DNA of 64,000 bases from Anaerolineae bacterium (GTDB lineage Bacteria; Chloroflexota; Anaerolineae; Promineifilales; Promineifilaceae). The notes under the pieces are model-generated. The model was not told the origin of the DNA and did not search any database. It worked only from the letters and a program-made list of their open reading frames with translations. Positions 1-64,000 of the stretch are shown in pieces; positions within the stretch are counted from its first letter, which is position 1; each line of letters starts with the position of its first letter. Position numbers and translations under genes: made by a program. The stretch spans positions 2,120 to 66,119 of the forward strand of contig SLGK01000001.1 of assembly GCA_007123775.1 (NCBI GenBank), in the 5' to 3' direction.

Positions 1-63
1 TTTTCGTAAGCCATCTTCCGTTAATAAATGTGGTTTGTTTAGAGCCATGTTGCCCCCAATATA

Positions 64-92
64 ACGAAAAATACCACGAAAAGGCGTGGTAT
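64..92 (-). terminator. Rho-independent terminator candidate downstream of the 201..2675 gene
   Basis: Perfect 8-bp stem ATACCACG/CGTGGTAT (71-78 / 85-92) with a 6-nt loop. Read on the minus strand it is followed directly by a T-run (A-run 67-70 on plus). Confidence 0.55.
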
Positions 93-200
93 CTTCCAGA
101 GTTTTTTATGTAGAGCCAGGATTATACCAAATAAAGAATTATTGTAAAGAGCAAGATCAACGGCGAGAATGACGGCGTTTTGGCAGCGGCTACGCCGTTC

Positions 201-2675
201 TTACGGCTCTACGGACAGCTCAACGATGGGCAAACTCTCGGCAGCGGGCGTCCCTACCAATTCGAGACGTTCGCCAGTCTGCCAGTTGTAAAAGCCGGTC
301 AGGAGCTGGTAGTTACCAGGGGGCGCGTCGGCCGGAACGGGAATGGCGTAGCGAGCCATGACGTAGTCGCCAATCGACCAATGCGCCATCGGATAGACAC
401 CCCGACAGGGATCGCCATCGTCCTGCCCCCACAGCGGCCCGCCGGTAGCGGAATTGAAGGCCGGACCCAACAGGTGATTGAAAGCGCTGATACGGCCGTC
501 TTGCGCCTCATCCACCCGATAATAGAGCGAGAAAAAAAGTATTTCCCCGGCCTGAACGGAAATCGCTGGCGGGTCAAAGCCGAGCAGGGTCAGACCATTG
601 GGCCATACGGCCGTTGCCGGTTGCGCTGGCTGCCATGCCTGAGCGGCCAGCCGGGGTGCCGCATACCCCAGATGATAAGGCGGCGGTTCAGGCAGCCACC
701 TTTCTGTTACCAGGCCGGTCCAGGGGAACAGGCTGGTAAGTTCGGGCAGCGGCGGCCGGCCCTCTGGCGGCAAGAAGGCCAGCAGATATTCATCCTCTGG
801 CGGCAAAACGGCACAGCCTGTGCCCGGATAAGCGGCCAGTCCGGTAGCCACATCGCCAGCCGCTACCGGCGCGTGGTCCGGCGGCGCATAATGGAGATAG
901 AGTGGCTCTGCCGGCCAAACCTGCCACAACAGTTCTTCCACGACGGCCGCCCGCGCCAGGTCAATCTCCAGGTTGCTGCGCGGCTCATCGTCGCCCCGGC
1001 TGGCTGGCCAGGGCCGGGTTTCACAGTCAGCGATCATGGCAGCCGTTAAAGTGCGCGCACCAAGCACTACCTTGTTGTCAGCCACCAGCTTGACGTTAGG
1101 CTGGAAACATTCCACGTAGCCCACCGGCGGGTAACGCTCGTGGGCCATACGGCGAAACAAGTCCGGGTCCACCGGATTTTGGGCCACCACGCGATCATTT
1201 AAGCCGTAGGTGTCGATAAAATTCACGGTAGGCAGCACCCAGGCCGGCACGCCAACCGGCCCGACGACAAGCACGGGATGCGTTTCGGGCGCAACCAGCA
1301 GACCCATCTCGCGGGGCGGATAGATAGCAACCTGATGCTCGTAAAATGCCTTGTGCTCTTGATGGCGCATGCCCACGTGGTGGGGAATTAGCCAGGCTTG
1401 CAGGCTATCAAACAGTTGGGTGTAAGGCTGCATCACGGCCGGAAAGTAGGGTGTCACCGGCACCACCATGACGTAGGTGTCCTCGCGGCTGGTCAGCTCG
1501 CGCGTCGCGGCCCAATGGGTCCACGGTATGGGGATTGCACTTAGAATGATGAGCGCCAGCATAAGGAGTGTCTGGCTGGCCGTAGCCGCCAGCGCATTGA
1601 GCAGCCAGACGGCCGTTAACAAGAGCAACGGGATTAGATGGCTGTATACCCGGTATTCAAAGAAGTCGCCGCCAATCAGAAACGTGTAGTAACTCAGGTG
1701 GGCCAACAAGACACCTACCGCGGCTAAGGTTACGGGCCAATGGGTGTCAAAAAGCAGCCGGTCGGGCCTGTGGCGCAGGCTGTGCGTAAAGCTGCGGGCC
1801 TGGCGCAACAGAAAGATCAAGACCAACGCCAGCCAAAACCATAGTGCGTATTCCAGGATAAAGGAGAGCAGGTAGCGAGCGCCGCTTGCCGGCCAGTAGG
1901 CCACCGACTTGGCCGCGTGGGTATTGGGCAGCCAGGCGTCGTAGGTCTGCCAGCGCCACAGAAAGTGAACGGCCGTAATGAGAAAGGGCGACAGGGGCGC
2001 AATATATTGGCGCAGGAGGTGGCCACGGTCTAGCTGACGAAAACGGCCGTCGTACCAGAGCCGCAACAGGCGCAGACCACCTAAAAGGAGAGTCGCCGCT
2101 ACCATTAGCAGACCGTCGGGCCGGGTCAGAGCCGTCAGAACGGCCGTAATAGAAAGCCAGGTCTGCCAGCGGGCCGTATAGCGGGGCAAGAAGAACAGCG
2201 CGTACAGCCAGGCCATCACCCAAAAGTTGAACATGGCCGTTTCCAGGCCGGAACTGCTCCACATGAGAAAGGTGCGGTTGGTCAACAGGCCCAGCAGCAG
2301 GAGTCCAACCAAACCCAATCGAACCCGGTCCAGAAACGGCCGTAGCGCCATCTGCCACAACATGGCCACGCTAAGCAGCAGCGAGCCGTAGGTAAAACCG
2401 AGTGAAATCAGGTTAGCCGACGCCGGCGGGGCCACGCCAGTCAAACGCCATACCAGGTCGAGCAAAATCACCCACAGAAAGCTGGTATACCCTTCTACCG
2501 GTCGAAACGGCGGCAAGTTCCAGGTATAGCCATAGCCGAGGTAGCTATTGCTCACATAGCGAAAGGCGATAAACGCATCATCGGTTAGAAACCAATACGC
2601 CTGCCACCCAACCCACAATCCGGCGGCAGCGGCCACCAATAGAAGGAACAATGTCCACGTTTGACGTCTGCTCAT
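201..2675 (-). CDS. Polytopic membrane protein, GT-C-fold glycosyl/arabinofuranosyl-transferase-like, with large soluble C-terminal domain
   Basis: 836-aa ORF from a TTG at 2711; the ATG at 2675 (MSRRQTW...) is preferred. The N-terminal ~480 aa has many hydrophobic helices with an early loop motif TDDAFIAFRY typical of GT-C enzymes, followed by a ~330-aa non-membrane domain. Confidence 0.65.
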   Translation of the reverse strand: MSRRQTWTLFLLLVAAAAGLWVGWQAYWFLTDDAFIAFRYVSNSYLGYGYTWNLPPFRPVEGYTSFLWVILLDLVWRLTGVAPPASANLISLGFTYGSLLLSVAMLWQMALRPFLDRVRLGLVGLLLLGLLTNRTFLMWSSSGLETAMFNFWVMAWLYALFFLPRYTARWQTWLSITAVLTALTRPDGLLMVAATLLLGGLRLLRLWYDGRFRQLDRGHLLRQYIAPLSPFLITAVHFLWRWQTYDAWLPNTHAAKSVAYWPASGARYLLSFILEYALWFWLALVLIFLLRQARSFTHSLRHRPDRLLFDTHWPVTLAAVGVLLAHLSYYTFLIGGDFFEYRVYSHLIPLLLLTAVWLLNALAATASQTLLMLALIILSAIPIPWTHWAATRELTSREDTYVMVVPVTPYFPAVMQPYTQLFDSLQAWLIPHHVGMRHQEHKAFYEHQVAIYPPREMGLLVAPETHPVLVVGPVGVPAWVLPTVNFIDTYGLNDRVVAQNPVDPDLFRRMAHERYPPVGYVECFQPNVKLVADNKVVLGARTLTAAMIADCETRPWPASRGDDEPRSNLEIDLARAAVVEELLWQVWPAEPLYLHYAPPDHAPVAAGDVATGLAAYPGTGCAVLPPEDEYLLAFLPPEGRPPLPELTSLFPWTGLVTERWLPEPPPYHLGYAAPRLAAQAWQPAQPATAVWPNGLTLLGFDPPAISVQAGEILFFSLYYRVDEAQDGRISAFNHLLGPAFNSATGGPLWGQDDGDPCRGVYPMAHWSIGDYVMARYAIPVPADAPPGNYQLLTGFYNWQTGERLELVGTPAAESLPIVELSVEP

Positions 2676-2756
2676 GGTTGGTATTATGGCACTGGGAAAA
2701 AGGAGGAGCAAACTGGGTGCCCGAAGTAATCTGGGGAAGACACCCCCAAAGGTAAA

Positions 2757-2782
2757 GGGCCAATCTTTGTCGAGATTGGCCC
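2757..2782 (-). terminator. Hairpin GGGCCAATCT-N6-AGATTGGCCC, possible terminator after the RNA-ligase gene
   Basis: Perfect 10-bp inverted repeat (2757-2766 / 2773-2782). On the minus strand it is followed by a weak T-rich tract (TTTACCTTT). It shares the CCAATCT/AGATTGG core with the palindromes at 50391-50425. Confidence 0.35.
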
Positions 2783-2970
2783 CTTGCCTGGAGAAAACGC
2801 GATTTCAGCAAAAGCAGGGTTTTATGTTAGCTGCGATTTATGATGCTTTTGCTTTAAGTGATCCACACTTGAAGCATAAAACCAATGGCTTACAAATCGC
2901 GTTACAATTTCTGATGAAAACTGATTTGCCTGGCAATCCGTAAAATTCCTGGTGTCAGTACAAGCCTAAA

Positions 2971-4137
2971 TCAGTGACCACCAAACATTTCCTGGACGGC
3001 ATTGTAAACCCAGCTCATCTGGTTTTTGGGGTAATGCTGGGAGAGGTAACGCATGAGCGTGCCCGTATCCCCCGGTTCAATACCGGCATCAGCTACTAGC
3101 TGTCTTAGCCACGCTTTCTTTTGCAGTTCCAGCAAGAATTCCTGAAAAACCCGCTCAATCAGGTCGGCTGCCATCTCGATCCGCTCTGGCTCAAAATCGA
3201 CCTCTAATGCTTCGTGAACGTCGGAGATGGCGCCACTGTCGAAGTCGTAGCCGTTTTCCAGCATTTTGTAGAGGGCTTGCTCAATGTTGGCTTTACTGAC
3301 GTTGTTGTCGGCCGTCCAGTGAATTTCTTCGATGGAGGGGGGCTTGCATTTGTAATAAACGGCCGTATCCACCGTAGAGAGCATCAATATCGTCCCTTCT
3401 GCCAAATAGACATCCGCGCCCGCCGCCTGGTTGCGAGCTTCCATTTCGGCCTGCAGGCGGCGGTAGGCGCGGGCCAGGTCGTCGGGGTTGGGTTCGGCCG
3501 TTTCCACCGTTGGGATCAATTCCAAACCGTAGCGCGTGGCAATATCCAGCAGGCGGCGGTAGCTGACCGGTTTTTTGTGGCGAACGGCCGTGTGCAGCGT
3601 CAGCTTCAATGGCACGTCATACTGCACCAGATGGGGATTGCGGTAGCCCCACAGCTCAAAGATCAGCGTTGTCTTCTGTGCCCGCACCGCCTCCTCGACC
3701 GGCGTCCGGTCGGGCAGAACGTCGGCCAGCAGCGCGTTCCAATCCCCCCAACGGCTAGGGGTCAGCACCGGCTGCAGGCGGGTGCGCGGAATCACTTCCA
3801 GTACGTTGCCCGCTTTGTCGGTCAGGGGATAAAAGATAACGGCCGTGCCGTCCAGCTTGAGGGTAAAGCGGGCATCTACCACGTTTTGGGCCACCGGCAC
3901 GACCACCCGCACCGTGCCATCGCGGTCCTGGTGGTAGGGGTAGTGGATTTTGGGCATGGCGTAGACAAATTCCAGCCGTGACTCACCCGCCATTTCAGTG
4001 ATGGCCAGCATTCCCAGCTTCGCGCTTTCCTGGCGACAGACGTAGCCGGCAAAGGGGATGCCGCCAGGGGAAACGACGTTAAACGCCTGCCACTGTCGGG
4101 CGGACACTTCGGTGATAGATACAATTTGATCGAGCAT
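2971..4137 (-). CDS. ATP-dependent RNA ligase-like covalent nucleotidyltransferase
   Basis: Ligase motifs in the right order: I FTLKLDGTAV (KxDG adenylylation lysine), III LIFELWG, IV AEGTILM, V YYKCKP. The ORF-track N-terminus (4138-4251) reads through a heptamer array, so the ATG at 4137 (MLDQIVS) is used. Confidence 0.7.
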   Translation of the reverse strand: MLDQIVSITEVSARQWQAFNVVSPGGIPFAGYVCRQESAKLGMLAITEMAGESRLEFVYAMPKIHYPYHQDRDGTVRVVVPVAQNVVDARFTLKLDGTAVIFYPLTDKAGNVLEVIPRTRLQPVLTPSRWGDWNALLADVLPDRTPVEEAVRAQKTTLIFELWGYRNPHLVQYDVPLKLTLHTAVRHKKPVSYRRLLDIATRYGLELIPTVETAEPNPDDLARAYRRLQAEMEARNQAAGADVYLAEGTILMLSTVDTAVYYKCKPPSIEEIHWTADNNVSKANIEQALYKMLENGYDFDSGAISDVHEALEVDFEPERIEMAADLIERVFQEFLLELQKKAWLRQLVADAGIEPGDTGTLMRYLSQHYPKNQMSWVYNAVQEMFGGH

Positions 4138-4187
4138 GGTGATACCTTGGGGACTATTATCGTGGAAACGGCCGTTTGTGCCAAATG

Positions 4188-4242
4188 GTGCGAGTAGCGA
4201 GTGGTGGGTAGCGAGTGGCGGGTAGCGAGTAGCGAGTGGTGC
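4188..4242. repeat. Heptamer tandem array (GCGAGTA/GCGAGTG/GTGGGTA family), about 7.5 units
   Basis: gcgagta gcgagtg gtgggta gcgagtg gcgggta gcgagta gcgagtg, read directly between the methyltransferase stop and the RNA-ligase start. Confidence 0.9.
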
Positions 4243-4260
4243 CGGACACACGGACCGATA

Positions 4261-4929
4261 TTAAACCTCATCTCTCCGAGCCACAATAATGGCTACCGGC
4301 AGTCCCCACATGGACAGCCGGGACTGACTTTGAATCGTGAAGCCCGCTTTTTCTAGCTCTGTGTGAGCATAAATAGGGCGACAGTCCACTAAAACGGGCA
4401 GCCTGTCATGGAACCACTCATAAACACGAACGGCCGTTTTTGGCTCTTTGACCATGGAGACGACGACGATACGGCCGTTTGGTCGGAGAGCAGCATGAAT
4501 TTGCTCCAAAACAAGTGGGATTTCCGGGGTATCGAACAGTTCAAGGGTAAAGCTCATAAACAGCGCATCAAAACGGCCGTGGCTAAAAGGCAGTTGTGCC
4601 CCGTCTCCCACCTGCAACGATACTCGCTCTGCCAGACCCGCTTCTTGCACACGCTCCTGGGTAACGGCCGCCATTCCCGCCGATATATCCAGCCCATAGA
4701 CGTGTCCATCCGGCCCCACGGCCTGAGCCAGACTCACAATGGCGTGCCCGGTGCCGCAGCCAATCTCCAATATTTGCTCACCCTCGCGGGCCGCCAATGC
4801 TTGCAAACCAAGATTGCGGTATTTCTTCTCACTGGCCCCCACGAGCCAATCATACCAGCCGCTCAGGCGATCATAGTTGGCTTTAGCTTCTTTCTTGGTA
4901 CGGGTCACTGCTCTAATAGGGTTGTCCAT
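4261..4929 (-). CDS. Class I SAM-dependent methyltransferase (UbiE/Methyltransf_11-like)
   Basis: Motif I ILEIGCGTGH, post-I acidic residue (YGLDIS), and 222-aa size typical of small-molecule or RNA class I methyltransferases. Confidence 0.85.
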   Translation of the reverse strand: MDNPIRAVTRTKKEAKANYDRLSGWYDWLVGASEKKYRNLGLQALAAREGEQILEIGCGTGHAIVSLAQAVGPDGHVYGLDISAGMAAVTQERVQEAGLAERVSLQVGDGAQLPFSHGRFDALFMSFTLELFDTPEIPLVLEQIHAALRPNGRIVVVSMVKEPKTAVRVYEWFHDRLPVLVDCRPIYAHTELEKAGFTIQSQSRLSMWGLPVAIIVARRDEV

Positions 4930-5132
4930 TCTGGTGGGTGGTGCAAATCATGGTCCATTACGGTCGTGGTTATCCTAAACCGTTCAGCCCGTGCCGTGTA
5001 CTGCGCCACCCGGAACCTTTCACCCTATTGGATTCTCTCGTATAATAGACAAACATAGGACGAATTACGAGTTACGAATGGTAGGTTGTAATGGAAGCGG
5101 CCGTTTTACAACGGTCATGATGGAGAAAACTG

Positions 5133-5483
5133 ATGACAGTACAGTATGTCACAACAGTACAGTATGTCACAAACGAACAGGGTAGGCAAGTTGGTGTTTT
5201 GCTGGATATGGCATTATATCGTTGGTTGACCTCTGAGCAAACAACCGACCCAGACTTGCTCATAGGGATGACCACTGCCGAACTTGAGGCATTAGCCGAA
5301 AGTAAGTTGGCACCTGATGTCCAGGAAAAAATTAGCGATCTGCTGGCTGTGCAACAGGCAGACACCCTGTCCGCCGCCCAAGAAGTAGAATTAGACCGTT
5401 TGCTGAGTCACATCGACCAGCTTACCATACTGAAAACACGTGCCCGCTACACGTTGGCCCAGCAACAGGCCATGACGCGATGA
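5133..5483 (+). CDS. Hypothetical small protein translationally coupled to the HNH gene
   Basis: 116-aa ORF whose stop overlaps the next start (ATGA at 5480-5483). The N-terminus carries a perfect 18-bp tandem duplication (TVQYVT x2). Confidence 0.55.
   Translation: MTVQYVTTVQYVTNEQGRQVGVLLDMALYRWLTSEQTTDPDLLIGMTTAELEALAESKLAPDVQEKISDLLAVQQADTLSAAQEVELDRLLSHIDQLTILKTRARYTLAQQQAMTR
5136..5171 (+). repeat. Perfect 18-bp tandem duplication inside the CDS
   Basis: acagtacagtatgtcaca occurs twice back to back (5136-5153 and 5154-5171). Confidence 0.95.
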
Positions 5484-5897
5484 GTGCTTACGTACCCGTT
5501 GGATTACAAAGGCACATACGAGAGCAATTTGCTAATTGCTGCGCCTATTGTCACACGGCCGAAAATTTAACCGTTGCGATTTTTGAGTTTGAGCACATCG
5601 TGCCGCGTATGGCCGGAGGCAAAACGGTTGCGGCTAAACTTTGCCTGGCCTGCCCCACGTGCAATCGGTACAAAGCAACTCGCCAGGCATTCGCGGATAC
5701 TGTTACGAACCATGTTTCATCCGCAACGTCAAAAATGGACAGAACACTTTGCGTGGGATGAGACAGCTACCAGGTTGACCGGTTTAACGGCAACTGGTCG
5801 GGCCACAATTGCCGCTCTGCACATGAATCGGGAACAGCTTGTCCGAGTGCGTCGCATGTGGGTCACACTGGGCAAGCATCCGCCTAGAATAAAATGA
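5480..5897 (+). pseudogene. HNH endonuclease, split by a frameshift near 5700-5715
   Basis: Frame A (5480-5761) carries CCAYCH...FEFEHIVP...CPTCNRYK (HNH/zinc-finger core). Frame B (5574-5897) continues with FHPQRQKWTEHFAWDE...GLTATGRATIAALHMNR...LGKHPP, the usual C-terminal half of this family. The two halves join only with a 1-nt shift. Confidence 0.65.
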
Positions 5898-6025
5898 CAC
5901 CGTTGCAGGCAGCGCCAGACACGGGTTGGCCGGATCTTGTTTAGCCAAAACCGTTCGGTAAATGACCAATAATAGTCTACGGTCATTGCTCACATGACCG
6001 TTCTCTGGCATAATTTCCTCCGTTT

Positions 6026-6238
6026 ATGAACGAATCATTTGTCATCACCAAACGGCTGCTCGGCCTCGGCTTCATCCTGCTGGGAGGCGCAGCCATTGTG
6101 GGCATGTTGGCCCTCAACCTGCTCGGCCTCACCGCTCACAGCGGCATCGGTCCCGCCCAGCAGCGGGCTATGCTGGCGGCGGCTGTGGTGGTCGTGGTGG
6201 GAGTTACTTTATTGCCGTTGAGTAACCGTGAAACGTAA
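6026..6238 (+). CDS. Small hydrophobic membrane protein (hypothetical)
   Basis: 70-aa ORF with two hydrophobic helices. No recognisable motif. Confidence 0.4.
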   Translation: MNESFVITKRLLGLGFILLGGAAIVGMLALNLLGLTAHSGIGPAQQRAMLAAAVVVVVGVTLLPLSNRET

Positions 6239-6305
6239 AGCGTAAAACGTAAGGCGTAAAACGTAATTAACCCCTTACGCATTACGCATTACTTTTTACG
6301 CATTA
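6229..6305. repeat. Inverted pair of heptamer arrays (CGTAAAG/CGTAAAA/CGTAAGG versus TTACGCA)
   Basis: Left arm 6230-6266, loop ttaacccc, right arm 6275-6305. The arms are partly complementary through the TTACG/CGTAA core. Confidence 0.85.
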
Positions 6306-6310
6306 TCACC

Positions 6311-7984
6311 ATGCCATTCATCAAACAAGAAAACCAATCCCCCCTCATCTGGCTGCCGCGACTGTTGCTGGTGCTGGCACTGCTGGCCTTTGTAGGCTAT
6401 TTTATCGTTTATGCTATTTACGCCTTTGCCCTGTTCCAGTTCCCCTTCGACTATGACCAGGGCGAAGGCTTTGAGCTGATGGATACGTTGCTGTTCAGTC
6501 AGGGGGAATGGCCCTACCGCAACATCGACGAATATCCCTTCTACTCTTCCAACTACCCACCCCTCTTTCACGTGGTGATTGTGCCGCTGGTTTGGCTGTT
6601 TGGGCCGCAGTATTGGACGGGGCGGCTGGTTTCTTACCTGGGCACGCTGATTACGGCGGCGGCCATTGGCTATGCGGTACAGCGCTACGGCCGTCGCTGG
6701 TGGCTGTCGGTGCTGTGCGGGCTGGCCTTTCTGGCCTCCAACTACGTCTACCAGGTGGGGCCGCTGTTCCGGCAGCACATGTTCATGGTGATGTTTGAGA
6801 CGCTGGCGGTGGTGCTGCTGGCGCTGACGGTAGATCGGGAAGAAAAGGAAGGCAGGCGGTTCAACGGCCGTTTCCTCATTGTCATGCTCCTTCTACTTTC
6901 TGCTGGCTACACGAAGCAATTGGCTTATGCCACCGTCGCCGCTGTTTTCATCTTTCTCTTTTTGCGTCAGCCCAAACGGGCCGTGCTGTGGGCCGTGCCC
7001 TTTGCGGCCGTGACCGGCCTGATTTACCTCTGGATCGATTGGGCCACCAACGGCATGTGGACGCTCAATACCATCACGGCCAACGTTAATCCCATCGTGC
7101 CCGGCCAGATGGAAGGGCTGTACCGGCAGTGGTTCCGGCTGCACATGATCATTACCGTGGTGGCCGCGCTGTATGCCTTTTACCAACTGTACCAGGAGCG
7201 GCTGTCCCTTTTTACGGTCTGGTTTGGGCTGGCAGTGGTCAATGCGGCTACGTCTGGCACCTGGGGTGCGGGGGCGTCCTACTTTACTACGGCCATTGCC
7301 GCCAGTTGTATTCTGACCGGCCTGGCTTTCGGCCGCCTGCTCAACTGGCTGGAGCGGCATCAGGATGATCGCTTTTTGCCGGTGACATTTTACGGCCGTA
7401 TCTGGCAGCTCCCCAAGCCAGCCGGCCCGCTCTTGCCCATCGGTGCCTACAGCCTGGTGGCCATACTCTTTCTGATGCAGGCGGACCGGATGTTCCACAT
7501 GCCCACCCACACCCCTACCCTGGAACGAATTGCTGAATTGTTGGGGAAGGAAACGGCCGTTTACATCTCCCCTCAAACCTCCTGCTCTGCCCCACGTCCG
7601 CCAGAACGCATACCGTATGTTGATTCGGCCGGCGTGTCGCTGCTGGGCCGGCCGCCCAACGCTGCCGACACCGCCGCCGGTCGGCAGATTGTGGCCTTGA
7701 TTGCTGAGGGAGAAACGGCCGCTTTTGCCGAAGACGCCGGTTTTAATTTATACCTGGGCCGGGATGTGGTCACCAATCCCACCCAACTGCTCAACCTCTA
7801 CCATTACGGCGCGGTAGACCTGACCGAGATGCTGGGTATGCTAGATCGGCAGGAATTTGACACGGTGGTTTTGCGCGCCCAATTCTATCCGCCGCCGGTG
7901 CTGGATATGATCGGCCAGCGCTATGAGACGACCGACCTGGTGCAGATGAACGGCTTTGTTTATTGCGTGATGCGGCCGAGATAG
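6311..7984 (+). CDS. GT-C-fold membrane glycosyltransferase (ArnT/PMT_2-like)
   Basis: 557 aa with about 10 hydrophobic helices. Acidic first-loop motif FDYDQGEGFE after TM1 and a soluble C-terminal ~150 aa. Confidence 0.7.
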   Translation: MPFIKQENQSPLIWLPRLLLVLALLAFVGYFIVYAIYAFALFQFPFDYDQGEGFELMDTLLFSQGEWPYRNIDEYPFYSSNYPPLFHVVIVPLVWLFGPQYWTGRLVSYLGTLITAAAIGYAVQRYGRRWWLSVLCGLAFLASNYVYQVGPLFRQHMFMVMFETLAVVLLALTVDREEKEGRRFNGRFLIVMLLLLSAGYTKQLAYATVAAVFIFLFLRQPKRAVLWAVPFAAVTGLIYLWIDWATNGMWTLNTITANVNPIVPGQMEGLYRQWFRLHMIITVVAALYAFYQLYQERLSLFTVWFGLAVVNAATSGTWGAGASYFTTAIAASCILTGLAFGRLLNWLERHQDDRFLPVTFYGRIWQLPKPAGPLLPIGAYSLVAILFLMQADRMFHMPTHTPTLERIAELLGKETAVYISPQTSCSAPRPPERIPYVDSAGVSLLGRPPNAADTAAGRQIVALIAEGETAAFAEDAGFNLYLGRDVVTNPTQLLNLYHYGAVDLTEMLGMLDRQEFDTVVLRAQFYPPPVLDMIGQRYETTDLVQMNGFVYCVMRPR

Positions 7985-8011
7985 TTGATAGTTGACGGTT
8001 GATAGTTATGG
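7984..8011. repeat. Heptamer array GTTGATA/GTTGACG/GTTGATA/GTTATGG
   Basis: Four phased heptamers between the stop at 7982-7984 and the scpA ATG. The last unit contains the ATG at 8008. Confidence 0.8.
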
Positions 8012-8730
8012 GTAATTACACGATTGATTTGCCACTATTCTCCGGGCCGCTGGACTTGCTGCTCCATTTGATTGAGCGGCAGGAGCTGGACATTACGGCT
8101 ATATCGCTGACGCAGGTGACAGCCCAATATCTGGCACAGATTGAGCAGTTGAAACAAAATCGGCTGGAGAATCTGATTGACTTTTTGGTGGTAGGCGCCC
8201 GGCTGACGGTGATCAAAAGCCGGGCACTGCTGCCAGAAACACTCACTTTTGCCGGGGACGAAGAGGAAGAAGAAGACCCGGCCGAGGCGTTGATCAGGCA
8301 GTTGAAGCAGTATAAGCGGTTTAAGGAGGCGGCCACCTGGCTGCATGGACGGGAGGAGCAGGGCTGGCGCACCTATTTGCGCGTGGCACCGCCGCCCAAA
8401 GTGGAGAAGCAGCTTGATTTGTCGGGGGTGACGGTGCAGACATTGTACACGGCCGTTCTCGATCTCCTCATCCGCCTTTCTGACCAGGAAGAGAGTGTGA
8501 GTCTGGTCAAACCGCGCCGCATCACCATCGAGCAGCAGCTTGGTCGGCTGCGCTACCGGTTGAAACAACAACGGCCGTTTCTTTTCCACGACCTGCTTTC
8601 GTCCCAACGGGATCGCACCGAGCTATCCGTTACCCTACTGGCCTTACTCGAGCTAATCAAGCGGCAAGAAGCCATCGCCCACCAGCCCGTCATGTTCGGC
8701 CCCATCGAAATTCGCCCCCCAGAAGTGTAG
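8008..8730 (+). CDS. scpA: Segregation and condensation protein A (kleisin)
   Basis: N-terminal FSGPLDLLLHLIERQELDITAISLTQVTAQYL is the ScpA signature; acidic linker EEEEED; size about 240 aa. The ATG at 8008 is preferred over the TTG at 7999. Confidence 0.9.
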   Translation: MGNYTIDLPLFSGPLDLLLHLIERQELDITAISLTQVTAQYLAQIEQLKQNRLENLIDFLVVGARLTVIKSRALLPETLTFAGDEEEEEDPAEALIRQLKQYKRFKEAATWLHGREEQGWRTYLRVAPPPKVEKQLDLSGVTVQTLYTAVLDLLIRLSDQEESVSLVKPRRITIEQQLGRLRYRLKQQRPFLFHDLLSSQRDRTELSVTLLALLELIKRQEAIAHQPVMFGPIEIRPPEV

Positions 8731-8798
8731 AGTGTAGAGATAGAGATAGAGATAGAGGACACGCACTACCACTCTATCTCTACACTCTATACTCTATC
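8725..8798. repeat. Inverted pair of short tandem arrays (GTGTAGA x2 plus GATAGA x3 versus CTCTATC/TCTACAC)
   Basis: Left arm 8725-8757, right arm 8772-8798, between convergent scpA and the VanZ-like gene. Both gene ends lie inside the arms. Confidence 0.85.
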
Positions 8799-9121
8799 TT
8801 TGAGGTGACCCAAGCTGCCAGACCGCCCAGGCAGTCGATGACCACATCGACCACGTTACCGTCGCGGCCGGGGATGAAGGTTTGGTGGTACTCGTCGCTG
8901 ATGGCGTAAACGGCCGTTAGCAGCAGCGCCCGATCCCATCGCCCCAGCGCGAAGTGGGCCAGCCAGGCCAGGATAAAATAGGCGACAAAATGCGCCCCCT
9001 TTTTTACCAGCAAATCAATTGCGCCAAATTGGGGAATCTCACCGGCAGGTTGATGGGAAAAATAGAAGATGACCCCCATCCAGACCAGCAGAGGCAGCCA
9101 GCGCCAGATAGCTACCACCAC
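8780..9121 (-). CDS. VanZ-like family membrane protein
   Basis: KKGAHFVAYFILAWL and DEYHQTFIPGRDGNVVDVVIDCLGG are typical VanZ motifs. 113 aa with 4 helices. Confidence 0.85.
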   Translation of the reverse strand: MVVAIWRWLPLLVWMGVIFYFSHQPAGEIPQFGAIDLLVKKGAHFVAYFILAWLAHFALGRWDRALLLTAVYAISDEYHQTFIPGRDGNVVDVVIDCLGGLAAWVTSKIEYRV

Positions 9122-9519
9122 TGCTGTTCTTTGCCGAACTGCATGATCAGATAGCCGGCTCCGGCTATTAGCAGTAAGGGAATGAGGCCATAAATGAAGG
9201 CAAAGCCACCGAAACGGAGCAGGAAAAGGAGGCCCAAAATAAACGCCCCCCAGTAAAACCAGCGGCGACGGCTAGAACTTCCTTCGGCCGGCAAATCCTC
9301 GTTGCGGGTTTTGGCGGCACTAATGCACGCCTGCCGATTGCCCACCCGCAGCACATCGCCACTCAGGGTCCATTGGCAGCCACAAAGCTCGCACTGATAA
9401 CAGGTGCGGGCCGGTTGGCCGGTCTCATAATCGGTACGCTCTAACACGCGACCACCGCAATGGTCACAATCAAAACCGCTGTCGTTCCAGTTGGTCTCAA
9501 TGTCTATGCCCATACCCAA
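9112..9519 (-). CDS. Zinc-ribbon protein with C-terminal membrane anchor (hypothetical)
   Basis: CDHCGG...CYQCELCGC gives two CxxC pairs, followed by two hydrophobic helices. Overlaps the VanZ-like start by 10 nt. Confidence 0.55.
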   Translation of the reverse strand: MGMGIDIETNWNDSGFDCDHCGGRVLERTDYETGQPARTCYQCELCGCQWTLSGDVLRVGNRQACISAAKTRNEDLPAEGSSSRRRWFYWGAFILGLLFLLRFGGFAFIYGLIPLLLIAGAGYLIMQFGKEQQWW

Positions 9520-9635
9520 AATTATAAGCCGTAATTACGTTTGCGTAAATGAATCGCTAAGAAATCTTACATTTTGAGGCTGGCTTATGTCTGGCCGTAG
9601 TGTTAAAATGAGCGGCAACAGAGGAGAAAGATCAG

Positions 9636-9914
9636 ATGAAAGTCAATTTTTACGCCACATTACGCCAGATCACCGGCCAAAAGACAGTTGAGTTTGATTT
9701 AGAGGCAGGTATCACGGTGCAACAATTGTTGGACGCCGTGCTGGCCCGCTACCCGGACATGCGGGATGATTTATTGGATGAAAACGGCCGTCTTTATGGT
9801 CACGTGCATCTATTTATAAACGGCCGTGATGCCCCCTACCTCGACGACGGCCTGGAAACCACCATCAAGCCCAATGACAAGGTAGACCTGTTCCCGGCCG
9901 TAGGTGGCGGCTGA
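9636..9914 (+). CDS. MoaD/ThiS-family ubiquitin-like sulfur-carrier protein
   Basis: 92 aa. MKVNFYATLRQITG... has a beta-grasp-like pattern and ends in Gly-Gly (FPAVGGG). Confidence 0.8.
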   Translation: MKVNFYATLRQITGQKTVEFDLEAGITVQQLLDAVLARYPDMRDDLLDENGRLYGHVHLFINGRDAPYLDDGLETTIKPNDKVDLFPAVGGG

Positions 9915-10183
9915 TGGCCGCCGAACCAATTACCCAGGTGCGTGAAATACGCGGTATTCCCCTCTGGCTATTACAAAAATATCTGGTGGAGGCGGGGGGA
10001 ACGGCCGTTGCTGACGGGCAAGTACAGGCCCACGGCTGGCAGGCCACGTTAGAGCAAATCGACGATTTTCAGATCGGTTCCTTGCGCGTGGGACAGGTAA
10101 GAATGACGGTTGTAGGAACGGCCGAACCGCTGGCCCGACTCAACGAAATCCTCGAAGTCAAACTCCTGCGTGCCGGGGGGTAA
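9914..10183 (+). CDS. Hypothetical small protein also ending in Gly-Gly
   Basis: 89-aa ORF coupled to the MoaD-like gene by a TGATG overlap at 9912-9916. C-terminus is ...KLLRAGG. Confidence 0.5.
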   Translation: MAAEPITQVREIRGIPLWLLQKYLVEAGGTAVADGQVQAHGWQATLEQIDDFQIGSLRVGQVRMTVVGTAEPLARLNEILEVKLLRAGG

Positions 10184-10240
10184 GTAGGGGCAGACCCGTG
10201 TGTCTGCCCCCTCTAGGCGAACACATGGGTTCGCCCCTAC
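10184..10240. repeat. GTAGGGGC-family palindromic element (two hairpins)
   Basis: GTAGGGGCAGAC-ccgtgt-GTCTGCCCC followed by GGCGAAC-acatgg-GTTCGCCCCTAC, starting 1 nt after the TAA stop. Confidence 0.85.
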
Positions 10241-10260
10241 ATACGTTTATTAGTTCAACA

Positions 10261-10296
10261 AAAAAGCCTGGTTTCACAAAAGAAACCAGGCCTTTC
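10261..10296. terminator. Bidirectional Rho-independent terminator between convergent genes
   Basis: Perfect 10-bp stem GCCTGGTTTC/GAAACCAGGC (10266-10275 / 10282-10291) flanked by AAAAA on the left and CTTTC on the right. It looks strongest for the minus-strand aor transcript. Confidence 0.7.
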
Positions 10297-10299
10297 AAC

Positions 10300-10343
10300 T
10301 TACATACTTACTTTCTACCTTCTGCCTTCTTAATTCTTACTTC
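10300..10343. repeat. Heptamer array (TCTACCT/TCTGCCT/TCTTAAT/TCTTACT)
   Basis: Six phased TCTNNNT heptamers immediately 3' of the aor stop. Confidence 0.7.
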
Positions 10344-12161
10344 TTATACAACGCCCAACTCTTGCAGCTTCGATTCAGGCACCACGCCATTCTCCCAGCC
10401 GCGAGCCGTGTAATACTCATCCAACATCAGGTCTAACTCACACACATGCCCTTCCGAACCGGGCATCGTCGACGGCTCTTCGGTGAAACGCTTCGGCAGA
10501 TAGTCGCTGCCCTCGCGGAAACCGGCCAGATTGTTGTAATGGCGCTCCAGGTTATAGATGCGCTCACCAGCGACCAGCACGTCATCCATGGTGAATGGCA
10601 CGCCGACCATCGCCGAATATTGGGCCGCATACTCCTCAGCCCCTTCGGCAAACGCGCTAAACTTGCACAGGTCCAGGCTGTCAGAGAAAGCGTGGATGTC
10701 TTGCAGCAGCTTGGTCAACTCACCCTTGCCTTTCCACTCCAGCGGGTCTGTTTGCAGCGGAATGAGGCCTAGCTCACTAGCGGGGGTGTAAGCCCGCAGG
10801 TGGCAGGCACCCCGGTTGCTGGTGGCATAGGCAATGCCCATACCCTTCAAACCACGCGGATCGTAGGCCGGTACACCCTGGCCTTTCACCGTCATGGCAA
10901 TTTCCATATGGCCATAATGCTCGGCCACCGCATTCACGCCGTTGGCCAGCACGTTACCAACACCCTCACGCTGGGCTACCTTCTTCATGGCTTCAATCAT
11001 ACCCATGTAGTCGCCTGATTTCAGACCACCGTCGCCATTGACAAAACCTTGCTCGGTCGCTTCGATGTAAGTACCTAACACATTGCCAATTTCGATGGCA
11101 TCCATGCCAAAGTCATTGGCCATCTGGATCATCTTGGCAATCGAGGCAGCGTTGTCGTTGCCACAGTTAGCCCCTAAAGCCCAGGCCGGCTCATACTCAA
11201 AGCTCTCCATATGGGTACCGGCAAACTCGCCCTCAGTAATCATGACCTCTTTCTTACAGGCCACGGGGCAGGCATGACAGGTCGGGTCTTTAACCAGGAT
11301 ATTTTCTTTGACGTACTCGCCACTGATGTTTTCGGCTTTCTCACCAAAGGAGGTGACACGGCCGTTATAAGCCGGTAACGCTCCCATATTGCTGGTGATG
11401 TTCATCAACACGTTGGTGCCATATACGGACAGGCCACCCTTACGCGGGCTGGTGATGTTCTTCTCGTCCATAATGGTGGCTAACGCCTGGCTGTGAGCGG
11501 GCTTCCAGGCTTCGGCGTCTTTCGGTTTGGGAAAATTCTTTTTGGCTTTGACTACCACTGCCTTAAGATTCTTACTGCCGCCGACACAACCGGTGCCGCC
11601 ACGACCGCTGGCCCGATCATCCTCATTGACCCAGCAACCATAGCGCACCATGTTTTCACCCGCCGGCCCAATCGCCATCACGGTCAAATCCTTTTCACCA
11701 TACAGATCACGGAAATGCTGAATCGTTTCATGGATGCCCTTGCCCCACAGATGGGAGGCATCTAAAAGCTCCATGCCGTCGTCGTGGATGTAGAGATAAA
11801 CAGGCTTGTCGGCTTTGCCTTTGAAAATGAGGCCATCATAGCCAGCCCAGCGCAGACGGGCGGCCGACCAGCCCCCATGATGGCTGTCGGTAACAGTGCC
11901 GGTCAGGGGAGATTTGGTGACAATCGCCATACGGCCGCTCATGTTAGCGGCCGTTCCTGTCAGGGGGCCGTTCATGAAGCAAAGCAAATTGTCGGGGGAA
12001 AGGGGGTCTACTTCGGGACCGTTTTCTAACATATAGCGCACGCCGAGACCGCGTGCGCCAATATACTTCAGTGCCCATTCTTCGGGAATAGGCTTCACCT
12101 CTATTTTACCTGCTGTCAGGTCAATGTGGGCCATTTGATTGGCGTATCCTCCGAGGTTCAT
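10344..12161 (-). CDS. aor: Aldehyde:ferredoxin oxidoreductase (tungsto/molybdo-pterin AOR family)
   Basis: 605 aa. The N-terminus MNLGGYANQMAHIDLTAGKIEVKPIPEEWALKYIGARGLG is the canonical AOR start, and the length and internal Cys motifs (CHACPVACKK) fit the [4Fe-4S]/pterin-binding family. Confidence 0.92.
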   Translation of the reverse strand: MNLGGYANQMAHIDLTAGKIEVKPIPEEWALKYIGARGLGVRYMLENGPEVDPLSPDNLLCFMNGPLTGTAANMSGRMAIVTKSPLTGTVTDSHHGGWSAARLRWAGYDGLIFKGKADKPVYLYIHDDGMELLDASHLWGKGIHETIQHFRDLYGEKDLTVMAIGPAGENMVRYGCWVNEDDRASGRGGTGCVGGSKNLKAVVVKAKKNFPKPKDAEAWKPAHSQALATIMDEKNITSPRKGGLSVYGTNVLMNITSNMGALPAYNGRVTSFGEKAENISGEYVKENILVKDPTCHACPVACKKEVMITEGEFAGTHMESFEYEPAWALGANCGNDNAASIAKMIQMANDFGMDAIEIGNVLGTYIEATEQGFVNGDGGLKSGDYMGMIEAMKKVAQREGVGNVLANGVNAVAEHYGHMEIAMTVKGQGVPAYDPRGLKGMGIAYATSNRGACHLRAYTPASELGLIPLQTDPLEWKGKGELTKLLQDIHAFSDSLDLCKFSAFAEGAEEYAAQYSAMVGVPFTMDDVLVAGERIYNLERHYNNLAGFREGSDYLPKRFTEEPSTMPGSEGHVCELDLMLDEYYTARGWENGVVPESKLQELGVV

Positions 12162-12408
12162 CTTTTGCTCCTTTTCGGCCAGTTACCGTTTGTATAACTG
12201 GCAAACTAAATAAACGTGGGACATGGATTGATAGGGGCAAAATGGGCGGAGCCAGCGACGGCCGTTTGCAGCACTGTAATAGCATAAGCGGCGGTACGTC
12301 GCTTTGATATGCCTATTGCCGCTATTTACTTGATTGTATAGAAAATCTGGTTAAACGCAATAGAAACTTTAATGCTTTCAATGATCTCATTGACGATCAA
12401 CGATTTTT

Positions 12409-12482
12409 GACGAAAGACCGAAGACGAAGGACGGAATTATTCTGGCCATCGGTCTTTCGTCCTCCGTCCTCGGTCCTCGGTC
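12409..12482. repeat. Inverted pair of heptamer arrays (GACGAAA/GACCGAA/GACGAAG/GACGGAA versus GGTCTTT/CGTCCTC/GGTCCTC)
   Basis: The arms form a long imperfect hairpin just 3' of the NrfD-like gene stop at 12513. Confidence 0.85.
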
Positions 12483-12512
12483 AGTGAATTGTTAAGCTGA
12501 CTTGAACCATAC

Positions 12513-13736
12513 CTAAAAATGTTCCCGGTAAATGGGCAAATAGCGTACGCCTAAGGTAAAGAATAGCAACGAATAAGCCAGGATGCCCAGAGAGATAGCT
12601 ACTTCGATCATGGTGGGTGAATAAGAGACGGCCACGCCGGCCGCGCCAATCACACCCGGCGACCATTCCGGCGGCACCACCAGACCAGAAAGCGTCACGT
12701 TCCAACGATTGATGATGACGCCCATAACCACTAATCCCAATGCCGCCATCAACGCCTGCTCGTTACGCCGCCAGCGCGGGTAAAGCAGTATGACCGCGGG
12801 AATAACGCCCGCCAGCAGAATTTCCCACCACCAGAAGGTAAGCGTATAAGGTGTGGTGGCCTGCAAACGGGCCAGCGCATCGGCAATGCCGGGGCTAGAG
12901 CTGTAGTAAGTGGTGGCCGCCCAGTCCCACAGCTTGATGTAGAGATAGCCCACCGTGACGTACCCCACAAAGCGGGCAATCTCACGCTGCACATCGACTG
13001 ATACTAGCCGTCGATGGCGCAGTTTGCCCGTGACCATCGTTGCCAGCAGCGTCAGCGCCAACCCGCCGGCAATGGCCGACAAGATGAACATGATGGGCAT
13101 TGACGGTTTGAACCAGATAGCCCGCCCCGTCAATACGCCATACGTAGCCCCCAGAGATGATTGATGCAGCAGCGACAAAATCATGCCGACCAAAGCAAAG
13201 AAAGGTGTCGCTTTATGCAAATTATGGCTGAAACGACGCAGCCGGTTCCAGCCGTCAAACCAGCGCGTTTCGGCAATGATAGGAATAAATTCCAGCATCA
13301 ACACAGTCGAGTAAAGGATGACGCACCAGGTAATTTCCCACAGGACCGAGTGGACGTTCCAATAAACCAGGGGATGCCAGAAGCGGTCCGGCCGGCCGAT
13401 GTCCATAGCCAGCGCGAACATGGCCGAGGTATAGCCCAAAAAACCGACAAATACGGCCGGCCGGGCCAGTGGCTCCAATCTCTCAATACGAAAGAGGTAA
13501 ACGGCCGCTGAAAAAGTAAACGCCCCCGCCCCCAGCGCAATCGCCGACAGGTCATGGGTAATCCACAAACCCCAGGGCACCTGATCACTCAAATTGGTCT
13601 GGTACAGGCCGCGCAGCAAAATCTGTAATGCTGCAATCAGCCCGCCCAGCACCATCACGCTCAGCAGTGCCAGCCAGCCCATCAATGCTTTATTCATTCG
13701 TTTAGCGCCGTTCGTTAGCTCATTGAGCGTACCCAT
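12513..13736 (-). CDS. NrfD/PsrC-family integral membrane quinone-interacting subunit
   Basis: 407 aa with about 10 helices. Shows the NrfD-type pattern (WGLWITHDLSAIALGAGAF, PDRFWHP) and is coupled by a 1-nt overlap to the FeS subunit gene. Confidence 0.85.
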   Translation of the reverse strand: MGTLNELTNGAKRMNKALMGWLALLSVMVLGGLIAALQILLRGLYQTNLSDQVPWGLWITHDLSAIALGAGAFTFSAAVYLFRIERLEPLARPAVFVGFLGYTSAMFALAMDIGRPDRFWHPLVYWNVHSVLWEITWCVILYSTVLMLEFIPIIAETRWFDGWNRLRRFSHNLHKATPFFALVGMILSLLHQSSLGATYGVLTGRAIWFKPSMPIMFILSAIAGGLALTLLATMVTGKLRHRRLVSVDVQREIARFVGYVTVGYLYIKLWDWAATTYYSSSPGIADALARLQATTPYTLTFWWWEILLAGVIPAVILLYPRWRRNEQALMAALGLVVMGVIINRWNVTLSGLVVPPEWSPGVIGAAGVAVSYSPTMIEVAISLGILAYSLLFFTLGVRYLPIYREHF

Positions 13737-14623
13737 TACTCTCGTCTCCTATCAGCCCGCACGTAATGAACGTTTGGCTCAGTGCCAAAATCTTCACGCA
13801 GCCGGAAAGTGGGATTCTCGGCCATGTAGCGGGAAACCGGACTATCCGGGTCATTGGCATCCCCAAATACTCGCGCCCCCACGGGGCAGATATTAACGCA
13901 GGCAGGGGTGGCAGACCGATCAATACCGGGCATTAACCCTTGCTCTAACCCCCGGTCGATGCGATGCACACAGAAGGTACATTTTTCTACCACGCCACGA
14001 GCACGGCGCGGCACTTCAGCCGAGCCCCAGGTTGGTTGATAATCATTGGGTGTGTCTGGCTCGCGCCAGTTAAAGCGGCGGGCATCATAGGGGCAGGCCA
14101 CCTGACAGTAACGGCAGCCAATGCAGAGATCGTAATCCATATCCACCAGGCCATCAGGCCGCACCCAGGTCGCACCCACCGGACAGACGCGCACGCAGGG
14201 TGCGTCCTGGCAGTGCAGACAAGGCCGGGTCATATAAAACTCCTGGCCAGTAATGGTTCGCTCAGGGAAGCCAACGTTCCAGCGCATAGAGTCATCGGCC
14301 ACGTCGTTGACAGCCTGGCAGCCCCAGACGCAATAGTTACAACCGATACACTTCTCCAGGTCGATAACCATGTGCCAGTCATGCTCAGGCGAGCCTTCAC
14401 CGGGATGGAGCCGTTCGCCAATGCCCTCGATGGCGTCCGCCGAGAGCGGTCCAGAGACCACGACCTGGGTAAAAGCAACGGCCGCACCGGTGGCGCCAAC
14501 AATCTTCAAAAAGTCGCGCCGGTTAAGCAGGCCCTTGTCATCCTGTTTCTTTTTTGGTTTGGGTGTCTGTTCTTGTTCGCTCATAGGGCAATCAATCCGT
14601 GTTGTCTTCCTGATCTTCTTCAT
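13736..14623 (-). CDS. Tat-exported 4x[4Fe-4S] ferredoxin-type subunit (NrfC/PsrB/HmcB-like)
   Basis: Twin-arginine signal NRRDFLKIVGATGAAVAF. Cluster motifs CIGCNYCVWGC, CLHCQDAPCVRVCP, CIGCRYCQVACP, CTFCVHR...CVNICP. An alternative start at 14584 (MSEQEQ) is possible. Confidence 0.9.
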   Translation of the reverse strand: MKKIRKTTRIDCPMSEQEQTPKPKKKQDDKGLLNRRDFLKIVGATGAAVAFTQVVVSGPLSADAIEGIGERLHPGEGSPEHDWHMVIDLEKCIGCNYCVWGCQAVNDVADDSMRWNVGFPERTITGQEFYMTRPCLHCQDAPCVRVCPVGATWVRPDGLVDMDYDLCIGCRYCQVACPYDARRFNWREPDTPNDYQPTWGSAEVPRRARGVVEKCTFCVHRIDRGLEQGLMPGIDRSATPACVNICPVGARVFGDANDPDSPVSRYMAENPTFRLREDFGTEPNVHYVRADRRRE

Positions 14624-15623
14624 CCTCTTCGCTGCGGCGACGTACGTTGTGGGCCACCAGCCAGGCGGTTGTGCCGCCTAGCACCAGGCCAATGATGCCG
14701 CCTTGGAAGAGGATGGTAATGGTGCGGCTGGCCAGAGCCGCTTCAAGGGCCTGAACCTGTTGTTCCAGAAGTGCGCCGTTTTCGGCCACGAGGCGGGCCG
14801 GCGGCCGGCGGTCGGCCAGGCTGAGAGTAGGTGTTATGCCTTCATTGGCTACGGCACTGGCGCCACGCTCCCAACCGGGCAAGGAGAAACCGGCATGGAG
14901 CGCATCGGTGTGGCAGGCCACGCAGGTTGCCGGGGTAATGGTGAACTGGTGGCCGGTGGGCACCAGGCCATCAATCGGTATCTCTTCCGGCGGGATAACG
15001 AGCATGTGGCAGTCTACGCAGCCAATGCCTTCCTGAATGTGCAGATCTTCCAGGTAGTCACCCATGTCGTCTTGATGGCAGTTGATGCACATCTCGTCGG
15101 CTACGGGGAAAAGCGGCAGTTGGCTGTGGGGATCGTGGCAGGAGACGCAGCCAATGTCGCCGGCACCGTGCCCACTGAGTCGCCATTCACTGTGGGTGGG
15201 CGTATGGCAGGCACCGCAATATTCGGTGTCACTGCGGAGCGGGATAGGAGCTGGGGGATGGTCGGGATTAACCTCACCATGACAGGCTTCGCAGGTAATG
15301 CCTTCGGCCTTGAATGTGCCGGTGGTGGCATCATAGCCGGTGGTGTGGCAGGTCAAACATTCGCCGGGGTTGCCTTGTGCTTGCCACCATTCCTGAAAAA
15401 CGGGGTCGTCGTAGGCGTGGGCGTGGGCGCTGTCTTCCCAATTGCGGGCGACGTTAAGATGGCACGAAGCGCAGTCACTAGGGGCAACGTCCTCGGGCAC
15501 GTCACGCTCTTGGGCCTGAGTCACCTGCACGGCCGTAAAGGCCAGGACGAGCAGGAATATAGCTAATCCGGTCAGGAATGGCAGTAGGTGACTGGAAATA
15601 TTGGGGTGTTTTTTTCTGGCCAT
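14592..15623 (-). CDS. Octahaem c-type cytochrome with N-terminal signal/anchor and C-terminal TM helix
   Basis: Eight CxxCH motifs (CASCH, CLTCH, CEACH, CGACH, CVSCH, CINCH, CVDCH, CVACH). Hydrophobic N-terminus and a C-terminal helix IIGLVLGGTTAWLVA. Confidence 0.9.
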   Translation of the reverse strand: MARKKHPNISSHLLPFLTGLAIFLLVLAFTAVQVTQAQERDVPEDVAPSDCASCHLNVARNWEDSAHAHAYDDPVFQEWWQAQGNPGECLTCHTTGYDATTGTFKAEGITCEACHGEVNPDHPPAPIPLRSDTEYCGACHTPTHSEWRLSGHGAGDIGCVSCHDPHSQLPLFPVADEMCINCHQDDMGDYLEDLHIQEGIGCVDCHMLVIPPEEIPIDGLVPTGHQFTITPATCVACHTDALHAGFSLPGWERGASAVANEGITPTLSLADRRPPARLVAENGALLEQQVQALEAALASRTITILFQGGIIGLVLGGTTAWLVAHNVRRRSEEDEEDQEDNTD

Positions 15624-15656
15624 ATCGTTTTCCTAATTAACTTGTTATGCGTAACT

Positions 15657-16613
15657 TCAAGCAACGGCCGTTTCCACTGCCATGGCTCTTCTACAGGCGG
15701 TTTCAAACTCAAGCAACACGGGATTACGGCCGTTATTGACAAAATTCCAAAAAGCGGTTTGAACCACACTGGCCGGATGGCGGCGCGAACGGCCGATAAA
15801 AATATCCTGCCCCATCTCTAGCCCGCTGACGCGCACCGTGACCACCCGGTCGGCCACCAGATAGTCAACAACCGATTGGGTCACAAAAGCCACCCCAATC
15901 CCTTCTTGCACGGCCAGGGCAATTGCTTCTGAATTACCCAACGTTAAGGTACCCGACAGTTGGCCCAGGGACAGGCCATGCTGCTGCAAACCATGGCCGA
16001 CGATAGCCCGTGTGCCAGACCCTTCTTCACGCATAATGAAGTTAGTCTCCAGCAGCTCGTGTGGCTCAATTATGGCCCGCTTGGACCAGGGATGGGTCGG
16101 AGGCACAATCAGCACCACCGGATCCGAAACCAGATGGCGAAACTCGGCATCGTCGCAAAAGTCGCTGGCGCTGGCCAACGCCAAATGGACATCGCCATCA
16201 CACAACATTTGCATGGATTGGGGGCGAGATGTAACGCGGCAAGTCGCCTGTACCTGCGGGTGACGCTTCAGGAAGTCGGCCAGCAGAAAGGGTAGAATGT
16301 ATTTACCACTGGTGGTGCTACAGCCCACGATCAAGTGCCCATACACCTCATCTTTCAAGGAGCGCATCGTCTCTTCAATATTGATAGACGCCCCAATTAA
16401 CTCCTGAGCCATCGGTATCAGGGCTTCGCCGGCATCGGTCAGAGAAACGCGACGGCCGCTGCGAATAAAAAGGGGCGTATCGAAATAATTCTCCAGTTCG
16501 CGGATGTGCTGGCTAACGCTGGGCTGGCTCATGTGCAACTGGCGGGCGGCAGCGGTGAAGTTTAGCGTACTAGCGGCGGTCAAAAAAACATTGAGTTGGT
16601 GTGCGTCTAACAT
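15657..16613 (-). CDS. LysR-family transcriptional regulator
   Basis: N-terminal HTH LNVFLTAASTLNFTAAARQLHMSQPSVSQHIRELE plus a LysR substrate-binding domain. The ATG at 16613 (MLDAHQL) is preferred over the TTG at 16625. Confidence 0.9.
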   Translation of the reverse strand: MLDAHQLNVFLTAASTLNFTAAARQLHMSQPSVSQHIRELENYFDTPLFIRSGRRVSLTDAGEALIPMAQELIGASINIEETMRSLKDEVYGHLIVGCSTTSGKYILPFLLADFLKRHPQVQATCRVTSRPQSMQMLCDGDVHLALASASDFCDDAEFRHLVSDPVVLIVPPTHPWSKRAIIEPHELLETNFIMREEGSGTRAIVGHGLQQHGLSLGQLSGTLTLGNSEAIALAVQEGIGVAFVTQSVVDYLVADRVVTVRVSGLEMGQDIFIGRSRRHPASVVQTAFWNFVNNGRNPVLLEFETACRRAMAVETAVA

Positions 16614-16626
16614 GACGTTCTCCAAG

Positions 16627-16688
16627 TGAAACGTAATGCGTAGAACGTAATGCGTAATTTTTACGTTTTACTTTTTACGTTTTACGCT
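16627..16688. repeat. Inverted pair of heptamer arrays (ACGTAAT/GCGTAGA versus TTACGTT/TTACTTT)
   Basis: aaacgtaatgcgtagaacgtaatgcgtaa ... ttacgttttactttttacgttttacgc, directly upstream of the LysR gene. Confidence 0.85.
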
Positions 16689-16807
16689 TCGCTTACCCGC
16701 CAGAAGCGAGCAATGACGGGCCTTTCATTTGTGAAGTATTGCACAAGCACTATTACTCTAACAAGTGATTAATGTCACATTTGTATAGTTTTTGCTTATT
16801 GAACCAA

Positions 16808-16834
16808 TAGGCAAAAACGATAGGCAAAACCTAT
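16808..16834. promoter_or_regulatory. Candidate LysR box (T-N11-A dyad) with an upstream half-repeat
   Basis: ATAGGCAAAACCTAT (16820-16834) is a dyad ATAGG-N5-CCTAT containing T-N11-A. ATAGGCAAAA is repeated at 16808-16817. It lies in the divergent region between the LysR gene and the cytochrome gene. Confidence 0.45.
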
Positions 16835-16842
16835 ACAGGCTA

Positions 16843-16870
16843 TTGATGATGGGGGGTATTTACTTATAAT
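16843..16870 (+). promoter_or_regulatory. Sigma70-like promoter for the 12-haem cytochrome/rhodanese genes
   Basis: TTGATG (16843-16848), 16-nt spacer, TATAAT (16865-16870), about 90 nt upstream of the ATG at 16963 and just downstream of the LysR-box candidate. Confidence 0.45.
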
Positions 16871-16962
16871 AGGAGTAGATAGTTACAAATTTCACAAATA
16901 GAGTGCGGCAGTTATCCACTTGGGATGCTGTTCCAAAATAGCTGCTCTATGGAGGGATTGTT

Positions 16963-18483
16963 ATGCCCCATCCGCTTAAATTAGTTGTGGGCAGTCTGGC
17001 TGCTTTTGTTTTGCTCTTTGTGATCGCCTGCAGCCAGACAGCCGTCCCGGTTGATGTGGAGCCAATGGCTCCGGAACCGGTGGCGGTCGCCACAGAAATA
17101 CCTGCGCCAGAAGTAGAAGAGCCAGAACAAACAGAAACGGCCGTGGCTCCGCCCGTTGATGAATGTGTCGCCTGTCATATCGACAAAGACCGCATCATCG
17201 CCAACCTGGCCCCGGAAGAGGAGGTAATAAAAGAATCAGAAGGGGTGGGCTGAGGTGGTGATGTGGCTCCGTTGGAGCCATGGGAAAAAGTACTCATAAG
17301 CGCAGCCTTCCTGGACACGGTGCATGGTCACATGGCCTGTACCGACTGCCATCAAGGTGAGCAATCGCCAGAAAAAGAAATTGCCCACACCGACTTAATC
17401 CGTCGGCCCAGTATGGACCCCGAAGCAGCTTGTGGCGACTGCCATACCAACATTGCTTCGGTTCAGGCCAACAGCCTGCACGCTACGTTGGCCGGTTACA
17501 CAACCGTTTTACACGCTCGCAGCGCACCGGAACATCATGACACCCTGGATGAGATGTACAACAACCATTGTGCCTCTTGCCACGCCACCTGCGGTGACTG
17601 CCACGTCACCCAACCCTACTATGTCGGTGGTGGCTTCCTAAGCGGTCACGAGTTCCAGCGCACCCCGCCCATGACCCGCACCTGCACCGGTTGTCACGGC
17701 AGCCGCGTCGGGGACGAATACCTGGGCAAGCGGGAAGGGGTACGAGCCGATGTCCACTTCCGGCAGGGGCGCATGACCTGCGTTAGCTGCCATACCGGCG
17801 ACGAGATGCACGGCCAGCCCGACAACTGTCAGGATTGCCACGCCGGGCCAGTGCCCGACGAACCCATGCCGCGTGAGCATCGCTATCATGGGGTAGCCAA
17901 GCCAAGCTGCGGTAGCTGCCATGTGGAAGTGACCACCGGCCGTGACGGCAACGAGATGCACGAGCAGCACAGTGCCGACCTCTCTTGCCAGGTCTGCCAC
18001 TCGATTACTTATAGCAATTGTGAAAGTTGCCATGTGCAGATCAGCGACGTGACGGGCAATCCGTTCTACGTGTCGCAGAATACCTTTTACACCTTTTTGA
18101 TTGGGTTGAATCCGATCCGCAGCGCACAACGGCCGTATAAATACGTGCCTGTGCGCCGCATACCGGTAGACCCCGACAGCTACGTCTTCTACGGGGAAGA
18201 TCTGTTGCCTAACTTCGACGCTTTGCCGACCTGGGCGCACGCCACGCCCCACAACATTCAGCGCAACACGCCGCAGACCGAGTCTTGCAATAGCTGTCAC
18301 GGCAATGCGGCCATCTTCCTGACCGAAGATAAGCTGCTCAAAGAGACCCATCTGGAGGCCAACCGCCCCGTTTTGGTCACAACCATTCCGCCGCTGCTGG
18401 GCACGCCCATCACGGCCACAGAAACAATCACAATAACAGATGTTTTAACGCCGACTCAGCCTGTTGAGACGGATCAACCTTAA
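16963..18483 (+). CDS. 12-haem c-type cytochrome lipoprotein, read as one gene through an in-frame TGA at 17251-17253 (Sec, read-through, or disrupted)
   Basis: ORF 16963-17253 has a lipoprotein-type signal (LLFVIACSQ), an acidic Pro/Glu linker and 1 CxxCH. ORF 17263-18483 is in the SAME frame, has 11 CxxCH and no signal peptide. Only TGA plus 3 codons separate them. Counter-evidence: an SD-like GAGGTG sits 5 nt before the GTG at 17263. Confidence 0.55.
17254..17282 (+). promoter_or_regulatory. SECIS-like hairpin downstream of the in-frame UGA
   Basis: Exactly 11 nt after TGA comes GGCTCC-GTT-GGAGCC (17265-17279). The stem extends by T-A and two G.U pairs (17262-17282) and the apical loop contains GU. 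Confidence 0.4.
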
Positions 18484-18490
18484 ACGAGTT

Positions 18491-18554
18491 AGTGCGTAGT
18501 GCGTAATGCGTAATGATAAAGGTCTACGCACTACGTACCACGCACTACGTTACG
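18491..18554. repeat. Inverted pair of heptamer arrays (GTGCGTA/GTGCGTA/ATGCGTA versus CTACGCA/CTACGTA)
   Basis: Left arm 18491-18515 and right arm 18524-18554, between the cytochrome stop and the rhodanese start. The ORF-track start at 18513 reads through it. Confidence 0.85.
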
Positions 18555-18563
18555 GAGGACAAG

Positions 18564-20366
18564 ATGAAAACCCGTTTGTACCTACTGATTACACTATTAT
18601 TGAGCCTTAGCCTGCTCCTGATGGCTTGTAACGGTGCGGCCGATCCCGTCGTGGAAGAGCCGCCGGCCGTTGAAGTCGAAGAACCGGCCGTGCCGGAACC
18701 AGAAGTTGAAGAGCCGGTTGAGGAAGTGGTAGAACCAGAACCGGAACCAGAACCGGCCTTTACTGAAGAGGATTTGGATGCGGCCGTTAACGCCATGCTA
18801 GGCCGGATGACCGCCTACAACACCATTCGCCCCGACGCCCTCAATGAAGCCCTGGCCGAAGACCCGCCCTTCATTCTGGACGTGCGTCGGCCGGCCGAAC
18901 TGGAAGAGCTAGGCCACATCCCCGGTGCGGTTCACGTACCCCTGAACGATCTGCACGAAAATCTGGATAAACTACCCAGCTTTGATACCCCCATCGTCAC
19001 CTACTGTGCCGTAGGCTGGCGCTGCACCATTGCCATGACCGCCATGGAAACCTTGGGCTGGCAAAATGTGCGTGCGCTGGTTGGCGGCAGCTTTGGCGGC
19101 TGGGCCAATGCCGGATATGAAATCGTAGACGGCTTCCCGCCTGAAGCCGAAGTCCTCAATGCGGCCAGCCCTGACCCAGAACTGCTGGCTGAAGTACAAC
19201 AAATGATGGCCAATATCCCGCAAGGCTTTGGCGTTATCACCACCGACGACCTGTTTGCCAAACTGGTTGATACCCCGGACGTGCTGTTGATTGACGTGCG
19301 CCGCGCCGAAGAATTGGAAGATAACGGCATCATTGAATCGGACAACCAGATGCAAATTGCCATTGAAGATTTTGTTGCCATGCGGGACATGTGGCCGCAA
19401 GATAAGGATGCGGAGATCATCATCTACTGTGGCACCGGCCACCGTTCCACCATTGCCATGACCATCATGTGGATGTATGGCTATACCGACGTCCGCAGCA
19501 TGAAGGGTGGTATTGCCGAATGGCGTGCCGATGGCTACCCCGTTCTGGGTGGCGCCGAGCCGGAAGAGGCTGACCTGGATGCCGCTTTTGCCAATTTCAT
19601 CGACAATATGGTGGCTTATAACACCATCCGGCCGGCCGCTTTGAATGAGCTGCTGATCGAAGACCCGCCTCCCTTCATCCTCGACGTGCGCCGTCCGGCC
19701 GAATTGGAAGAACTGGGCCACATTGAAGGTGCCGTTCACATCCCCCTGCCCGAAATTGGGGATAACCTCGACCTGCTGCCCAGCTTTGACACGCCGATTG
19801 TGACCTACTGTGCCGTAGGCTGGCGCTGCACCATTGCCATGACCGCTCTAAGCGCCATGGGCTGGACTGACGTCAAGGCGTTGGTCGGTGGCAGCTTTGG
19901 TGGTTGGGTCAATGAAGGCTACCCGGTCGTTGACGGCCCGGCGGCTGAGGCGATGGTTCTTAACGCAGCCAGCCCCGACCCGGCTCTGGCCGAAGCATTG
20001 GGCGATATGCTGCGGAATGTGCCGCAGGGCTTTGGCGTCATCACCACCGATGACCTGGCCCTGGAGTTGATTGACAAGCCAGAGATGCAGTTGATCGACG
20101 TGCGGACAGTAGGTGAGGTTGAGGAAAACGGCCGTATCGAATCTGACGGCCAACTGCTCATCCCCATCGAAGCATTCATTGAGCGCATGGATGAATGGCC
20201 GGCCGACAAAGATATGGAAATTGTTATCTACTGTGGCACCGGCCACCGCTCGACCATTGCCATGACCATCATGTGGAGCTATGGCTATACCAACGTCCGC
20301 AGCATGAAGGGTGGCCTGGCGGAATGGAGTGCTGATGGCTATCCGGTGGTGGAGTTTGCTCAATAG
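18564..20366 (+). CDS. Lipoprotein with four rhodanese (sulfurtransferase) domains
   Basis: Signal plus lipobox LLLMACNG preceded by GGAGGA. Acidic PE-rich linker. Two CAVGWRC and two CGTGHRS active-site loops. It is built as a tandem duplication of a two-domain unit. Confidence 0.88.
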   Translation: MKTRLYLLITLLLSLSLLLMACNGAADPVVEEPPAVEVEEPAVPEPEVEEPVEEVVEPEPEPEPAFTEEDLDAAVNAMLGRMTAYNTIRPDALNEALAEDPPFILDVRRPAELEELGHIPGAVHVPLNDLHENLDKLPSFDTPIVTYCAVGWRCTIAMTAMETLGWQNVRALVGGSFGGWANAGYEIVDGFPPEAEVLNAASPDPELLAEVQQMMANIPQGFGVITTDDLFAKLVDTPDVLLIDVRRAEELEDNGIIESDNQMQIAIEDFVAMRDMWPQDKDAEIIIYCGTGHRSTIAMTIMWMYGYTDVRSMKGGIAEWRADGYPVLGGAEPEEADLDAAFANFIDNMVAYNTIRPAALNELLIEDPPPFILDVRRPAELEELGHIEGAVHIPLPEIGDNLDLLPSFDTPIVTYCAVGWRCTIAMTALSAMGWTDVKALVGGSFGGWVNEGYPVVDGPAAEAMVLNAASPDPALAEALGDMLRNVPQGFGVITTDDLALELIDKPEMQLIDVRTVGEVEENGRIESDGQLLIPIEAFIERMDEWPADKDMEIVIYCGTGHRSTIAMTIMWSYGYTNVRSMKGGLAEWSADGYPVVEFAQ

Positions 20367-20443
20367 AGTGTAGAGTGTAGAGTGTAGAGTGTAGAGTGTA
20401 GAGTGTAGAGGGCATTCCTCTATCTCTACACTCTACACTCTAG
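20364..20443. repeat. Inverted pair: (AGAGTGT)x6 versus CTCTATCTCTACACTCTACACTCTA
   Basis: Six perfect heptamers from 20364, loop gcatt, complementary arm 20417-20442, between convergent genes. Both stop codons lie in the arms. Confidence 0.9.
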
Positions 20444-21582
20444 CTGTCTGGTTTTTCCCCGTAGTATTGGTAGTAGTTAACCTCGATACGGCCGTTATAC
20501 ATTTTGCGCGTGCGGTTTGGCCTAGACCGTTTGAAGTAGTGGGGGAACTTCTTATCGGCCGTCAGGATATAGATAGACCAGCCCATCTTCTTGCGAAACA
20601 TCTTGTTGAGGGTGATATATACCTGGTTTAGCTCGCGGAAATCCCCCACGCGCTGGCCGTAGGGGGGATTGCCGATCAGAATGCCATATTGCTGGTCGAT
20701 CCACAGGTCGTGGACATCTTTTTGCTCAAAAACAATGTCGTCGGCCACGCCCGCTCGCGTGGCGTTGCGCCGGGCTATGTCGATGCTGGCCTGGTCAATA
20801 TCAGTGCCCAACAGTTGCAGCTCGCCCGGCGGGTATTGGGCTTCCTGGGCAGCGCGACGGGCCAAATACCAGGCATTGGCCGGGACCAGGGGCCATTCTT
20901 CGGCGGCAAAGCTGCGCTGCAGGCCGGGGGCGATGTTGCGCCCCATCAGAGCCGCCTCGATCAAAATCGTACCTGCGCCGCAAAAGGGGTCAAGCAGCAG
21001 CCGCTCTCTGTTCCAAAAGCTGAGGGCTACCAGCCCGGCGGCCATCGTCTCTTTGAGCGGGGCCTCGCCCGCTTCTTGCCGGTAGCCCCGTTTGTGCAGG
21101 CCGTCGCCAGAAGTGTCTACCGCCAGCAAAACCACATCCTGAAAAATGGTGACGTCGATGGTAAAAGCGGCCCCGGTTTCGGGCAGCCAATCCAGCTCAT
21201 AGGCCGTTTGCAGCCGGTCGGCGACCGCTTTTTTTACAATGGATTGGACGCTGCGGTCGCTCAACAGGGTCGATTTGGCGGCGCGGGCGTTGACGGTGAA
21301 CTGGCCCTCGGCCGTTATCAGCGTTTCCCAGGGGATGGCTTTGGTTTGCTCAAACAGCTCGTCGAAGGTAACGGCCGTAAACTCCCCCATCTTCAGCATT
21401 ACCCGGTCGGCACAGCGCAGCCACAAATTGGTGTGGGGGATGTCGGCCGGGGTGGCGCTGAATTCGATACGGCCGTTGCTGACGTGGGTGATGTCGTAGC
21501 CTAACTGAGTGAGTTCGTTTTTAACGGCCGTTTCCAGACCAAAGGTGGCGGTCGCTATCAAAGTAATTTGCTCCATACCCAC
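20440..21582 (-). CDS. THUMP-domain class I SAM-dependent RNA methyltransferase (RlmK/L-like, UPF0020)
   Basis: N-terminal THUMP-like region, then DPFCGAGTILIEA (motif I) and LIGNPPYG (motif IV). 380 aa. Confidence 0.85.
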   Translation of the reverse strand: MGMEQITLIATATFGLETAVKNELTQLGYDITHVSNGRIEFSATPADIPHTNLWLRCADRVMLKMGEFTAVTFDELFEQTKAIPWETLITAEGQFTVNARAAKSTLLSDRSVQSIVKKAVADRLQTAYELDWLPETGAAFTIDVTIFQDVVLLAVDTSGDGLHKRGYRQEAGEAPLKETMAAGLVALSFWNRERLLLDPFCGAGTILIEAALMGRNIAPGLQRSFAAEEWPLVPANAWYLARRAAQEAQYPPGELQLLGTDIDQASIDIARRNATRAGVADDIVFEQKDVHDLWIDQQYGILIGNPPYGQRVGDFRELNQVYITLNKMFRKKMGWSIYILTADKKFPHYFKRSRPNRTRKMYNGRIEVNYYQYYGEKPDS

Positions 21583-21769
21583 AAGTGTAACAGATAACGG
21601 TATTTAGCCACTAGTAGAGAATAAGCCCATTCTTACGCAAATCTGATAATCTCCTGCTAGAATACAACTATATACAACCTGCTAGATACGTGAGGATCTA
21701 ATGCAGGCTGGCTACTACACCCACTTTCCAGGCTGCCAACCTGGCGTTAATCCTCAGGGGAGTACCACC

Positions 21770-22729
21770 ATGAAAAGCAAATACAAGTTCCTCTTGCTGG
21801 CGATCATGGCGCTGGGCCTGTTGCTCGGTCTGGGACGACCAGCATCCCAACATGTGGTCGCCCAAGATGATGCGACACTGACTGGGACAAACACGGCCGT
21901 TAACGCCGCCATCGAAGCCGTCAACCGCTCTTTCCCCAACATCGGCCCACCTCACCTGTTTACCTACACCTACACTGAAGCCACCAGAGATAGTTCGCTG
22001 GGCTGCCCTCTGATTGAAGGCTTTACGCTGGATCGACCAGTCGTACCATACCGCATCACCCTTACCTACGGCGATAGATCGTATACCTACCACGCCTCGG
22101 CCGACGGCACCATTGTTTTCCCCTGTGATGAAGCGCTGCCCATTGGCGGCCCCCTGCCACCAGACAGCACCCCCTTCACCGCCGACGCCGCTACCCCGGC
22201 CGAAGCAGCCATCGCCGCCTTCCTGCGTACTAATCCGGCCCGCGGTTTTCCCCCCAGCTACACCTACACCTTTGCAACTGCCACCAGCGATAGCTCGCTC
22301 GGCTGTCCTCTGATTGAAGGCTTTATGCTAGAGCAACCGGTCGTACCTTATCGCGTTGTGCTGTCTTACCCGGATGGTGACTTTGTCTATCACGTGGCCG
22401 GCGACCTGTCCATTTTGCTGCCCTGTGACGAAAAACTGCCGATTGGCGGCCCGATTGACCCCAATGCTCAGCCCTTTGCCCCCACATCGCCTACCGAAGC
22501 CGCCATTAACGCCTTTATGCAGGCATTTCCCGACCGAGTCTTCCCTGACCGGTATGAATATGTTCTGCTCGACCCGGCTATCGACGGACCTCTGGCCTAC
22601 TGTCCGGCAACAGATGAGGCTGTTGACATAGCCGCCACGCCCTATCGGGTCACTCTTTACAGCGGGGACGTGAGCTACGTCTACTACGTCTCGGCAGATG
22701 GTACGGTGGTTATTGCCTGTGATGTATAA
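21770..22729 (+). CDS. Secreted protein with three tandem ~95-aa Cys-pair repeats (hypothetical)
   Basis: Signal peptide MKSKYKFLLLAIMALGLLLG. Three copies of ...SSLGCPLIEGF.L..PVVPYR..L.Y.D..Y.YH...DG.I..PCDE.LPIGGP. Confidence 0.7.
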   Translation: MKSKYKFLLLAIMALGLLLGLGRPASQHVVAQDDATLTGTNTAVNAAIEAVNRSFPNIGPPHLFTYTYTEATRDSSLGCPLIEGFTLDRPVVPYRITLTYGDRSYTYHASADGTIVFPCDEALPIGGPLPPDSTPFTADAATPAEAAIAAFLRTNPARGFPPSYTYTFATATSDSSLGCPLIEGFMLEQPVVPYRVVLSYPDGDFVYHVAGDLSILLPCDEKLPIGGPIDPNAQPFAPTSPTEAAINAFMQAFPDRVFPDRYEYVLLDPAIDGPLAYCPATDEAVDIAATPYRVTLYSGDVSYVYYVSADGTVVIACDV

Positions 22730-22798
22730 CAATACCGCAGACTACAAAAGTCTCAGAAACTTTTGTAGTCTGCCCGCCATTGCTGCTACAATAGCCTC

Positions 22799-24193
22799 AT
22801 GTCGATCAGCAGTACCACCACCAGCCAATTCCGCCAACGAGCCACCATTGCCCTGAACGATGTGGGGCTACAAGGGGCACTCGACGGGGCCACGGCCAAA
22901 TTTGCCACCGCCCGCGAACGCGCCCTGGCCGAACTACCTGCCGCCGACGCCCTGCGCGACCATTTCAAGCAAATCCGGCAGGCCACGTTAGCTCGTCTGG
23001 CCGACCATCTGACGCTGTTTGAGCAGCAGGCGCAGGCCAACGGCACCTACGTCCATTGGGCCGCCGATGGTGCAGAAGCATGCCAGATTGTGACCCAAAT
23101 CGCCCAATCCCATAAGGTAACGCTGGCTACCAAGAGCAAATCTATGGCCACTGAGGAGATCGGGCTGAATCAGGCATTATTGGCTAACGGCATCGAGCCG
23201 GTGGAAACCGACCTGGGGGAATGGATTATCCAACTGGCCCAGGAACCCCCTTCCCACATCATCGCCCCGGCCATTCACAAAACGCGGCAGCAGGTGGCCG
23301 AATTGTTCAGCCGCACCGTCGGCCACGCGCTGGACGCCGATGATATTCCCAGCTTAACGGCCGTAGCCCGTCAGTGGCTACGCGAGAAATTTCTGGCGGC
23401 GGGGATGGGCATTAGCGGCGGCAATATCCTGGTAGCGGAAACGGGCAGCGTGGTCTTGGTGACCAATGAGGGCAACGGCCGTTTAACCACCAGCGCACCA
23501 CCCGTCCATGTAGCCGTCGTGGGCCTTGAGAAAATCGCGCCGACCTGGGCAGAAACGGCCGTTTGGCTCTCTCTCCTAGCCCGCAGCGCGACCGGCCAGC
23601 CGATGTCGATCTACACCAGCGTGATCAGCGGCCCGCGCCGTGCCGACGACGAAGACGGTCCGGGCGAGGTTCATGTGGTGCTGCTGGATAACGGCCGTAG
23701 TGACCTGATCGGCACCAAGTACGAAGAAATTCTGCAATGTATTCGCTGCGGGGCCTGCGTCAACGCCTGCCCCGTTTACCGCGAGGCGGGCGGTCACGCC
23801 TACGGCAGCCCCTACAGCGGCCCGATTGGGGCGGTCATTTCCCCTCTGCTCTTTGGCCGCCAGCAGTTTGGCGGGCTGCCCCACGCCAGCTCCCTCTGTG
23901 GGGCCTGCCGCGATGTCTGCCCGGCGCGGATCGACCTGCCGCGCATGTTGGTCGAACTTCGCGCCGATCAGGTGACGTCAGGCCAGACCCCCTGGCTGGA
24001 GGGCTGGGCCGAGCGCACCGCCGCCCGCGTCATGGCCGACCCGCAAAAGATGGGGTTGGTGACAAAAGTGGGACGGCTGGGGCAACGGCCGTTTACCGAC
24101 AGCAACCATATCCGTTTACCCCTGAGCCAGCGCCACTGGCCCGCCCTGGCCCCGCGCTCGTTCCGCGAGCTTTGGGCGGAGGGAGCAGAGTAG
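22799..24193 (+). CDS. lutB: Lactate utilisation protein B-like iron-sulfur protein (LUD domain plus 2x[4Fe-4S])
   Basis: CIRCGACVNACPVY and CGACRDVCPARI ferredoxin motifs after a LUD-type domain. 464 aa, followed by a LutC-like gene. Confidence 0.8.
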   Translation: MSISSTTTSQFRQRATIALNDVGLQGALDGATAKFATARERALAELPAADALRDHFKQIRQATLARLADHLTLFEQQAQANGTYVHWAADGAEACQIVTQIAQSHKVTLATKSKSMATEEIGLNQALLANGIEPVETDLGEWIIQLAQEPPSHIIAPAIHKTRQQVAELFSRTVGHALDADDIPSLTAVARQWLREKFLAAGMGISGGNILVAETGSVVLVTNEGNGRLTTSAPPVHVAVVGLEKIAPTWAETAVWLSLLARSATGQPMSIYTSVISGPRRADDEDGPGEVHVVLLDNGRSDLIGTKYEEILQCIRCGACVNACPVYREAGGHAYGSPYSGPIGAVISPLLFGRQQFGGLPHASSLCGACRDVCPARIDLPRMLVELRADQVTSGQTPWLEGWAERTAARVMADPQKMGLVTKVGRLGQRPFTDSNHIRLPLSQRHWPALAPRSFRELWAEGAE

Positions 24194-24286
24194 CGAAGTG
24201 GCGAAGTGGCGGAGTGGCGAAGTGGCGAGGTGGCGAAGTGGCGAAGTGGCGGAGTGGCGGAGTGACCGCGCCACCTCGCCACGCCG
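24191..24286. repeat. Octamer tandem array (GTGGCGAA/GTGGCGGA) about 9 units, plus a short inverted segment
   Basis: gcgaagtg/gcggagtg repeated with period 8 from 24193 to about 24263, then cgcgccacctcgccacgcc. Sits between lutB and lutC. Confidence 0.9.
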
Positions 24287-24299
24287 CAACCATGCAACC

Positions 24300-24938
24300 A
24301 TGACAAATCGAGACCAAATTCTCACCAAACTACGCGCTAAGGTGCGGCCGGCCGAACTGCCCCCCGCCTGGCAAAGCCAGCGCAATTTCACCGACCTGGC
24401 CCAACGCTTTAGCGAAGCCCTGACCGCCGCCAAAGGGGAAGTAATACGCGCCGCCAGCCTGCCGGCTGCGCTGGATTTATTGGCTGAGTTATTGGTTCAG
24501 TTGGATGTAAAAACGGGTGTGGTGAATGGGAGCGACTTCACAAACCTGACAGGATTTGGAATCCTGTCAGGTTTAAGCGACGTAGACTGGTTCATCATCG
24601 GGCAAAGCACAGGCGATGCCCGCGCCGCCTGCGCCCAGGCCGATGTGGGCCTCAGCAGCGCAGAGGCAGCCCTGGCCGAAACAGGCACGCTCATTCTCAG
24701 CAGCGGCCCCGGCCACAGCCGGTTGGCAACCCTGCTGCCGCCCGTCCACATCGCCCTGCTGCCGACCGACCGCCTGACGGCCGATCTGTTCACCTGGCAG
24801 CAGCAAAAGCCAGACAGCTTCCCGGCCAATCTGAACTTTATCAGCGGTCCCAGTAAAACGGCCGATATTGAACAAACAATGGCCGTTGGTGTCCACGGCC
24901 CGAAACGGCTAATTGTGCTAATTTTTGATGTGTACTAG
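24300..24938 (+). CDS. lutC: LutC-like LUD-domain protein
   Basis: MTNRDQILTKLRA... plus a LUD-like pattern (AETGTLIL, LPPVHIAL, GPSKTADIE). The ORF-track N-terminus (24198-24299) is translation of the repeat array. Confidence 0.75.
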   Translation: MTNRDQILTKLRAKVRPAELPPAWQSQRNFTDLAQRFSEALTAAKGEVIRAASLPAALDLLAELLVQLDVKTGVVNGSDFTNLTGFGILSGLSDVDWFIIGQSTGDARAACAQADVGLSSAEAALAETGTLILSSGPGHSRLATLLPPVHIALLPTDRLTADLFTWQQQKPDSFPANLNFISGPSKTADIEQTMAVGVHGPKRLIVLIFDVY

Positions 24939-24962
24939 ATTTGGCTCCGGATCACCAACTCA

Positions 24963-25541
24963 TTAGTAAAACTGGCCCGAAAGAATGAAATTAGCCAGAG
25001 TAAGCTTCTTATCCTCCTCACTGGTGGCTTCATCTCGCAATAGCTCATTGAGCCATTCCTTATCAACCCGCTTTTGTAAATCACTCCTTGTCGCATCCAG
25101 TGTAATATTCAGCAGCGCCTCGGTACCCAGATCAGCAAGACTCAACTTAATCTTCTCTTCAATTTCCGCTTTACGCGCTTCCCTGACAATGCGGTTGATC
25201 CGTTTATAGACGAAGCCCCTGGCCGCTTCATAAATTGCTTCTAGCCCAAATGGCACATCCCTACCCTGAACTTCCAGGGTAGCAAATTTGCTACGGAAAA
25301 GCGCCAACCAACTGGCACCAATTAGCACAGCCCGCAGCGCAGGAGGCCATTGAGCCAGTACGTCCACATCCTTGAAGACGTTATAAACACCGGCTGCTAA
25401 CAATGCGTTAAAGATTATGAAGACGAACTGCCAGGTATAGAGGAGAAGCTTGCGTTCTGTATTCTCCGGCACGTAGAAAGTACGATCAAGATCAAAAAGC
25501 GTCAACAGGCCAGCCGTCAACCCGGCAATGAATTCTGCCAC
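24963..25541 (-). CDS. Hypothetical membrane protein (AT-rich islet)
   Basis: 192-aa ORF with three N-terminal hydrophobic helices and a charged helical C-terminus. Visibly lower GC than the flanks. Confidence 0.5.
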   Translation of the reverse strand: MAEFIAGLTAGLLTLFDLDRTFYVPENTERKLLLYTWQFVFIIFNALLAAGVYNVFKDVDVLAQWPPALRAVLIGASWLALFRSKFATLEVQGRDVPFGLEAIYEAARGFVYKRINRIVREARKAEIEEKIKLSLADLGTEALLNITLDATRSDLQKRVDKEWLNELLRDEATSEEDKKLTLANFILSGQFY

Positions 25542-25583
25542 AAACCCCTCCTTAACAACCTAATTTTGTCTGGCTTATCCTGC

Positions 25584-25979
25584 CTAGCCCCGCAGCTTCT
25601 GTATGGTTTCTTCAAGCGCAGCATCCAGGTCTTCCAACTCACCATTCTCCTGGCTGCTTTCGCTATTGGCTATGTCTGGTACAATCCATACCTCAGAAAA
25701 AGGCGTCCATTGTTGCTTATTCATTGTTTGTCGCGGTCTTTCAAGCAGGCGAAATAGATGCCAACCTTCATCGGTCAAATTTGCCAATCTATGGTCATTG
25801 GTCGTCACTTTAACAAGACCCCGTTCTTCCAGGCGTGACAGACTAGTCTCAACCTCTGGCCACATAGACCGGGTTACAGCAACAAGTTGGTGGGGCGTTG
25901 CGCCCGCTTCACCTTCACGACCTATCACACGAATGGCTGCGGCTTCTTTGTCGGTCAATCTGTACTTAGGTATACGCAT
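25584..25979 (-). CDS. Hypothetical small protein with winged-helix-like segment
   Basis: The ATG at 25979 (MRIPKYRL) is preceded by AGAGGAAAGAG. LSRLEERGLVKV resembles a wHTH recognition/wing region. No other motif seen. Confidence 0.45.
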   Translation of the reverse strand: MRIPKYRLTDKEAAAIRVIGREGEAGATPHQLVAVTRSMWPEVETSLSRLEERGLVKVTTNDHRLANLTDEGWHLFRLLERPRQTMNKQQWTPFSEVWIVPDIANSESSQENGELEDLDAALEETIQKLRG

Positions 25980-26171
25980 TTCTCTTTCCTCTTTGGACAG
26001 AAGGCAACAGCATTTCCTATACTTAATTGCATTATATAGGATAGAATTGGGCAACGCAATCATCAACCAGCGGGGTTACGGATCATTGTCGCTATGAAAT
26101 TGACGATCAACGCCAATTTGCCTGACATCCATAACCCAACCGGCAACAGCCCGATGGTACAATACACCGTG

Positions 26172-26201
26172 TTCGTAATTCGTAGTTCATAGTTCATACT
26201 T
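26172..26201. repeat. Heptamer array TTCGTAA/TTCGTAG/TTCATAG/TTCATAC
   Basis: Four phased heptamers immediately upstream of the RBS of the 26217 gene. Confidence 0.8.
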
Positions 26202-26216
26202 CAAAAGGAGTTTCCC

Positions 26217-27554
26217 ATGACCCAATCCCCTGACAAACGTCAACGCATTATCATCGCCGGTGCGGCCGGCCGTGACTTCCACGACTTCAACACTTACTTC
26301 CGCAACAACGAAGCCTATGAAGTCGTTGCCTTTACCGCCACCCAAATCCCCAACATTGAAGGCCGCCGCTACCCGGCCGCCCTCTCCGGTTCGCTCTATC
26401 CCGAAGGTATCCCTATCTACCACGAAGACGACCTGGCCGACCTGATCGCCAAAGAAGCCATCGACGACGTCGTCTTCTCCTATTCCGACATCAGTCATAG
26501 CTACGTAATGCACCTGGCCTCGCGGGTACTGGCCGCCGGTGCCGGCTTCCGCCTGCTCAACCCCCGCCAGACGCGAATCAAATCTACCAAGCCGCTCGTC
26601 TCCATCTGTGCCGTGCGGACCGGCTGCGGCAAAAGCCAGACCTCTCGTCGTGTTCTATCCATTTTGCAGAATGAGTTAGGCTATGAGCGGGTTGTGGCCG
26701 TGCGCCACCCCATGCCTTACGGTGATCTGGCGGCCCAGGCGGTGCAGCGTTTTGCCGACTACGCCGACCTGGACAAGCATCAATGCACCATCGAGGAGCG
26801 TGAGGAGTACGAGCCGTACATCGAGCGGGGCGCGGTCATCTATGCCGGTGTCGATTACGAAGCCATCTTACGCCAGGCCGAAGCAGAGGCGGACATCATC
26901 ATCTGGGACGGCGGCAACAACGACCTGCCTTTCTACCAGTCGGACTGCCACATTGTGCTGGTAGACCCCCACCGACCGGGGCATGAACTAGCCTACCATC
27001 CGGGCGAGGCCAATCTGCGTCTGGCCGACGTGGTGCTGATCAACAAAATTGATACGGCCGATTACGACAACATCCTCACCGTGCAAAACAACATCCAGCA
27101 GGTCAACCCCCAGGCCATCGTAGTGCAGGGCGCATCCCCCCTGACCGTTGCCGACCCCGCCGCCATTCAGGGCAAGCGCGTTTTGGTCGTGGAAGATGGC
27201 CCCACCCTGACCCACGGCGAAATGGCCTACGGTGCTGGCTACGTGGCCGCCCGTGCTCACGGCGCGGCCGAGATCATCGACCCCCGCCCCTATGCGGTAG
27301 GCAGTCTGGTTGATACCTACGCCAAATACCCCACCACCGGCCCCGTACTGCCCGCCATGGGCTACGGCGCGGCCCAAATCGCCGACCTGGAAGCCAGCAT
27401 CAATCAGGCCCCGGTGGACCTGGTGCTGATTGGGACGCCGATTGACCTGGGCAAGCTGATCAACATCAAGCACCCCCACCAGCGCATCCGCTACGAACTG
27501 CAAGAGATCGGCCGGCCGACCTTGGTTGACGTGCTGCGTGGCGCGTTTGGCTAA
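26217..27554 (+). CDS. COG2403-type predicted GTPase / cyclic 2,3-diphosphoglycerate synthetase-like protein
   Basis: 445 aa. The N-terminus RIIIAGAAGRDFHDFN and the P-loop-like ICAVRTGCGKSQTSR match my recollection of this family. Assignment is by recall only. Confidence 0.6.
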   Translation: MTQSPDKRQRIIIAGAAGRDFHDFNTYFRNNEAYEVVAFTATQIPNIEGRRYPAALSGSLYPEGIPIYHEDDLADLIAKEAIDDVVFSYSDISHSYVMHLASRVLAAGAGFRLLNPRQTRIKSTKPLVSICAVRTGCGKSQTSRRVLSILQNELGYERVVAVRHPMPYGDLAAQAVQRFADYADLDKHQCTIEEREEYEPYIERGAVIYAGVDYEAILRQAEAEADIIIWDGGNNDLPFYQSDCHIVLVDPHRPGHELAYHPGEANLRLADVVLINKIDTADYDNILTVQNNIQQVNPQAIVVQGASPLTVADPAAIQGKRVLVVEDGPTLTHGEMAYGAGYVAARAHGAAEIIDPRPYAVGSLVDTYAKYPTTGPVLPAMGYGAAQIADLEASINQAPVDLVLIGTPIDLGKLINIKHPHQRIRYELQEIGRPTLVDVLRGAFG

Positions 27555-27580
27555 AAACAATCCCGATCTTAATACCCCTC

Positions 27581-27735
27581 GGTAGGGGCGGGACGGCGCG
27601 GAAACCATCCTCGCCACAACCAACCCATCTCCACCCGCGCCGTCTCGCCCTTGTTGTCAGCATTTTGGGCGAGACAGGCGGGGCGGACCTCATGTGTAAC
27701 AGCGAGGATTATGGCCCGCCTGTCCCGCCCCTACC
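27581..27735. repeat. GTAGGGGC-family element: two tandem long-loop palindromic units
   Basis: GGTAGGGGCGGGACGGCGCGG (27581-27601) pairs with CCACCCGCGCCGTCTCGCCC (27631-27650). GGGCGAGACAGGCGGGGCGG (27667-27686) pairs with CCGCCTGTCCCGCCCCTACC (27716-27735). Confidence 0.8.
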
Positions 27736-27870
27736 ATTGTTGGAATTACAAAGCGAATATGTAGCAATTGCCTTAAACACGAAACTATTCCATAATCAGT
27801 TGGAGAAATCAAGAGACTACAGAAGTCGGCTAGACTTTTGTAGTCTCTGTTACTGAAAAAGGAAAATCCT

Positions 27871-29637
27871 ATGGCCGATAAAACATTAGACAAACGCAGC
27901 GGACAGCTAGACGACACGCCCTGGGGACACAAATGGGGCTTCAAAGACACCCGCTTCGTTTTGCAGCCAGACCGTACCGTTACCGTTACCGGCGAGCGGT
28001 ACGCCCTCTCTGGCACCGAAATGCCCGAGTTCATCCCCTTTGTTGAGGAGATGCTGGGCATCACCATTGACCCCAACGAAATCAAACCGGAAGTGGCCGA
28101 CAAACCGGTTCCGCCGCCAATCATGAACGATGCCTTTTACCAGGCACTCCGGGCGAGCTTCCCCGCCAGCCAATATTCACAGGCAAAGGGAGACCGGCTG
28201 CTGCACAGTCACGGTCAAACCACCGTCGATGAGGTCTATCAGGTCCTCTACAACAAGATAGACCGGGTGGCCGACCTGGTTTTCTACCCCGAATCAGACG
28301 AAGATGTGGTCAAGCTGATCAAGCTGGCGGCCGAGCATGACGTTTGCCTGGTCCCCTTTGGCGGCGGCACCAGCGTCAGTTGCGCCCTCAAGCTGCCGAG
28401 CGACGAGACGCGCATGATTGTGGTGGCCGATATGCGTCGCATGAACAGAATTCTCTGGGTGGACCATGAAAACCATATCGCCTGCATTCAGGCCGGCATT
28501 ACCGGCAAAACGCTGGAAGAAGAGCTAGAAAAGATCGGCTACACCAGCGGCCACGAGCCAGACAGCATGGAGCTGTCAACGCTGGGCGGCTGGATTGCCA
28601 CCAACGCCAGCGGCATGAAGAAAAACAAATATGGCAATATTGAAGATATGATCGACAATTACACGTTGATCACCCCCAAAGGCGTCATTGAACAAAAGAC
28701 AACCATGCCGCGCCTTTCTATTGGCATGCAGCCGACCAAATTCCTGTTTGGTAATGAGGGCAATTTGGGCATCATTACCAAAGCCGAGATGCGTATCCAC
28801 AAGCTGCCCGAAGCCAAAAAGTATGGCTCGATTGTCTTCCCTAGCCTTGAACACGGGATTAAATTTCTGTATGAGCTGACGCGCACCGGTGTTTTACCCG
28901 CCAGCGTACGCCTGGTTGACAACTTCCAATTCCGCTTTGGCTCGGCCCTGCGCCCCAAACCAGATGCGATGGGGGCTATTATCCACAAGCTGCAAAAATT
29001 CTTCTTGCTCAAGGTGAAAGGGTTTGATCCAAACAAAATGGTAGCCACAACGCTGGTAATGGAAGGGGACCGCAGTGAGGTAGCCTATCAGGAAAAGCTG
29101 GTTTACCGGCTGGCCAGTAAGCATGGCGGCATTGCCGGTGGCGAGGGGAACGGCAAGCGGGGCTATATGCTGACCTACGCCATTGCCTATATCCGTGACT
29201 TTATGGCTGACTATCACGTAACGGGCGAAACGTATGAAACGACCGTCCCCTGGGACAGAATTGATGATGTACTAAAGAGTGTCGAGCAAAAAGCGGCCGA
29301 ATTGCATAAAGCGTATGGGCTGCCGGGCAAACCGTATGTATCGCCGCGTATTACGCAGCTTTACCATACCGGCGTCTGCGTCTACTTTACGCACGGTTTT
29401 TCGGGCAAAGGGGTAGACAACCCCGACCGAATTTTCTCCAAAATTGAGCATGAGTTGCGTGAGACGATTCTGGCTAACGGCGGGTCACTGTCGCACCATC
29501 ACGGCATTGGCAAATTGCGTAAGGATTTTATGCCCGGTACGCTCTCCGAGACGAGCATTGAACTGCTGCGTGAGGTGAAGCAGGCGCATGATCCGCAGAA
29601 TATTTTCGGTATTCGGAATAATGTGTTTGCGGAGTAG
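27871..29637 (+). CDS. FAD-linked oxidase, alkyldihydroxyacetonephosphate synthase (AGPS)-like
   Basis: The N-terminus TPWGHKWGFKDTRFVLQPDRTVTVTGERYALSGTEMPEFIPFVEEMLGI parallels the WNGWGY.D..F......G.R.YPLSG segment of AGPS. It is followed by an FAD_binding_4 pattern (VPFGGGTSV) and C-terminal HHHGIGK. Confidence 0.8.
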   Translation: MADKTLDKRSGQLDDTPWGHKWGFKDTRFVLQPDRTVTVTGERYALSGTEMPEFIPFVEEMLGITIDPNEIKPEVADKPVPPPIMNDAFYQALRASFPASQYSQAKGDRLLHSHGQTTVDEVYQVLYNKIDRVADLVFYPESDEDVVKLIKLAAEHDVCLVPFGGGTSVSCALKLPSDETRMIVVADMRRMNRILWVDHENHIACIQAGITGKTLEEELEKIGYTSGHEPDSMELSTLGGWIATNASGMKKNKYGNIEDMIDNYTLITPKGVIEQKTTMPRLSIGMQPTKFLFGNEGNLGIITKAEMRIHKLPEAKKYGSIVFPSLEHGIKFLYELTRTGVLPASVRLVDNFQFRFGSALRPKPDAMGAIIHKLQKFFLLKVKGFDPNKMVATTLVMEGDRSEVAYQEKLVYRLASKHGGIAGGEGNGKRGYMLTYAIAYIRDFMADYHVTGETYETTVPWDRIDDVLKSVEQKAAELHKAYGLPGKPYVSPRITQLYHTGVCVYFTHGFSGKGVDNPDRIFSKIEHELRETILANGGSLSHHHGIGKLRKDFMPGTLSETSIELLREVKQAHDPQNIFGIRNNVFAE

Positions 29638-29646
29638 GGGGCGTTG

Positions 29647-29711
29647 TAGCGTAAAGCGTAATGCGTAAAACGTAACAAGGAGGCTTTACGCATTACGTTT
29701 TACGTTTTACG
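29647..29711. repeat. Inverted pair of heptamer arrays (GCGTAAA/GCGTAAT/GCGTAAA versus TTACGCA/TTACGTT)
   Basis: Left arm 29647-29675, loop caaggaggc, right arm 29685-29711. It is preceded by GTAGGGGG straight after the TAG stop. Confidence 0.85.
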
Positions 29712-29785
29712 GCAAACTACTTGAACAGACAAAGGCTCTGTTGCGCTTGCGCCAAAACACAAATCGTTTATAATTCCACACTGTT

Positions 29786-29859
29786 CGGGGCGTGGCGCAG
29801 CCTGGTAGCGCGCACCGTTCGGGTCGGTGAGGTCGTGGGTTCGAATCCCGCCGCCCCGA
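29786..29859 (+). tRNA. tRNA-Pro (anticodon CGG)
   Basis: Hand-folded cloverleaf: acceptor CGGGGCG/CGCCCCG, D stem GCGC/GCGC, anticodon stem CACCG/CGGTG with loop TTCGGGT (CGG, G37), T stem GTGGG/CCCGC with loop TTCGAAT, discriminator A. 74 nt, CCA not encoded. Confidence 0.95.
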
Positions 29860-30041
29860 CAAGTTTTGAAAAACGGCCGTTTCTGACGAAACGGCCGTTT
29901 TCCAAGTTGATGTATTCACACAGCGACTGTCTGTCTATTTCCTACACACAGCCCACAAATGTCCTACATAACATGATGTAGCGACTCAATAATCTTGGCC
30001 TGACTGCAGGCCAATACAACCAACCAGAAGGAGGTTACACC

Positions 30042-31394
30042 ATGAGGAAGTCCCATTTCTTGCGTCTGAGTCTGTTCGTTGGGCTGATTGCCGTTCTGTT
30101 CTTGATAATCGGCTCTGGTGCGCTGGCCGCACCGCCAGCGGATGGGCCGCCCGGGCTGGAACGCGCCAAGCAGATACAGGAAGCCAATACGCCCGGTTTA
30201 CTGGCTATGCCTGGTGTAGTGGGCACTGCTGTGTCCGTGGATGAAGACGGCCGTCCCGTCATCCGCATCTTTACCGAGGCTGAAGGCATTCTGGGTATTC
30301 CTGCCAGCCTACAAGGCATCCCGGTTCAGACCGTCGTAACCGGTATCATCTGGGCACAGGATACCACTTCCAAATACCGGCCATCGCCCATTGGTGTCTC
30401 CGTGGGCCATCCCAGCATTACCGCGGGCACCATTGGCGCACGCGTGGTAGACGCTAACGGCAACGCCTACATCCTGAGCAACAACCATGTGCTGGCCAAT
30501 AGCAACAACGCCAACATCGGTGACAACATTCTTCAGCCCGGCCCCTTTGACGGCGGCAGCAACCCCGGCGACGCCATCGGCACGCTGTACGACTTTGAGC
30601 CGATTGTGTTTGGCGGCAGCCCCAACCTGATGGATGCAGCCATTGCGGCCGTGCCCGATGCCGACTTGCTGAGCAGCACCCTTCCCGCTGGCTATGGCTC
30701 ACCCAGCGGCCAGATAGTCAATCCCTCCGTTGGCCAATCGGTGCAAAAATGCGGCCGTACCACCGGCTGCACCGTCGGCACCGTGGAAGAGGTCAATGTG
30801 ACCGTCAACGTCTGTTTTGCCGGCACCATCTTCTGCACCCGCTCGGCCACCTTTGTCAACCAGTTCACCATCACGCCCGGCAGTTTCAGCGCCGGTGGTG
30901 ATTCCGGTTCGCTCATTGTGACCAATAATAACAACCGCCACGCCGTAGGTTTGCTCTTTGCCGGCAGCTCTACCCGCACCATCGCCAACCCCATTGGCGT
31001 CGTGCTGGATCGCTTTGGCGTGACGATTGACAGCGGCGATGGTGGCGGTCCGGCCCCCACGCCCACAACCGCTCCCACCGCAACACCTGCACCGGACCCG
31101 ACAGCCACACCGCCCCCTGATCCAACAGCCACACCTGATCCGGGCGAACCCGGCGACATTCAGCTTGCGGCCTCCGCTTATAAGATACGTGGGGTGAATC
31201 ACGTTGATCTTAGCTGGAGCGGAGCCAGCGGGTCGCAGGTTGACATCTACTTCAACGGCTCGCTGTTAACCACAACCGCCAACAACGGTGCTTATACCCA
31301 CAATACCGGTACGCGTGGTGGCCAATCCTTCACTTACCAGGTATGTGAAGCTGGTACCAGCACCTGTTCGGCTATTGTTAATGTAAACATTTAA
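30042..31394 (+). CDS. Secreted S1-family (chymotrypsin/alpha-lytic-like) serine protease with PT-rich linker and C-terminal beta domain
   Basis: Signal peptide. Catalytic His in SNNHVLAN, Asp in MDAAIAAV and Ser in AGGDSGSLIV. PAPTPTTAPTATPAPDPTATPPPDPTATPDP linker. Confidence 0.8.
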   Translation: MRKSHFLRLSLFVGLIAVLFLIIGSGALAAPPADGPPGLERAKQIQEANTPGLLAMPGVVGTAVSVDEDGRPVIRIFTEAEGILGIPASLQGIPVQTVVTGIIWAQDTTSKYRPSPIGVSVGHPSITAGTIGARVVDANGNAYILSNNHVLANSNNANIGDNILQPGPFDGGSNPGDAIGTLYDFEPIVFGGSPNLMDAAIAAVPDADLLSSTLPAGYGSPSGQIVNPSVGQSVQKCGRTTGCTVGTVEEVNVTVNVCFAGTIFCTRSATFVNQFTITPGSFSAGGDSGSLIVTNNNNRHAVGLLFAGSSTRTIANPIGVVLDRFGVTIDSGDGGGPAPTPTTAPTATPAPDPTATPPPDPTATPDPGEPGDIQLAASAYKIRGVNHVDLSWSGASGSQVDIYFNGSLLTTTANNGAYTHNTGTRGGQSFTYQVCEAGTSTCSAIVNVNI

Positions 31395-31406
31395 CCAGTT
31401 TCATGG

Positions 31407-31446
31407 CAGGTAGGGATAGGCCAGCGGTTTATCCCTACCTGTTTTA
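31407..31446 (+). terminator. Rho-independent terminator after the protease gene
   Basis: Perfect 11-bp stem CAGGTAGGGAT/ATCCCTACCTG (31407-31417 / 31431-31441) followed by TTTT. Confidence 0.75.
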
Positions 31447-32892
31447 GGTTAATATAGCTGCCAATCGCCTTACTCCTTCCTCAATATCAGCTTCATTCAG
31501 CCCGCTAAAGCCCAGCAAAACCGCCGGGGGCGACGGCCGTTCCACATAGTAGACCGAACCCGGATACACCACCACCCCCGCCTCAGCCGCCCGCCGCATG
31601 ATGGCCGCCTCATCCTCATGGGGCTGTAGCCGGAGCATAATGTGTAAACCGGCCGCAACGGCCGTCCAGCTAACCCGATCCCCCATCTGATCGCGCAGTG
31701 CATTTTCCAATACTTCTCGGCGCGCACCGTAGGTCTGACGCAACTGGCGCAAATGGCGTTCAAAGTGGCCCTCGGCCATAAAGTCAGCCACGGCGGCCTG
31801 CATCAGCGTGGGTGCGCCCCGGTCTAGCAACGATTTGGCCTGCAGAAACGGCCGTACCAGCACCTCCGGCAGCACCACGTAACCCAGGCGCAGCGCCGGA
31901 AACAACACCTTAGAAAAGGTGCCCAGATAAACGACACGGCCGTCGCGGTCCAGCCCTTGCAACGCGCCGAGCGGCTGGCTGTCATAGCGCAGCTCCCCGT
32001 CGTAATCATCCTCTACAATCAGCGCGTCATGCCGCCGCGCCCATTGCAGCAGCGCCAGTCGCCGCGCCAAAGGCAGCGTACCCCCACGCGGAAACTGATT
32101 AGAGGGCGTCACGAAGAGCAGTTTGGCCTCGCTTGCCGCTGGCAGACGGTCTACCAGAATACCCTCGTCATCCACAGGCAGGGCAGTCAGGTGCGCCCCA
32201 TGTACCTGAAATAGCGCGTAGGCGTCCGTGTAGCCCGGCGTTTCTACCACCACCTCGCTGCCGGACGGGAGCAGCAGCCGGGCCAGCAGATCTAGTGCCT
32301 GCTGCGCCCCACTGACAATGACCACCTGCTCTGGCTCACACACAACGCCGCGCCACTGGCTCAGGTAAGTGGCTAATGCCTGCCGCAGCGGATAAAACCC
32401 GGCCACCGAGCCGTAGCGGGACAGCATGGCATCGTCCGTACTCAGGTAGCGGGCCAACAGTCGTCGCCAGATGTCATAAGGAAAAGTGTGGGGAAAAGAA
32501 CGGCCGAAACCAAAATCGATCAAGCCCCGGTTATCCCCGACGCGATTACGGGCCACTGGCAGGGAGGCGACTCGCTGCCCCCAATCTGATAGAGTCGGTT
32601 TGAAAACGGCCGTTTCCTCCCCGGCTATCACCTGCCGCAACATCTCGGCCACAAACGTACCCGCCCCCACCCGGCTCACGACCAGCCCTTCTGCTTCAAG
32701 CTGAGCGTATGCCTGAGCCACCGTCACCCGCGCCACGCCCAACTGAGCCGCCAGCCGCCGCGTGGCCGGCAACCGCATCCCGGCCGTCACTCGCCCCGAC
32801 ACAATAGCCTGCCGTATTTCGGCATAAATTTGCCGATAAAGCGGCAGATCGGTATCTTTAAGGTGTAGGTTGATACTTAAATTCATGGTCAA
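31444..32892 (-). CDS. MocR/PdxR-type regulator (GntR wHTH fused to a fold-type I PLP aminotransferase domain)
   Basis: N-terminal LYRQIYAEIRQAIVSGRVTAGMRLPATRRLAAQLGVARVTVAQAY (GntR HTH) plus a ~360-aa aminotransferase-like domain (TFSKVLFPALRLGY contains the PLP lysine context). Confidence 0.9.
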   Translation of the reverse strand: MTMNLSINLHLKDTDLPLYRQIYAEIRQAIVSGRVTAGMRLPATRRLAAQLGVARVTVAQAYAQLEAEGLVVSRVGAGTFVAEMLRQVIAGEETAVFKPTLSDWGQRVASLPVARNRVGDNRGLIDFGFGRSFPHTFPYDIWRRLLARYLSTDDAMLSRYGSVAGFYPLRQALATYLSQWRGVVCEPEQVVIVSGAQQALDLLARLLLPSGSEVVVETPGYTDAYALFQVHGAHLTALPVDDEGILVDRLPAASEAKLLFVTPSNQFPRGGTLPLARRLALLQWARRHDALIVEDDYDGELRYDSQPLGALQGLDRDGRVVYLGTFSKVLFPALRLGYVVLPEVLVRPFLQAKSLLDRGAPTLMQAAVADFMAEGHFERHLRQLRQTYGARREVLENALRDQMGDRVSWTAVAAGLHIMLRLQPHEDEAAIMRRAAEAGVVVYPGSVYYVERPSPPAVLLGFSGLNEADIEEGVRRLAAILT

Positions 32893-32999
32893 TTAGTACC
32901 CAAAGCGTATTGCCTAGCCTGCGGTAACGTTATACCGTTAATGGTGACGGTTCGTGGCGTAAAGGCATACCAGGCACGGGTCATAAAAAAGGTCAAATT

Positions 33000-33620
33000 A
33001 TGCCCTATCGAAGCAGTGACAAAACACGCCAGAAAAAAGACAGCAAACGGACGAGCATGATGCAGGCGGCCGTTCAAGTTTTTGCCGAAAAAGGTTATCA
33101 TGCAGCCACCGTGCGCGACATCGTTGAGATCGCCGATGTGGCCGTCGGTACATTTTACTTCTATTTTCCCGACAAGGAGACCTTATTCACCCATCTCTAT
33201 GATGAAACGGCCGATTTCCTGGTACAGACGCTGCAACAAGCCAGCGTAAGCCGTAGCCTGTGGCCCCAGCAGGTCCAGGCCATTATCCAGGCCTACGTCA
33301 ATCTGGCCATCTTTGAACCGGCTATCATCCAGCTCCTACTCATTGGCGGCAGCGGCACGCCCGCGCTGGCCACCAGGCGTCAACGATTTCGCCACCAGTT
33401 GACGCAGCTCTGGCAACGGCCGTTAACAGAGGCGCTGACCAATGAGCAACTGCCCGACCAGGACAGCCGTCTCACGGCCGAAGCCATCGTGGGCGCGGTT
33501 GATGAAGTGATTCTTAAACTGCTCAACCTGCCCGAACCGGAATTGGCGGCGGACGGTACCGTCCTAAACCTGACCCGCTTTGTCCTGCGGGCGACCGGCC
33601 CTTTCCGAGAGAAGACGTAA
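33000..33620 (+). CDS. TetR/AcrR-family transcriptional regulator
   Basis: AAVQVFAEKGYHAATVRDIVEIADVAVGTFYFYFPDKE is the TetR HTH signature. Confidence 0.9.
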   Translation: MPYRSSDKTRQKKDSKRTSMMQAAVQVFAEKGYHAATVRDIVEIADVAVGTFYFYFPDKETLFTHLYDETADFLVQTLQQASVSRSLWPQQVQAIIQAYVNLAIFEPAIIQLLLIGGSGTPALATRRQRFRHQLTQLWQRPLTEALTNEQLPDQDSRLTAEAIVGAVDEVILKLLNLPEPELAADGTVLNLTRFVLRATGPFREKT

Positions 33621-33653
33621 AGGCGCGTTCAGGCGTAAAACGCCAAAGGCAAC

Positions 33654-35393
33654 ATGGTTCAACCGATGCCCACACACCTGCCCGAATCTGGCCAGGCATT
33701 ACCCCAACTGGCAGAAGCTGCCCACACAATCCTGAGCGCGACCAGATTGCCTGACCTCTGGACGGCCGTTATCAACGCCATTCGCACCACGCTGAAACCC
33801 GACGCCGTGGCCATCTGTTACTACGCGCCAGACAGCCTGGGACAGATAGACGTTTACGGCTACAACATATCAGACAGATTTCTAAAGCGAGCCGCCAGTC
33901 AGCCTGCCCTATGGCGCAAAAATCAAATCATTACAGCCCCTAAAGAAGAGGAACCGGCCAACCCCACCCACTACATGCTGCAACAAGAGTCGCTGGCCAG
34001 GGCCACCGTCTTTCCGTTTGTAGCGCAGGACACACTGCAAGGCGGCATTTTGGCCGGCTGGCAAACGGCCGTTAGCCTCACCCCAGACCAGCTAGAAGCA
34101 GGGCGGTTAGTGGCCCAAATGGCCGCCGCCACTATTCAAAATATCAACTTGTTTGCCGCCCAGGCCCGCGCTCTTCAGCGCGAACAACAGCTAAACGAAT
34201 TTAGCCGCACCCTCAACGAACTACAAGACCTGCCCTCTATCCTCTCTTACGTGGCCGAAATCGCCACCCAGTTAACCGATGCCAATCGTGGCAAAATGGG
34301 GCTGATTGTCGGCGAACAGGTCATGATGTTCTATCCTGTTAACTTTCCTGCTGACGCCATTTTGCGCCCTTTGTCACGCGGCCAGGGTTTACCCTGGACC
34401 TTAGCCGAAAGCGGCCAATCGCTTATTCTTAATGACTACGCGAATCATCACCAGGCTGACCCGGAGATTGTGGCGGCTGGGGCTTCGGCATTCCTGGGTG
34501 TGCCGATCTTGGTCTGGGACGACCAATGTTTGGGTACAATCAACCTCTTCAAGACCACCCCCGGCCACAGATTTAATCAGCGCGATCTGGAACTGGTCGA
34601 ATCGCTGGCGCGCCAGACGGCCGTAGCTATCAAGAACTCCCGTCTCTATGCAGAGTACGAACAGCGCACCAGTTCTCTGGCCAGCGCCCTCATGCGCCAG
34701 GAAGAGATGGACCGGCTAAAGAATCTGTTTGTGCAAAATATCTCCCACGAGCTGCGAACGCCGTTGGGCATTATTTACGGTCATGCTGAACTGCTGTCAA
34801 GCGGGGCTTTAGGCGAACTGGCGCATGGACAAAAAGACTCGATTGAAATTATTGCTCGCCGCGCCAAAATGTTAACCAATCTGGTAAACGACCTGAACGC
34901 CCTACTGGCGGCCGAAACGCAAGAGTTCCGTCGTGAACTCATTGACCCTGTGACCCTCCTCAGCAAATTGGTTGATGATTACCGGCTGCAAGCCGCAGAA
35001 TATGAGCTAAATATTACGGCTGATTTGCCGGAAGAAGCCCCATTTGTACACGGTGATCTGACAAACCTACGACGGATGTTCGACAATCTGATGTCTAATG
35101 CCTTTAAGTTCACTCCGTCAGGGGGCACGATCACGCTCCGTCTGAAGACAGTTGACAAGAATCTGCACATTGAGGTCAGTGATACGGGCATAGGCATTCC
35201 GGCCGAGCATCTGCACCGCATTTTTGAGCGTTTTTATCAGGTCGCCGGGGATCTGGCGCGACCGCAGGGGGGTACGGGGCTGGGTCTGGCCCTGGTCAGG
35301 GAAATCGTCAATGCCCACCATGGCCAGATTACGGTCGAAAGCCAGCAAGGGGCAGGTACGACGTTTCATATCAGGCTGCCCGCGGCCGGTTAG
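33654..35393 (+). CDS. GAF-domain sensor histidine kinase
   Basis: Two GAF-like regions, HisKA H-box FVQNISHELRTPL, and HATPase N/G boxes (NLMSNAFKF, DTGIGI, GTGLGLALV). No response regulator is adjacent. Confidence 0.9.
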   Translation: MVQPMPTHLPESGQALPQLAEAAHTILSATRLPDLWTAVINAIRTTLKPDAVAICYYAPDSLGQIDVYGYNISDRFLKRAASQPALWRKNQIITAPKEEEPANPTHYMLQQESLARATVFPFVAQDTLQGGILAGWQTAVSLTPDQLEAGRLVAQMAAATIQNINLFAAQARALQREQQLNEFSRTLNELQDLPSILSYVAEIATQLTDANRGKMGLIVGEQVMMFYPVNFPADAILRPLSRGQGLPWTLAESGQSLILNDYANHHQADPEIVAAGASAFLGVPILVWDDQCLGTINLFKTTPGHRFNQRDLELVESLARQTAVAIKNSRLYAEYEQRTSSLASALMRQEEMDRLKNLFVQNISHELRTPLGIIYGHAELLSSGALGELAHGQKDSIEIIARRAKMLTNLVNDLNALLAAETQEFRRELIDPVTLLSKLVDDYRLQAAEYELNITADLPEEAPFVHGDLTNLRRMFDNLMSNAFKFTPSGGTITLRLKTVDKNLHIEVSDTGIGIPAEHLHRIFERFYQVAGDLARPQGGTGLGLALVREIVNAHHGQITVESQQGAGTTFHIRLPAAG

Positions 35394-35410
35394 CGGCAAG
35401 CCGCTGCCAA

Positions 35411-38158
35411 TTACATGGCGCCAGCAAACCAGTGGCGCACCAGCTCAACGCGGAACATGTATCCATCCGCAACGGCCGTAATCAGTTCCCGACGCTGCAA
35501 CCGACTCAGGCTTTCTTCCAGCGCCATCAGGCTGGGAATGTACTCTACCAATCTTTGCCGGGGAACGATCTCACCTGCAGGCGACTGCGCCAACAGACGT
35601 AAGACTTCGCGCCCCACGTTGTCAACCTGATTTTGTTCAATATCGGCAAAAAAGAAGCTGCCATGCGTGAGCGCGGCGGGTACGGCCGTTTCCACATCCG
35701 CCACGGTAGCCAGACGACGCACCGCTGGCTCCTGCTCATTTTTTAGCGCAACCACCTCCGCACAGAGAAGCTGCACCAGGAAAGGGTGACCGGCTGTTAA
35801 GGCCCACACGCGCTCGCTGGCGGCCGTTTCATAGCGCAGGGCAAAGTCATGCACCGGCTGCTCTACCAGTTGGCGCGTTTCCGCCTGGCTCAGGTAGCCA
35901 ATGTGGATTAACTGCACGTTGATCAGGTAGCTGGACCAGCGTTGAAACTCATCGAGCGTGTGCGAGCCGGCAAACAGCACCTTGAAGCGTGGCCGATGCT
36001 GAATCAGGTGGCGCAGCATACCAAGAATGGCGCTTTCGTTGAAACGGCCGTTGGCCAGAGCCGTAGCCAATACCTCAAATTCATCCAGCATCAGCAGGGC
36101 CAGTTGGTCATCCAGCGCCACCTCTACCTCATCCAGCCACTCATCAAAGCGCGTAAAGGGATCGACCGCCAATTCATCCCGTCCCAGCGGCGGGATGGTC
36201 AGAAGCCGCTGCCGCCGGGCCGAACGGGCGATACTACGGCCGATATTGTACAAAAAGCCTACCTCATCCTGCGCTCGTGAAGCCGGTCCCTGCAGGTCCA
36301 CAAACAGGGGCACCACCGTGGTGGGTAACAGGCGGCCCAGATTATTCAGCAGCGACGTTTTGCCCACGCGCCGCTGGCCATAGAGCAATAACGGCGGTTG
36401 ACGACGGTCAACCAACAACTGCTCAATACGGCTGCTGATGTCGGTACGCCCCACAAAAATCTCTTGCTGGTCGGTCAGCGGCACGCCGATGATGTAAGGA
36501 CTATCAATCTCCTGGCGCAGCTCTGCCTCCTCGGCCAACTGCTGCTTTTGCCCGGCCACCAGCCGCCGCCAGCGGGCGGCAATCGGCCGAAACCGAATGG
36601 CATATTCATCATTACTGCGGGTCAGCTCACGCAGCAGACCGTCCAGCCGCTCTTCGGCCGCGCCCAGCGCCAGCCGCCGGTTGTAGATGCTTTCCTGCCG
36701 CAGGGCAGCCTCAATATCGCGGCTGACCCGGCTAAAGCTGCGCAGCAGGGCGCTGGCCGGGCCGGACAATTCTCCGACCGCCACGTCATGATGCACTCGC
36801 CCCACGTCGGCGACCGTCTGGCAATTGGCCATCGTGCGGGCGTCTAGCTCAATCTGAGCGGCCTGCGCTGCCCAACGCTGCCGGCTGGTTGAGAGATAAT
36901 CGAGAGCGGCCGTGCCAAACGACGGCTGCTGTTCCAAAACGAGTAATAGATGACCATCCAGACCCAGCAGCGGCAGCCGTTGAAACTCATCCCAGAAGGC
37001 AGAGTGCCAGCGCAAAAGCGGCCGGCGACCGGCCGCCAGTCGCGGCTCATCCAACTGCCAGAGCAGCTTGTTCCACAGCGCGGTCAGCGGATACAGCACC
37101 ACAGGTCGCCACCAGGCCAGGACCAATCCCAAAAGCAAGCCCAAAAAGCTAAAAACCATCAGCGGCAAAATCGACTGGGGCGAAGCCACCAGCATAAACA
37201 GGCCACCGGCGCCGCCCAGCGAGCCAGCCAACGCACCGGCGGCGGTGCCGGCCATGCGCTCGGCCAGCACATAGGGCAGCGCGAAAAGTGCTGCCAGCAG
37301 GGCGACCAGGGCCAACATTGTCCAGGGACCAGGCAGAGTGACGACATTCAACAGCGTGCCGGCCAGGCTGCCCGCCAGGCCAACAACGGCCCCGCCGGTA
37401 AGCGAATAAATCCAGCGGCCGGTGCGCCCAAAGAGAGCCAGGCCAAAGGGTACGCCAATGGTCAGGGCGGTGGCTAACTGTCCTTCAACCATTGTTACCA
37501 ACAGGCCAAATCCAAGACCGATCAGGCTGCCCACCAACACACCCCCGGTCTGTCGGGTCAAGGAGTATATGCGGCTGACATTGGTAGCCGAACCGGAAAT
37601 ACCGGCAGCCACGGCAAAGGCCAGGCCGCCGGCCAGGCCGCCGGCCAAACCGATCAGCGTGCTGGCTAACAGGTCAAAGGGCAGTTCTGACACCTGTGTC
37701 GAGAAGAGGGCACTGTGGCCTAATGTCATGATGACCGCCGGACCGATAAGAAGGCCAACGGCCATGCCCACGGCAATGCCTACGGGCAAACTGGCCACAA
37801 TACTGACCGCCAGACTGATCACCAGACTGATGCTCACGCCCAGGATGATGCCGGTCAGGGCTGCTGGCGGCGGTGCGCCCGCAAGCCAGGCAAAAAGGGC
37901 CACGACGCCCCCTAACAGCAGCGGCCAGATGAGATAGCTCATCAACAAGAAGCGCCAGACAGACCAGGTTGTCAGATGGCGCAGCGTCAGGTCAGACAGG
38001 GAAAATGAGGGGGACAAGCCAACCTCAAGCCGCTCCAAATGATGCCGCCAGGCCGAGGGATGAACAAACAGCCAAAAAAGGAGTTGCAGGCTACCTATAA
38101 TAAAGCTGCTATGCAGCCGAGGAGCGTCGGTGAACAACTGATGGCCGTTAGGCTTCAT
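35411..38158 (-). CDS. Membrane-embedded P-loop ATPase: N-terminal Gly/Ala-rich polytopic domain plus STAND/Orc-like ATPase plus C-terminal wHTH-like end (subfamily B)
   Basis: About 330 aa of hydrophobic, glycine-zipper-like helices, then a helical region, Walker A GQRRVGKTSLL, Walker B LLMLDEFE, TAGHPFLVQLLC, and C-terminal LSRLQRRELI. The start overlaps the upstream gene by 11 nt. Confidence 0.8.
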   Translation of the reverse strand: MKPNGHQLFTDAPRLHSSFIIGSLQLLFWLFVHPSAWRHHLERLEVGLSPSFSLSDLTLRHLTTWSVWRFLLMSYLIWPLLLGGVVALFAWLAGAPPPAALTGIILGVSISLVISLAVSIVASLPVGIAVGMAVGLLIGPAVIMTLGHSALFSTQVSELPFDLLASTLIGLAGGLAGGLAFAVAAGISGSATNVSRIYSLTRQTGGVLVGSLIGLGFGLLVTMVEGQLATALTIGVPFGLALFGRTGRWIYSLTGGAVVGLAGSLAGTLLNVVTLPGPWTMLALVALLAALFALPYVLAERMAGTAAGALAGSLGGAGGLFMLVASPQSILPLMVFSFLGLLLGLVLAWWRPVVLYPLTALWNKLLWQLDEPRLAAGRRPLLRWHSAFWDEFQRLPLLGLDGHLLLVLEQQPSFGTAALDYLSTSRQRWAAQAAQIELDARTMANCQTVADVGRVHHDVAVGELSGPASALLRSFSRVSRDIEAALRQESIYNRRLALGAAEERLDGLLRELTRSNDEYAIRFRPIAARWRRLVAGQKQQLAEEAELRQEIDSPYIIGVPLTDQQEIFVGRTDISSRIEQLLVDRRQPPLLLYGQRRVGKTSLLNNLGRLLPTTVVPLFVDLQGPASRAQDEVGFLYNIGRSIARSARRQRLLTIPPLGRDELAVDPFTRFDEWLDEVEVALDDQLALLMLDEFEVLATALANGRFNESAILGMLRHLIQHRPRFKVLFAGSHTLDEFQRWSSYLINVQLIHIGYLSQAETRQLVEQPVHDFALRYETAASERVWALTAGHPFLVQLLCAEVVALKNEQEPAVRRLATVADVETAVPAALTHGSFFFADIEQNQVDNVGREVLRLLAQSPAGEIVPRQRLVEYIPSLMALEESLSRLQRRELITAVADGYMFRVELVRHWFAGAM

Positions 38159-39812
38159 CCTTTATCCTTATGAACGGCGCAAGCTGCTGTAGGGCCTCGT
38201 CCCGCCAGGCATCGCTATCATCCCCTTCTTCCAGGGCAAACAGCCGCTCGCGACAAAGAATTTGTAGCAGCACAGGCCAGCCGTCGCTCTGCGCCAAAAT
38301 CCAGGCCACGTCATCGGCGGCAAAGGGTATCGGGGAGCTGCCGATCAGGGCCACCGCCTCCTCCTCGCTAAACGGGCCTAGCGTGGCCATATAGCCGAAT
38401 ATATTAAAGAAGGGAGAACCGTAACCACTGTGCTGAGCCAGTTGGTCGGGTGGTTGGGGACCAGCCATAATAAAACCCAGGTTGCCGCTGACCTGATTGG
38501 TGGCTAACGAGCGCAGGCTTTCCCAGAAGGCATCGTCAAGGTCAGGATAGCGTTGTAAAGCCACGCCGATTTCATCAAGCAAAATAACGGTAGGCTGGCG
38601 CAGATGATCACTGACGGCATCCAGGAAATCTTCCACATAACAAGGATCAGGGACGGGTATCTCCATCTGATTCAGCAAGTAACGCATCAATGGTTCTCTG
38701 CCACCTAAGCGTGGGTCCTGAAAATCGACAAAGATCCAGCGCTGCTGTCCGGGCTGGGGCAGCCAGTCGGCCTTTTGGTCGGGCCGACGCTGAGCGGCCG
38801 ATACCTGGCTGATTGTGTGCAGAAAGCGCAGCAAAGAGGTTTTACCGCTGCGTCGCGGCCCAATAATGGCACCGTTCTGTAAAGGTGGACGCCTGACTAA
38901 ATGGCAGAGCCGCTTCAGCTCTCGCTGCCGGCCGAAGAATTGGGCGGGATGGGTGATAGGCGGACCGGCAATAAAGGGTTGAGAAGGTTGAAAACTGAAA
39001 GTTGTGGGCTGATCTATTACCCCTGGACGTGGTGACGGAGCGTGTCTGGGGTTTTCGTAATTCGTAATGCGTAATTCGTAATTTTCCAATTCGCCGCTGC
39101 GAATTTGCTCACGGAGTTCGCTGGTAGCGGCGGCCGGCTCAACGCCCAGTTCGTCCATCATAATCTGGCGGCAGGTTTCGTAATGTGAGAGCGCCGCCCC
39201 GCGCTGACCGTTGAGCGCCAGAGCCGTCATCAAGTAGCGATGGGCTTCTTCGCGCACGGGGTCCAGGCGGATCATCTGGCGGGCGTAGGTAACGGCCGTT
39301 TCATAAGCAGCCCTGGCCGTCGCGTCAACCACCAGCCGCTGGCAGACAGACAACAGTTCATCTTGCAGAGACAACCGCTGCTGCGCCAACCATTCCTCAA
39401 AAACGGGGGCATCACGCACATAGAACTCTTCCAGAAACTCGCCACGGTAGAGGGCCACCGCCGCCACCAGGTCGTCGGCGGTAGGCTGGGGTGAATCTAC
39501 CAGTTGGCGAAATTGGGTCACGTCTAGCCAATGGTCCGCTTCGCGCTTAAAGCGGAGGCTGTGGCTAGAAATATCCAGGTAAGGGGCCACAAACTGGCGC
39601 AGCTTGAGCAAGTCGCCGCGCAGATTGCGCCGGGCATCACTGTCTGGCAGATCACTCCACAGCAGGTGGGCTAGATATTGACGGGTGTGAGAACGGCCGT
39701 CTACCGCCAGAAAACATAGCAGCGCCTGCGCCTTCACCGAGGCCAGGTCAGACAGCGGCCGATCGGCCAAACTCAGCTTCAATTGTCCCATTAAGGCCAG
39801 CTTTAGTACCAT
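38148..39812 (-). CDS. SARP-type (OmpR-like wHTH plus BTAD) regulator fused to a P-loop ATPase (subfamily A)
   Basis: The N-terminus LMGQLKLSL...KAQALLCFLAV...LWSDLPDSDARRNLRGDLLKLRQ and YRGEFLEE...AHRYLMTALALNGQRGAALSHYETCRQIMMDELGVEP form a SARP/BTAD pattern. Then Walker A IIGPRRSGKTSLL, Walker B VILLDEIG, and SPFFNIF. Confidence 0.8.
   Translation of the reverse strand: MVLKLALMGQLKLSLADRPLSDLASVKAQALLCFLAVDGRSHTRQYLAHLLWSDLPDSDARRNLRGDLLKLRQFVAPYLDISSHSLRFKREADHWLDVTQFRQLVDSPQPTADDLVAAVALYRGEFLEEFYVRDAPVFEEWLAQQRLSLQDELLSVCQRLVVDATARAAYETAVTYARQMIRLDPVREEAHRYLMTALALNGQRGAALSHYETCRQIMMDELGVEPAAATSELREQIRSGELENYELRITNYENPRHAPSPRPGVIDQPTTFSFQPSQPFIAGPPITHPAQFFGRQRELKRLCHLVRRPPLQNGAIIGPRRSGKTSLLRFLHTISQVSAAQRRPDQKADWLPQPGQQRWIFVDFQDPRLGGREPLMRYLLNQMEIPVPDPCYVEDFLDAVSDHLRQPTVILLDEIGVALQRYPDLDDAFWESLRSLATNQVSGNLGFIMAGPQPPDQLAQHSGYGSPFFNIFGYMATLGPFSEEEAVALIGSSPIPFAADDVAWILAQSDGWPVLLQILCRERLFALEEGDDSDAWRDEALQQLAPFIRIKDEA
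39054..39081. repeat. Heptamer array (TTCGTAA x2, TGCGTAA, TTCGTAA) embedded in the SARP-ATPase coding sequence
   Basis: Read on the minus strand it encodes ENYELRITNYE in the linker between the BTAD and ATPase domains. Confidence 0.85.
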
Positions 39813-39833
39813 TTTCTTACGCTCAATTCTGAA

Positions 39834-39888
39834 ATCAACGCCAGATCAACGCTACAGCAACTTTCAATTGGCAAAGGTGTGGTATCAT
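39834..39888 (+). promoter_or_regulatory. 11-bp-phased direct repeats (ATCAACGC x2 plus degenerate copies) with a -10-like TATCAT: candidate SARP-dependent promoter of the Tad-like operon
   Basis: ATCAACGC at 39834 and 39845, AGCAACTT at 39856, ATTGGCAA at 39867 (period 11), then 8 nt, then TATCAT at 39883-39888. Lies in the divergent region between the SARP-ATPase gene and the 40035 operon. Confidence 0.35.
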
Positions 39889-40034
39889 GTAGTCACAGTT
39901 ATCGTTACTCGGTGTTTGGTAACTGGTATCGGAAAACCGATCAAAGCTAACGAACAACATACAACCGGTATCAGTAACAGATAGTAAAGCGTGAGCAATA
40001 AATCGTCAATTATAACCTATAAGCGGATAGTCCT

Positions 40035-42125
40035 ATGATGAACAACAAGCCAAAGGCAACAAATGGTCAGGCCCTGGTTGAATTCGCCCTCATGATTACG
40101 GTCGTGCTAATGCTGATATTTCTAATCATCGAAGCCAGCCGCATTTTGTGGGCCTGGACGACGGTGCAGAATGCCGCCCGTGAAGGGGCACGCTATGCCA
40201 TTACCGGCCAATTCATGGGGCCAGAGTGCGCCGTGCAAGACCTGCCCAAGTTCCAACATATTTGCCAGGACGTCAATCAGACCAAACTGCGGACGGCGGG
40301 CATCATCAGCGTCACCCACCGCGGCCTGTCGGGGCTGCCGCTGGATGAAACCTCAGGCATTATGGAAGATGACAACTACTACATCATTCAAGTATGGGGC
40401 GGCATGGTGACTGCTGATGGTTTGCAGCTCGTGAGTGATTATGGCGGACTGCCGGGCCATCCGGTCGTCGTGCGGGCCATGTATCGGGTGCCCATTATCA
40501 CGCCGTTTTTTAACACCATTGTCCCTTCGGTGCCGGTGGTGGGGCAGGTAACGGAGTACAACGAAAATTTTGGCCAGTTGGGCAACCCTAGCGGTACCGG
40601 TCTTCCGCCTAGTGTGCCACCCGTGCCTACGGCCGGACCTTCACCCACGCCAACCGACACGCCGCCGCCTGACGCCGATCCCACCGAGACACCTACAGCC
40701 ACACCGACGAATACGTGGACTCCCTCTCCCACGCCCGTGATTTGTGGTACGCGCTTTATGCAAAGTCCCCTACAAAACCAGGCTTTTGTGTTGATCACGG
40801 GCGAAGTGGATGAAGAGGTAACGCTTTATAATCTTTCAGATGGCATGGCCGTTTTGGGAACAGCTACTCTGACCAACCCCGGTCCTAATCCAGTACGCGC
40901 CTGTGAAGGCTACACCAACTTTGACAACAGTCTGGCACCGCTGGTAGCGGGCAACATCCTGCTGATTGAAAGCGCAAACGGAACAACCGACCTCAGAATG
41001 GTGCTGGCGGCCGAACCCACGCCGACGCAAACTCACACCCCAACCGTAACGCCGACCTCAACGCCAACGGTTGAGCCGACGGAAACGATGACGCCAACGC
41101 CATCTAACCCCTTCATCAGCGTACGACCCAATTGTGGTCCCGGCCCTAACGTGCAGTTTAATGTTTCCGGCGCCAACTGGCCGCCGAATTCAGACATTGC
41201 CCTCTACTGGAATGTCAGCACGCTGCTCTTAACAATTCCGGCCAGTGAACACAGCGGCTCTTTCTCGCGCTCAATCGTCCGCAATAATGTGGGGCCGGGC
41301 ACCTATACGTTGATGGCCGCGGCCATTGGCGCCGGTCAGGCGACGGATCTTTTTACGGTGCCCTGCTCCGACACGACGCCCGTGCCCACGACGACGGCCA
41401 CGCCGACCAGTACGCCCAATCCGGCTGACCTGATCGTCGTTGGTCCGCCGGAGTTAATCAGCACGCCGCCAATTGTCGCTTACCAACCGGTGCAATATCG
41501 CGTTGTGATTAGCAATACGGGCGATATTGACGTCAACCAGCAGTTTTTTGTTGACCTGTACCTGAATCCGGCCGAGATTTTTCCCATTTACATTCCAGTT
41601 GAGCATAGTTCCGGCTATCGGGCCGTGGGCGGTTTGCCCGGCGGGGCCAGTCGGGTCATCAGCATTACGGCACCGTTTGGCTTCCAAAACGAGCCAACTG
41701 AAAACTGGATTTATGCCATGGTCGACTCGTTAGAGCAGGTGCCTGAGCTGATTGAGGACAACAACATTTCTACACCGGCGTTTTACGACCAGGTGACACC
41801 GGCAGCGACTCCTACGCCGACGTTTACGCCCAGTCCGGGCGGCAACTTCATCAGTGGTGTGGTGCGCCTGGCGGAAACGGGCACACGTCAGAACCGGGCA
41901 CAAATGGCGCTGGCCGATGCGGGCGGCATCATTATCCGGACCACTGAGTCTGACGCCAACGGCTTCTATACGTTTGCCGATGTGCCGGATGGTGTTTATA
42001 CGGTGTACGGTTGTATTCCGCTCGACGGAGGCAGCGCCGGTGGTTCACGAGCCGGCATTTCCGTGCCGCCTTCCAATGAGTTTGCCACCGTTTACTTGAG
42101 CCTGGAGCTACCTTGTTTGCCATGA
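40035..42125 (+). CDS. TadE-like pseudopilin N-terminus fused to a ~620-aa multidomain extension (PT linkers, CARDB-like, CarboxypepD_reg-like)
   Basis: NGQALVEFALMITVVLMLIFLIIEASRILWAWTTVQNAAREGARYA is a TadE-type N-terminus. Pro/Thr linkers. ADLIVVGPP...VVISNTGDIDVNQQFFVDLYLNP is CARDB-like. The C-terminal ESDANGFYTFADVPDGVYTVYG is a CarboxypepD_reg pattern. Confidence 0.72.
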   Translation: MMNNKPKATNGQALVEFALMITVVLMLIFLIIEASRILWAWTTVQNAAREGARYAITGQFMGPECAVQDLPKFQHICQDVNQTKLRTAGIISVTHRGLSGLPLDETSGIMEDDNYYIIQVWGGMVTADGLQLVSDYGGLPGHPVVVRAMYRVPIITPFFNTIVPSVPVVGQVTEYNENFGQLGNPSGTGLPPSVPPVPTAGPSPTPTDTPPPDADPTETPTATPTNTWTPSPTPVICGTRFMQSPLQNQAFVLITGEVDEEVTLYNLSDGMAVLGTATLTNPGPNPVRACEGYTNFDNSLAPLVAGNILLIESANGTTDLRMVLAAEPTPTQTHTPTVTPTSTPTVEPTETMTPTPSNPFISVRPNCGPGPNVQFNVSGANWPPNSDIALYWNVSTLLLTIPASEHSGSFSRSIVRNNVGPGTYTLMAAAIGAGQATDLFTVPCSDTTPVPTTTATPTSTPNPADLIVVGPPELISTPPIVAYQPVQYRVVISNTGDIDVNQQFFVDLYLNPAEIFPIYIPVEHSSGYRAVGGLPGGASRVISITAPFGFQNEPTENWIYAMVDSLEQVPELIEDNNISTPAFYDQVTPAATPTPTFTPSPGGNFISGVVRLAETGTRQNRAQMALADAGGIIIRTTESDANGFYTFADVPDGVYTVYGCIPLDGGSAGGSRAGISVPPSNEFATVYLSLELPCLP

Positions 42126-43435
42126 GATACTTCACTGCGTTGACGCTGCTTGTCTTTCTAGGTTTGTGGTGGCTGTCGCCCGATACGGCAACAACGGCCG
42201 TAACAACCGGCAGTAACGTCCATCCCACCTGGTCAGAAGCGGCCATACTCTCTGACGCGCCTCAGGGCGCCGAGCGGCCCTACATTGCCGCCGGCGCGGG
42301 CGAACGTCTGCTGCTGGTGTACACCCAGATAGACGGTGGCGCAGCCGCGTATCCCACGTACCGCCTGTCTAACAATTTCGGTACGACGTGGACAGCACCG
42401 GCACCCATCTATAACGCCAGTGGCGACTCAAGACAGGTTCACGCCGTTTTGGACCAGAACAACAACGGTCATGCCGTGTGGCGCGAGGGACCATTTGAAA
42501 TCCGCTATGCCGCTCAGTCTGATTGGGGCGGTGCGGTGTCTACGCTGCTCTTTAGCTCAGACGTTGGCGTTCCCAGTTTCCCCAAGCTTGTGGCCAGCGG
42601 TTCCGGCCAACTGGACGCGGTGTGGGCTGGTTTGCGCCTCCCGGAAGATAACAACAGCAACATCTTTCACACTTTTTCGACCAACAATGGGGCCACCTGG
42701 CAGACGGCTTCAGTTGTGGCCAGCACATTACCATCTTCCTTGTTTCCCTCTTTGGCGGTTGGCCCCGACGGTACACGGCACGTTGTCTGGGCCGAAGAAA
42801 CCGCTCTAGGCAATGAAAGAATCATGTATGCGCAGGGCACGGTAGCCGGCTCAACCATCACCTGGAGTGAGGCCATCATCGTCTCTAACCCCAATTTGCC
42901 GTATACCACCAGCCCCACGGTTGTTATGCACAACAACGCCGTACAGGTTTTCTATACCTGGCGCGATGATCAGGGCAACAACGAGGTCTACCAATATATC
43001 TATCTGGCTATTTGCGCCACGAACTGCGCCAACCCGGACAACTGGGTCAGCGCCAGCGGCAACCCGGTATCGGGCACGCTGGTTGGGGCCAACACCAATG
43101 ACCCGTTTTACGTGGAGTCAACGGCCGTTGTCAATCAGGGCTGTCTATACAGTTATTTCCACGGCACCAACCCCACCGACCCCAACGTTAACCAGAACAG
43201 TGAGATCGTGTGGGGCATCAACAGTTGTGGCCTGGGCTGGGACGATGGGCGGGACCAGACGACTGAGTATAACAGCCGTTCACTCTACCCGGCACTGGCG
43301 ACACACGACGACTGGTTGTTTCTGGTCTACGAGTCCGCACCACTGGGCGCGGGCTATCGTCAGGTCCATTTTCGGCGGGCGCAGGTAGACATTGTGCCCC
43401 TTAGCAGGCTGTATTTGCCAATTATCAGGCGGTAG
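42122..43435 (+). CDS. BNR/Asp-box repeat (sialidase-like beta-propeller) protein with N-terminal anchor
   Basis: ATGA overlap with the preceding stop. Hydrophobic N-terminus. Asp-box-like SNNFGTTWT and STNNGATWQ. Confidence 0.7.
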   Translation: MRYFTALTLLVFLGLWWLSPDTATTAVTTGSNVHPTWSEAAILSDAPQGAERPYIAAGAGERLLLVYTQIDGGAAAYPTYRLSNNFGTTWTAPAPIYNASGDSRQVHAVLDQNNNGHAVWREGPFEIRYAAQSDWGGAVSTLLFSSDVGVPSFPKLVASGSGQLDAVWAGLRLPEDNNSNIFHTFSTNNGATWQTASVVASTLPSSLFPSLAVGPDGTRHVVWAEETALGNERIMYAQGTVAGSTITWSEAIIVSNPNLPYTTSPTVVMHNNAVQVFYTWRDDQGNNEVYQYIYLAICATNCANPDNWVSASGNPVSGTLVGANTNDPFYVESTAVVNQGCLYSYFHGTNPTDPNVNQNSEIVWGINSCGLGWDDGRDQTTEYNSRSLYPALATHDDWLFLVYESAPLGAGYRQVHFRRAQVDIVPLSRLYLPIIRR

Positions 43436-43443
43436 GCATTCTT

Positions 43444-44100
43444 ATGAATCGACTTGAGTGGGTTTTAGGCATTTTCTTAGTTGTGCTGCTGCTGGTTATG
43501 GTGGGCCTGGGCATTATGCTCTGGACACAGCCCACCAGCCCCGACGACCTGGCCGCAAGCGGGCTATCAGACAGAGCCGCCCTGGTTGCCCCTACGCCGG
43601 TTTTTCAGGGCGACACGGCCAGGACAGCCTACGCCCGGGCCGAGGCGCAGATTCAAAGCTGGCAGGCTGATGCCATCTTGTTTAGTGCAACAGCCACCTG
43701 GCCCCAGGGTGCTACCATTCAGGAACTAATTGACGGTGCTTCAACCTGGTCCTTGACGTTTTACTCGCCCGCAAACCAGACAGCACGCCCGGCGGCCGTG
43801 GTTGAAGAGCAAGTCACTTTGATGGCCGAAAGCCGCTTTACGGCCGTTCCGGATCTAACTTCTGTGACCGCTTGGGAGATTGACAGCGACCGGGCCGTGC
43901 AAATTTTTCTGGCAGAAGGTGGCCAGGAGTTCATGCGCCAGCATCCGGTCACCACCTTACATATGACGTTGGGGATTGATGCGGAAGACGGCCGTTACGT
44001 CTGGTCGATCTCCTTGCTGGCTGAACTAACTGAAGAAATGTTCAAGATGAAAATCGACGCAGCGAATGGTGAAGTGAGAGCAATTGACTACATCCAATAA
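43444..44100 (+). CDS. Membrane-anchored hypothetical protein (PepSY-like C-terminus)
   Basis: N-terminal TM helix. The C-terminal MKIDAANGEVRAIDY resembles PepSY endings. Confidence 0.55.
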   Translation: MNRLEWVLGIFLVVLLLVMVGLGIMLWTQPTSPDDLAASGLSDRAALVAPTPVFQGDTARTAYARAEAQIQSWQADAILFSATATWPQGATIQELIDGASTWSLTFYSPANQTARPAAVVEEQVTLMAESRFTAVPDLTSVTAWEIDSDRAVQIFLAEGGQEFMRQHPVTTLHMTLGIDAEDGRYVWSISLLAELTEEMFKMKIDAANGEVRAIDYIQ

Positions 44101-44219
44101 ATTGTAACATCGCGCACTCTAATTCGTTAAACCTTTTTAGAGTCAATCTACTTATTTCACTTTTTGTACTATAAATGGTTTTTACACGATTTATAGTACC
44201 ACATCGGAGGCAAAATACG

Positions 44220-45473
44220 ATGAACCAACAACACGAGTACCTTGTTCCCGAACAGAAACAGCGCGGCCAGAGCCTGGTCGAGGTTGCTCTGTTCCTCCCG
44301 ATTCTTATCATCATTATTGCTGGCGTCGTGGAAGTCAGCCAGCTCCTGGTTACCCAGAATCGAGTGACGACCGCTTCGCGGGCAGCGGCTCGTTTTGGGG
44401 CCAATGGCGGTGAGAATGAAGGGATACGCCGCGTCATCATGAACAACGTAACCCAGACGCTAGACCTCAACGAAGCATTGTGGGACATCTGGATCTTACG
44501 GGGGCAGATCAATGAAGCTGGCGACGACATTCTGAACTGGGAGTTTGACCATATTTATGGCATCTCCAATACCGTTCGCTTTGGCGCCGTTGATGAGGCG
44601 ACGCTGCACCAGCGGGTCATTGATGAGCTTAGCGTAGACGGCCGTTCGCCAGCCGACCTGCGTTTTGTGGGCACTTTTGTCCAGCATGACGTGGATACCA
44701 TTCTGGGCCTGAGCGCCCTGCCCGGCCTGGACGGCTTCAACTCTGTGTCGAGCCTCAACGTGATGCGGATTGTCGGCGAAGTGTTAGAAGCGACCCGCGG
44801 CTGTGACGCCTTCCCCATCGCCGTAAAGAGTGACAACCGCTCTATCAGTGGCCCTCCGGGTAGCCAAGGTGGCAACCCTTACCCCAACAGCAACGAATTT
44901 TGGAACCCAAACCCACCCACCTACGATAGCTTTACCCTTCATCGTGACAACGTTGAGTTAGCTAACGCCCGCACAGGCGATCTCTTCCGTATCTGGGATG
45001 GTGGTGGCCCCGGCAACTTCGGCTGGCTGCGCTGGAATCGCGGCATCAACACCGGCTCAGGTGGTAGCAGCGGTACACTCGTAAACAGTCTGAGCTGGCC
45101 CGGCAACAGCAAAGATTACCACAACCATGGTGATGGCGGGCAAGCCGTTGCCGCCGGTATACCCCACGTCGTGCGCGGCTTTGTCGATTACCACGACAAC
45201 ACTGACCTGTCGCTCAACATCGGCAACTGGGTAGCAGCCGGTCCTGGCGTGGTGAATTCTAACGCTGTACGTAATACACTCGCGGACCACGTTGCCAGAG
45301 AACGGCAACTGCGCGTCATTGTTTTCGACAATAAAGAAGGAACAGGTTCCAACGTACGCTATCAGGTTGAACGCTTCGCCGTGTTCCAGCTACATGGTTT
45401 TGATTTACCCGGCAACAACGGCTGGATTCTGGCTGAGTTTATCCGCTGGGATGATTCCTGCGGCCAACAGTAG
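44220..45473 (+). CDS. TadE-like pseudopilin N-terminus fused to a ~350-aa C-terminal domain
   Basis: The ATG at 44220 follows GGAGG. RGQSLVEVALFLPILIIIIAGVVEVSQLLVTQNRVTTASRAAARFGA is a TadE-type N-terminus. Confidence 0.72.
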   Translation: MNQQHEYLVPEQKQRGQSLVEVALFLPILIIIIAGVVEVSQLLVTQNRVTTASRAAARFGANGGENEGIRRVIMNNVTQTLDLNEALWDIWILRGQINEAGDDILNWEFDHIYGISNTVRFGAVDEATLHQRVIDELSVDGRSPADLRFVGTFVQHDVDTILGLSALPGLDGFNSVSSLNVMRIVGEVLEATRGCDAFPIAVKSDNRSISGPPGSQGGNPYPNSNEFWNPNPPTYDSFTLHRDNVELANARTGDLFRIWDGGGPGNFGWLRWNRGINTGSGGSSGTLVNSLSWPGNSKDYHNHGDGGQAVAAGIPHVVRGFVDYHDNTDLSLNIGNWVAAGPGVVNSNAVRNTLADHVARERQLRVIVFDNKEGTGSNVRYQVERFAVFQLHGFDLPGNNGWILAEFIRWDDSCGQQ

Positions 45474-45502
45474 ATTTAACCTCACAAAGTGATTGCAGAC
45501 CG

Positions 45503-45529
45503 GGCAGCCCGCGCCGTACGCGGGCTGCC
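45503..45529 (+). promoter_or_regulatory. Intra-operon GC-rich hairpin
   Basis: GGCAGCCCGCG-ccgta-CGCGGGCTGCC, a perfect 11-bp stem between the 44220 and 45559 genes. The following T tract is weak (TTCGG). Confidence 0.4.
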
Positions 45530-45558
45530 TTCGGCCATTCCCGGCAAGGATTATTGCT

Positions 45559-47535
45559 ATGATTAAGAAGTGGTTTTTACATCAAAACAAGCAGCAGGCA
45601 AACGCAGAAAGAGAGGAAGAAGGGCAAAGCATTGTCATTCTGGCTTTTGTCTTCATCGGGCTGTTGGCCTTCGTGGGTATAGCGGTTGACGTTGGCCTTG
45701 TGTTTGCCCGTGCCACCCAGTTGCAGTCGGGTATTGATGCGGCTGCCCTGGCCGGTGTAACCGAGCTAGCCGATGGCGACCTGAACGATGCCGACAACCG
45801 GGCGGCCCAATTTTTGCGGGCCAACGGCATTCCTATCAGCGTCACCCAAACAATCGTCAGTGACCGGGACGTAAACTCCTTAGACGGTGTCGAGTATTCA
45901 GTGACGGGTACCTGGCCTGTCGAACTCTTCTTCCTGCGTCTGATTGGGCTGGAGGAAGTGAACGTAACCCGCTCGGCCACGGCCGCCTATTTCCCCCTGG
46001 CCGACATTTTTACCGGCCGGCGCAGCGAGTATGGCTTTATCGAAACGGCCAATCAGAGTGTTTTTGGGCCGAATATCTGTACCAGCTATGGCGACTCGTT
46101 CTCACCGCTTAACAGCGTTTGGGCGCCCGGAGAATACACCTGGAAGTATCGCATTTACATACCGCCTGACTACAACCATGATATCGTTCGCGTCGAGCTG
46201 TTTGACCCGGATTCGATCAACACGGCTGAAAACAGCCACACCGTCTTCTTCAGCGCGACCGCTATTCAATATTCGCTTGATAACGATCCGCCCGACAATC
46301 GGCGCTTTCCGGCCGAGGGCAAGGTCTTGAATTGTCAAGAGCACTCGGTTGGCGGTAATCCCCACCAGCGCTGGCAGCCCTGCGTTCTCAGAACTGGCGA
46401 GCTAGACATCCTCGAGGAAGATGATTCCATCAGTTTAGACCAGATCAACCCTTACTGGTTTGTCCGCATTGACGAAAATCGGGGAGCGGGCGCTGGTCAT
46501 GGCAACGGCACATGTGGCACGCCAAGCGTCTACACACCTCGTTACAACACACAGACCGTGTTTGAGCTGTTCTACTATCGCCAGGAGTCAGACGGTACCA
46601 TTACACGCATACCGCTGGCCAGTTACACGGGCCAGGTGGATGACGGCATTCGCGGCGGCGGCGACCATATGACAGATATGCGCTGGGTTAGCCCTCGTCC
46701 CGGTCCTCAGCCATATGATGACTACGTTGATGAAAACGGCAATCCAATTGTGGTGCCGGCTGATTTCGGCTCGTTTGACATTAGCCTCAGCAGCATTCCT
46801 GATATTTTGGAAGATCCGGCCACAGGCGCCAGATATATCTACCTGGACATCACCTCCCTCAGCGGCGCTTCCGAAAATGGGTACAGCATCTGGGCCGGCC
46901 CACCCAACGACAATCGGGCATCTGACGTCAATACACGCAACCTTAACCTGGTTGAAAGTCCGGCGGCGGCCAGCGCCCATTTTTCGCAAGGTGTTACCGT
47001 GTTCGCCATGGGCAACCTGCCCATGAACTCGATTTATAGCCAGCCGGTCGATATTCCGCTGGTATACATCGGGCCGGAGATGGCCGGGCAGCGGGTGTTT
47101 GTCAGCCTGTTTGACCCCGACGCCGGCACCCAGCCACCTATCGCTTTTTTCTTTGACTCCATTGCCTTCCAGCCGACGACAGGAAACACCGTTGGCGTCA
47201 ACTGGAACCAAACGGATTGGGGCTTTTTGTACGGAGACGCCACAGATCCGAATCCGGACGGCCGTTGCTTCCACGTCAGTGTATCGGGCAACAATCGCTG
47301 CACCAACCAATGGATCGATCCGTCCTACGGACTGACCATTCCGGGTGATGTTAGCCGTTGTGACTATGGGCATCTGGCCACGCTAACACCAGGCACGGCC
47401 GAGTATCGCCAATATTTGATGGACAACTGCACCCCTTTCTACGGCGGCCGCCTCCATGCCCGCTATGCCAGCAACTTTGCTGATACGTACGGTTGGGAAA
47501 TCCGCCTGGAGGGTATACCTTATCTCGTCCGTTAA
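45559..47535 (+). CDS. TadG-like (Tad_N / putative Flp pilus-assembly) N-terminus fused to a ~590-aa extension
   Basis: EEGQSIVILAFVFIGLLAFVGIAVDVGLVFARATQLQSGIDAAALAG matches the TadG/Tad_N N-terminal pattern. The ATG at 45559 follows AAGGA. Confidence 0.68.
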   Translation: MIKKWFLHQNKQQANAEREEEGQSIVILAFVFIGLLAFVGIAVDVGLVFARATQLQSGIDAAALAGVTELADGDLNDADNRAAQFLRANGIPISVTQTIVSDRDVNSLDGVEYSVTGTWPVELFFLRLIGLEEVNVTRSATAAYFPLADIFTGRRSEYGFIETANQSVFGPNICTSYGDSFSPLNSVWAPGEYTWKYRIYIPPDYNHDIVRVELFDPDSINTAENSHTVFFSATAIQYSLDNDPPDNRRFPAEGKVLNCQEHSVGGNPHQRWQPCVLRTGELDILEEDDSISLDQINPYWFVRIDENRGAGAGHGNGTCGTPSVYTPRYNTQTVFELFYYRQESDGTITRIPLASYTGQVDDGIRGGGDHMTDMRWVSPRPGPQPYDDYVDENGNPIVVPADFGSFDISLSSIPDILEDPATGARYIYLDITSLSGASENGYSIWAGPPNDNRASDVNTRNLNLVESPAAASAHFSQGVTVFAMGNLPMNSIYSQPVDIPLVYIGPEMAGQRVFVSLFDPDAGTQPPIAFFFDSIAFQPTTGNTVGVNWNQTDWGFLYGDATDPNPDGRCFHVSVSGNNRCTNQWIDPSYGLTIPGDVSRCDYGHLATLTPGTAEYRQYLMDNCTPFYGGRLHARYASNFADTYGWEIRLEGIPYLVR

Positions 47536-47566
47536 TGTAACTGTGTAAGCATTCAGCCTCTCCGCA

Positions 47567-47627
47567 GACCGGCGCGGTTGCCGCCCATCATTGGCAGTAA
47601 CCCGCTTTCGTCCCAACCGCGCCGGTC
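47567..47627 (+). promoter_or_regulatory. Perfect 14-bp inverted repeat in the leader of the giant Flp-like gene
   Basis: GACCGGCGCGGTTG (47567-47580) and CAACCGCGCCGGTC (47614-47627) separated by 33 nt, located 31 nt upstream of the ATG at 47659. Confidence 0.5.
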
Positions 47628-47658
47628 CCAACGGGGATGTAACCAAAAGGAAAATCTC

Positions 47659-50319
47659 ATGTCAAAACGGGGCCGACTTTTTCATTCATTGATCACCAAC
47701 AAAGCAGAAAGTGGCCAGGGAATTGTCGAATACCTGATTATTCTGGCTTTGGTAGCCATTATCCTGGTAGCTGTGGTAAACACGATGCGGCCGGCGATTG
47801 CCGATGTCTTCTCACGCTTTGTAGAGCGGGCGGCCGTAGCACCCCCTGCCTTGATGGAATACACCCCCCCGGCCCCACCCGCGCCGCCCGAACCACCGGA
47901 ACCGGTTTGTTACAGCCTTAACAGGACCGAAATAGGACAGGGAACCATTTACGTAACCGATCCACCCAACCCCAATTGTGATGATGAGAATGAACCAGAC
48001 AAATATAACACGGGTACTATTATCACCCTGGAAGCAGTGGCGCAGCCCGGTTTTCTCTTTGGCGGGTGGAGTCAGGCGCTCACCGGCACGATCAATCCGG
48101 CTCAGCTACTCATGGACGGCAATAAGGACGTCACGGCTACGTTTCTGGATGAAACGGATTGCTCAACCGTCACTTATTCGGTGACGCCAGAAGGGGCCGG
48201 TAGCGTTCAGCCAGATCAGCCATTTAACTGTGGTGAGAATCAATTTACCAATGGTCTGGGAGTCCACTTTACAGCCGTGCCCGAAAGCGGCTATATCTTT
48301 GAACAGTGGACCGGCGACTTTAGCGGCAGCAACAACCCGCACGCCAAGATCATTGACGGCGACCTGAACTTCACGGCCGTTTTTGTGGAGCATTGTTACC
48401 AGGTTAGCCTGAACGTCGTCGGCGATGGGTCTATTAATGAATCATATAACCCTAACGATCCCTGTCACGGTGGTGGCTACCCGGCCGGAACAATCGCTAC
48501 ATTTACGGCCGTTCCCGGTGACGAGTCGTACGTTTTTGGTGGCTGGAGTGGTTCGGCCACCGGCAACGACGAGACGATTGAAATCGTCTTGAATCAGAAC
48601 GTGGACCTGACGGCGACCTTTAACCAATGCCATACGCTGACCAGAACGGCTATAGGTAACGGCAACATCACACCCGCAACTGACTATAATTGCAGCGGCG
48701 AACGGTTCCAAACAGGAACACCGGTACAACTGGCCGCCACGTCTGCCCCTGGTCACGGCTTTGTCAGTTGGGGTGGTGCCGCCTCGGGCAATGATCCCAT
48801 CACCACCATCATTATCAATCAAGATGAAACGGTGACGGCTAACTTTACCCAATGCTTTGCCCTGACGACCAACGTTTCGCCAGCCAACATGGGTGAGGTA
48901 AACCGGCTGACGGGCTACTCCACGAACTGTAATGGCGACTACTACCTGCCGGGCACGGAAGTGGGCCTTCGGGCCGACCCTGATCCCAACAATGGCTACC
49001 AGTTTGGTTCGTGGAGCGGCGACATCAGCGGCACGCAGAATCCCACCACCTTTGTCATCAACGACAACAGCAGCGTCACCGCCAACTTTATCTGCGAGCT
49101 GTATGCTCCCTGGCAAAACAGCAGTATTGGTAGCGGTGCCGGCGGCCAGGCTTGTGAATCACTGGGTACCTATGTCGTCACCGGCTCAGGCGGTGACATC
49201 TGGGGATCAGCGGACAGGTTCCATTACGCCTACCAGCAGCGAACGGGCGACTTTACCATTGTAGCCCGCGTCAACAGCCAGACCAACACGGCCGCCTGGG
49301 CCAAAGCGGGCGTCATGATCCGCGAAAACCTGAGTGCGGGGTCACGCTATGCCTTCGCCGCCGTGACGCCAGGCAACGGTACACGCTTCCAATACCGGGC
49401 AACCGCCAACAACAACTCTAACAGTTCCGGTGTGGGTGGCACAGCGCCGCGCTTTCTAAAGCTAGAGCGGCTGGGCAACACCTTTACCGCCTATTACTCC
49501 AGCAATGGTGTTACTTGGACGCAATATGAGTCGCAGGAAGTTGACATGGGCAGTACGGTCTATTATGGACTGGCGGTATCATCGCACAACAACAATGCGT
49601 CAACGGCCGTTTTCACCAACGTCTCTATTGAAGCCACACCAGCCTGTCATGCGGTCACAACGGCCGTTACGCCAGCGGGCAGCGGTTCCATAAATATGAC
49701 GCCACCGTTTAACTGTGACGGCGGCTATACCAGCGGCACATCAGTCACGCTTACCGCCCTCCCCAACGCTGGCTATCAGTTCGACGGTTGGGGTGGCGAC
49801 CTAAGTGGCACAAACAATCCTCGCAACCTAACCGTTGATAATCCTTTGAATATAACGGCCGCTTTTTCACCCTGCTCGCCCAGCAATATCATCTTAAACC
49901 CTGGCTTTGAGTCTGGTCTAACCCACTGGAATACGCAGGGCAACGTGAACACAACTACTGACGCCAGGAGCGGCAACCTGGCAGCCCAATTGTCGGGCAC
50001 AAACGCGGACCATACCATCTCCCAAGTGCATGCCGCCATTCCTGGCTATACGTATACAGCCAGTGTTTGGGCCAAAAGACGGCAGGCTGGTTGGGCTGGT
50101 ATCGGACTTACTTTCTTTGATAGCAACTGGAATGAACTGGCGGTAAGCAGTAGCAACTTGATAGTTGACCAAAATAATTACCGCTTCAACAGCCACACGG
50201 CAACAGCGCCTGCCAATACGGCGCATGTCGTCCTCTGGATAGGTGCCAACAATTTCCAGAATAATAATTCTTTCGTAAGATTGGATGATGTGCAAATGAT
50301 GGCCCCCGTATGTAACTAG
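47659..50319 (+). CDS. Flp-type prepilin N-terminus fused to ~850 aa of adhesin/lectin modules (six InlB-B-repeat-like units, a ConA/LamG-like domain, a CBM4_9-like domain)
   Basis: MSKRGRLFHSLITNKAESG-QGIVEYLIILALVAIILVAV fits the Flp G/xxxxEY processing motif. Six repeats end in (F/Y).F..W(S/G/T)G..(S/T)G. The DIWG..DRFHYAYQ...WAKAGVMIRE domain is lectin-like. C-terminal NPGFESGLTHWN is CBM4_9-like. Confidence 0.7.
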   Translation: MSKRGRLFHSLITNKAESGQGIVEYLIILALVAIILVAVVNTMRPAIADVFSRFVERAAVAPPALMEYTPPAPPAPPEPPEPVCYSLNRTEIGQGTIYVTDPPNPNCDDENEPDKYNTGTIITLEAVAQPGFLFGGWSQALTGTINPAQLLMDGNKDVTATFLDETDCSTVTYSVTPEGAGSVQPDQPFNCGENQFTNGLGVHFTAVPESGYIFEQWTGDFSGSNNPHAKIIDGDLNFTAVFVEHCYQVSLNVVGDGSINESYNPNDPCHGGGYPAGTIATFTAVPGDESYVFGGWSGSATGNDETIEIVLNQNVDLTATFNQCHTLTRTAIGNGNITPATDYNCSGERFQTGTPVQLAATSAPGHGFVSWGGAASGNDPITTIIINQDETVTANFTQCFALTTNVSPANMGEVNRLTGYSTNCNGDYYLPGTEVGLRADPDPNNGYQFGSWSGDISGTQNPTTFVINDNSSVTANFICELYAPWQNSSIGSGAGGQACESLGTYVVTGSGGDIWGSADRFHYAYQQRTGDFTIVARVNSQTNTAAWAKAGVMIRENLSAGSRYAFAAVTPGNGTRFQYRATANNNSNSSGVGGTAPRFLKLERLGNTFTAYYSSNGVTWTQYESQEVDMGSTVYYGLAVSSHNNNASTAVFTNVSIEATPACHAVTTAVTPAGSGSINMTPPFNCDGGYTSGTSVTLTALPNAGYQFDGWGGDLSGTNNPRNLTVDNPLNITAAFSPCSPSNIILNPGFESGLTHWNTQGNVNTTTDARSGNLAAQLSGTNADHTISQVHAAIPGYTYTASVWAKRRQAGWAGIGLTFFDSNWNELAVSSSNLIVDQNNYRFNSHTATAPANTAHVVLWIGANNFQNNNSFVRLDDVQMMAPVCN

Positions 50320-50347
50320 CATGATTAAGTAGATGATAAAGCGACAT

Positions 50348-50383
50348 AAAAGGCCGTGGTAATCATATTTACCACGGCCTTTT
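50348..50383. terminator. Bidirectional Rho-independent terminator between convergent genes
   Basis: Perfect 15-bp stem AAAAGGCCGTGGTAA/TTACCACGGCCTTTT (50348-50362 / 50369-50383) with an A-run and T-run built in. Confidence 0.8.
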
Positions 50384-50390
50384 CCTCATT

Positions 50391-50425
50391 TAGATTGGAC
50401 CAATCTGGCAGATTGGTCCAATCTA
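50391..50425. repeat. Two tandem copies of the palindrome AGATTGG-N-CCAATCT
   Basis: tAGATTGGaCCAATCTggcAGATTGGtCCAATCTa. The two copies can also pair with each other as a 16-bp hairpin. Overlaps the stop of the 50423 gene. Confidence 0.8.
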
Positions 50426-52069
50426 CGCCCGCCGTCGCCAGATAAACAACAAGCCTGAACCCAACAACAACCCGACCAGCAGCACATACAATCCTGTCAG
50501 CGGCCCAGGCCACGTATCTACGGCCGTATCTACGAACGTATCTACGTCCATCTCCTCGGCCACCACCGGCCAGGGTGTGGCGGATGGCAGGGGCGAAGCA
50601 ACGGCCGTAGCCATCATAGTCGGTTCGGGTGAGGCCGCTATACCGGGGGCTGGGGTAACAGTTGCCGTGGTAGAGGGAACGGCCGTGGCCGTGGGCGGCG
50701 GTGCGGATGAAATCTCAGGCTCCACCACAAAAACGGGCGGGCCACCCATATAGCACTCCCCATAACAGCGCGCCCCGGCCAGCTCCAGACGATACACCCC
50801 CTCCTCGGCCAGGATCGTCTGCACTTCACCGAGCGCTGACACCAATGAGGCGGAGGCGGCCGTGGCTGGCAGCGTCACAGAAACCGGGGCCTGACCCCGT
50901 GCCCACAACACCCGCGTCAGACCCTGCGGCCGTTCAAACGTCACCAGTTGGTACAGGTCGCCCTGCTGCTGCCGTACCGGGGGTATAAAACCGGCCGTTT
51001 GCCGGATGAGCGTGTGGTAGGCGTAATAAGCCGGCCGCTTGCTGAAATCATGCGGCCGTATCAGCCCCCACGACTCTCCGCCCGGCGGCAAATTGACGTC
51101 CACCAGCTTATAGACCGAAATCCGCTCCGCCCCCGCCGCAAAACCCAGCGAGAATGCCTGAATGATGTACCACGCCTGCTGATCCAGGTCAATCTGGAAC
51201 AGCTCTACCTCCACCGGCCATTCCGGGTCCATACTGGGCCGGGCGTTGGTCTCATTGATCCAGACCGGTTTGGCGGGCGAAATGCCGGCCGCCTCTTGGG
51301 CAGTAAAGGCGCTCTCTAAAATCAGCGGCACCGTTTCCGGCCGGAAATAAATGTGCAGCGAAATGACGTCAAAATAATAATCGTGGTCCGGCGCGGTGGG
51401 ATCGGCCGCCACCATGGCCAGGTAACGGTCCAAAAAGGTGGGGTCATGCCAGTAGGTTATGCCGCCCAGGTGGACCACGCCCTGCGGATCATGCGCTTTG
51501 ATGACGCGGTAGGCCACCTTTTTCAACTGGTAATAATCTGCCATCGTGCCGCTAAACTCGTGACCATACACGCCGGGGGCAATTTCCGGCTCGTTCCAGA
51601 TAATCCAGTTGTGGACGCCCAGCGGCGCGTAATATTCGACAACCCGGCGCACGTAGTTGGCCCACAAATTGTCGGGATCATCGTCGGGCAGGTAGAGGCC
51701 ATAGGGCACGCCGGAAGCATAGGGGGAATCGGTGGCCCACGAGGGCGTGTTTTTCAGCACCCCCAGGACGGTCCTGTTGTGGGCGTTAGCCTCGTGCAGC
51801 CACTCTTCCATGACGTGCAGCGTGTTCCAGGAATCGGGGCCAAAGGGCTGAATCTCGTTCCAGTAGAAGAGAATGCGCTCCCAGCCAACGCCCAGATCGG
51901 CCGCTTCCTCGGCGGCCCAAAAGGATTCCACCGCGCCAAAACGATGGTCCAGCATTTGGGGTGCGGGGGTGGGTGTGGCCGTCTGCGCCCCGGCCGGCCG
52001 CCCGGCGAGGAATGGGCTCATAAAAATCAATATGGTGATGAGAGGAACTGTTCGTTTTAACCAGATCAT
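50423..52069 (-). CDS. Clan GH-A-like (beta/alpha)8 glycoside hydrolase, secreted, with PT-rich linker and C-terminal TM anchor
   Basis: Signal peptide. NWIIWNEPE (acid/base Glu context) and VWINETN (nucleophile Glu context). C-terminal PPPTATAVPSTTATVTPAP linker and the helix LYVLLVGLLLGSGLLFIW. Confidence 0.65.
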   Translation of the reverse strand: MIWLKRTVPLITILIFMSPFLAGRPAGAQTATPTPAPQMLDHRFGAVESFWAAEEAADLGVGWERILFYWNEIQPFGPDSWNTLHVMEEWLHEANAHNRTVLGVLKNTPSWATDSPYASGVPYGLYLPDDDPDNLWANYVRRVVEYYAPLGVHNWIIWNEPEIAPGVYGHEFSGTMADYYQLKKVAYRVIKAHDPQGVVHLGGITYWHDPTFLDRYLAMVAADPTAPDHDYYFDVISLHIYFRPETVPLILESAFTAQEAAGISPAKPVWINETNARPSMDPEWPVEVELFQIDLDQQAWYIIQAFSLGFAAGAERISVYKLVDVNLPPGGESWGLIRPHDFSKRPAYYAYHTLIRQTAGFIPPVRQQQGDLYQLVTFERPQGLTRVLWARGQAPVSVTLPATAASASLVSALGEVQTILAEEGVYRLELAGARCYGECYMGGPPVFVVEPEISSAPPPTATAVPSTTATVTPAPGIAASPEPTMMATAVASPLPSATPWPVVAEEMDVDTFVDTAVDTWPGPLTGLYVLLVGLLLGSGLLFIWRRRA

Positions 52070-52208
52070 CTATTTTTTCCTGTGAGGACAACGGATTAGG
52101 AGAAGGAACGGATTTTTTATCTGTTCCTTCCCCTAATCCGCTGTTCTCTTTCCTTTATAAACGACCAGAATTATAATACAGCCATTCAGGGAAAGGTAGG
52201 TCACTCAT

Positions 52209-52283
52209 AGTACGTAGTGCGTAGTGCGTAGTGCGCAAGCAGACGGACTACGCACTACGCAATACGCAATACGCAATACGCAA
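52209..52283. repeat. Inverted pair of heptamer arrays (TACGTAG/TGCGTAG x2 versus ACTACGC x2/AATACGC x3)
   Basis: Read directly upstream of the helicase ATG at 52285. The ORF-track start at 52231 translates the array. Confidence 0.85.
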
Positions 52284-52284
52284 C

Positions 52285-54570
<2,286 letters not shown>

Positions 54571-54579
<9 letters not shown>

Positions 54580-54618
54580 AACGTAAAACGTGATGCGTAA
54601 TGCGTAGTGCGTAGTGTG
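54571..54618. repeat. Heptamer array (AACGTAA x2, then GATGCGT/AATGCGT/AGTGCGT/AGTGTGG)
   Basis: Single-arm array that contains the helicase stop codon (TAA at 54577-54579). Confidence 0.8.
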
Positions 54619-54744
54619 GACCAACCACAACCAAAAGAGTTAACGCAAATAGATAAAGGGGACAAAGGTGCAAAGAAAGATGGTTTGGTTCAAAATGGAA
54701 AAGTGATCAACACAAACAGTGCTATAATAAGGCGCGGAGATGTA

Positions 54745-55107
54745 ATGAAGACAAAAATCAATTTGCTAGATGTCGTAGCCCTTACTGTCGATTTGCCAGA
54801 GTATAATCTGTGGCGAGGACAGGTAGGTACTGTTGTGGAAATTCTGGCCGACGGCAAAGCTTTTGAAGTGGAGTTTAGTGACCGCAACGGCCGTACCTAT
54901 GAGTCTATTGGCTTGCGTCCTGACCAGATAATGGCCCTGCATTTTGAACCGGTTGGCAGCTACTTAGGTTCACTGCCTAAAATCGGCATGTTTCAAATAA
55001 CCATTAACGCAGCCCTGACTATGTATGGGAAAAGTGATCGAGAATCTATTCCAGCACACATTTTGAAAAAGATTGCGGAGGAGATACGCAATGTCAGACT
55101 ACAATAA
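54745..55107 (+). CDS. DUF4926-like small protein with a C-terminal extension
   Basis: MKTKINLLDVVALTVDLPEYNLWRGQVGTVVEILADGKAFEVEFSDRNGRTYESIGL matches my recollection of DUF4926. The stop overlaps the next gene. Confidence 0.55.
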   Translation: MKTKINLLDVVALTVDLPEYNLWRGQVGTVVEILADGKAFEVEFSDRNGRTYESIGLRPDQIMALHFEPVGSYLGSLPKIGMFQITINAALTMYGKSDRESIPAHILKKIAEEIRNVRLQ

Positions 55108-56425
55108 AGCCATGAGCATCCACAATCCTTTCTACCATCGGGGCGCGATCCGGCAGGCGGACGACTTTTACGGCCGTTCCGCCGAAATCAATCAGATACT
55201 GGGCCTGCTGCAAAACGGGCAGAGCGTATCCCTGATCGGACCACGCCGCATCGGCAAGAGTTCGCTGCTGCTGCACCTGTGCCGGCCCGAAGTACGCGCC
55301 AACCTCAACCTGGCCCCGCCGCAGGCCCTCTTTGTCCTGCTCGACTGCCAGGAACTGGGCGGTTCACCCCCCGAAGAGGTGTACGAGGTATTGCTCGACA
55401 ACCTGCTCGACGCGGCCCAGGCAGCCAACATTGCCGTCAGGGGTGACTCGCAGCAGGCCACCTACCGCGCTCTGGACCGCGTGTTGCAACAGATTACCGA
55501 CCGTGGCACGACCGTTGTCGTTCTCCTCGACGAATTTGAGCTACTGGCCGCCAACAGCCATTTAACCCCCTACTTTTTTGCCCGGCTGCGCGGCCTGACC
55601 ACCAAATATGGCTTAGCGTATCTGACGGCGACGCAACGGCCGTTATTCGCCGTCACCGCTGAAGAAGAAATCCTCAGCTCCCCTTTCTTCAACATTTTCG
55701 TCACTCTGCCTTTGGGACTGTTCACCGCCACCGAAGCACGCGGCCTGGTAAACCAGCGACTACACGAAACATCGGTGCAGTTCAGTGAAGCACTTATTGA
55801 TCATCTCCTCCACCTGGCTGGCAGCCACCCCTTCTTTCTCCATGTAGCTGGCTACCACGCCTATCAAGCCCTGCTGCAAGAGCAACCATCGTTGGCCAAC
55901 GGCCAGTTCGCCTGGCTCGATGATCCCATCGAAATGGAAGCCGCCTCTCACTTGAGCTATCTGTGGCAAAACCTGAGCGCGGAAGAACAATACGCGCTGA
56001 CCATTGGCACCGGCCCCATTGACTGCCTGCGGCTGCTGGAACAACAATGCCTGCTGGAAAACGATAACGGTAGCTACCACTACACCAGCGACATTTTGCG
56101 CCGCTTTGTGCGTCGGCAGAAGGTAGAGGGCGTCATTCAGTTTGGCCCCTTCGTCATCGACCAGCAACGTCACCAGGTATGGGGTGATGGCCAGGAATTA
56201 AGCCTGACTACTTCGCAATTCAGCCTTTTTGTACGGCTGGCTGAGCAAGCGCAGCAAGTGGTGCATGGAGCTGATTTGGAAACGGCCGTTTGGGGGGATG
56301 TGCTGGTGGATGATCCCGACCGACTCAAAACCTTGATCAAGCGGTTGCGCCGCTCTCTTGACCCCTTCGGCCACTGGATTGTCAGCGAACGGGGGGTAGG
56401 CTATGCGTTACGAACACCCGACTGA
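55091..56425 (+). CDS. P-loop ATPase (subfamily A) fused to a C-terminal OmpR/PhoB-type winged-helix DNA-binding domain
   Basis: The ATG at 55091 follows GGAGGAG. Walker A LIGPRRIGKSSLL, Walker B VVVLLDEFE, SPFFNIF. C-terminal FGPFVIDQQRHQVWGDGQELSLTTSQFSLFVRL...RLKTLIKRLRRSL...GVGYAL is a Trans_reg_C pattern. Confidence 0.8.
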   Translation: MSDYNKAMSIHNPFYHRGAIRQADDFYGRSAEINQILGLLQNGQSVSLIGPRRIGKSSLLLHLCRPEVRANLNLAPPQALFVLLDCQELGGSPPEEVYEVLLDNLLDAAQAANIAVRGDSQQATYRALDRVLQQITDRGTTVVVLLDEFELLAANSHLTPYFFARLRGLTTKYGLAYLTATQRPLFAVTAEEEILSSPFFNIFVTLPLGLFTATEARGLVNQRLHETSVQFSEALIDHLLHLAGSHPFFLHVAGYHAYQALLQEQPSLANGQFAWLDDPIEMEAASHLSYLWQNLSAEEQYALTIGTGPIDCLRLLEQQCLLENDNGSYHYTSDILRRFVRRQKVEGVIQFGPFVIDQQRHQVWGDGQELSLTTSQFSLFVRLAEQAQQVVHGADLETAVWGDVLVDDPDRLKTLIKRLRRSLDPFGHWIVSERGVGYALRTPD

Positions 56426-59400
56426 CAACCAACAGTTGACAAAGAGCGATAGGCGGTTGCCTATTAGTCGGCCTTTGCTGGCAGGACTACTGCTATTGCT
56501 CGGCTGGGGGCTGCTGGCCTACGGTTGGCCCGTTACGGCCCAGGCCCAGGCAACGGCCTACTGGCAATATTCAGCAGCCAGCACCATGCGCCAGGTCATC
56601 ACGGTCGATCTGCGCGGCGACGGGGTAGATGACATCCTCATCATTACCCAAAATGGCCAGATAGACTTGCTGACTGCCGACGGCCTGCGCCAGTGGAGCT
56701 TCAACGTCGGGGAACCAGTCTACACCACGGCCGTCCTGCACGAGGGCACAGCCCAATCAGAAATTGTGTTAGGCGTCACCAATCGATTGCTGGTGCTTGA
56801 CAATGAGGGCCAGCTTGCCGCCGAAATCCCGCTGTCGCTGGCCCCCGTGCCACTCAGTTTGCTTACCAGCGGCCATATCGGCAGCGCACAATCCTGGCTA
56901 GATCAGCGACAGGCACAACCGCTGGCTGTCAGCCGCTATCAGGTCAATGATGGGCGGCAAGATATACTGGTTTTACTGCAAAACGGGCAACTGCATCGCT
57001 ATGAACGCAACGGCCGTTTTCTGTGGAGCCATCAAGAGCCGGGTATTGCCAGCGGCGACGCCAGCCTCAAGCTGCTGGTCGATGATATGGACAACAATGG
57101 CCAGGATGAGATACTGCTTGGCTTTTTTGACAACCGTCTCCGCTTTAGCCGGGTGGTTCTTCTGGATAGCGCCGGTCAGACTGCCTGGTCACAGTCGATT
57201 TCCGGCCGGTTGACCGCCCTGACCTTTGTCCAGTTTGAACCCGACCCCATACTGCCAGGCCCAACACCGCAACGCCATTTGGCTATAGGCAACAGCCAGG
57301 GCCAGGTATTGCTGTATAGCAAAAACCAGAGCCGCTTGTGGCCGCGCACCATCAACCGGCCGGTCACGGCCTTGAGTGCAGTGCCCTTGAACGATGGCCA
57401 GGCCCTCGCGGTCGCTAACGACGTGGGCAGCGTCATTCTATTTGATGAAAACGGCCGTCGTCTGTGGACCACCAACCTGGCTGCGGACGCCAACCGGCGC
57501 ATATTGGCTCTCTCGGCTCCGCCCCTGCCGCCGCTACCGGGCCGGCCGGCCCTGGCAGCACTACTTGCGTCAGCTACCGATACGCAGAGTGCCGACATGG
57601 TTTTGTTAGATGCAGACGGCCGTATCCTGGGCGAATCGGCCAGTGTGGACGCCCTCAGCCCTTTTTCGCGCCTGCTCGACGTCAATCGGGATCGCCACAG
57701 CGAAATGCTGCTGCTGCGCTTCCCCACCATTGAGCTGACCGGCCTGGGCATCGGCGCCAGCGACAACGCCAGAGAATGGGAGTATTCGCTGGGTACGCGG
57801 CCTACCGCTCAGCTAATCGCCGATTTGGACCGGGATGGTGAGGATGATCTACTGGTGGGGGGGGAAGACGGCCGTTTACATCGCCTTCGTAATGCCCCAA
57901 CCAGCAGTGGCCTACACCGCTGGGTGACTGATTTTGACCTGCCTATTACCCACCTGGCCCTGCTAACCCACGGCAGCGGCAGCCCAGATATTATCGTGGT
58001 TCGCTATCAGGATGGTGAGGGACGGTTGGAACGACGCCGCAGCGACAGCCATATGTTATGGCAGCAGCCGCTCCTCGAACCGATCACCAGCCTGCTCATT
58101 AGCAGTACGGGTGCCGACAGCCAGCCGGAAATTCTACTGGGCACAGCCTCCGGCACCGTGATCGCCTACGGCAGTAACGGGGAGCGCATCTGGTCAGTCG
58201 GAATGGGCCAGCAGCAGAGCGAAGCCATCAACCAGCTTTTGCTGCTGCCACAACCCGATCCTCAAGGAGCCAGACTGGTCCTAGCCAGCGGCGACCAGTT
58301 GCTCAAACTGCGCCATCTGAGTCAAAATCCCCAGGTCAACGAGATTATGCGCTTTGACGCACCCATTGTTCAGGTTCACCACGTGGCCCAGCGCTATGGC
58401 GAGCTAGAGGTAGCTTATCTGGTACTACTGGAAAACGGCCGTATTCATGGTCTTAACTGGCGGGGCATTGAGCTGACTCATCTGGGCTGGCCCTTCACCC
58501 TCAGTGCCAGCCCGACTATCAGCCAGCCAGCCCTAGACCTGCCGTTCGAGAGCGTTGACCTGGCCACCATCGCCGCTACCAGCAGCCGCCAATCTTTTCT
58601 CATTGCTACCGCAAATGACCGGCTGCAACGGTTCAATTTGAATGACAGCCAGCCCGATGTTAGCTGGCATCTTACCGGCCTGGGCCAGATAACGAGTCTT
58701 TTCTGGAAAGACCTCGACGGTGACAGCCGTCCTGATCTGGCCATTGGCAATAGTCAGGGTAAAGTGCGTCTCTACAAAGACGTACAAAGTCCTCTGCCTC
58801 TGCTGTACAATGAAATCGATTTGTTCAGCAGCATACAGGCCATCGGCACATTGCAACGCCGGCCCACACAAAGAGATGACCTGCTTATCATTAACGAAAA
58901 CGGATTGATCCAGCTATTCCGTACCCAGGAAAACAGACCGCCGCTGCTAACCAAACCCACAGCCGAAGCGGGTGCAGCCCAATACTCGATTAGCGTATCA
59001 GTGTTAGACGTAGAGCAAGATGGCGTTGACGTGCGTCTGGAACTGTATGATCCGGACGGCCAGGGCTGGCTGGCTCAGGAAACACGCCGCACTCGCGATG
59101 GTCGAGGCGAATTATTCTGGTCTATCGTTAATCCACCCGAAACAGCCGGCGGCGTCCGCTACCGCTTCTTTTTTGACGATGGCGTTCACCAGGGTTATAT
59201 GCAACCTCCGGCGGGACCGGCTCCGGTGCGACCGGTCGGCTTGTGGCAAAACATGCCGGCGCTGCTCCTGTTTATTGGGGTAGCAGGTGCTGTCATGATA
59301 GTCGTCTTCATGCGCCAGACACAAACCCCGACAACCCAGGCCAATCGCTTTTTCCGACGCTTACAGCAAACGCCCCAAAGAACATTAACGCTGCTGGCCC

Positions 59401-61436
59401 ACAAGTATGAACAGACTGGTGGCTCGCCAGACTTTCTACTGTCATTGGCTAATCGGGCCCGCCAGGAGAGCGCCTGGTTGGTAGCCAGTCTGGCCGATGG
59501 TCTCTTTTTGCTGGCGGACCGGCCTCAGGCGGGACTATCCATTATCACCAGTGTGCTGGACGAGGCACGCACACAGCAGCCACCGTGGGACGAATTGGAG
59601 CGTTGGCAGTCAATATATCACACTGCCCACAAGCTGCTCGATGCGCCTACGGTAACTGAGCTTAGCTTGCTGCAACCTGAGTTGGCCCACATGCTAACAG
59701 CGGTTGATGAGCAGGATGCACCCGAATCGGCGCTGTCCCGGCTGCTGCCGGTATTGACCAGCCTGCGCGATAGTGAACGGGTGGAGTTGTTTGAAGACCG
59801 GCTAGTTTATCTGAATGAGGCCGCTGCCCGATTGCAACGGCTGCAAGAACGGGCGGAACTGTGGCCGCTCAATATGGAACGTCGCCTGGCGGCCACGATT
59901 GCCCGGCGCTGGTCAGGACTGATTAGTGCTGAGGTGGAGGAGATTCGCGGTCGGGCGGACGTGATGGTACGGTTGAAAACAAAGCGACTGGTTCCCAACG
60001 GCCGTACTGACGTCAGTCTGGAAATCTACAATAACGGCCGTGCCCCTGCCGAAAACCTGCTCATTGCCCTGGACGAAAATCCAGCCTATACCGTTCACAG
60101 TGTGCCGCAGGCAATTCCCATTTTGCCATCCGGACGAAGCCGGCAGGTAAACTTTGTCATTGAACCACAGGTATCAGACCGCTTTCGGCTGGCGCTCTCG
60201 TTAACCTACGATGACCGCAATCAACGCGACATTCAGACCGCCTTTGGTGACATGGTGCATTTGCTGCCCCCTGTGCGCGACTTCCGCCCTATTGTTAACC
60301 CGTACGTGCCGGGCACGCCCTTGCGCCAAAACAGCAGCCTTTTTTATGGCCGCGAGCAGTTGTTCAAGTTCATTGCGGAAAATGCCGGACGTGTGGCCCA
60401 GCGCAACATTCTAATTTTGGTCGGACAGCGACGCACCGGCAAAACGTCGGCCCTGCTGCGGCTTTCCCATTACCTGCCGGAACACCTGGTTCCCGTTTAC
60501 ATTGATTGCCAATCGCTGGGCGTCACACCCGGTATGCCCGCCCTGTTTCATGAACTGGCCTGGCAAATTAGCGATTCCCTGGCCCAACAGGATATTGAGG
60601 TAGAGATTCCACCGCTGGTAGACTGGGAACACAACCCAACGGCCGTTTTGGAGCGACACTTTTTACCCCTGGTACGGGACAAGATGCCGGAGCCAATGAT
60701 GCTGTTGCTGGTTTTTGACGAGTTCGAGGCCTTTGAGAATCTGGTTGAGGACGGGATTTTACCGCCGACCCTTTTCCCTTATCTGCGCCACCTGATGCAA
60801 CACAGCGAGCGGCTCAGCTTCATGTTTGTGGGCACGCGCCGCCTGGAAGAGATGAGCGCGGATTATTGGTCTGTACTGTTCAACATCGCGCTTTATCAGA
60901 GGATTGGCTACCTGGGTGAAGAAGCTGCCACGCGACTGGTGCTAGAGCCGGTAGCGCCAGATTTGATTTATGATGACCTGGCGCTGGATAAGGTGCTGCG
61001 AGTAACGGCCGGCCATCCCTACTTCTTGCAGTTGGTCTGTTACACGCTGGTGAAGCGGGCTAACGCTCAACGCAGCGGCTACGTAACTATTTCTGACGTC
61101 AATGCCACGCTCGACGAAATGCTCAGTCTGGGCGAGGTCCACTTTGCCTATTTGTGGCAGCGATCTTCTCATACGGAGCGGGCATTATTAACGGCCGTTT
61201 CGCAACTGATGGACCGTCACACCACTTTCCACCCTGAAGACCTGATTCAATACCTGGCCCCATATGACTTCAAGCTGGAACCGGCTGAGGTAACGGCTGC
61301 CCTTAACCGGCTGGTTGAGCGAGACATCATGCGCGAAGTACCGGAGGGGGTCACCACGCTATACGAACTTCGCATCGGACTGGTCGGTCTCTGGACGGCC
61401 AAGAACAAAAGCCTCAGCCGGCTCTACGCACAGTAG
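56403..61436 (+). CDS. 1677-aa sensor protein: extracytoplasmic FG-GAP/PQQ-like beta-propeller repeats, one TM helix, a cytoplasmic helical and CARDB-like region, and a C-terminal P-loop ATPase (subfamily B)
   Basis: Signal/anchor LLAGLLLLLGWGLLAYGW. Repeats such as DLRGDGVDDILI, DDMDNNGQDEILLG, DLDRDGEDDLLVGGEDGRL, DLDGDSRPDLAIGNSQGKV. TM helix MPALLLFIGVAGAVMIVVF (~59254-59313). Walker A LVGQRRTGKTSALL, Walker B LLLVFDEFE, TAGHPYFLQLVC, and C-terminal LNRLVERDIM. The start overlaps the upstream gene by 23 nt. Confidence 0.8.
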   Translation: MRYEHPTDNQQLTKSDRRLPISRPLLAGLLLLLGWGLLAYGWPVTAQAQATAYWQYSAASTMRQVITVDLRGDGVDDILIITQNGQIDLLTADGLRQWSFNVGEPVYTTAVLHEGTAQSEIVLGVTNRLLVLDNEGQLAAEIPLSLAPVPLSLLTSGHIGSAQSWLDQRQAQPLAVSRYQVNDGRQDILVLLQNGQLHRYERNGRFLWSHQEPGIASGDASLKLLVDDMDNNGQDEILLGFFDNRLRFSRVVLLDSAGQTAWSQSISGRLTALTFVQFEPDPILPGPTPQRHLAIGNSQGQVLLYSKNQSRLWPRTINRPVTALSAVPLNDGQALAVANDVGSVILFDENGRRLWTTNLAADANRRILALSAPPLPPLPGRPALAALLASATDTQSADMVLLDADGRILGESASVDALSPFSRLLDVNRDRHSEMLLLRFPTIELTGLGIGASDNAREWEYSLGTRPTAQLIADLDRDGEDDLLVGGEDGRLHRLRNAPTSSGLHRWVTDFDLPITHLALLTHGSGSPDIIVVRYQDGEGRLERRRSDSHMLWQQPLLEPITSLLISSTGADSQPEILLGTASGTVIAYGSNGERIWSVGMGQQQSEAINQLLLLPQPDPQGARLVLASGDQLLKLRHLSQNPQVNEIMRFDAPIVQVHHVAQRYGELEVAYLVLLENGRIHGLNWRGIELTHLGWPFTLSASPTISQPALDLPFESVDLATIAATSSRQSFLIATANDRLQRFNLNDSQPDVSWHLTGLGQITSLFWKDLDGDSRPDLAIGNSQGKVRLYKDVQSPLPLLYNEIDLFSSIQAIGTLQRRPTQRDDLLIINENGLIQLFRTQENRPPLLTKPTAEAGAAQYSISVSVLDVEQDGVDVRLELYDPDGQGWLAQETRRTRDGRGELFWSIVNPPETAGGVRYRFFFDDGVHQGYMQPPAGPAPVRPVGLWQNMPALLLFIGVAGAVMIVVFMRQTQTPTTQANRFFRRLQQTPQRTLTLLAHKYEQTGGSPDFLLSLANRARQESAWLVASLADGLFLLADRPQAGLSIITSVLDEARTQQPPWDELERWQSIYHTAHKLLDAPTVTELSLLQPELAHMLTAVDEQDAPESALSRLLPVLTSLRDSERVELFEDRLVYLNEAAARLQRLQERAELWPLNMERRLAATIARRWSGLISAEVEEIRGRADVMVRLKTKRLVPNGRTDVSLEIYNNGRAPAENLLIALDENPAYTVHSVPQAIPILPSGRSRQVNFVIEPQVSDRFRLALSLTYDDRNQRDIQTAFGDMVHLLPPVRDFRPIVNPYVPGTPLRQNSSLFYGREQLFKFIAENAGRVAQRNILILVGQRRTGKTSALLRLSHYLPEHLVPVYIDCQSLGVTPGMPALFHELAWQISDSLAQQDIEVEIPPLVDWEHNPTAVLERHFLPLVRDKMPEPMMLLLVFDEFEAFENLVEDGILPPTLFPYLRHLMQHSERLSFMFVGTRRLEEMSADYWSVLFNIALYQRIGYLGEEAATRLVLEPVAPDLIYDDLALDKVLRVTAGHPYFLQLVCYTLVKRANAQRSGYVTISDVNATLDEMLSLGEVHFAYLWQRSSHTERALLTAVSQLMDRHTTFHPEDLIQYLAPYDFKLEPAEVTAALNRLVERDIMREVPEGVTTLYELRIGLVGLWTAKNKSLSRLYAQ

Positions 61437-61553
61437 GGGCGCACCCGCGTGTGCGCCCTGGTTCTCGGCAAACACAACTGTATGCGGGCAGACACGGGTG
61501 TGTAGGGGCAGGCACAGGGGTGTATGCGGGCAGACACGTGGGTCTGCCCCTAC
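61433..61553. repeat. GTAGGGGC-family palindromic element cluster
   Basis: GTAGGGGCGCAC-ccgcgt-GTGCGCCC, then GCGGGCAGACACGGGTGTGTAGGGGCAGGCAC..., then GCGGGCAGAC-acgtgg-GTCTGCCCCTAC. It fills the gap between convergent genes and includes the TAG stop at 61434. Confidence 0.85.
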
Positions 61554-61554
61554 G

Positions 61555-62043
61555 TTATAACTCTTTAGGACGCCAGATATTTAACAACGTGCCGGTGATA
61601 GCCTCATGGCAGTCGGCCCACCGCGTAACCGGCAGCCTGATATGAGCCAGAGCGGCCGTAGGCATTCGCTCGTAATGGCCAGTCAGTTCCTCAACCAATT
61701 CTTCCATACCCGGATTGTGACCAACCACCATTACGCGCTGATAGGCGTCATCTACCTGCCGCAGTTGAGCCAGATAGCTCTCAGGCCCGGCATGGTAAAA
61801 AGAGCGCGTCAGTTGCAGACTGTCCTCGTAATTGCTGTTGAGAGCCACCAATTCGGCCGTACTCAAGGCGCGTTCGGCCGTACTGGTGATGATTAAATCT
61901 GGCGTAAGCCCCTCGTCCCGCAGCAGGCGGCCCATACGGGGTGCATCTTGCCGTCCGCGCTTGTTGAGCGGTCGGTCATGGTCAGCCAGGCGGCTGTTTG
62001 ACCAGCTTGATTTGGCGTGGCGAAGAATGAGTAGTTCTTTCAT
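61555..62043 (-). CDS. sixA: Histidine phosphatase superfamily protein (SixA-like)
   Basis: MKELLILRHAKSSW contains the RHA/G catalytic motif. 162 aa with a later VVGHNP His motif. Confidence 0.8.
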   Translation of the reverse strand: MKELLILRHAKSSWSNSRLADHDRPLNKRGRQDAPRMGRLLRDEGLTPDLIITSTAERALSTAELVALNSNYEDSLQLTRSFYHAGPESYLAQLRQVDDAYQRVMVVGHNPGMEELVEELTGHYERMPTAALAHIRLPVTRWADCHEAITGTLLNIWRPKEL

Positions 62044-62059
62044 TGAAACTCTAGTATTT

Positions 62060-62097
62060 GTGCGTAGTGCGTAGTAAAAGGACTACGCACTACGCAC
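62060..62097. repeat. Perfect hairpin built from heptamers (GTGCGTA GTGCGTA GT / AC TACGCAC TACGCAC)
   Basis: 16-bp perfect stem (62060-62075 / 62082-62097) with loop aaaagg, between the clpP stop and the sixA-like start. No adjacent T-run. Confidence 0.9.
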
Positions 62098-62105
62098 CAC
62101 GTGGC

Positions 62106-62741
62106 TTACAGTTCGTCAGCCGACTTTACAATCTGACCAACCAGGCCATAATCCTGGGCCTCTTTAGCCGTCATCCAATAGTTACGGTCCGTGTCTTTTT
62201 CCACTTTCTCCAGCGGCTGGCCGGTCTGCTCGGCGAAGATTTGGTTGAGCCTGTGGCGCATCTTGAGAATTTCTTCAGCTTCGATAGCGATGTCGGCCGC
62301 CTGACCGCGCACGCCGCCCATCGGTTGGTGGAGCAGAAAGCGTGTGTTAGGCAGGCTGTAGCGGTTCTCGCGCTCGGCTGCCGCATAGATCAAGGCACCG
62401 GCACTGGCAACCCAGCCGGTGCCGACAATTTTAACGGGTGATTGCACAAAGCGAATCATGTCAAAAATAGTGTCGCCTGACTCGACGTGGCCGCCGGGAG
62501 AGTTAATGAAGATACGGATAGGCTCATGGGAGTCACCGTCCAGCACCAGCAATTTTTGGCAGACCTCCTGAGCCAGTTTCATATCAATTTCACCAAAAAT
62601 GGTAATGGTCCGTGTTTCGAGCATACGCTCTAGCAACGGCCGTTGCGGTTCCGGTTGTGGGGCTGCTGTCTCCTCCCCATTCTCTTCATCTGGCTCGGTC
62701 ATGGTGTCAGGTTCAAGGTCATCATCGTCAAATCTAATCAT
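62106..62741 (-). CDS. clpP: ATP-dependent Clp protease proteolytic subunit, with an acidic ~45-aa N-terminal extension
   Basis: TITIFGEIDM, GWVASAGALIYAA (catalytic Ser context), FLLHQPMGG (His context), AKEAQDYGLVGQI. Confidence 0.93.
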   Translation of the reverse strand: MIRFDDDDLEPDTMTEPDEENGEETAAPQPEPQRPLLERMLETRTITIFGEIDMKLAQEVCQKLLVLDGDSHEPIRIFINSPGGHVESGDTIFDMIRFVQSPVKIVGTGWVASAGALIYAAAERENRYSLPNTRFLLHQPMGGVRGQAADIAIEAEEILKMRHRLNQIFAEQTGQPLEKVEKDTDRNYWMTAKEAQDYGLVGQIVKSADEL

Positions 62742-62760
62742 GGTTTGGTTCCTTATTCAA

Positions 62761-62826
62761 GTGGCGGGTAGCGAGTGGCGGGTGGCGAGTGGCATACACC
62801 CGCAACCCGCTACTCGCCACTCGCTG
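62761..62826. repeat. Inverted pair of heptamer arrays (GTGGCGG/GTAGCGA/GTGGCGG/GTGGCGA versus CCCGCTA/CTCGCCA/CTCGC)
   Basis: Left arm 62761-62793 and right arm about 62799-62826, between the eno stop and the clpP start. Same heptamer family as 4188-4242; the 24191-24286 array has a related GTGGCGRA unit but period 8. Confidence 0.85.
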
Positions 62827-62830
62827 CTCA

Positions 62831-64000
<1,170 letters not shown>

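Follow-up and report, generated by a model that had tools for sequence, protein, structure and literature searches.

The gene cluster described here probably encodes the minor pilins (the 'tip') of a Tad (type IVc) pilus as an operon of their own, in Anaerolineae of the Ardenticatenaceae/Promineifilaceae type. It combines TadE-, TadF- and TadG-type minor pilins with a complete Flp pilin that carries swappable carbohydrate-binding domains, and it is therefore most likely an adhesive tip kit with the motor encoded elsewhere. Its likely role is to let the filaments attach, by way of the pilus, to polysaccharides, flocs or neighbouring cells. The cluster lies in a stretch of 64,000 nucleotides from an Anaerolineae bacterium (the window), in which a prediction made from the sequence alone had placed six co-oriented genes at 40035-50319 (+ strand, here G1-G6), four of them with Tad-class N-termini. 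The six genes are present as stated, and the host lineage is one of filamentous Chloroflexota, in line with the filamentous bacterium that had been suggested.

Gene layout and the divergent regulators

Upstream of the operon and divergent from it lie two genes on the minus strand, which overlap each other by 11 bp. The gene next to G1 (38148..39812) encodes a fusion of a BTAD (SARP-type) transcriptional activator with an AAA/STAND ATPase (554 aa; Pfam BTAD with 91.5 bits, AAA_16, AAA_22), and its position is kept in related loci. The second gene (35411..38158) encodes a membrane-embedded STAND NTPase of 915 aa (Pfam nSTAND1 and AAA_22). Its N-terminal half is hydrophobic and probably multi-spanning and is followed by the nSTAND1/AAA domain, and the protein is a probable sensor or regulator. 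Promoters for the regulator pair and for the pilin operon are presumed to lie in the divergent intergenic region of 222 bp (39813..40034), a feature defined by its position only; a promoter and terminator scan of the operon with the sigma-70 consensus was uninformative.

The original prediction took the six-gene operon as the unit. This unit can be extended to a conserved module of eight genes (the operon plus the two divergent regulators), which is syntenic in about 50 species-level genomes belonging to Ardenticatenaceae, Promineifilaceae and Ca. Leptofilum/Leptovillus. G4 was found upstream in 46 of 47 cases, G1-G3 in all of 35, and G6 downstream in 36-37 of 41, while the STAND and BTAD genes occur together upstream in 27 of the 29 loci with enough sequence.

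A convergent gene on the minus strand (50423..52069) follows G6 and encodes a membrane-anchored protein with NEP and ETN motifs. Its assignment as a glycoside hydrolase could not be verified, as the protein has no Pfam or NCBIfam match and the best PDB match, the cellulase 4hty, reaches only E 0.14; on its sequence it is a possible clan GH-A hydrolase. A homologue is located downstream of G6 in 13 related loci (at least 500 aa in 12 of these) and is absent in the Leptofilum group. Because the gene adjoins the cluster in one subset of genomes, its membership of the cluster is uncertain.

The TadE-, TadF- and TadG-type proteins and their neighbours

G1 (40035-42125, 696 aa) is a modular TadE-type minor pilin. 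Its N-terminus matches TadE with 56.3 bits (Pfam threshold 22.9), and the leader ends at G11 and is followed by QALVEF. The TadE module of about 185 aa is succeeded by PT-linked beta-sandwich domains, CARDB and CarboxypepD_reg, the last two scoring above their Pfam thresholds (28.2 vs. 22.7 and 33.4 vs. 32.3) as predicted, and this order fits the layout of modular pilins. Orthologues of G1 are conserved over the full length with 42-51% identity.

The start of G2 (42122-43435) and the stop of G1 overlap in the sequence ATGA. Behind an N-terminal signal or anchor G2 carries the predicted BNR/Asp-box (sialidase-fold) beta-propeller: the BNR_2 match itself (E 3e-5) stays under the Pfam threshold, but a profile of G2 orthologues matches sialidases in the PDB with E 3e-6. 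G3 (43444-44100, 218 aa) is a single-pass membrane protein with a PepSY-like domain at the C-terminus. PepSY scores 23.9 bits, just under the threshold of 24, and a PDB search gave only a weak PepSY match. G3 is conserved in all related loci.

The beta-propeller adhesin PilY1/PilC is encoded within minor-pilin operons of type IVa pili. G2 resembles this adhesin (discussed in PMC8179133) in that a beta-propeller gene stands in the middle of a minor-pilin operon, but it differs by its BNR/sialidase fold; neither a PilY1 domain nor a sequence relationship was detected. By this analogy G2 might be associated with the tip, which is speculation.

G4 (44220-45473, 417 aa) is a TadE/TadF-type minor pilin with a TadE score of 41.6 bits (threshold 22.9) and a leader ending at G16, followed by QSLVEV. 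The pilin-like module precedes a second domain of about 210 aa without known relatives. An AF2 model (pLDDT 81) shows an alpha-1 helix at residues 15-61, a four-stranded sheet and the second domain at residues 200-410. All 390 full-length homologues are from Chloroflexota.

G5 (45559-47535, 658 aa) is a TadG-type large minor pilin or anchor, with a match to Tad (PF13400) of 33.9 bits (threshold 22.3) and 393 full-length homologues, named 'pilus assembly protein TadG-related protein' by NCBI. The AF2 model (pLDDT 83, pTM 0.78) has a long alpha-1 helix and a small sheet, and behind these a Cys-rich beta domain (about 510 aa, eight conserved cysteines). The site G22/QSIVIL has no Glu at +5, and G5 may remain in the membrane, which speaks against the tip reading.

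The models of G4 and G5 share a long N-terminal helix, a beta-sheet head and extra domains. A Foldseek comparison of the G5 and G4 models with the PDB revealed nothing significant and no solved pilin (best E 8e-3, a CBM22 tandem, and 0.1), and hhalign of G5 against G4 gave no meaningful relationship beyond a match of 29 columns. For G1, G4 and G5 the predicted Tad-class N-termini stand above the Pfam thresholds of TadE and Tad and are not generic signals.

The three proteins resemble TadE, TadF and TadG of the canonical tad/cpa loci of Aggregatibacter, Pseudomonas and Caulobacter in their N-terminal domains (PF07811 and PF13400) and in the G/xxxxE(Y/F) processing motif, which the TadE/F types possess and the large TadG lacks. 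In contrast to the canonical genes they lie outside a tad locus and are 2-4 times larger (G1 with 696 aa and G4 with 417 aa vs. about 150-200 aa for TadE/TadF), and no VWA domain was detected in G5, unlike in canonical TadG. The C-terminal parts of G4 and G5, conserved and uncharacterised, and the accessory proteins G2 and G3 are flagged for further study.

G6, an Flp-type N-terminus with exchangeable cargo

No smaller pilin than Flp is known; normally it consists of nothing but a helix of about 40 aa. G6 (47659-50319, 886 aa) is a modular Flp pilin, whose Flp prepilin module (47659..47832) was assigned by profile matches to solved Tad pilins and to short Flp_Fap pilins. The leader comprises M1-G19 (47659-47715), and the mature Flp-like helix extends from Q20 to about A58 (47716-47832). 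The prepilin motif is G/QGIVEY, with Glu at +5 and Tyr at +6. The score for Flp_Fap (PF04964) is 20.0 bits and thereby below the Pfam threshold of 32.2, and only 2 of 38 orthologues of G6 reach E <0.001. Nevertheless, the Flp-like character that had been predicted for this N-terminus was confirmed by three approaches which agree with each other. A profile of 41 orthologous N-termini was compared with 177,635 PDB sequences and had 8u1k PilA (E 0.003) and 8u2b Flp (E 0.01) as its top two matches, both aligned in register. With the 75-aa N-terminus as query, an exhaustive HMMER search through 1.84 billion proteins yielded 334 matches, about 70 long proteins ranking first and mostly proteins of 51-99 aa thereafter; Flp_Fap was the best Pfam family in all nine short matches that were tested. 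Finally, G6 aligns without gaps to a whole 48-aa Flp prepilin of Anaerolineae (L086) with 43% identity.

Searching with a short Flp bait (P0323) returned 6,656 proteins, and all of the 120 listed carry PF04964 and have 47-84 aa. G6 shares with these Anaerolineae Flp proteins and with the Flp/PilA major pilins (PDB 8u1k, 8u2b, 8ucr) the leader ending in Gly, Glu at +5, Tyr at +6 and, behind a hydrophobic helix, an amphipathic tail. It differs from them in falling below the Pfam threshold and in the size of the mature protein, about 870 aa (exactly 867 aa) compared to 40-55 aa; orthologues of G6 have 350-916 aa.

Behind the Flp module a Pro-rich linker leads to about 810 aa of repeat and lectin-like modules, arranged as six InlB-B-type repeats, a ConA-like (DUF1349) module and a C-terminal NTTRR-F1-like jelly-roll. 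The six repeats had been predicted and match Flg_new_2 above threshold (197.6 bits over six stretches). The predicted ConA/LamG-like domain corresponds to the match to DUF1349, but this match with 29.8 bits does not reach the threshold of 32.4. No match was obtained for the supposed CBM4_9-like module; the C-terminal module comes closest to the NCBIfam family NTTRR-F1, with a score of 47.8, below the cut-off. While G1, G4 and G5 are conserved end to end, orthologues of G6 keep the N-terminal 60-70 aa and have the cargo swapped. Among 38 G6 proteins CBM6/35 is found in 20, Flg_new_2 in seven, F5/8-C in five and VWA in two, and the cargo is mostly carbohydrate-binding, as anticipated.

With an N-terminal pilin module, a linker and domains that are not specific to pilus biology, G6 has the make-up by which modular pilins are defined. 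Like PilB (VWA) and PilC (ConA-like lectin) of Streptococcus sanguinis it joins a pilin module to a grafted adhesive module, lectin and carbohydrate-binding folds included (Raynaud et al. 2021, PMC8179133; PMC9934059), and by analogy the minor pilins are predicted to form, as there, a glycan- or protein-binding complex at the tip. The S. sanguinis proteins, however, are of the T4a type with the IPR012902 N-methylation signal and a globular head, whereas here either an Flp pilin, which is a bare helix of some 40 residues, or a TadE module acts as the carrier. No N-methylation (IPR012902-type) signal was found in the Pfam and NCBIfam scans, and the signals belong to the Flp and TadE classes. The published census of modular pilins is based on the IPR012902 signature only and does not mention Flp or Tad (PMC8179133). 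A modular Flp pilin appears to be undescribed so far.

We also consider a broader interpretation, which is less likely than not: the Flp pilin of this Anaerolineae clade would be a cargo carrier for lineage-swappable glycan-binding modules, passed on together with the TadE/F/G tip set, the sialidase-fold propeller and dedicated STAND regulators. If these proteins are assembled on Tad pili, the result would be a programmable, polysaccharide-specific grappling or foraging pilus, possibly with a fibre decorated along its length.

Tad machinery, related clusters and mode of assembly

In agreement with the original prediction of no CpaF/TadA ATPase, TadB/C platform or prepilin peptidase in the window, T2SSE, T2SSF and Peptidase_A24 were found neither in its 36 ORFs of at least 200 aa nor among the shorter, non-overlapping ORFs (70-199 aa), of which the scan covered 10 out of 14, all except four with 70-96 aa. 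No Tad machinery is present within 10 kb of the cluster in about 50 related loci, and a regular expression for the T2SSE Walker A motif, applied to all fetched cluster loci, detected an ABC ATPase only. Beyond the window edges the matches were to other, shorter assemblies containing only housekeeping genes. The 120 listed of the 6,656 matches to the Flp bait include none from the contigs on which the cluster is known. At about 5.5 kb in the window there is a 48-aa ORF, which is not an Flp. A gene run downstream of G5 in several related loci (L029-L037; 141, 309, 155, 573, 474, 333 and 453 aa) was considered as Tad machinery and turned out to be the dcw cluster from mraZ to murG.

Three core tad loci were inspected in other Anaerolineae, which need not be close to the cluster-bearing clade. 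They show the order flp-rcpC-tadZ-tadA-tadB-tadC, with short Flp genes adjoining the machinery, and contain neither tadE/F/G nor a peptidase; a conserved 172-aa gene upstream of flp, a candidate for the peptidase, encodes a soluble helical protein. The genomes concerned must therefore encode any such minor pilins elsewhere. Judged from these three loci, missing adjacent machinery may be usual in the class Anaerolineae. 'The majority' of a set of Chloroflexota metagenome-assembled genomes from wastewater treatment plants, among them cluster-bearing Ca. Leptofilum and Leptovillus, encode Tad (PMC10746286), an indirect indication that the machinery may be encoded in the same genome as the cluster.

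A similar arrangement is known from the Kil Tip clusters of Myxococcus xanthus, in which the TadE/F/G-like proteins KilL, KilM and KilN are encoded away from the machinery and tip3 adds the Flp minor pilin KilO, a proposed adapter (Herrou et al. 2025, PMC12075869). Both systems co-encode TadE-, TadF- and TadG-like minor pilins apart from the machinery, have a large TadG-like member with conserved cysteines and a C-terminal domain lacking homologues in the PDB, include an Flp-type minor pilin (there proposed to connect tip and fibre) and vary in their distal domains. In contrast, the Flp member here carries 300-1450 aa of swappable glycan-binding cargo while that of Kil has about 59 aa, and the TadE-like member bears about 500 aa of Ig-like, CARDB and CarboxypepD_reg domains. 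The BNR propeller, the PepSY protein and the divergent STAND/BTAD regulator pair are additional; that G2 and G3 lack a counterpart in the described Tip clusters is a point against the tip reading. Furthermore, one cluster per genome was seen here instead of four, there is no T3SS link, and the host is a non-predatory filamentous member of the Chloroflexota, a phylum increasingly regarded as monoderm.

As an alternative, the four pilin-like proteins could build, with Tad or an unknown machinery, a short pseudopilus or 'bindosome'-like system, an envelope-spanning stub that holds the CBM and adhesin modules, perhaps together with the BNR propeller and a hydrolase, at the surface or sheath for polysaccharide capture. 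Precedents are the Sulfolobus bindosome, in which archaeal sugar-binding proteins carry class III signal peptides, and the pseudopili of type II secretion systems. The bulk of all four proteins, the carbohydrate-binding cargo, the co-encoded sialidase-fold protein (in some genomes with a possible hydrolase), the fact that the cluster was never linked to flp-tadZABC and a Class_IIIsignal match in one G6 orthologue are consistent with such a stub. We nevertheless regard it as rather unlikely, since pilus-priming tip complexes have this very gene set, with one TadE-, TadF-, TadG- and Flp-like member each (PMC12075869), the G6 core is most similar to Flp pilins of the major type from the same class, and the cluster encodes no dedicated ATPase or platform.

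The conservation of the processing sites bears on a further alternative, according to which the Tad-type N-termini do no more than anchor proteins in the membrane or direct their export, and these proteins never polymerise; the operon would then be a cassette of independent surface adhesins and glycan-binding proteins, either uncleaved or cleaved and released. G5 fits this scheme in several respects. It never has the Glu at +5, which pilins need for assembly, in any of the species compared; TadG is a membrane component for some authors (in one review, of a membrane sub-complex; PMC10191384); and the G5 C-terminal domain is also found behind ordinary Sec signal peptides in paralogues. In the other three of the four proteins, however, Gly at -1 and Glu at +5 are near-perfectly conserved across about 50 species: G/QALVEF with Glu at +5 is present in all 43 G1 orthologues in which a site was found (43 of 44 orthologues), G/QSLVEV with Glu at +5 in 52 of 53 orthologues of G4 and G/QGxxEY in 40 of 43 of G6, with Tyr or Phe at +6 in G1/G6 and Val in G4. 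As a control for chance, the whole window was scanned in six frames for G-x4-E-[YFVLIA] with 16 hydrophobic residues behind it; exactly three sites emerged, the N-termini of G1, G4 and G6. Conservation of Gly and Glu to this degree is not expected of a plain anchor. G6 moreover retains a complete Flp pilin sequence, and the same genomes employ a Sec signal for plain secretion of the G5 domain, so that the anchor scheme is improbable. Still more improbable is that G6 is the major subunit of a new type of adhesive fibre, thick, Flp-cored, primed by G1, G4 and G5 and coated over its full length with lectin/CBM modules: lateral display is geometrically possible with a complete Flp core, a long flexible Pro/Thr linker and an outward C-terminus, and one locus (L039) has two tandem G6 paralogues, but 400-870 aa of cargo per 40-aa helix of the narrow Tad fibre would be sterically implausible, G6 is missing from some genomes that keep G1-G5, and ordinary short Flp genes stand beside the machinery in the three Anaerolineae tad loci.

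According to the preferred reading as a tip operon, a prepilin peptidase of the TadV type, with its gene at another locus, would cleave G1, G4 and the Flp-type G6 behind the conserved Gly. The three minor pilins G1, G4 and G5 would form the priming complex, which comes to lie at the tip of the pilus, and G6 would join next as an adapter or low-abundance subunit with its cargo displayed outside the fibre, the C-terminus of the complete Flp pilin running on into the Pro/Thr linker and the lineage-variable glycan-binding modules. In the Caulobacter filament the C-terminus of the Tad pilin faces outward (PMC11067988), so that the geometry of the fibre allows a C-terminal fusion. Several points count against the tip reading: with 400-870 aa the mature proteins are bulky for a pilus that has to pass a multilayered envelope, G6 stays under the Flp_Fap threshold and is absent from four or five related loci, no Tad ATPase, platform or peptidase came to light in a cluster-bearing genome, and the three tad loci inspected may stem from more distant Anaerolineae. 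The fibre proper would consist of ordinary Flp pilins of 48-60 aa, built by an flp-rcpC-tadZABC machine at another locus. G2 and G3 would act as conserved accessory or tip-associated factors, and expression may be controlled by the divergent BTAD-AAA and membrane STAND pair. The earlier suggestion of a Tad-derived fibre displaying carbohydrate-binding modules comes near to this scheme; the gene set, however, matches the Kil Tip clusters and does not suggest a new fibre.

Implications for filamentous Chloroflexota

Judged from the three tad loci mentioned above, the Tad system is split over several loci; if this is general in the class, a tad locus without tadEFG should not be called incomplete. 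The cluster extends the recently proposed concept of Tad 'Tips' beyond predatory bacteria, and the idea of 'modular pilins' from T4a pilins to the Flp class. On the broader interpretation given above, and if the proteins are assembled on Tad pili, no modular pilin system of type IVc would have preceded this one.

Filamentous Anaerolineae such as Ca. Promineofilum, Leptofilum and Leptovillus occur in large numbers in activated sludge and are discussed with regard to floc structure and bulking; their surface adhesion is described as 'still unclear' (PMC10746286). The cluster provides a concrete and testable candidate for this adhesion, namely Tad pili with species-specific carbohydrate-binding modules on tip and adapter subunits. 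On the broader interpretation, and provided that such pili are assembled, they could help to explain how these abundant wastewater filaments bind to flocs.

Gene content of the cluster

Six plus-strand genes lie between window positions 40035 and 50319: G1 (40035-42125, 696 aa), G2 (42122-43435, 437 aa), which overlaps G1 by an ATGA, G3 (43444-44100, 218 aa), G4 (44220-45473, 417 aa), G5 (45559-47535, 658 aa) and G6 (47659-50319, 886 aa). Their junctions are short or overlapping, and independent gene calls in three further assemblies of this organism matched ours, which confirms the packed, co-oriented arrangement of the original prediction. Pfam gave TadE matches for G1 (56.3 bits, threshold 22.9) and G4 (41.6 bits, same threshold) and a Tad (PF13400) match for G5 (33.9 bits, threshold 22.3). 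By these criteria the N-termini of G1 and G4 can be assigned to the TadE family and that of G5 to the Tad family, in agreement with their earlier description as TadE-like and TadG/Tad_N-like. When the 64-kb window was scanned in six frames for Gly-x4-Glu-[Y/F/V/L/I/A] followed by 16 hydrophobic residues, exactly three sites were found, namely the N-termini of G1, G4 and G6. The Tad-type N-termini at 40035-50319 are real, placed correctly and not due to chance.

The expected CARDB and CarboxypepD_reg domains were recovered by Pfam in G1 and the six expected InlB-B-type repeats (Flg_new_2, 197.6 bits) in G6. For the proposed ConA-like domain a DUF1349 match was obtained in G6 with a score slightly under the threshold. 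The putative propeller protein G2 showed a weak BNR_2 match, and the profile of its orthologues led to sialidases and BNR proteins (E 3e-6). G3 had a borderline PepSY match, and further search gave no closer assignment than the predicted PepSY-like. All additional matches in an NCBIfam scan were sub-threshold, including NTTRR-F1 over the last 140 aa of G6.

AF2 models of G5 and G4 were made from homologue alignments and are confident. The G5 model (pLDDT 83, pTM 0.78) comprises a helix (residues 21-70), two short helices, a small sheet and a large beta-rich domain, and the G4 model (pLDDT 81) a helix (15-61), a four-stranded sheet and a second domain (200-410). This modelled architecture would fit that described for the TadE/F/G-like KilL/M/N proteins of Myxococcus. 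A Foldseek comparison of both models with the PDB returned no significant match, thus the distal domains of G4 and G5 appear to be without counterpart among solved structures. G5 has eight conserved cysteines, and its Cys-rich C-terminal domain of 510 aa (window 45990-47535, residues ~145-655) matches no Pfam family and carries motifs such as FGPxICTxxGDPFSP, VELFDPDS, RIDENRG, SGASENG and FDxDSG. It also forms the N-terminal domain of paralogues of 600-1900 aa with Sec signal peptides, which are found at other loci of the same genomes (L056-L085), often in tandem arrays. For plain secretion of this domain the organisms seem to use a plain signal; the paralogues argue for a specific role of the Tad N-terminus of G5.

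G6 as a candidate modular Flp pilin

Since the Flp_Fap score of G6 (20.0 bits, threshold 32.2) is insufficient on its own, Flp identity was checked by three additional approaches. When a profile of 41 orthologous G6 N-termini (alignment A3) was compared with every sequence in the PDB, the first two places went to 8u1k PilA (E 0.003) and 8u2b/8ucr Flp (E 0.01), both mature Tad pilins, with alignments starting at the Glu-Tyr pair. A HMMER search of 1.84 billion representative proteins with the 75-aa N-terminus (no word filter, E <= 1e-3) gave 334 matches. The top ~70 are long proteins (300-1500 aa) matched in their N-terminal region and the remainder is mostly 51-99 aa long, with Flp_Fap as best Pfam family in 9/9 short matches tested. 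One short Flp relative used as bait retrieved 6,656 proteins; the 120 listed all belong to PF04964 and are 47-84 aa long, and those with an organism name are from Anaerolineae or Chloroflexi. Finally, residues 15-56 of G6 and 5-46 of a 48-aa Flp encoded in a tad locus form a gapless alignment (43% identity, 74% similarity). By the PDB profile, HMMER and pairwise results, G6 holds an entire Flp prepilin, made up of a leader of 19 aa, G/QGIVEY and a ~40-aa helix. Past this core, where an ordinary Flp ends, G6 runs on into AAVAPPALMEYTPPAPP and ~810 residues. G6 is an atypical Flp: the Flp-like N-terminus of the original prediction stands by motif and homology, and falls short by Pfam score and size.

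Two proteins from the HMMER search contain several Flp-like prepilin cores in tandem (P0248, 418 aa, four cores; P0254, 182 aa, two cores), each with its own G/QGxxEY site and with hydrophobic spacers between them. Possible readings are a poly-Flp precursor or merged gene calls.

The region common to G6 orthologues is restricted to the first 60-70 residues, and mean column identity is 61% in the core vs 15% overall. The domains behind the core vary by species. Among 38 orthologues these are CBM6/CBM35 (20), Flg_new_2 (7), F5/8-type-C (5) and VWA (2), besides P-domain, PKD, H-lectin, CBM11/30/96 and Golvesin_C. Pilins of the Caulobacter Tad pilus have their N-terminus toward the fibre axis and their C-terminus outward (PMC11067988), so that a C-terminal fusion on G6 would be geometrically displayable. 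One related locus (L039, 3643-8821) carries two G6-type modular Flp genes in tandem (723 and 866 aa) that differ in leader and cargo, which shows that a cargo-carrying Flp can duplicate.

Conservation and location of the Tad machinery

About 390 full-length homologues were found for each of G5 and G4, annotated by NCBI as 'TadG-related' or 'TadE/TadG family'. All organism-named ones are Chloroflexota, several of them Ardenticatenaceae, Promineifilaceae or Ca. Leptofilum. Using one genome per species, 80 loci were collected, of which 79 are labelled Chloroflexota. The exception (L061), labelled Candidatus Zixiibacteriota, has G4-G5-G6 homologues of ~40% identity and represents either a binning error or horizontal transfer. 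Synteny was counted on the 54 loci with a Tad-N-type G5. G4 lies upstream of G5 in 46 of the 47 loci with enough sequence, G1-G3 lie upstream in 35/35, and a G6-type gene follows G5 in 36-37 of 41; in L033, L034 and L037 the dcw cluster directly follows G5. A divergent pair consisting of a BTAD-AAA activator (window 38148-39812) and a membrane STAND NTPase (35411-38158) is conserved upstream in 27/29 loci. G1 is conserved end to end (42-51% identity) including its PT-linked domains, and G4 and G5 are likewise conserved along their full length, unlike G6. Glu at +5 was found in 43/43 orthologues of G1 (G/QALVEF), 52/53 of G4 (G/QSLVEV), 40/43 of G6 (G/QGxxEY) and none of G5 (G/QSIV(L/I)).

The whole window encodes four STAND/AAA regulators. 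A second STAND-type regulator with nSTAND2 and a winged-helix Trans_reg_C domain (55073-56425) overlaps the gene for a protein of 1677 aa that combines FG-GAP/beta-propeller repeats with a C-terminal AAA domain (56403-61436); several related loci have a similar BTAD-like gene downstream of their pilin cluster. Redox genes occupy 10344-20366 and encode an aldehyde:ferredoxin oxidoreductase, an NrfD-type membrane subunit, a TAT-signal 4Fe-4S protein, two multihaem cytochromes (MtrC/c7-like), a LysR regulator and a protein with four rhodanese domains. Three large ORFs without Pfam match at E <= 0.001, at 201-2711 (minus strand, 836 aa), 2971-4251 (minus strand, 426 aa) and 6311-7984 (plus strand, 557 aa), are called as genes in other assemblies (L093).

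Pfam detected no T2SSE, T2SSF or Peptidase_A24 domain in the 36 window ORFs of at least 200 aa, nor in the ten that were scanned of 14 non-overlapping ORFs of 70-199 aa (the other four measure 70-96 aa), and within this scope the claim that the window lacks CpaF/TadA, TadB/C and a prepilin peptidase holds. In no related locus did a Walker-A motif screen reveal a T2SSE-type ATPase less than 10 kb away from the cluster. Starting from the short Flp relatives, tad loci were found in three other Anaerolineae, L086 (10001-16742, verified by Pfam), L087 and L089 (10001-16335). Their gene order is flp (one or two copies)-rcpC/cpaB-tadZ (REC and ParA-like)-tadA (T2SSE)-tadB-tadC, and the tad genes are split, with no tadE/F/G, A24 prepilin peptidase or secretin within 10 kb. 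Since tadE/F/G are missing there, the Tad system of these three Anaerolineae must, going by gene content, be dispersed, with minor pilins encoded elsewhere in the genomes. A conserved soluble protein of 172 aa (~175 aa) and of no known family is encoded upstream of flp in the Anaerolineae tad loci; it was considered as prepilin peptidase and rejected on examination.

None of the best 120 of the 6,656 bait matches lies on a contig known to carry the cluster. Indirect support for machinery in the cluster-bearing clade comes from the literature. The majority of the MAGs of Petriglieri et al. encode type IV/Tad pilus assembly (PMC10746286); Ca. Leptofilum gracile, L. proximum and Leptovillus affinis, represented here by L010, L069 and L047, are among the MAGs of that study. 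CpaB/E/F and TadB/C sets were found in Chloroflexi MAGs in a separate study (PMC9942424), and according to work on Litorilinea and studies cited there, Tad is the sole pilus system found in several filamentous Chloroflexota.

Resemblance to Kil Tips and alternative readings

The cluster resembles a Tip cluster of the Myxococcus Kil system, with one TadE-, one TadF-, one TadG- and one Flp-like protein apart from the machinery. KilL/M/N trimers are interchangeable 'Tips' that prime and cap the Kil Tad fibre (Herrou et al. 2025, PMC12075869). Of the four Kil Tip clusters three lie apart from the machinery genes and one adds KilO, a 59-aa Flp minor pilin proposed as tip-to-fibre adapter; TadEFG of other bacteria are proposed to form such Tips as well (PMC12075869). 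The traits that define a Tip cluster by function, trimer formation and a cognate machine, are predictions in our case. Based on this shared layout the operon is probably the tip/minor-pilin operon of the Tad pilus of this Anaerolineae clade. The original interpretation stands as far as Tad-class modules with glycan-binding cargo are concerned, and is recast here as a tip operon.

Domain identities, motifs, synteny, cargo swaps and the split of the tad genes are observed; what this reading infers is cleavage, assembly, location, ligands and regulation. The priming and tip complex would consist of G1, G4 and G5, and G6 would be a Flp-type adapter or low-abundance subunit showing the glycan-binding cargo. 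G2 and G3 may act as accessory factors, while the BTAD/STAND pair would regulate expression of the operon.

A short pseudopilus or bindosome-like display stub is a less likely outcome. It appears quite improbable that the Tad N-termini serve as anchors or export signals only, given that Gly at -1 and Glu at +5 hardly vary and are followed at +6 by Tyr/Phe in G1 and G6 and Val in G4, and given the Sec-signal paralogues of the G5 domain. That G6 is the major subunit of a fully decorated fibre is more doubtful still on steric considerations and because G6 is lost from some genomes.

Modular pilins are established for the T4a type, e.g. S. sanguinis PilB and PilC, and the published census covers IPR012902 only and does not mention Flp or Tad (PMC8179133). 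In a literature search we came across no Flp pilin described as a fusion to carbohydrate-binding modules. The cluster is a variation on known systems: it unites a modular Flp with swappable cargo, which appears to be undescribed, and a modular TadE in a conserved eight-gene module with propeller, PepSY protein and STAND regulators, and is carried by an uncultured clade of importance in the environment.
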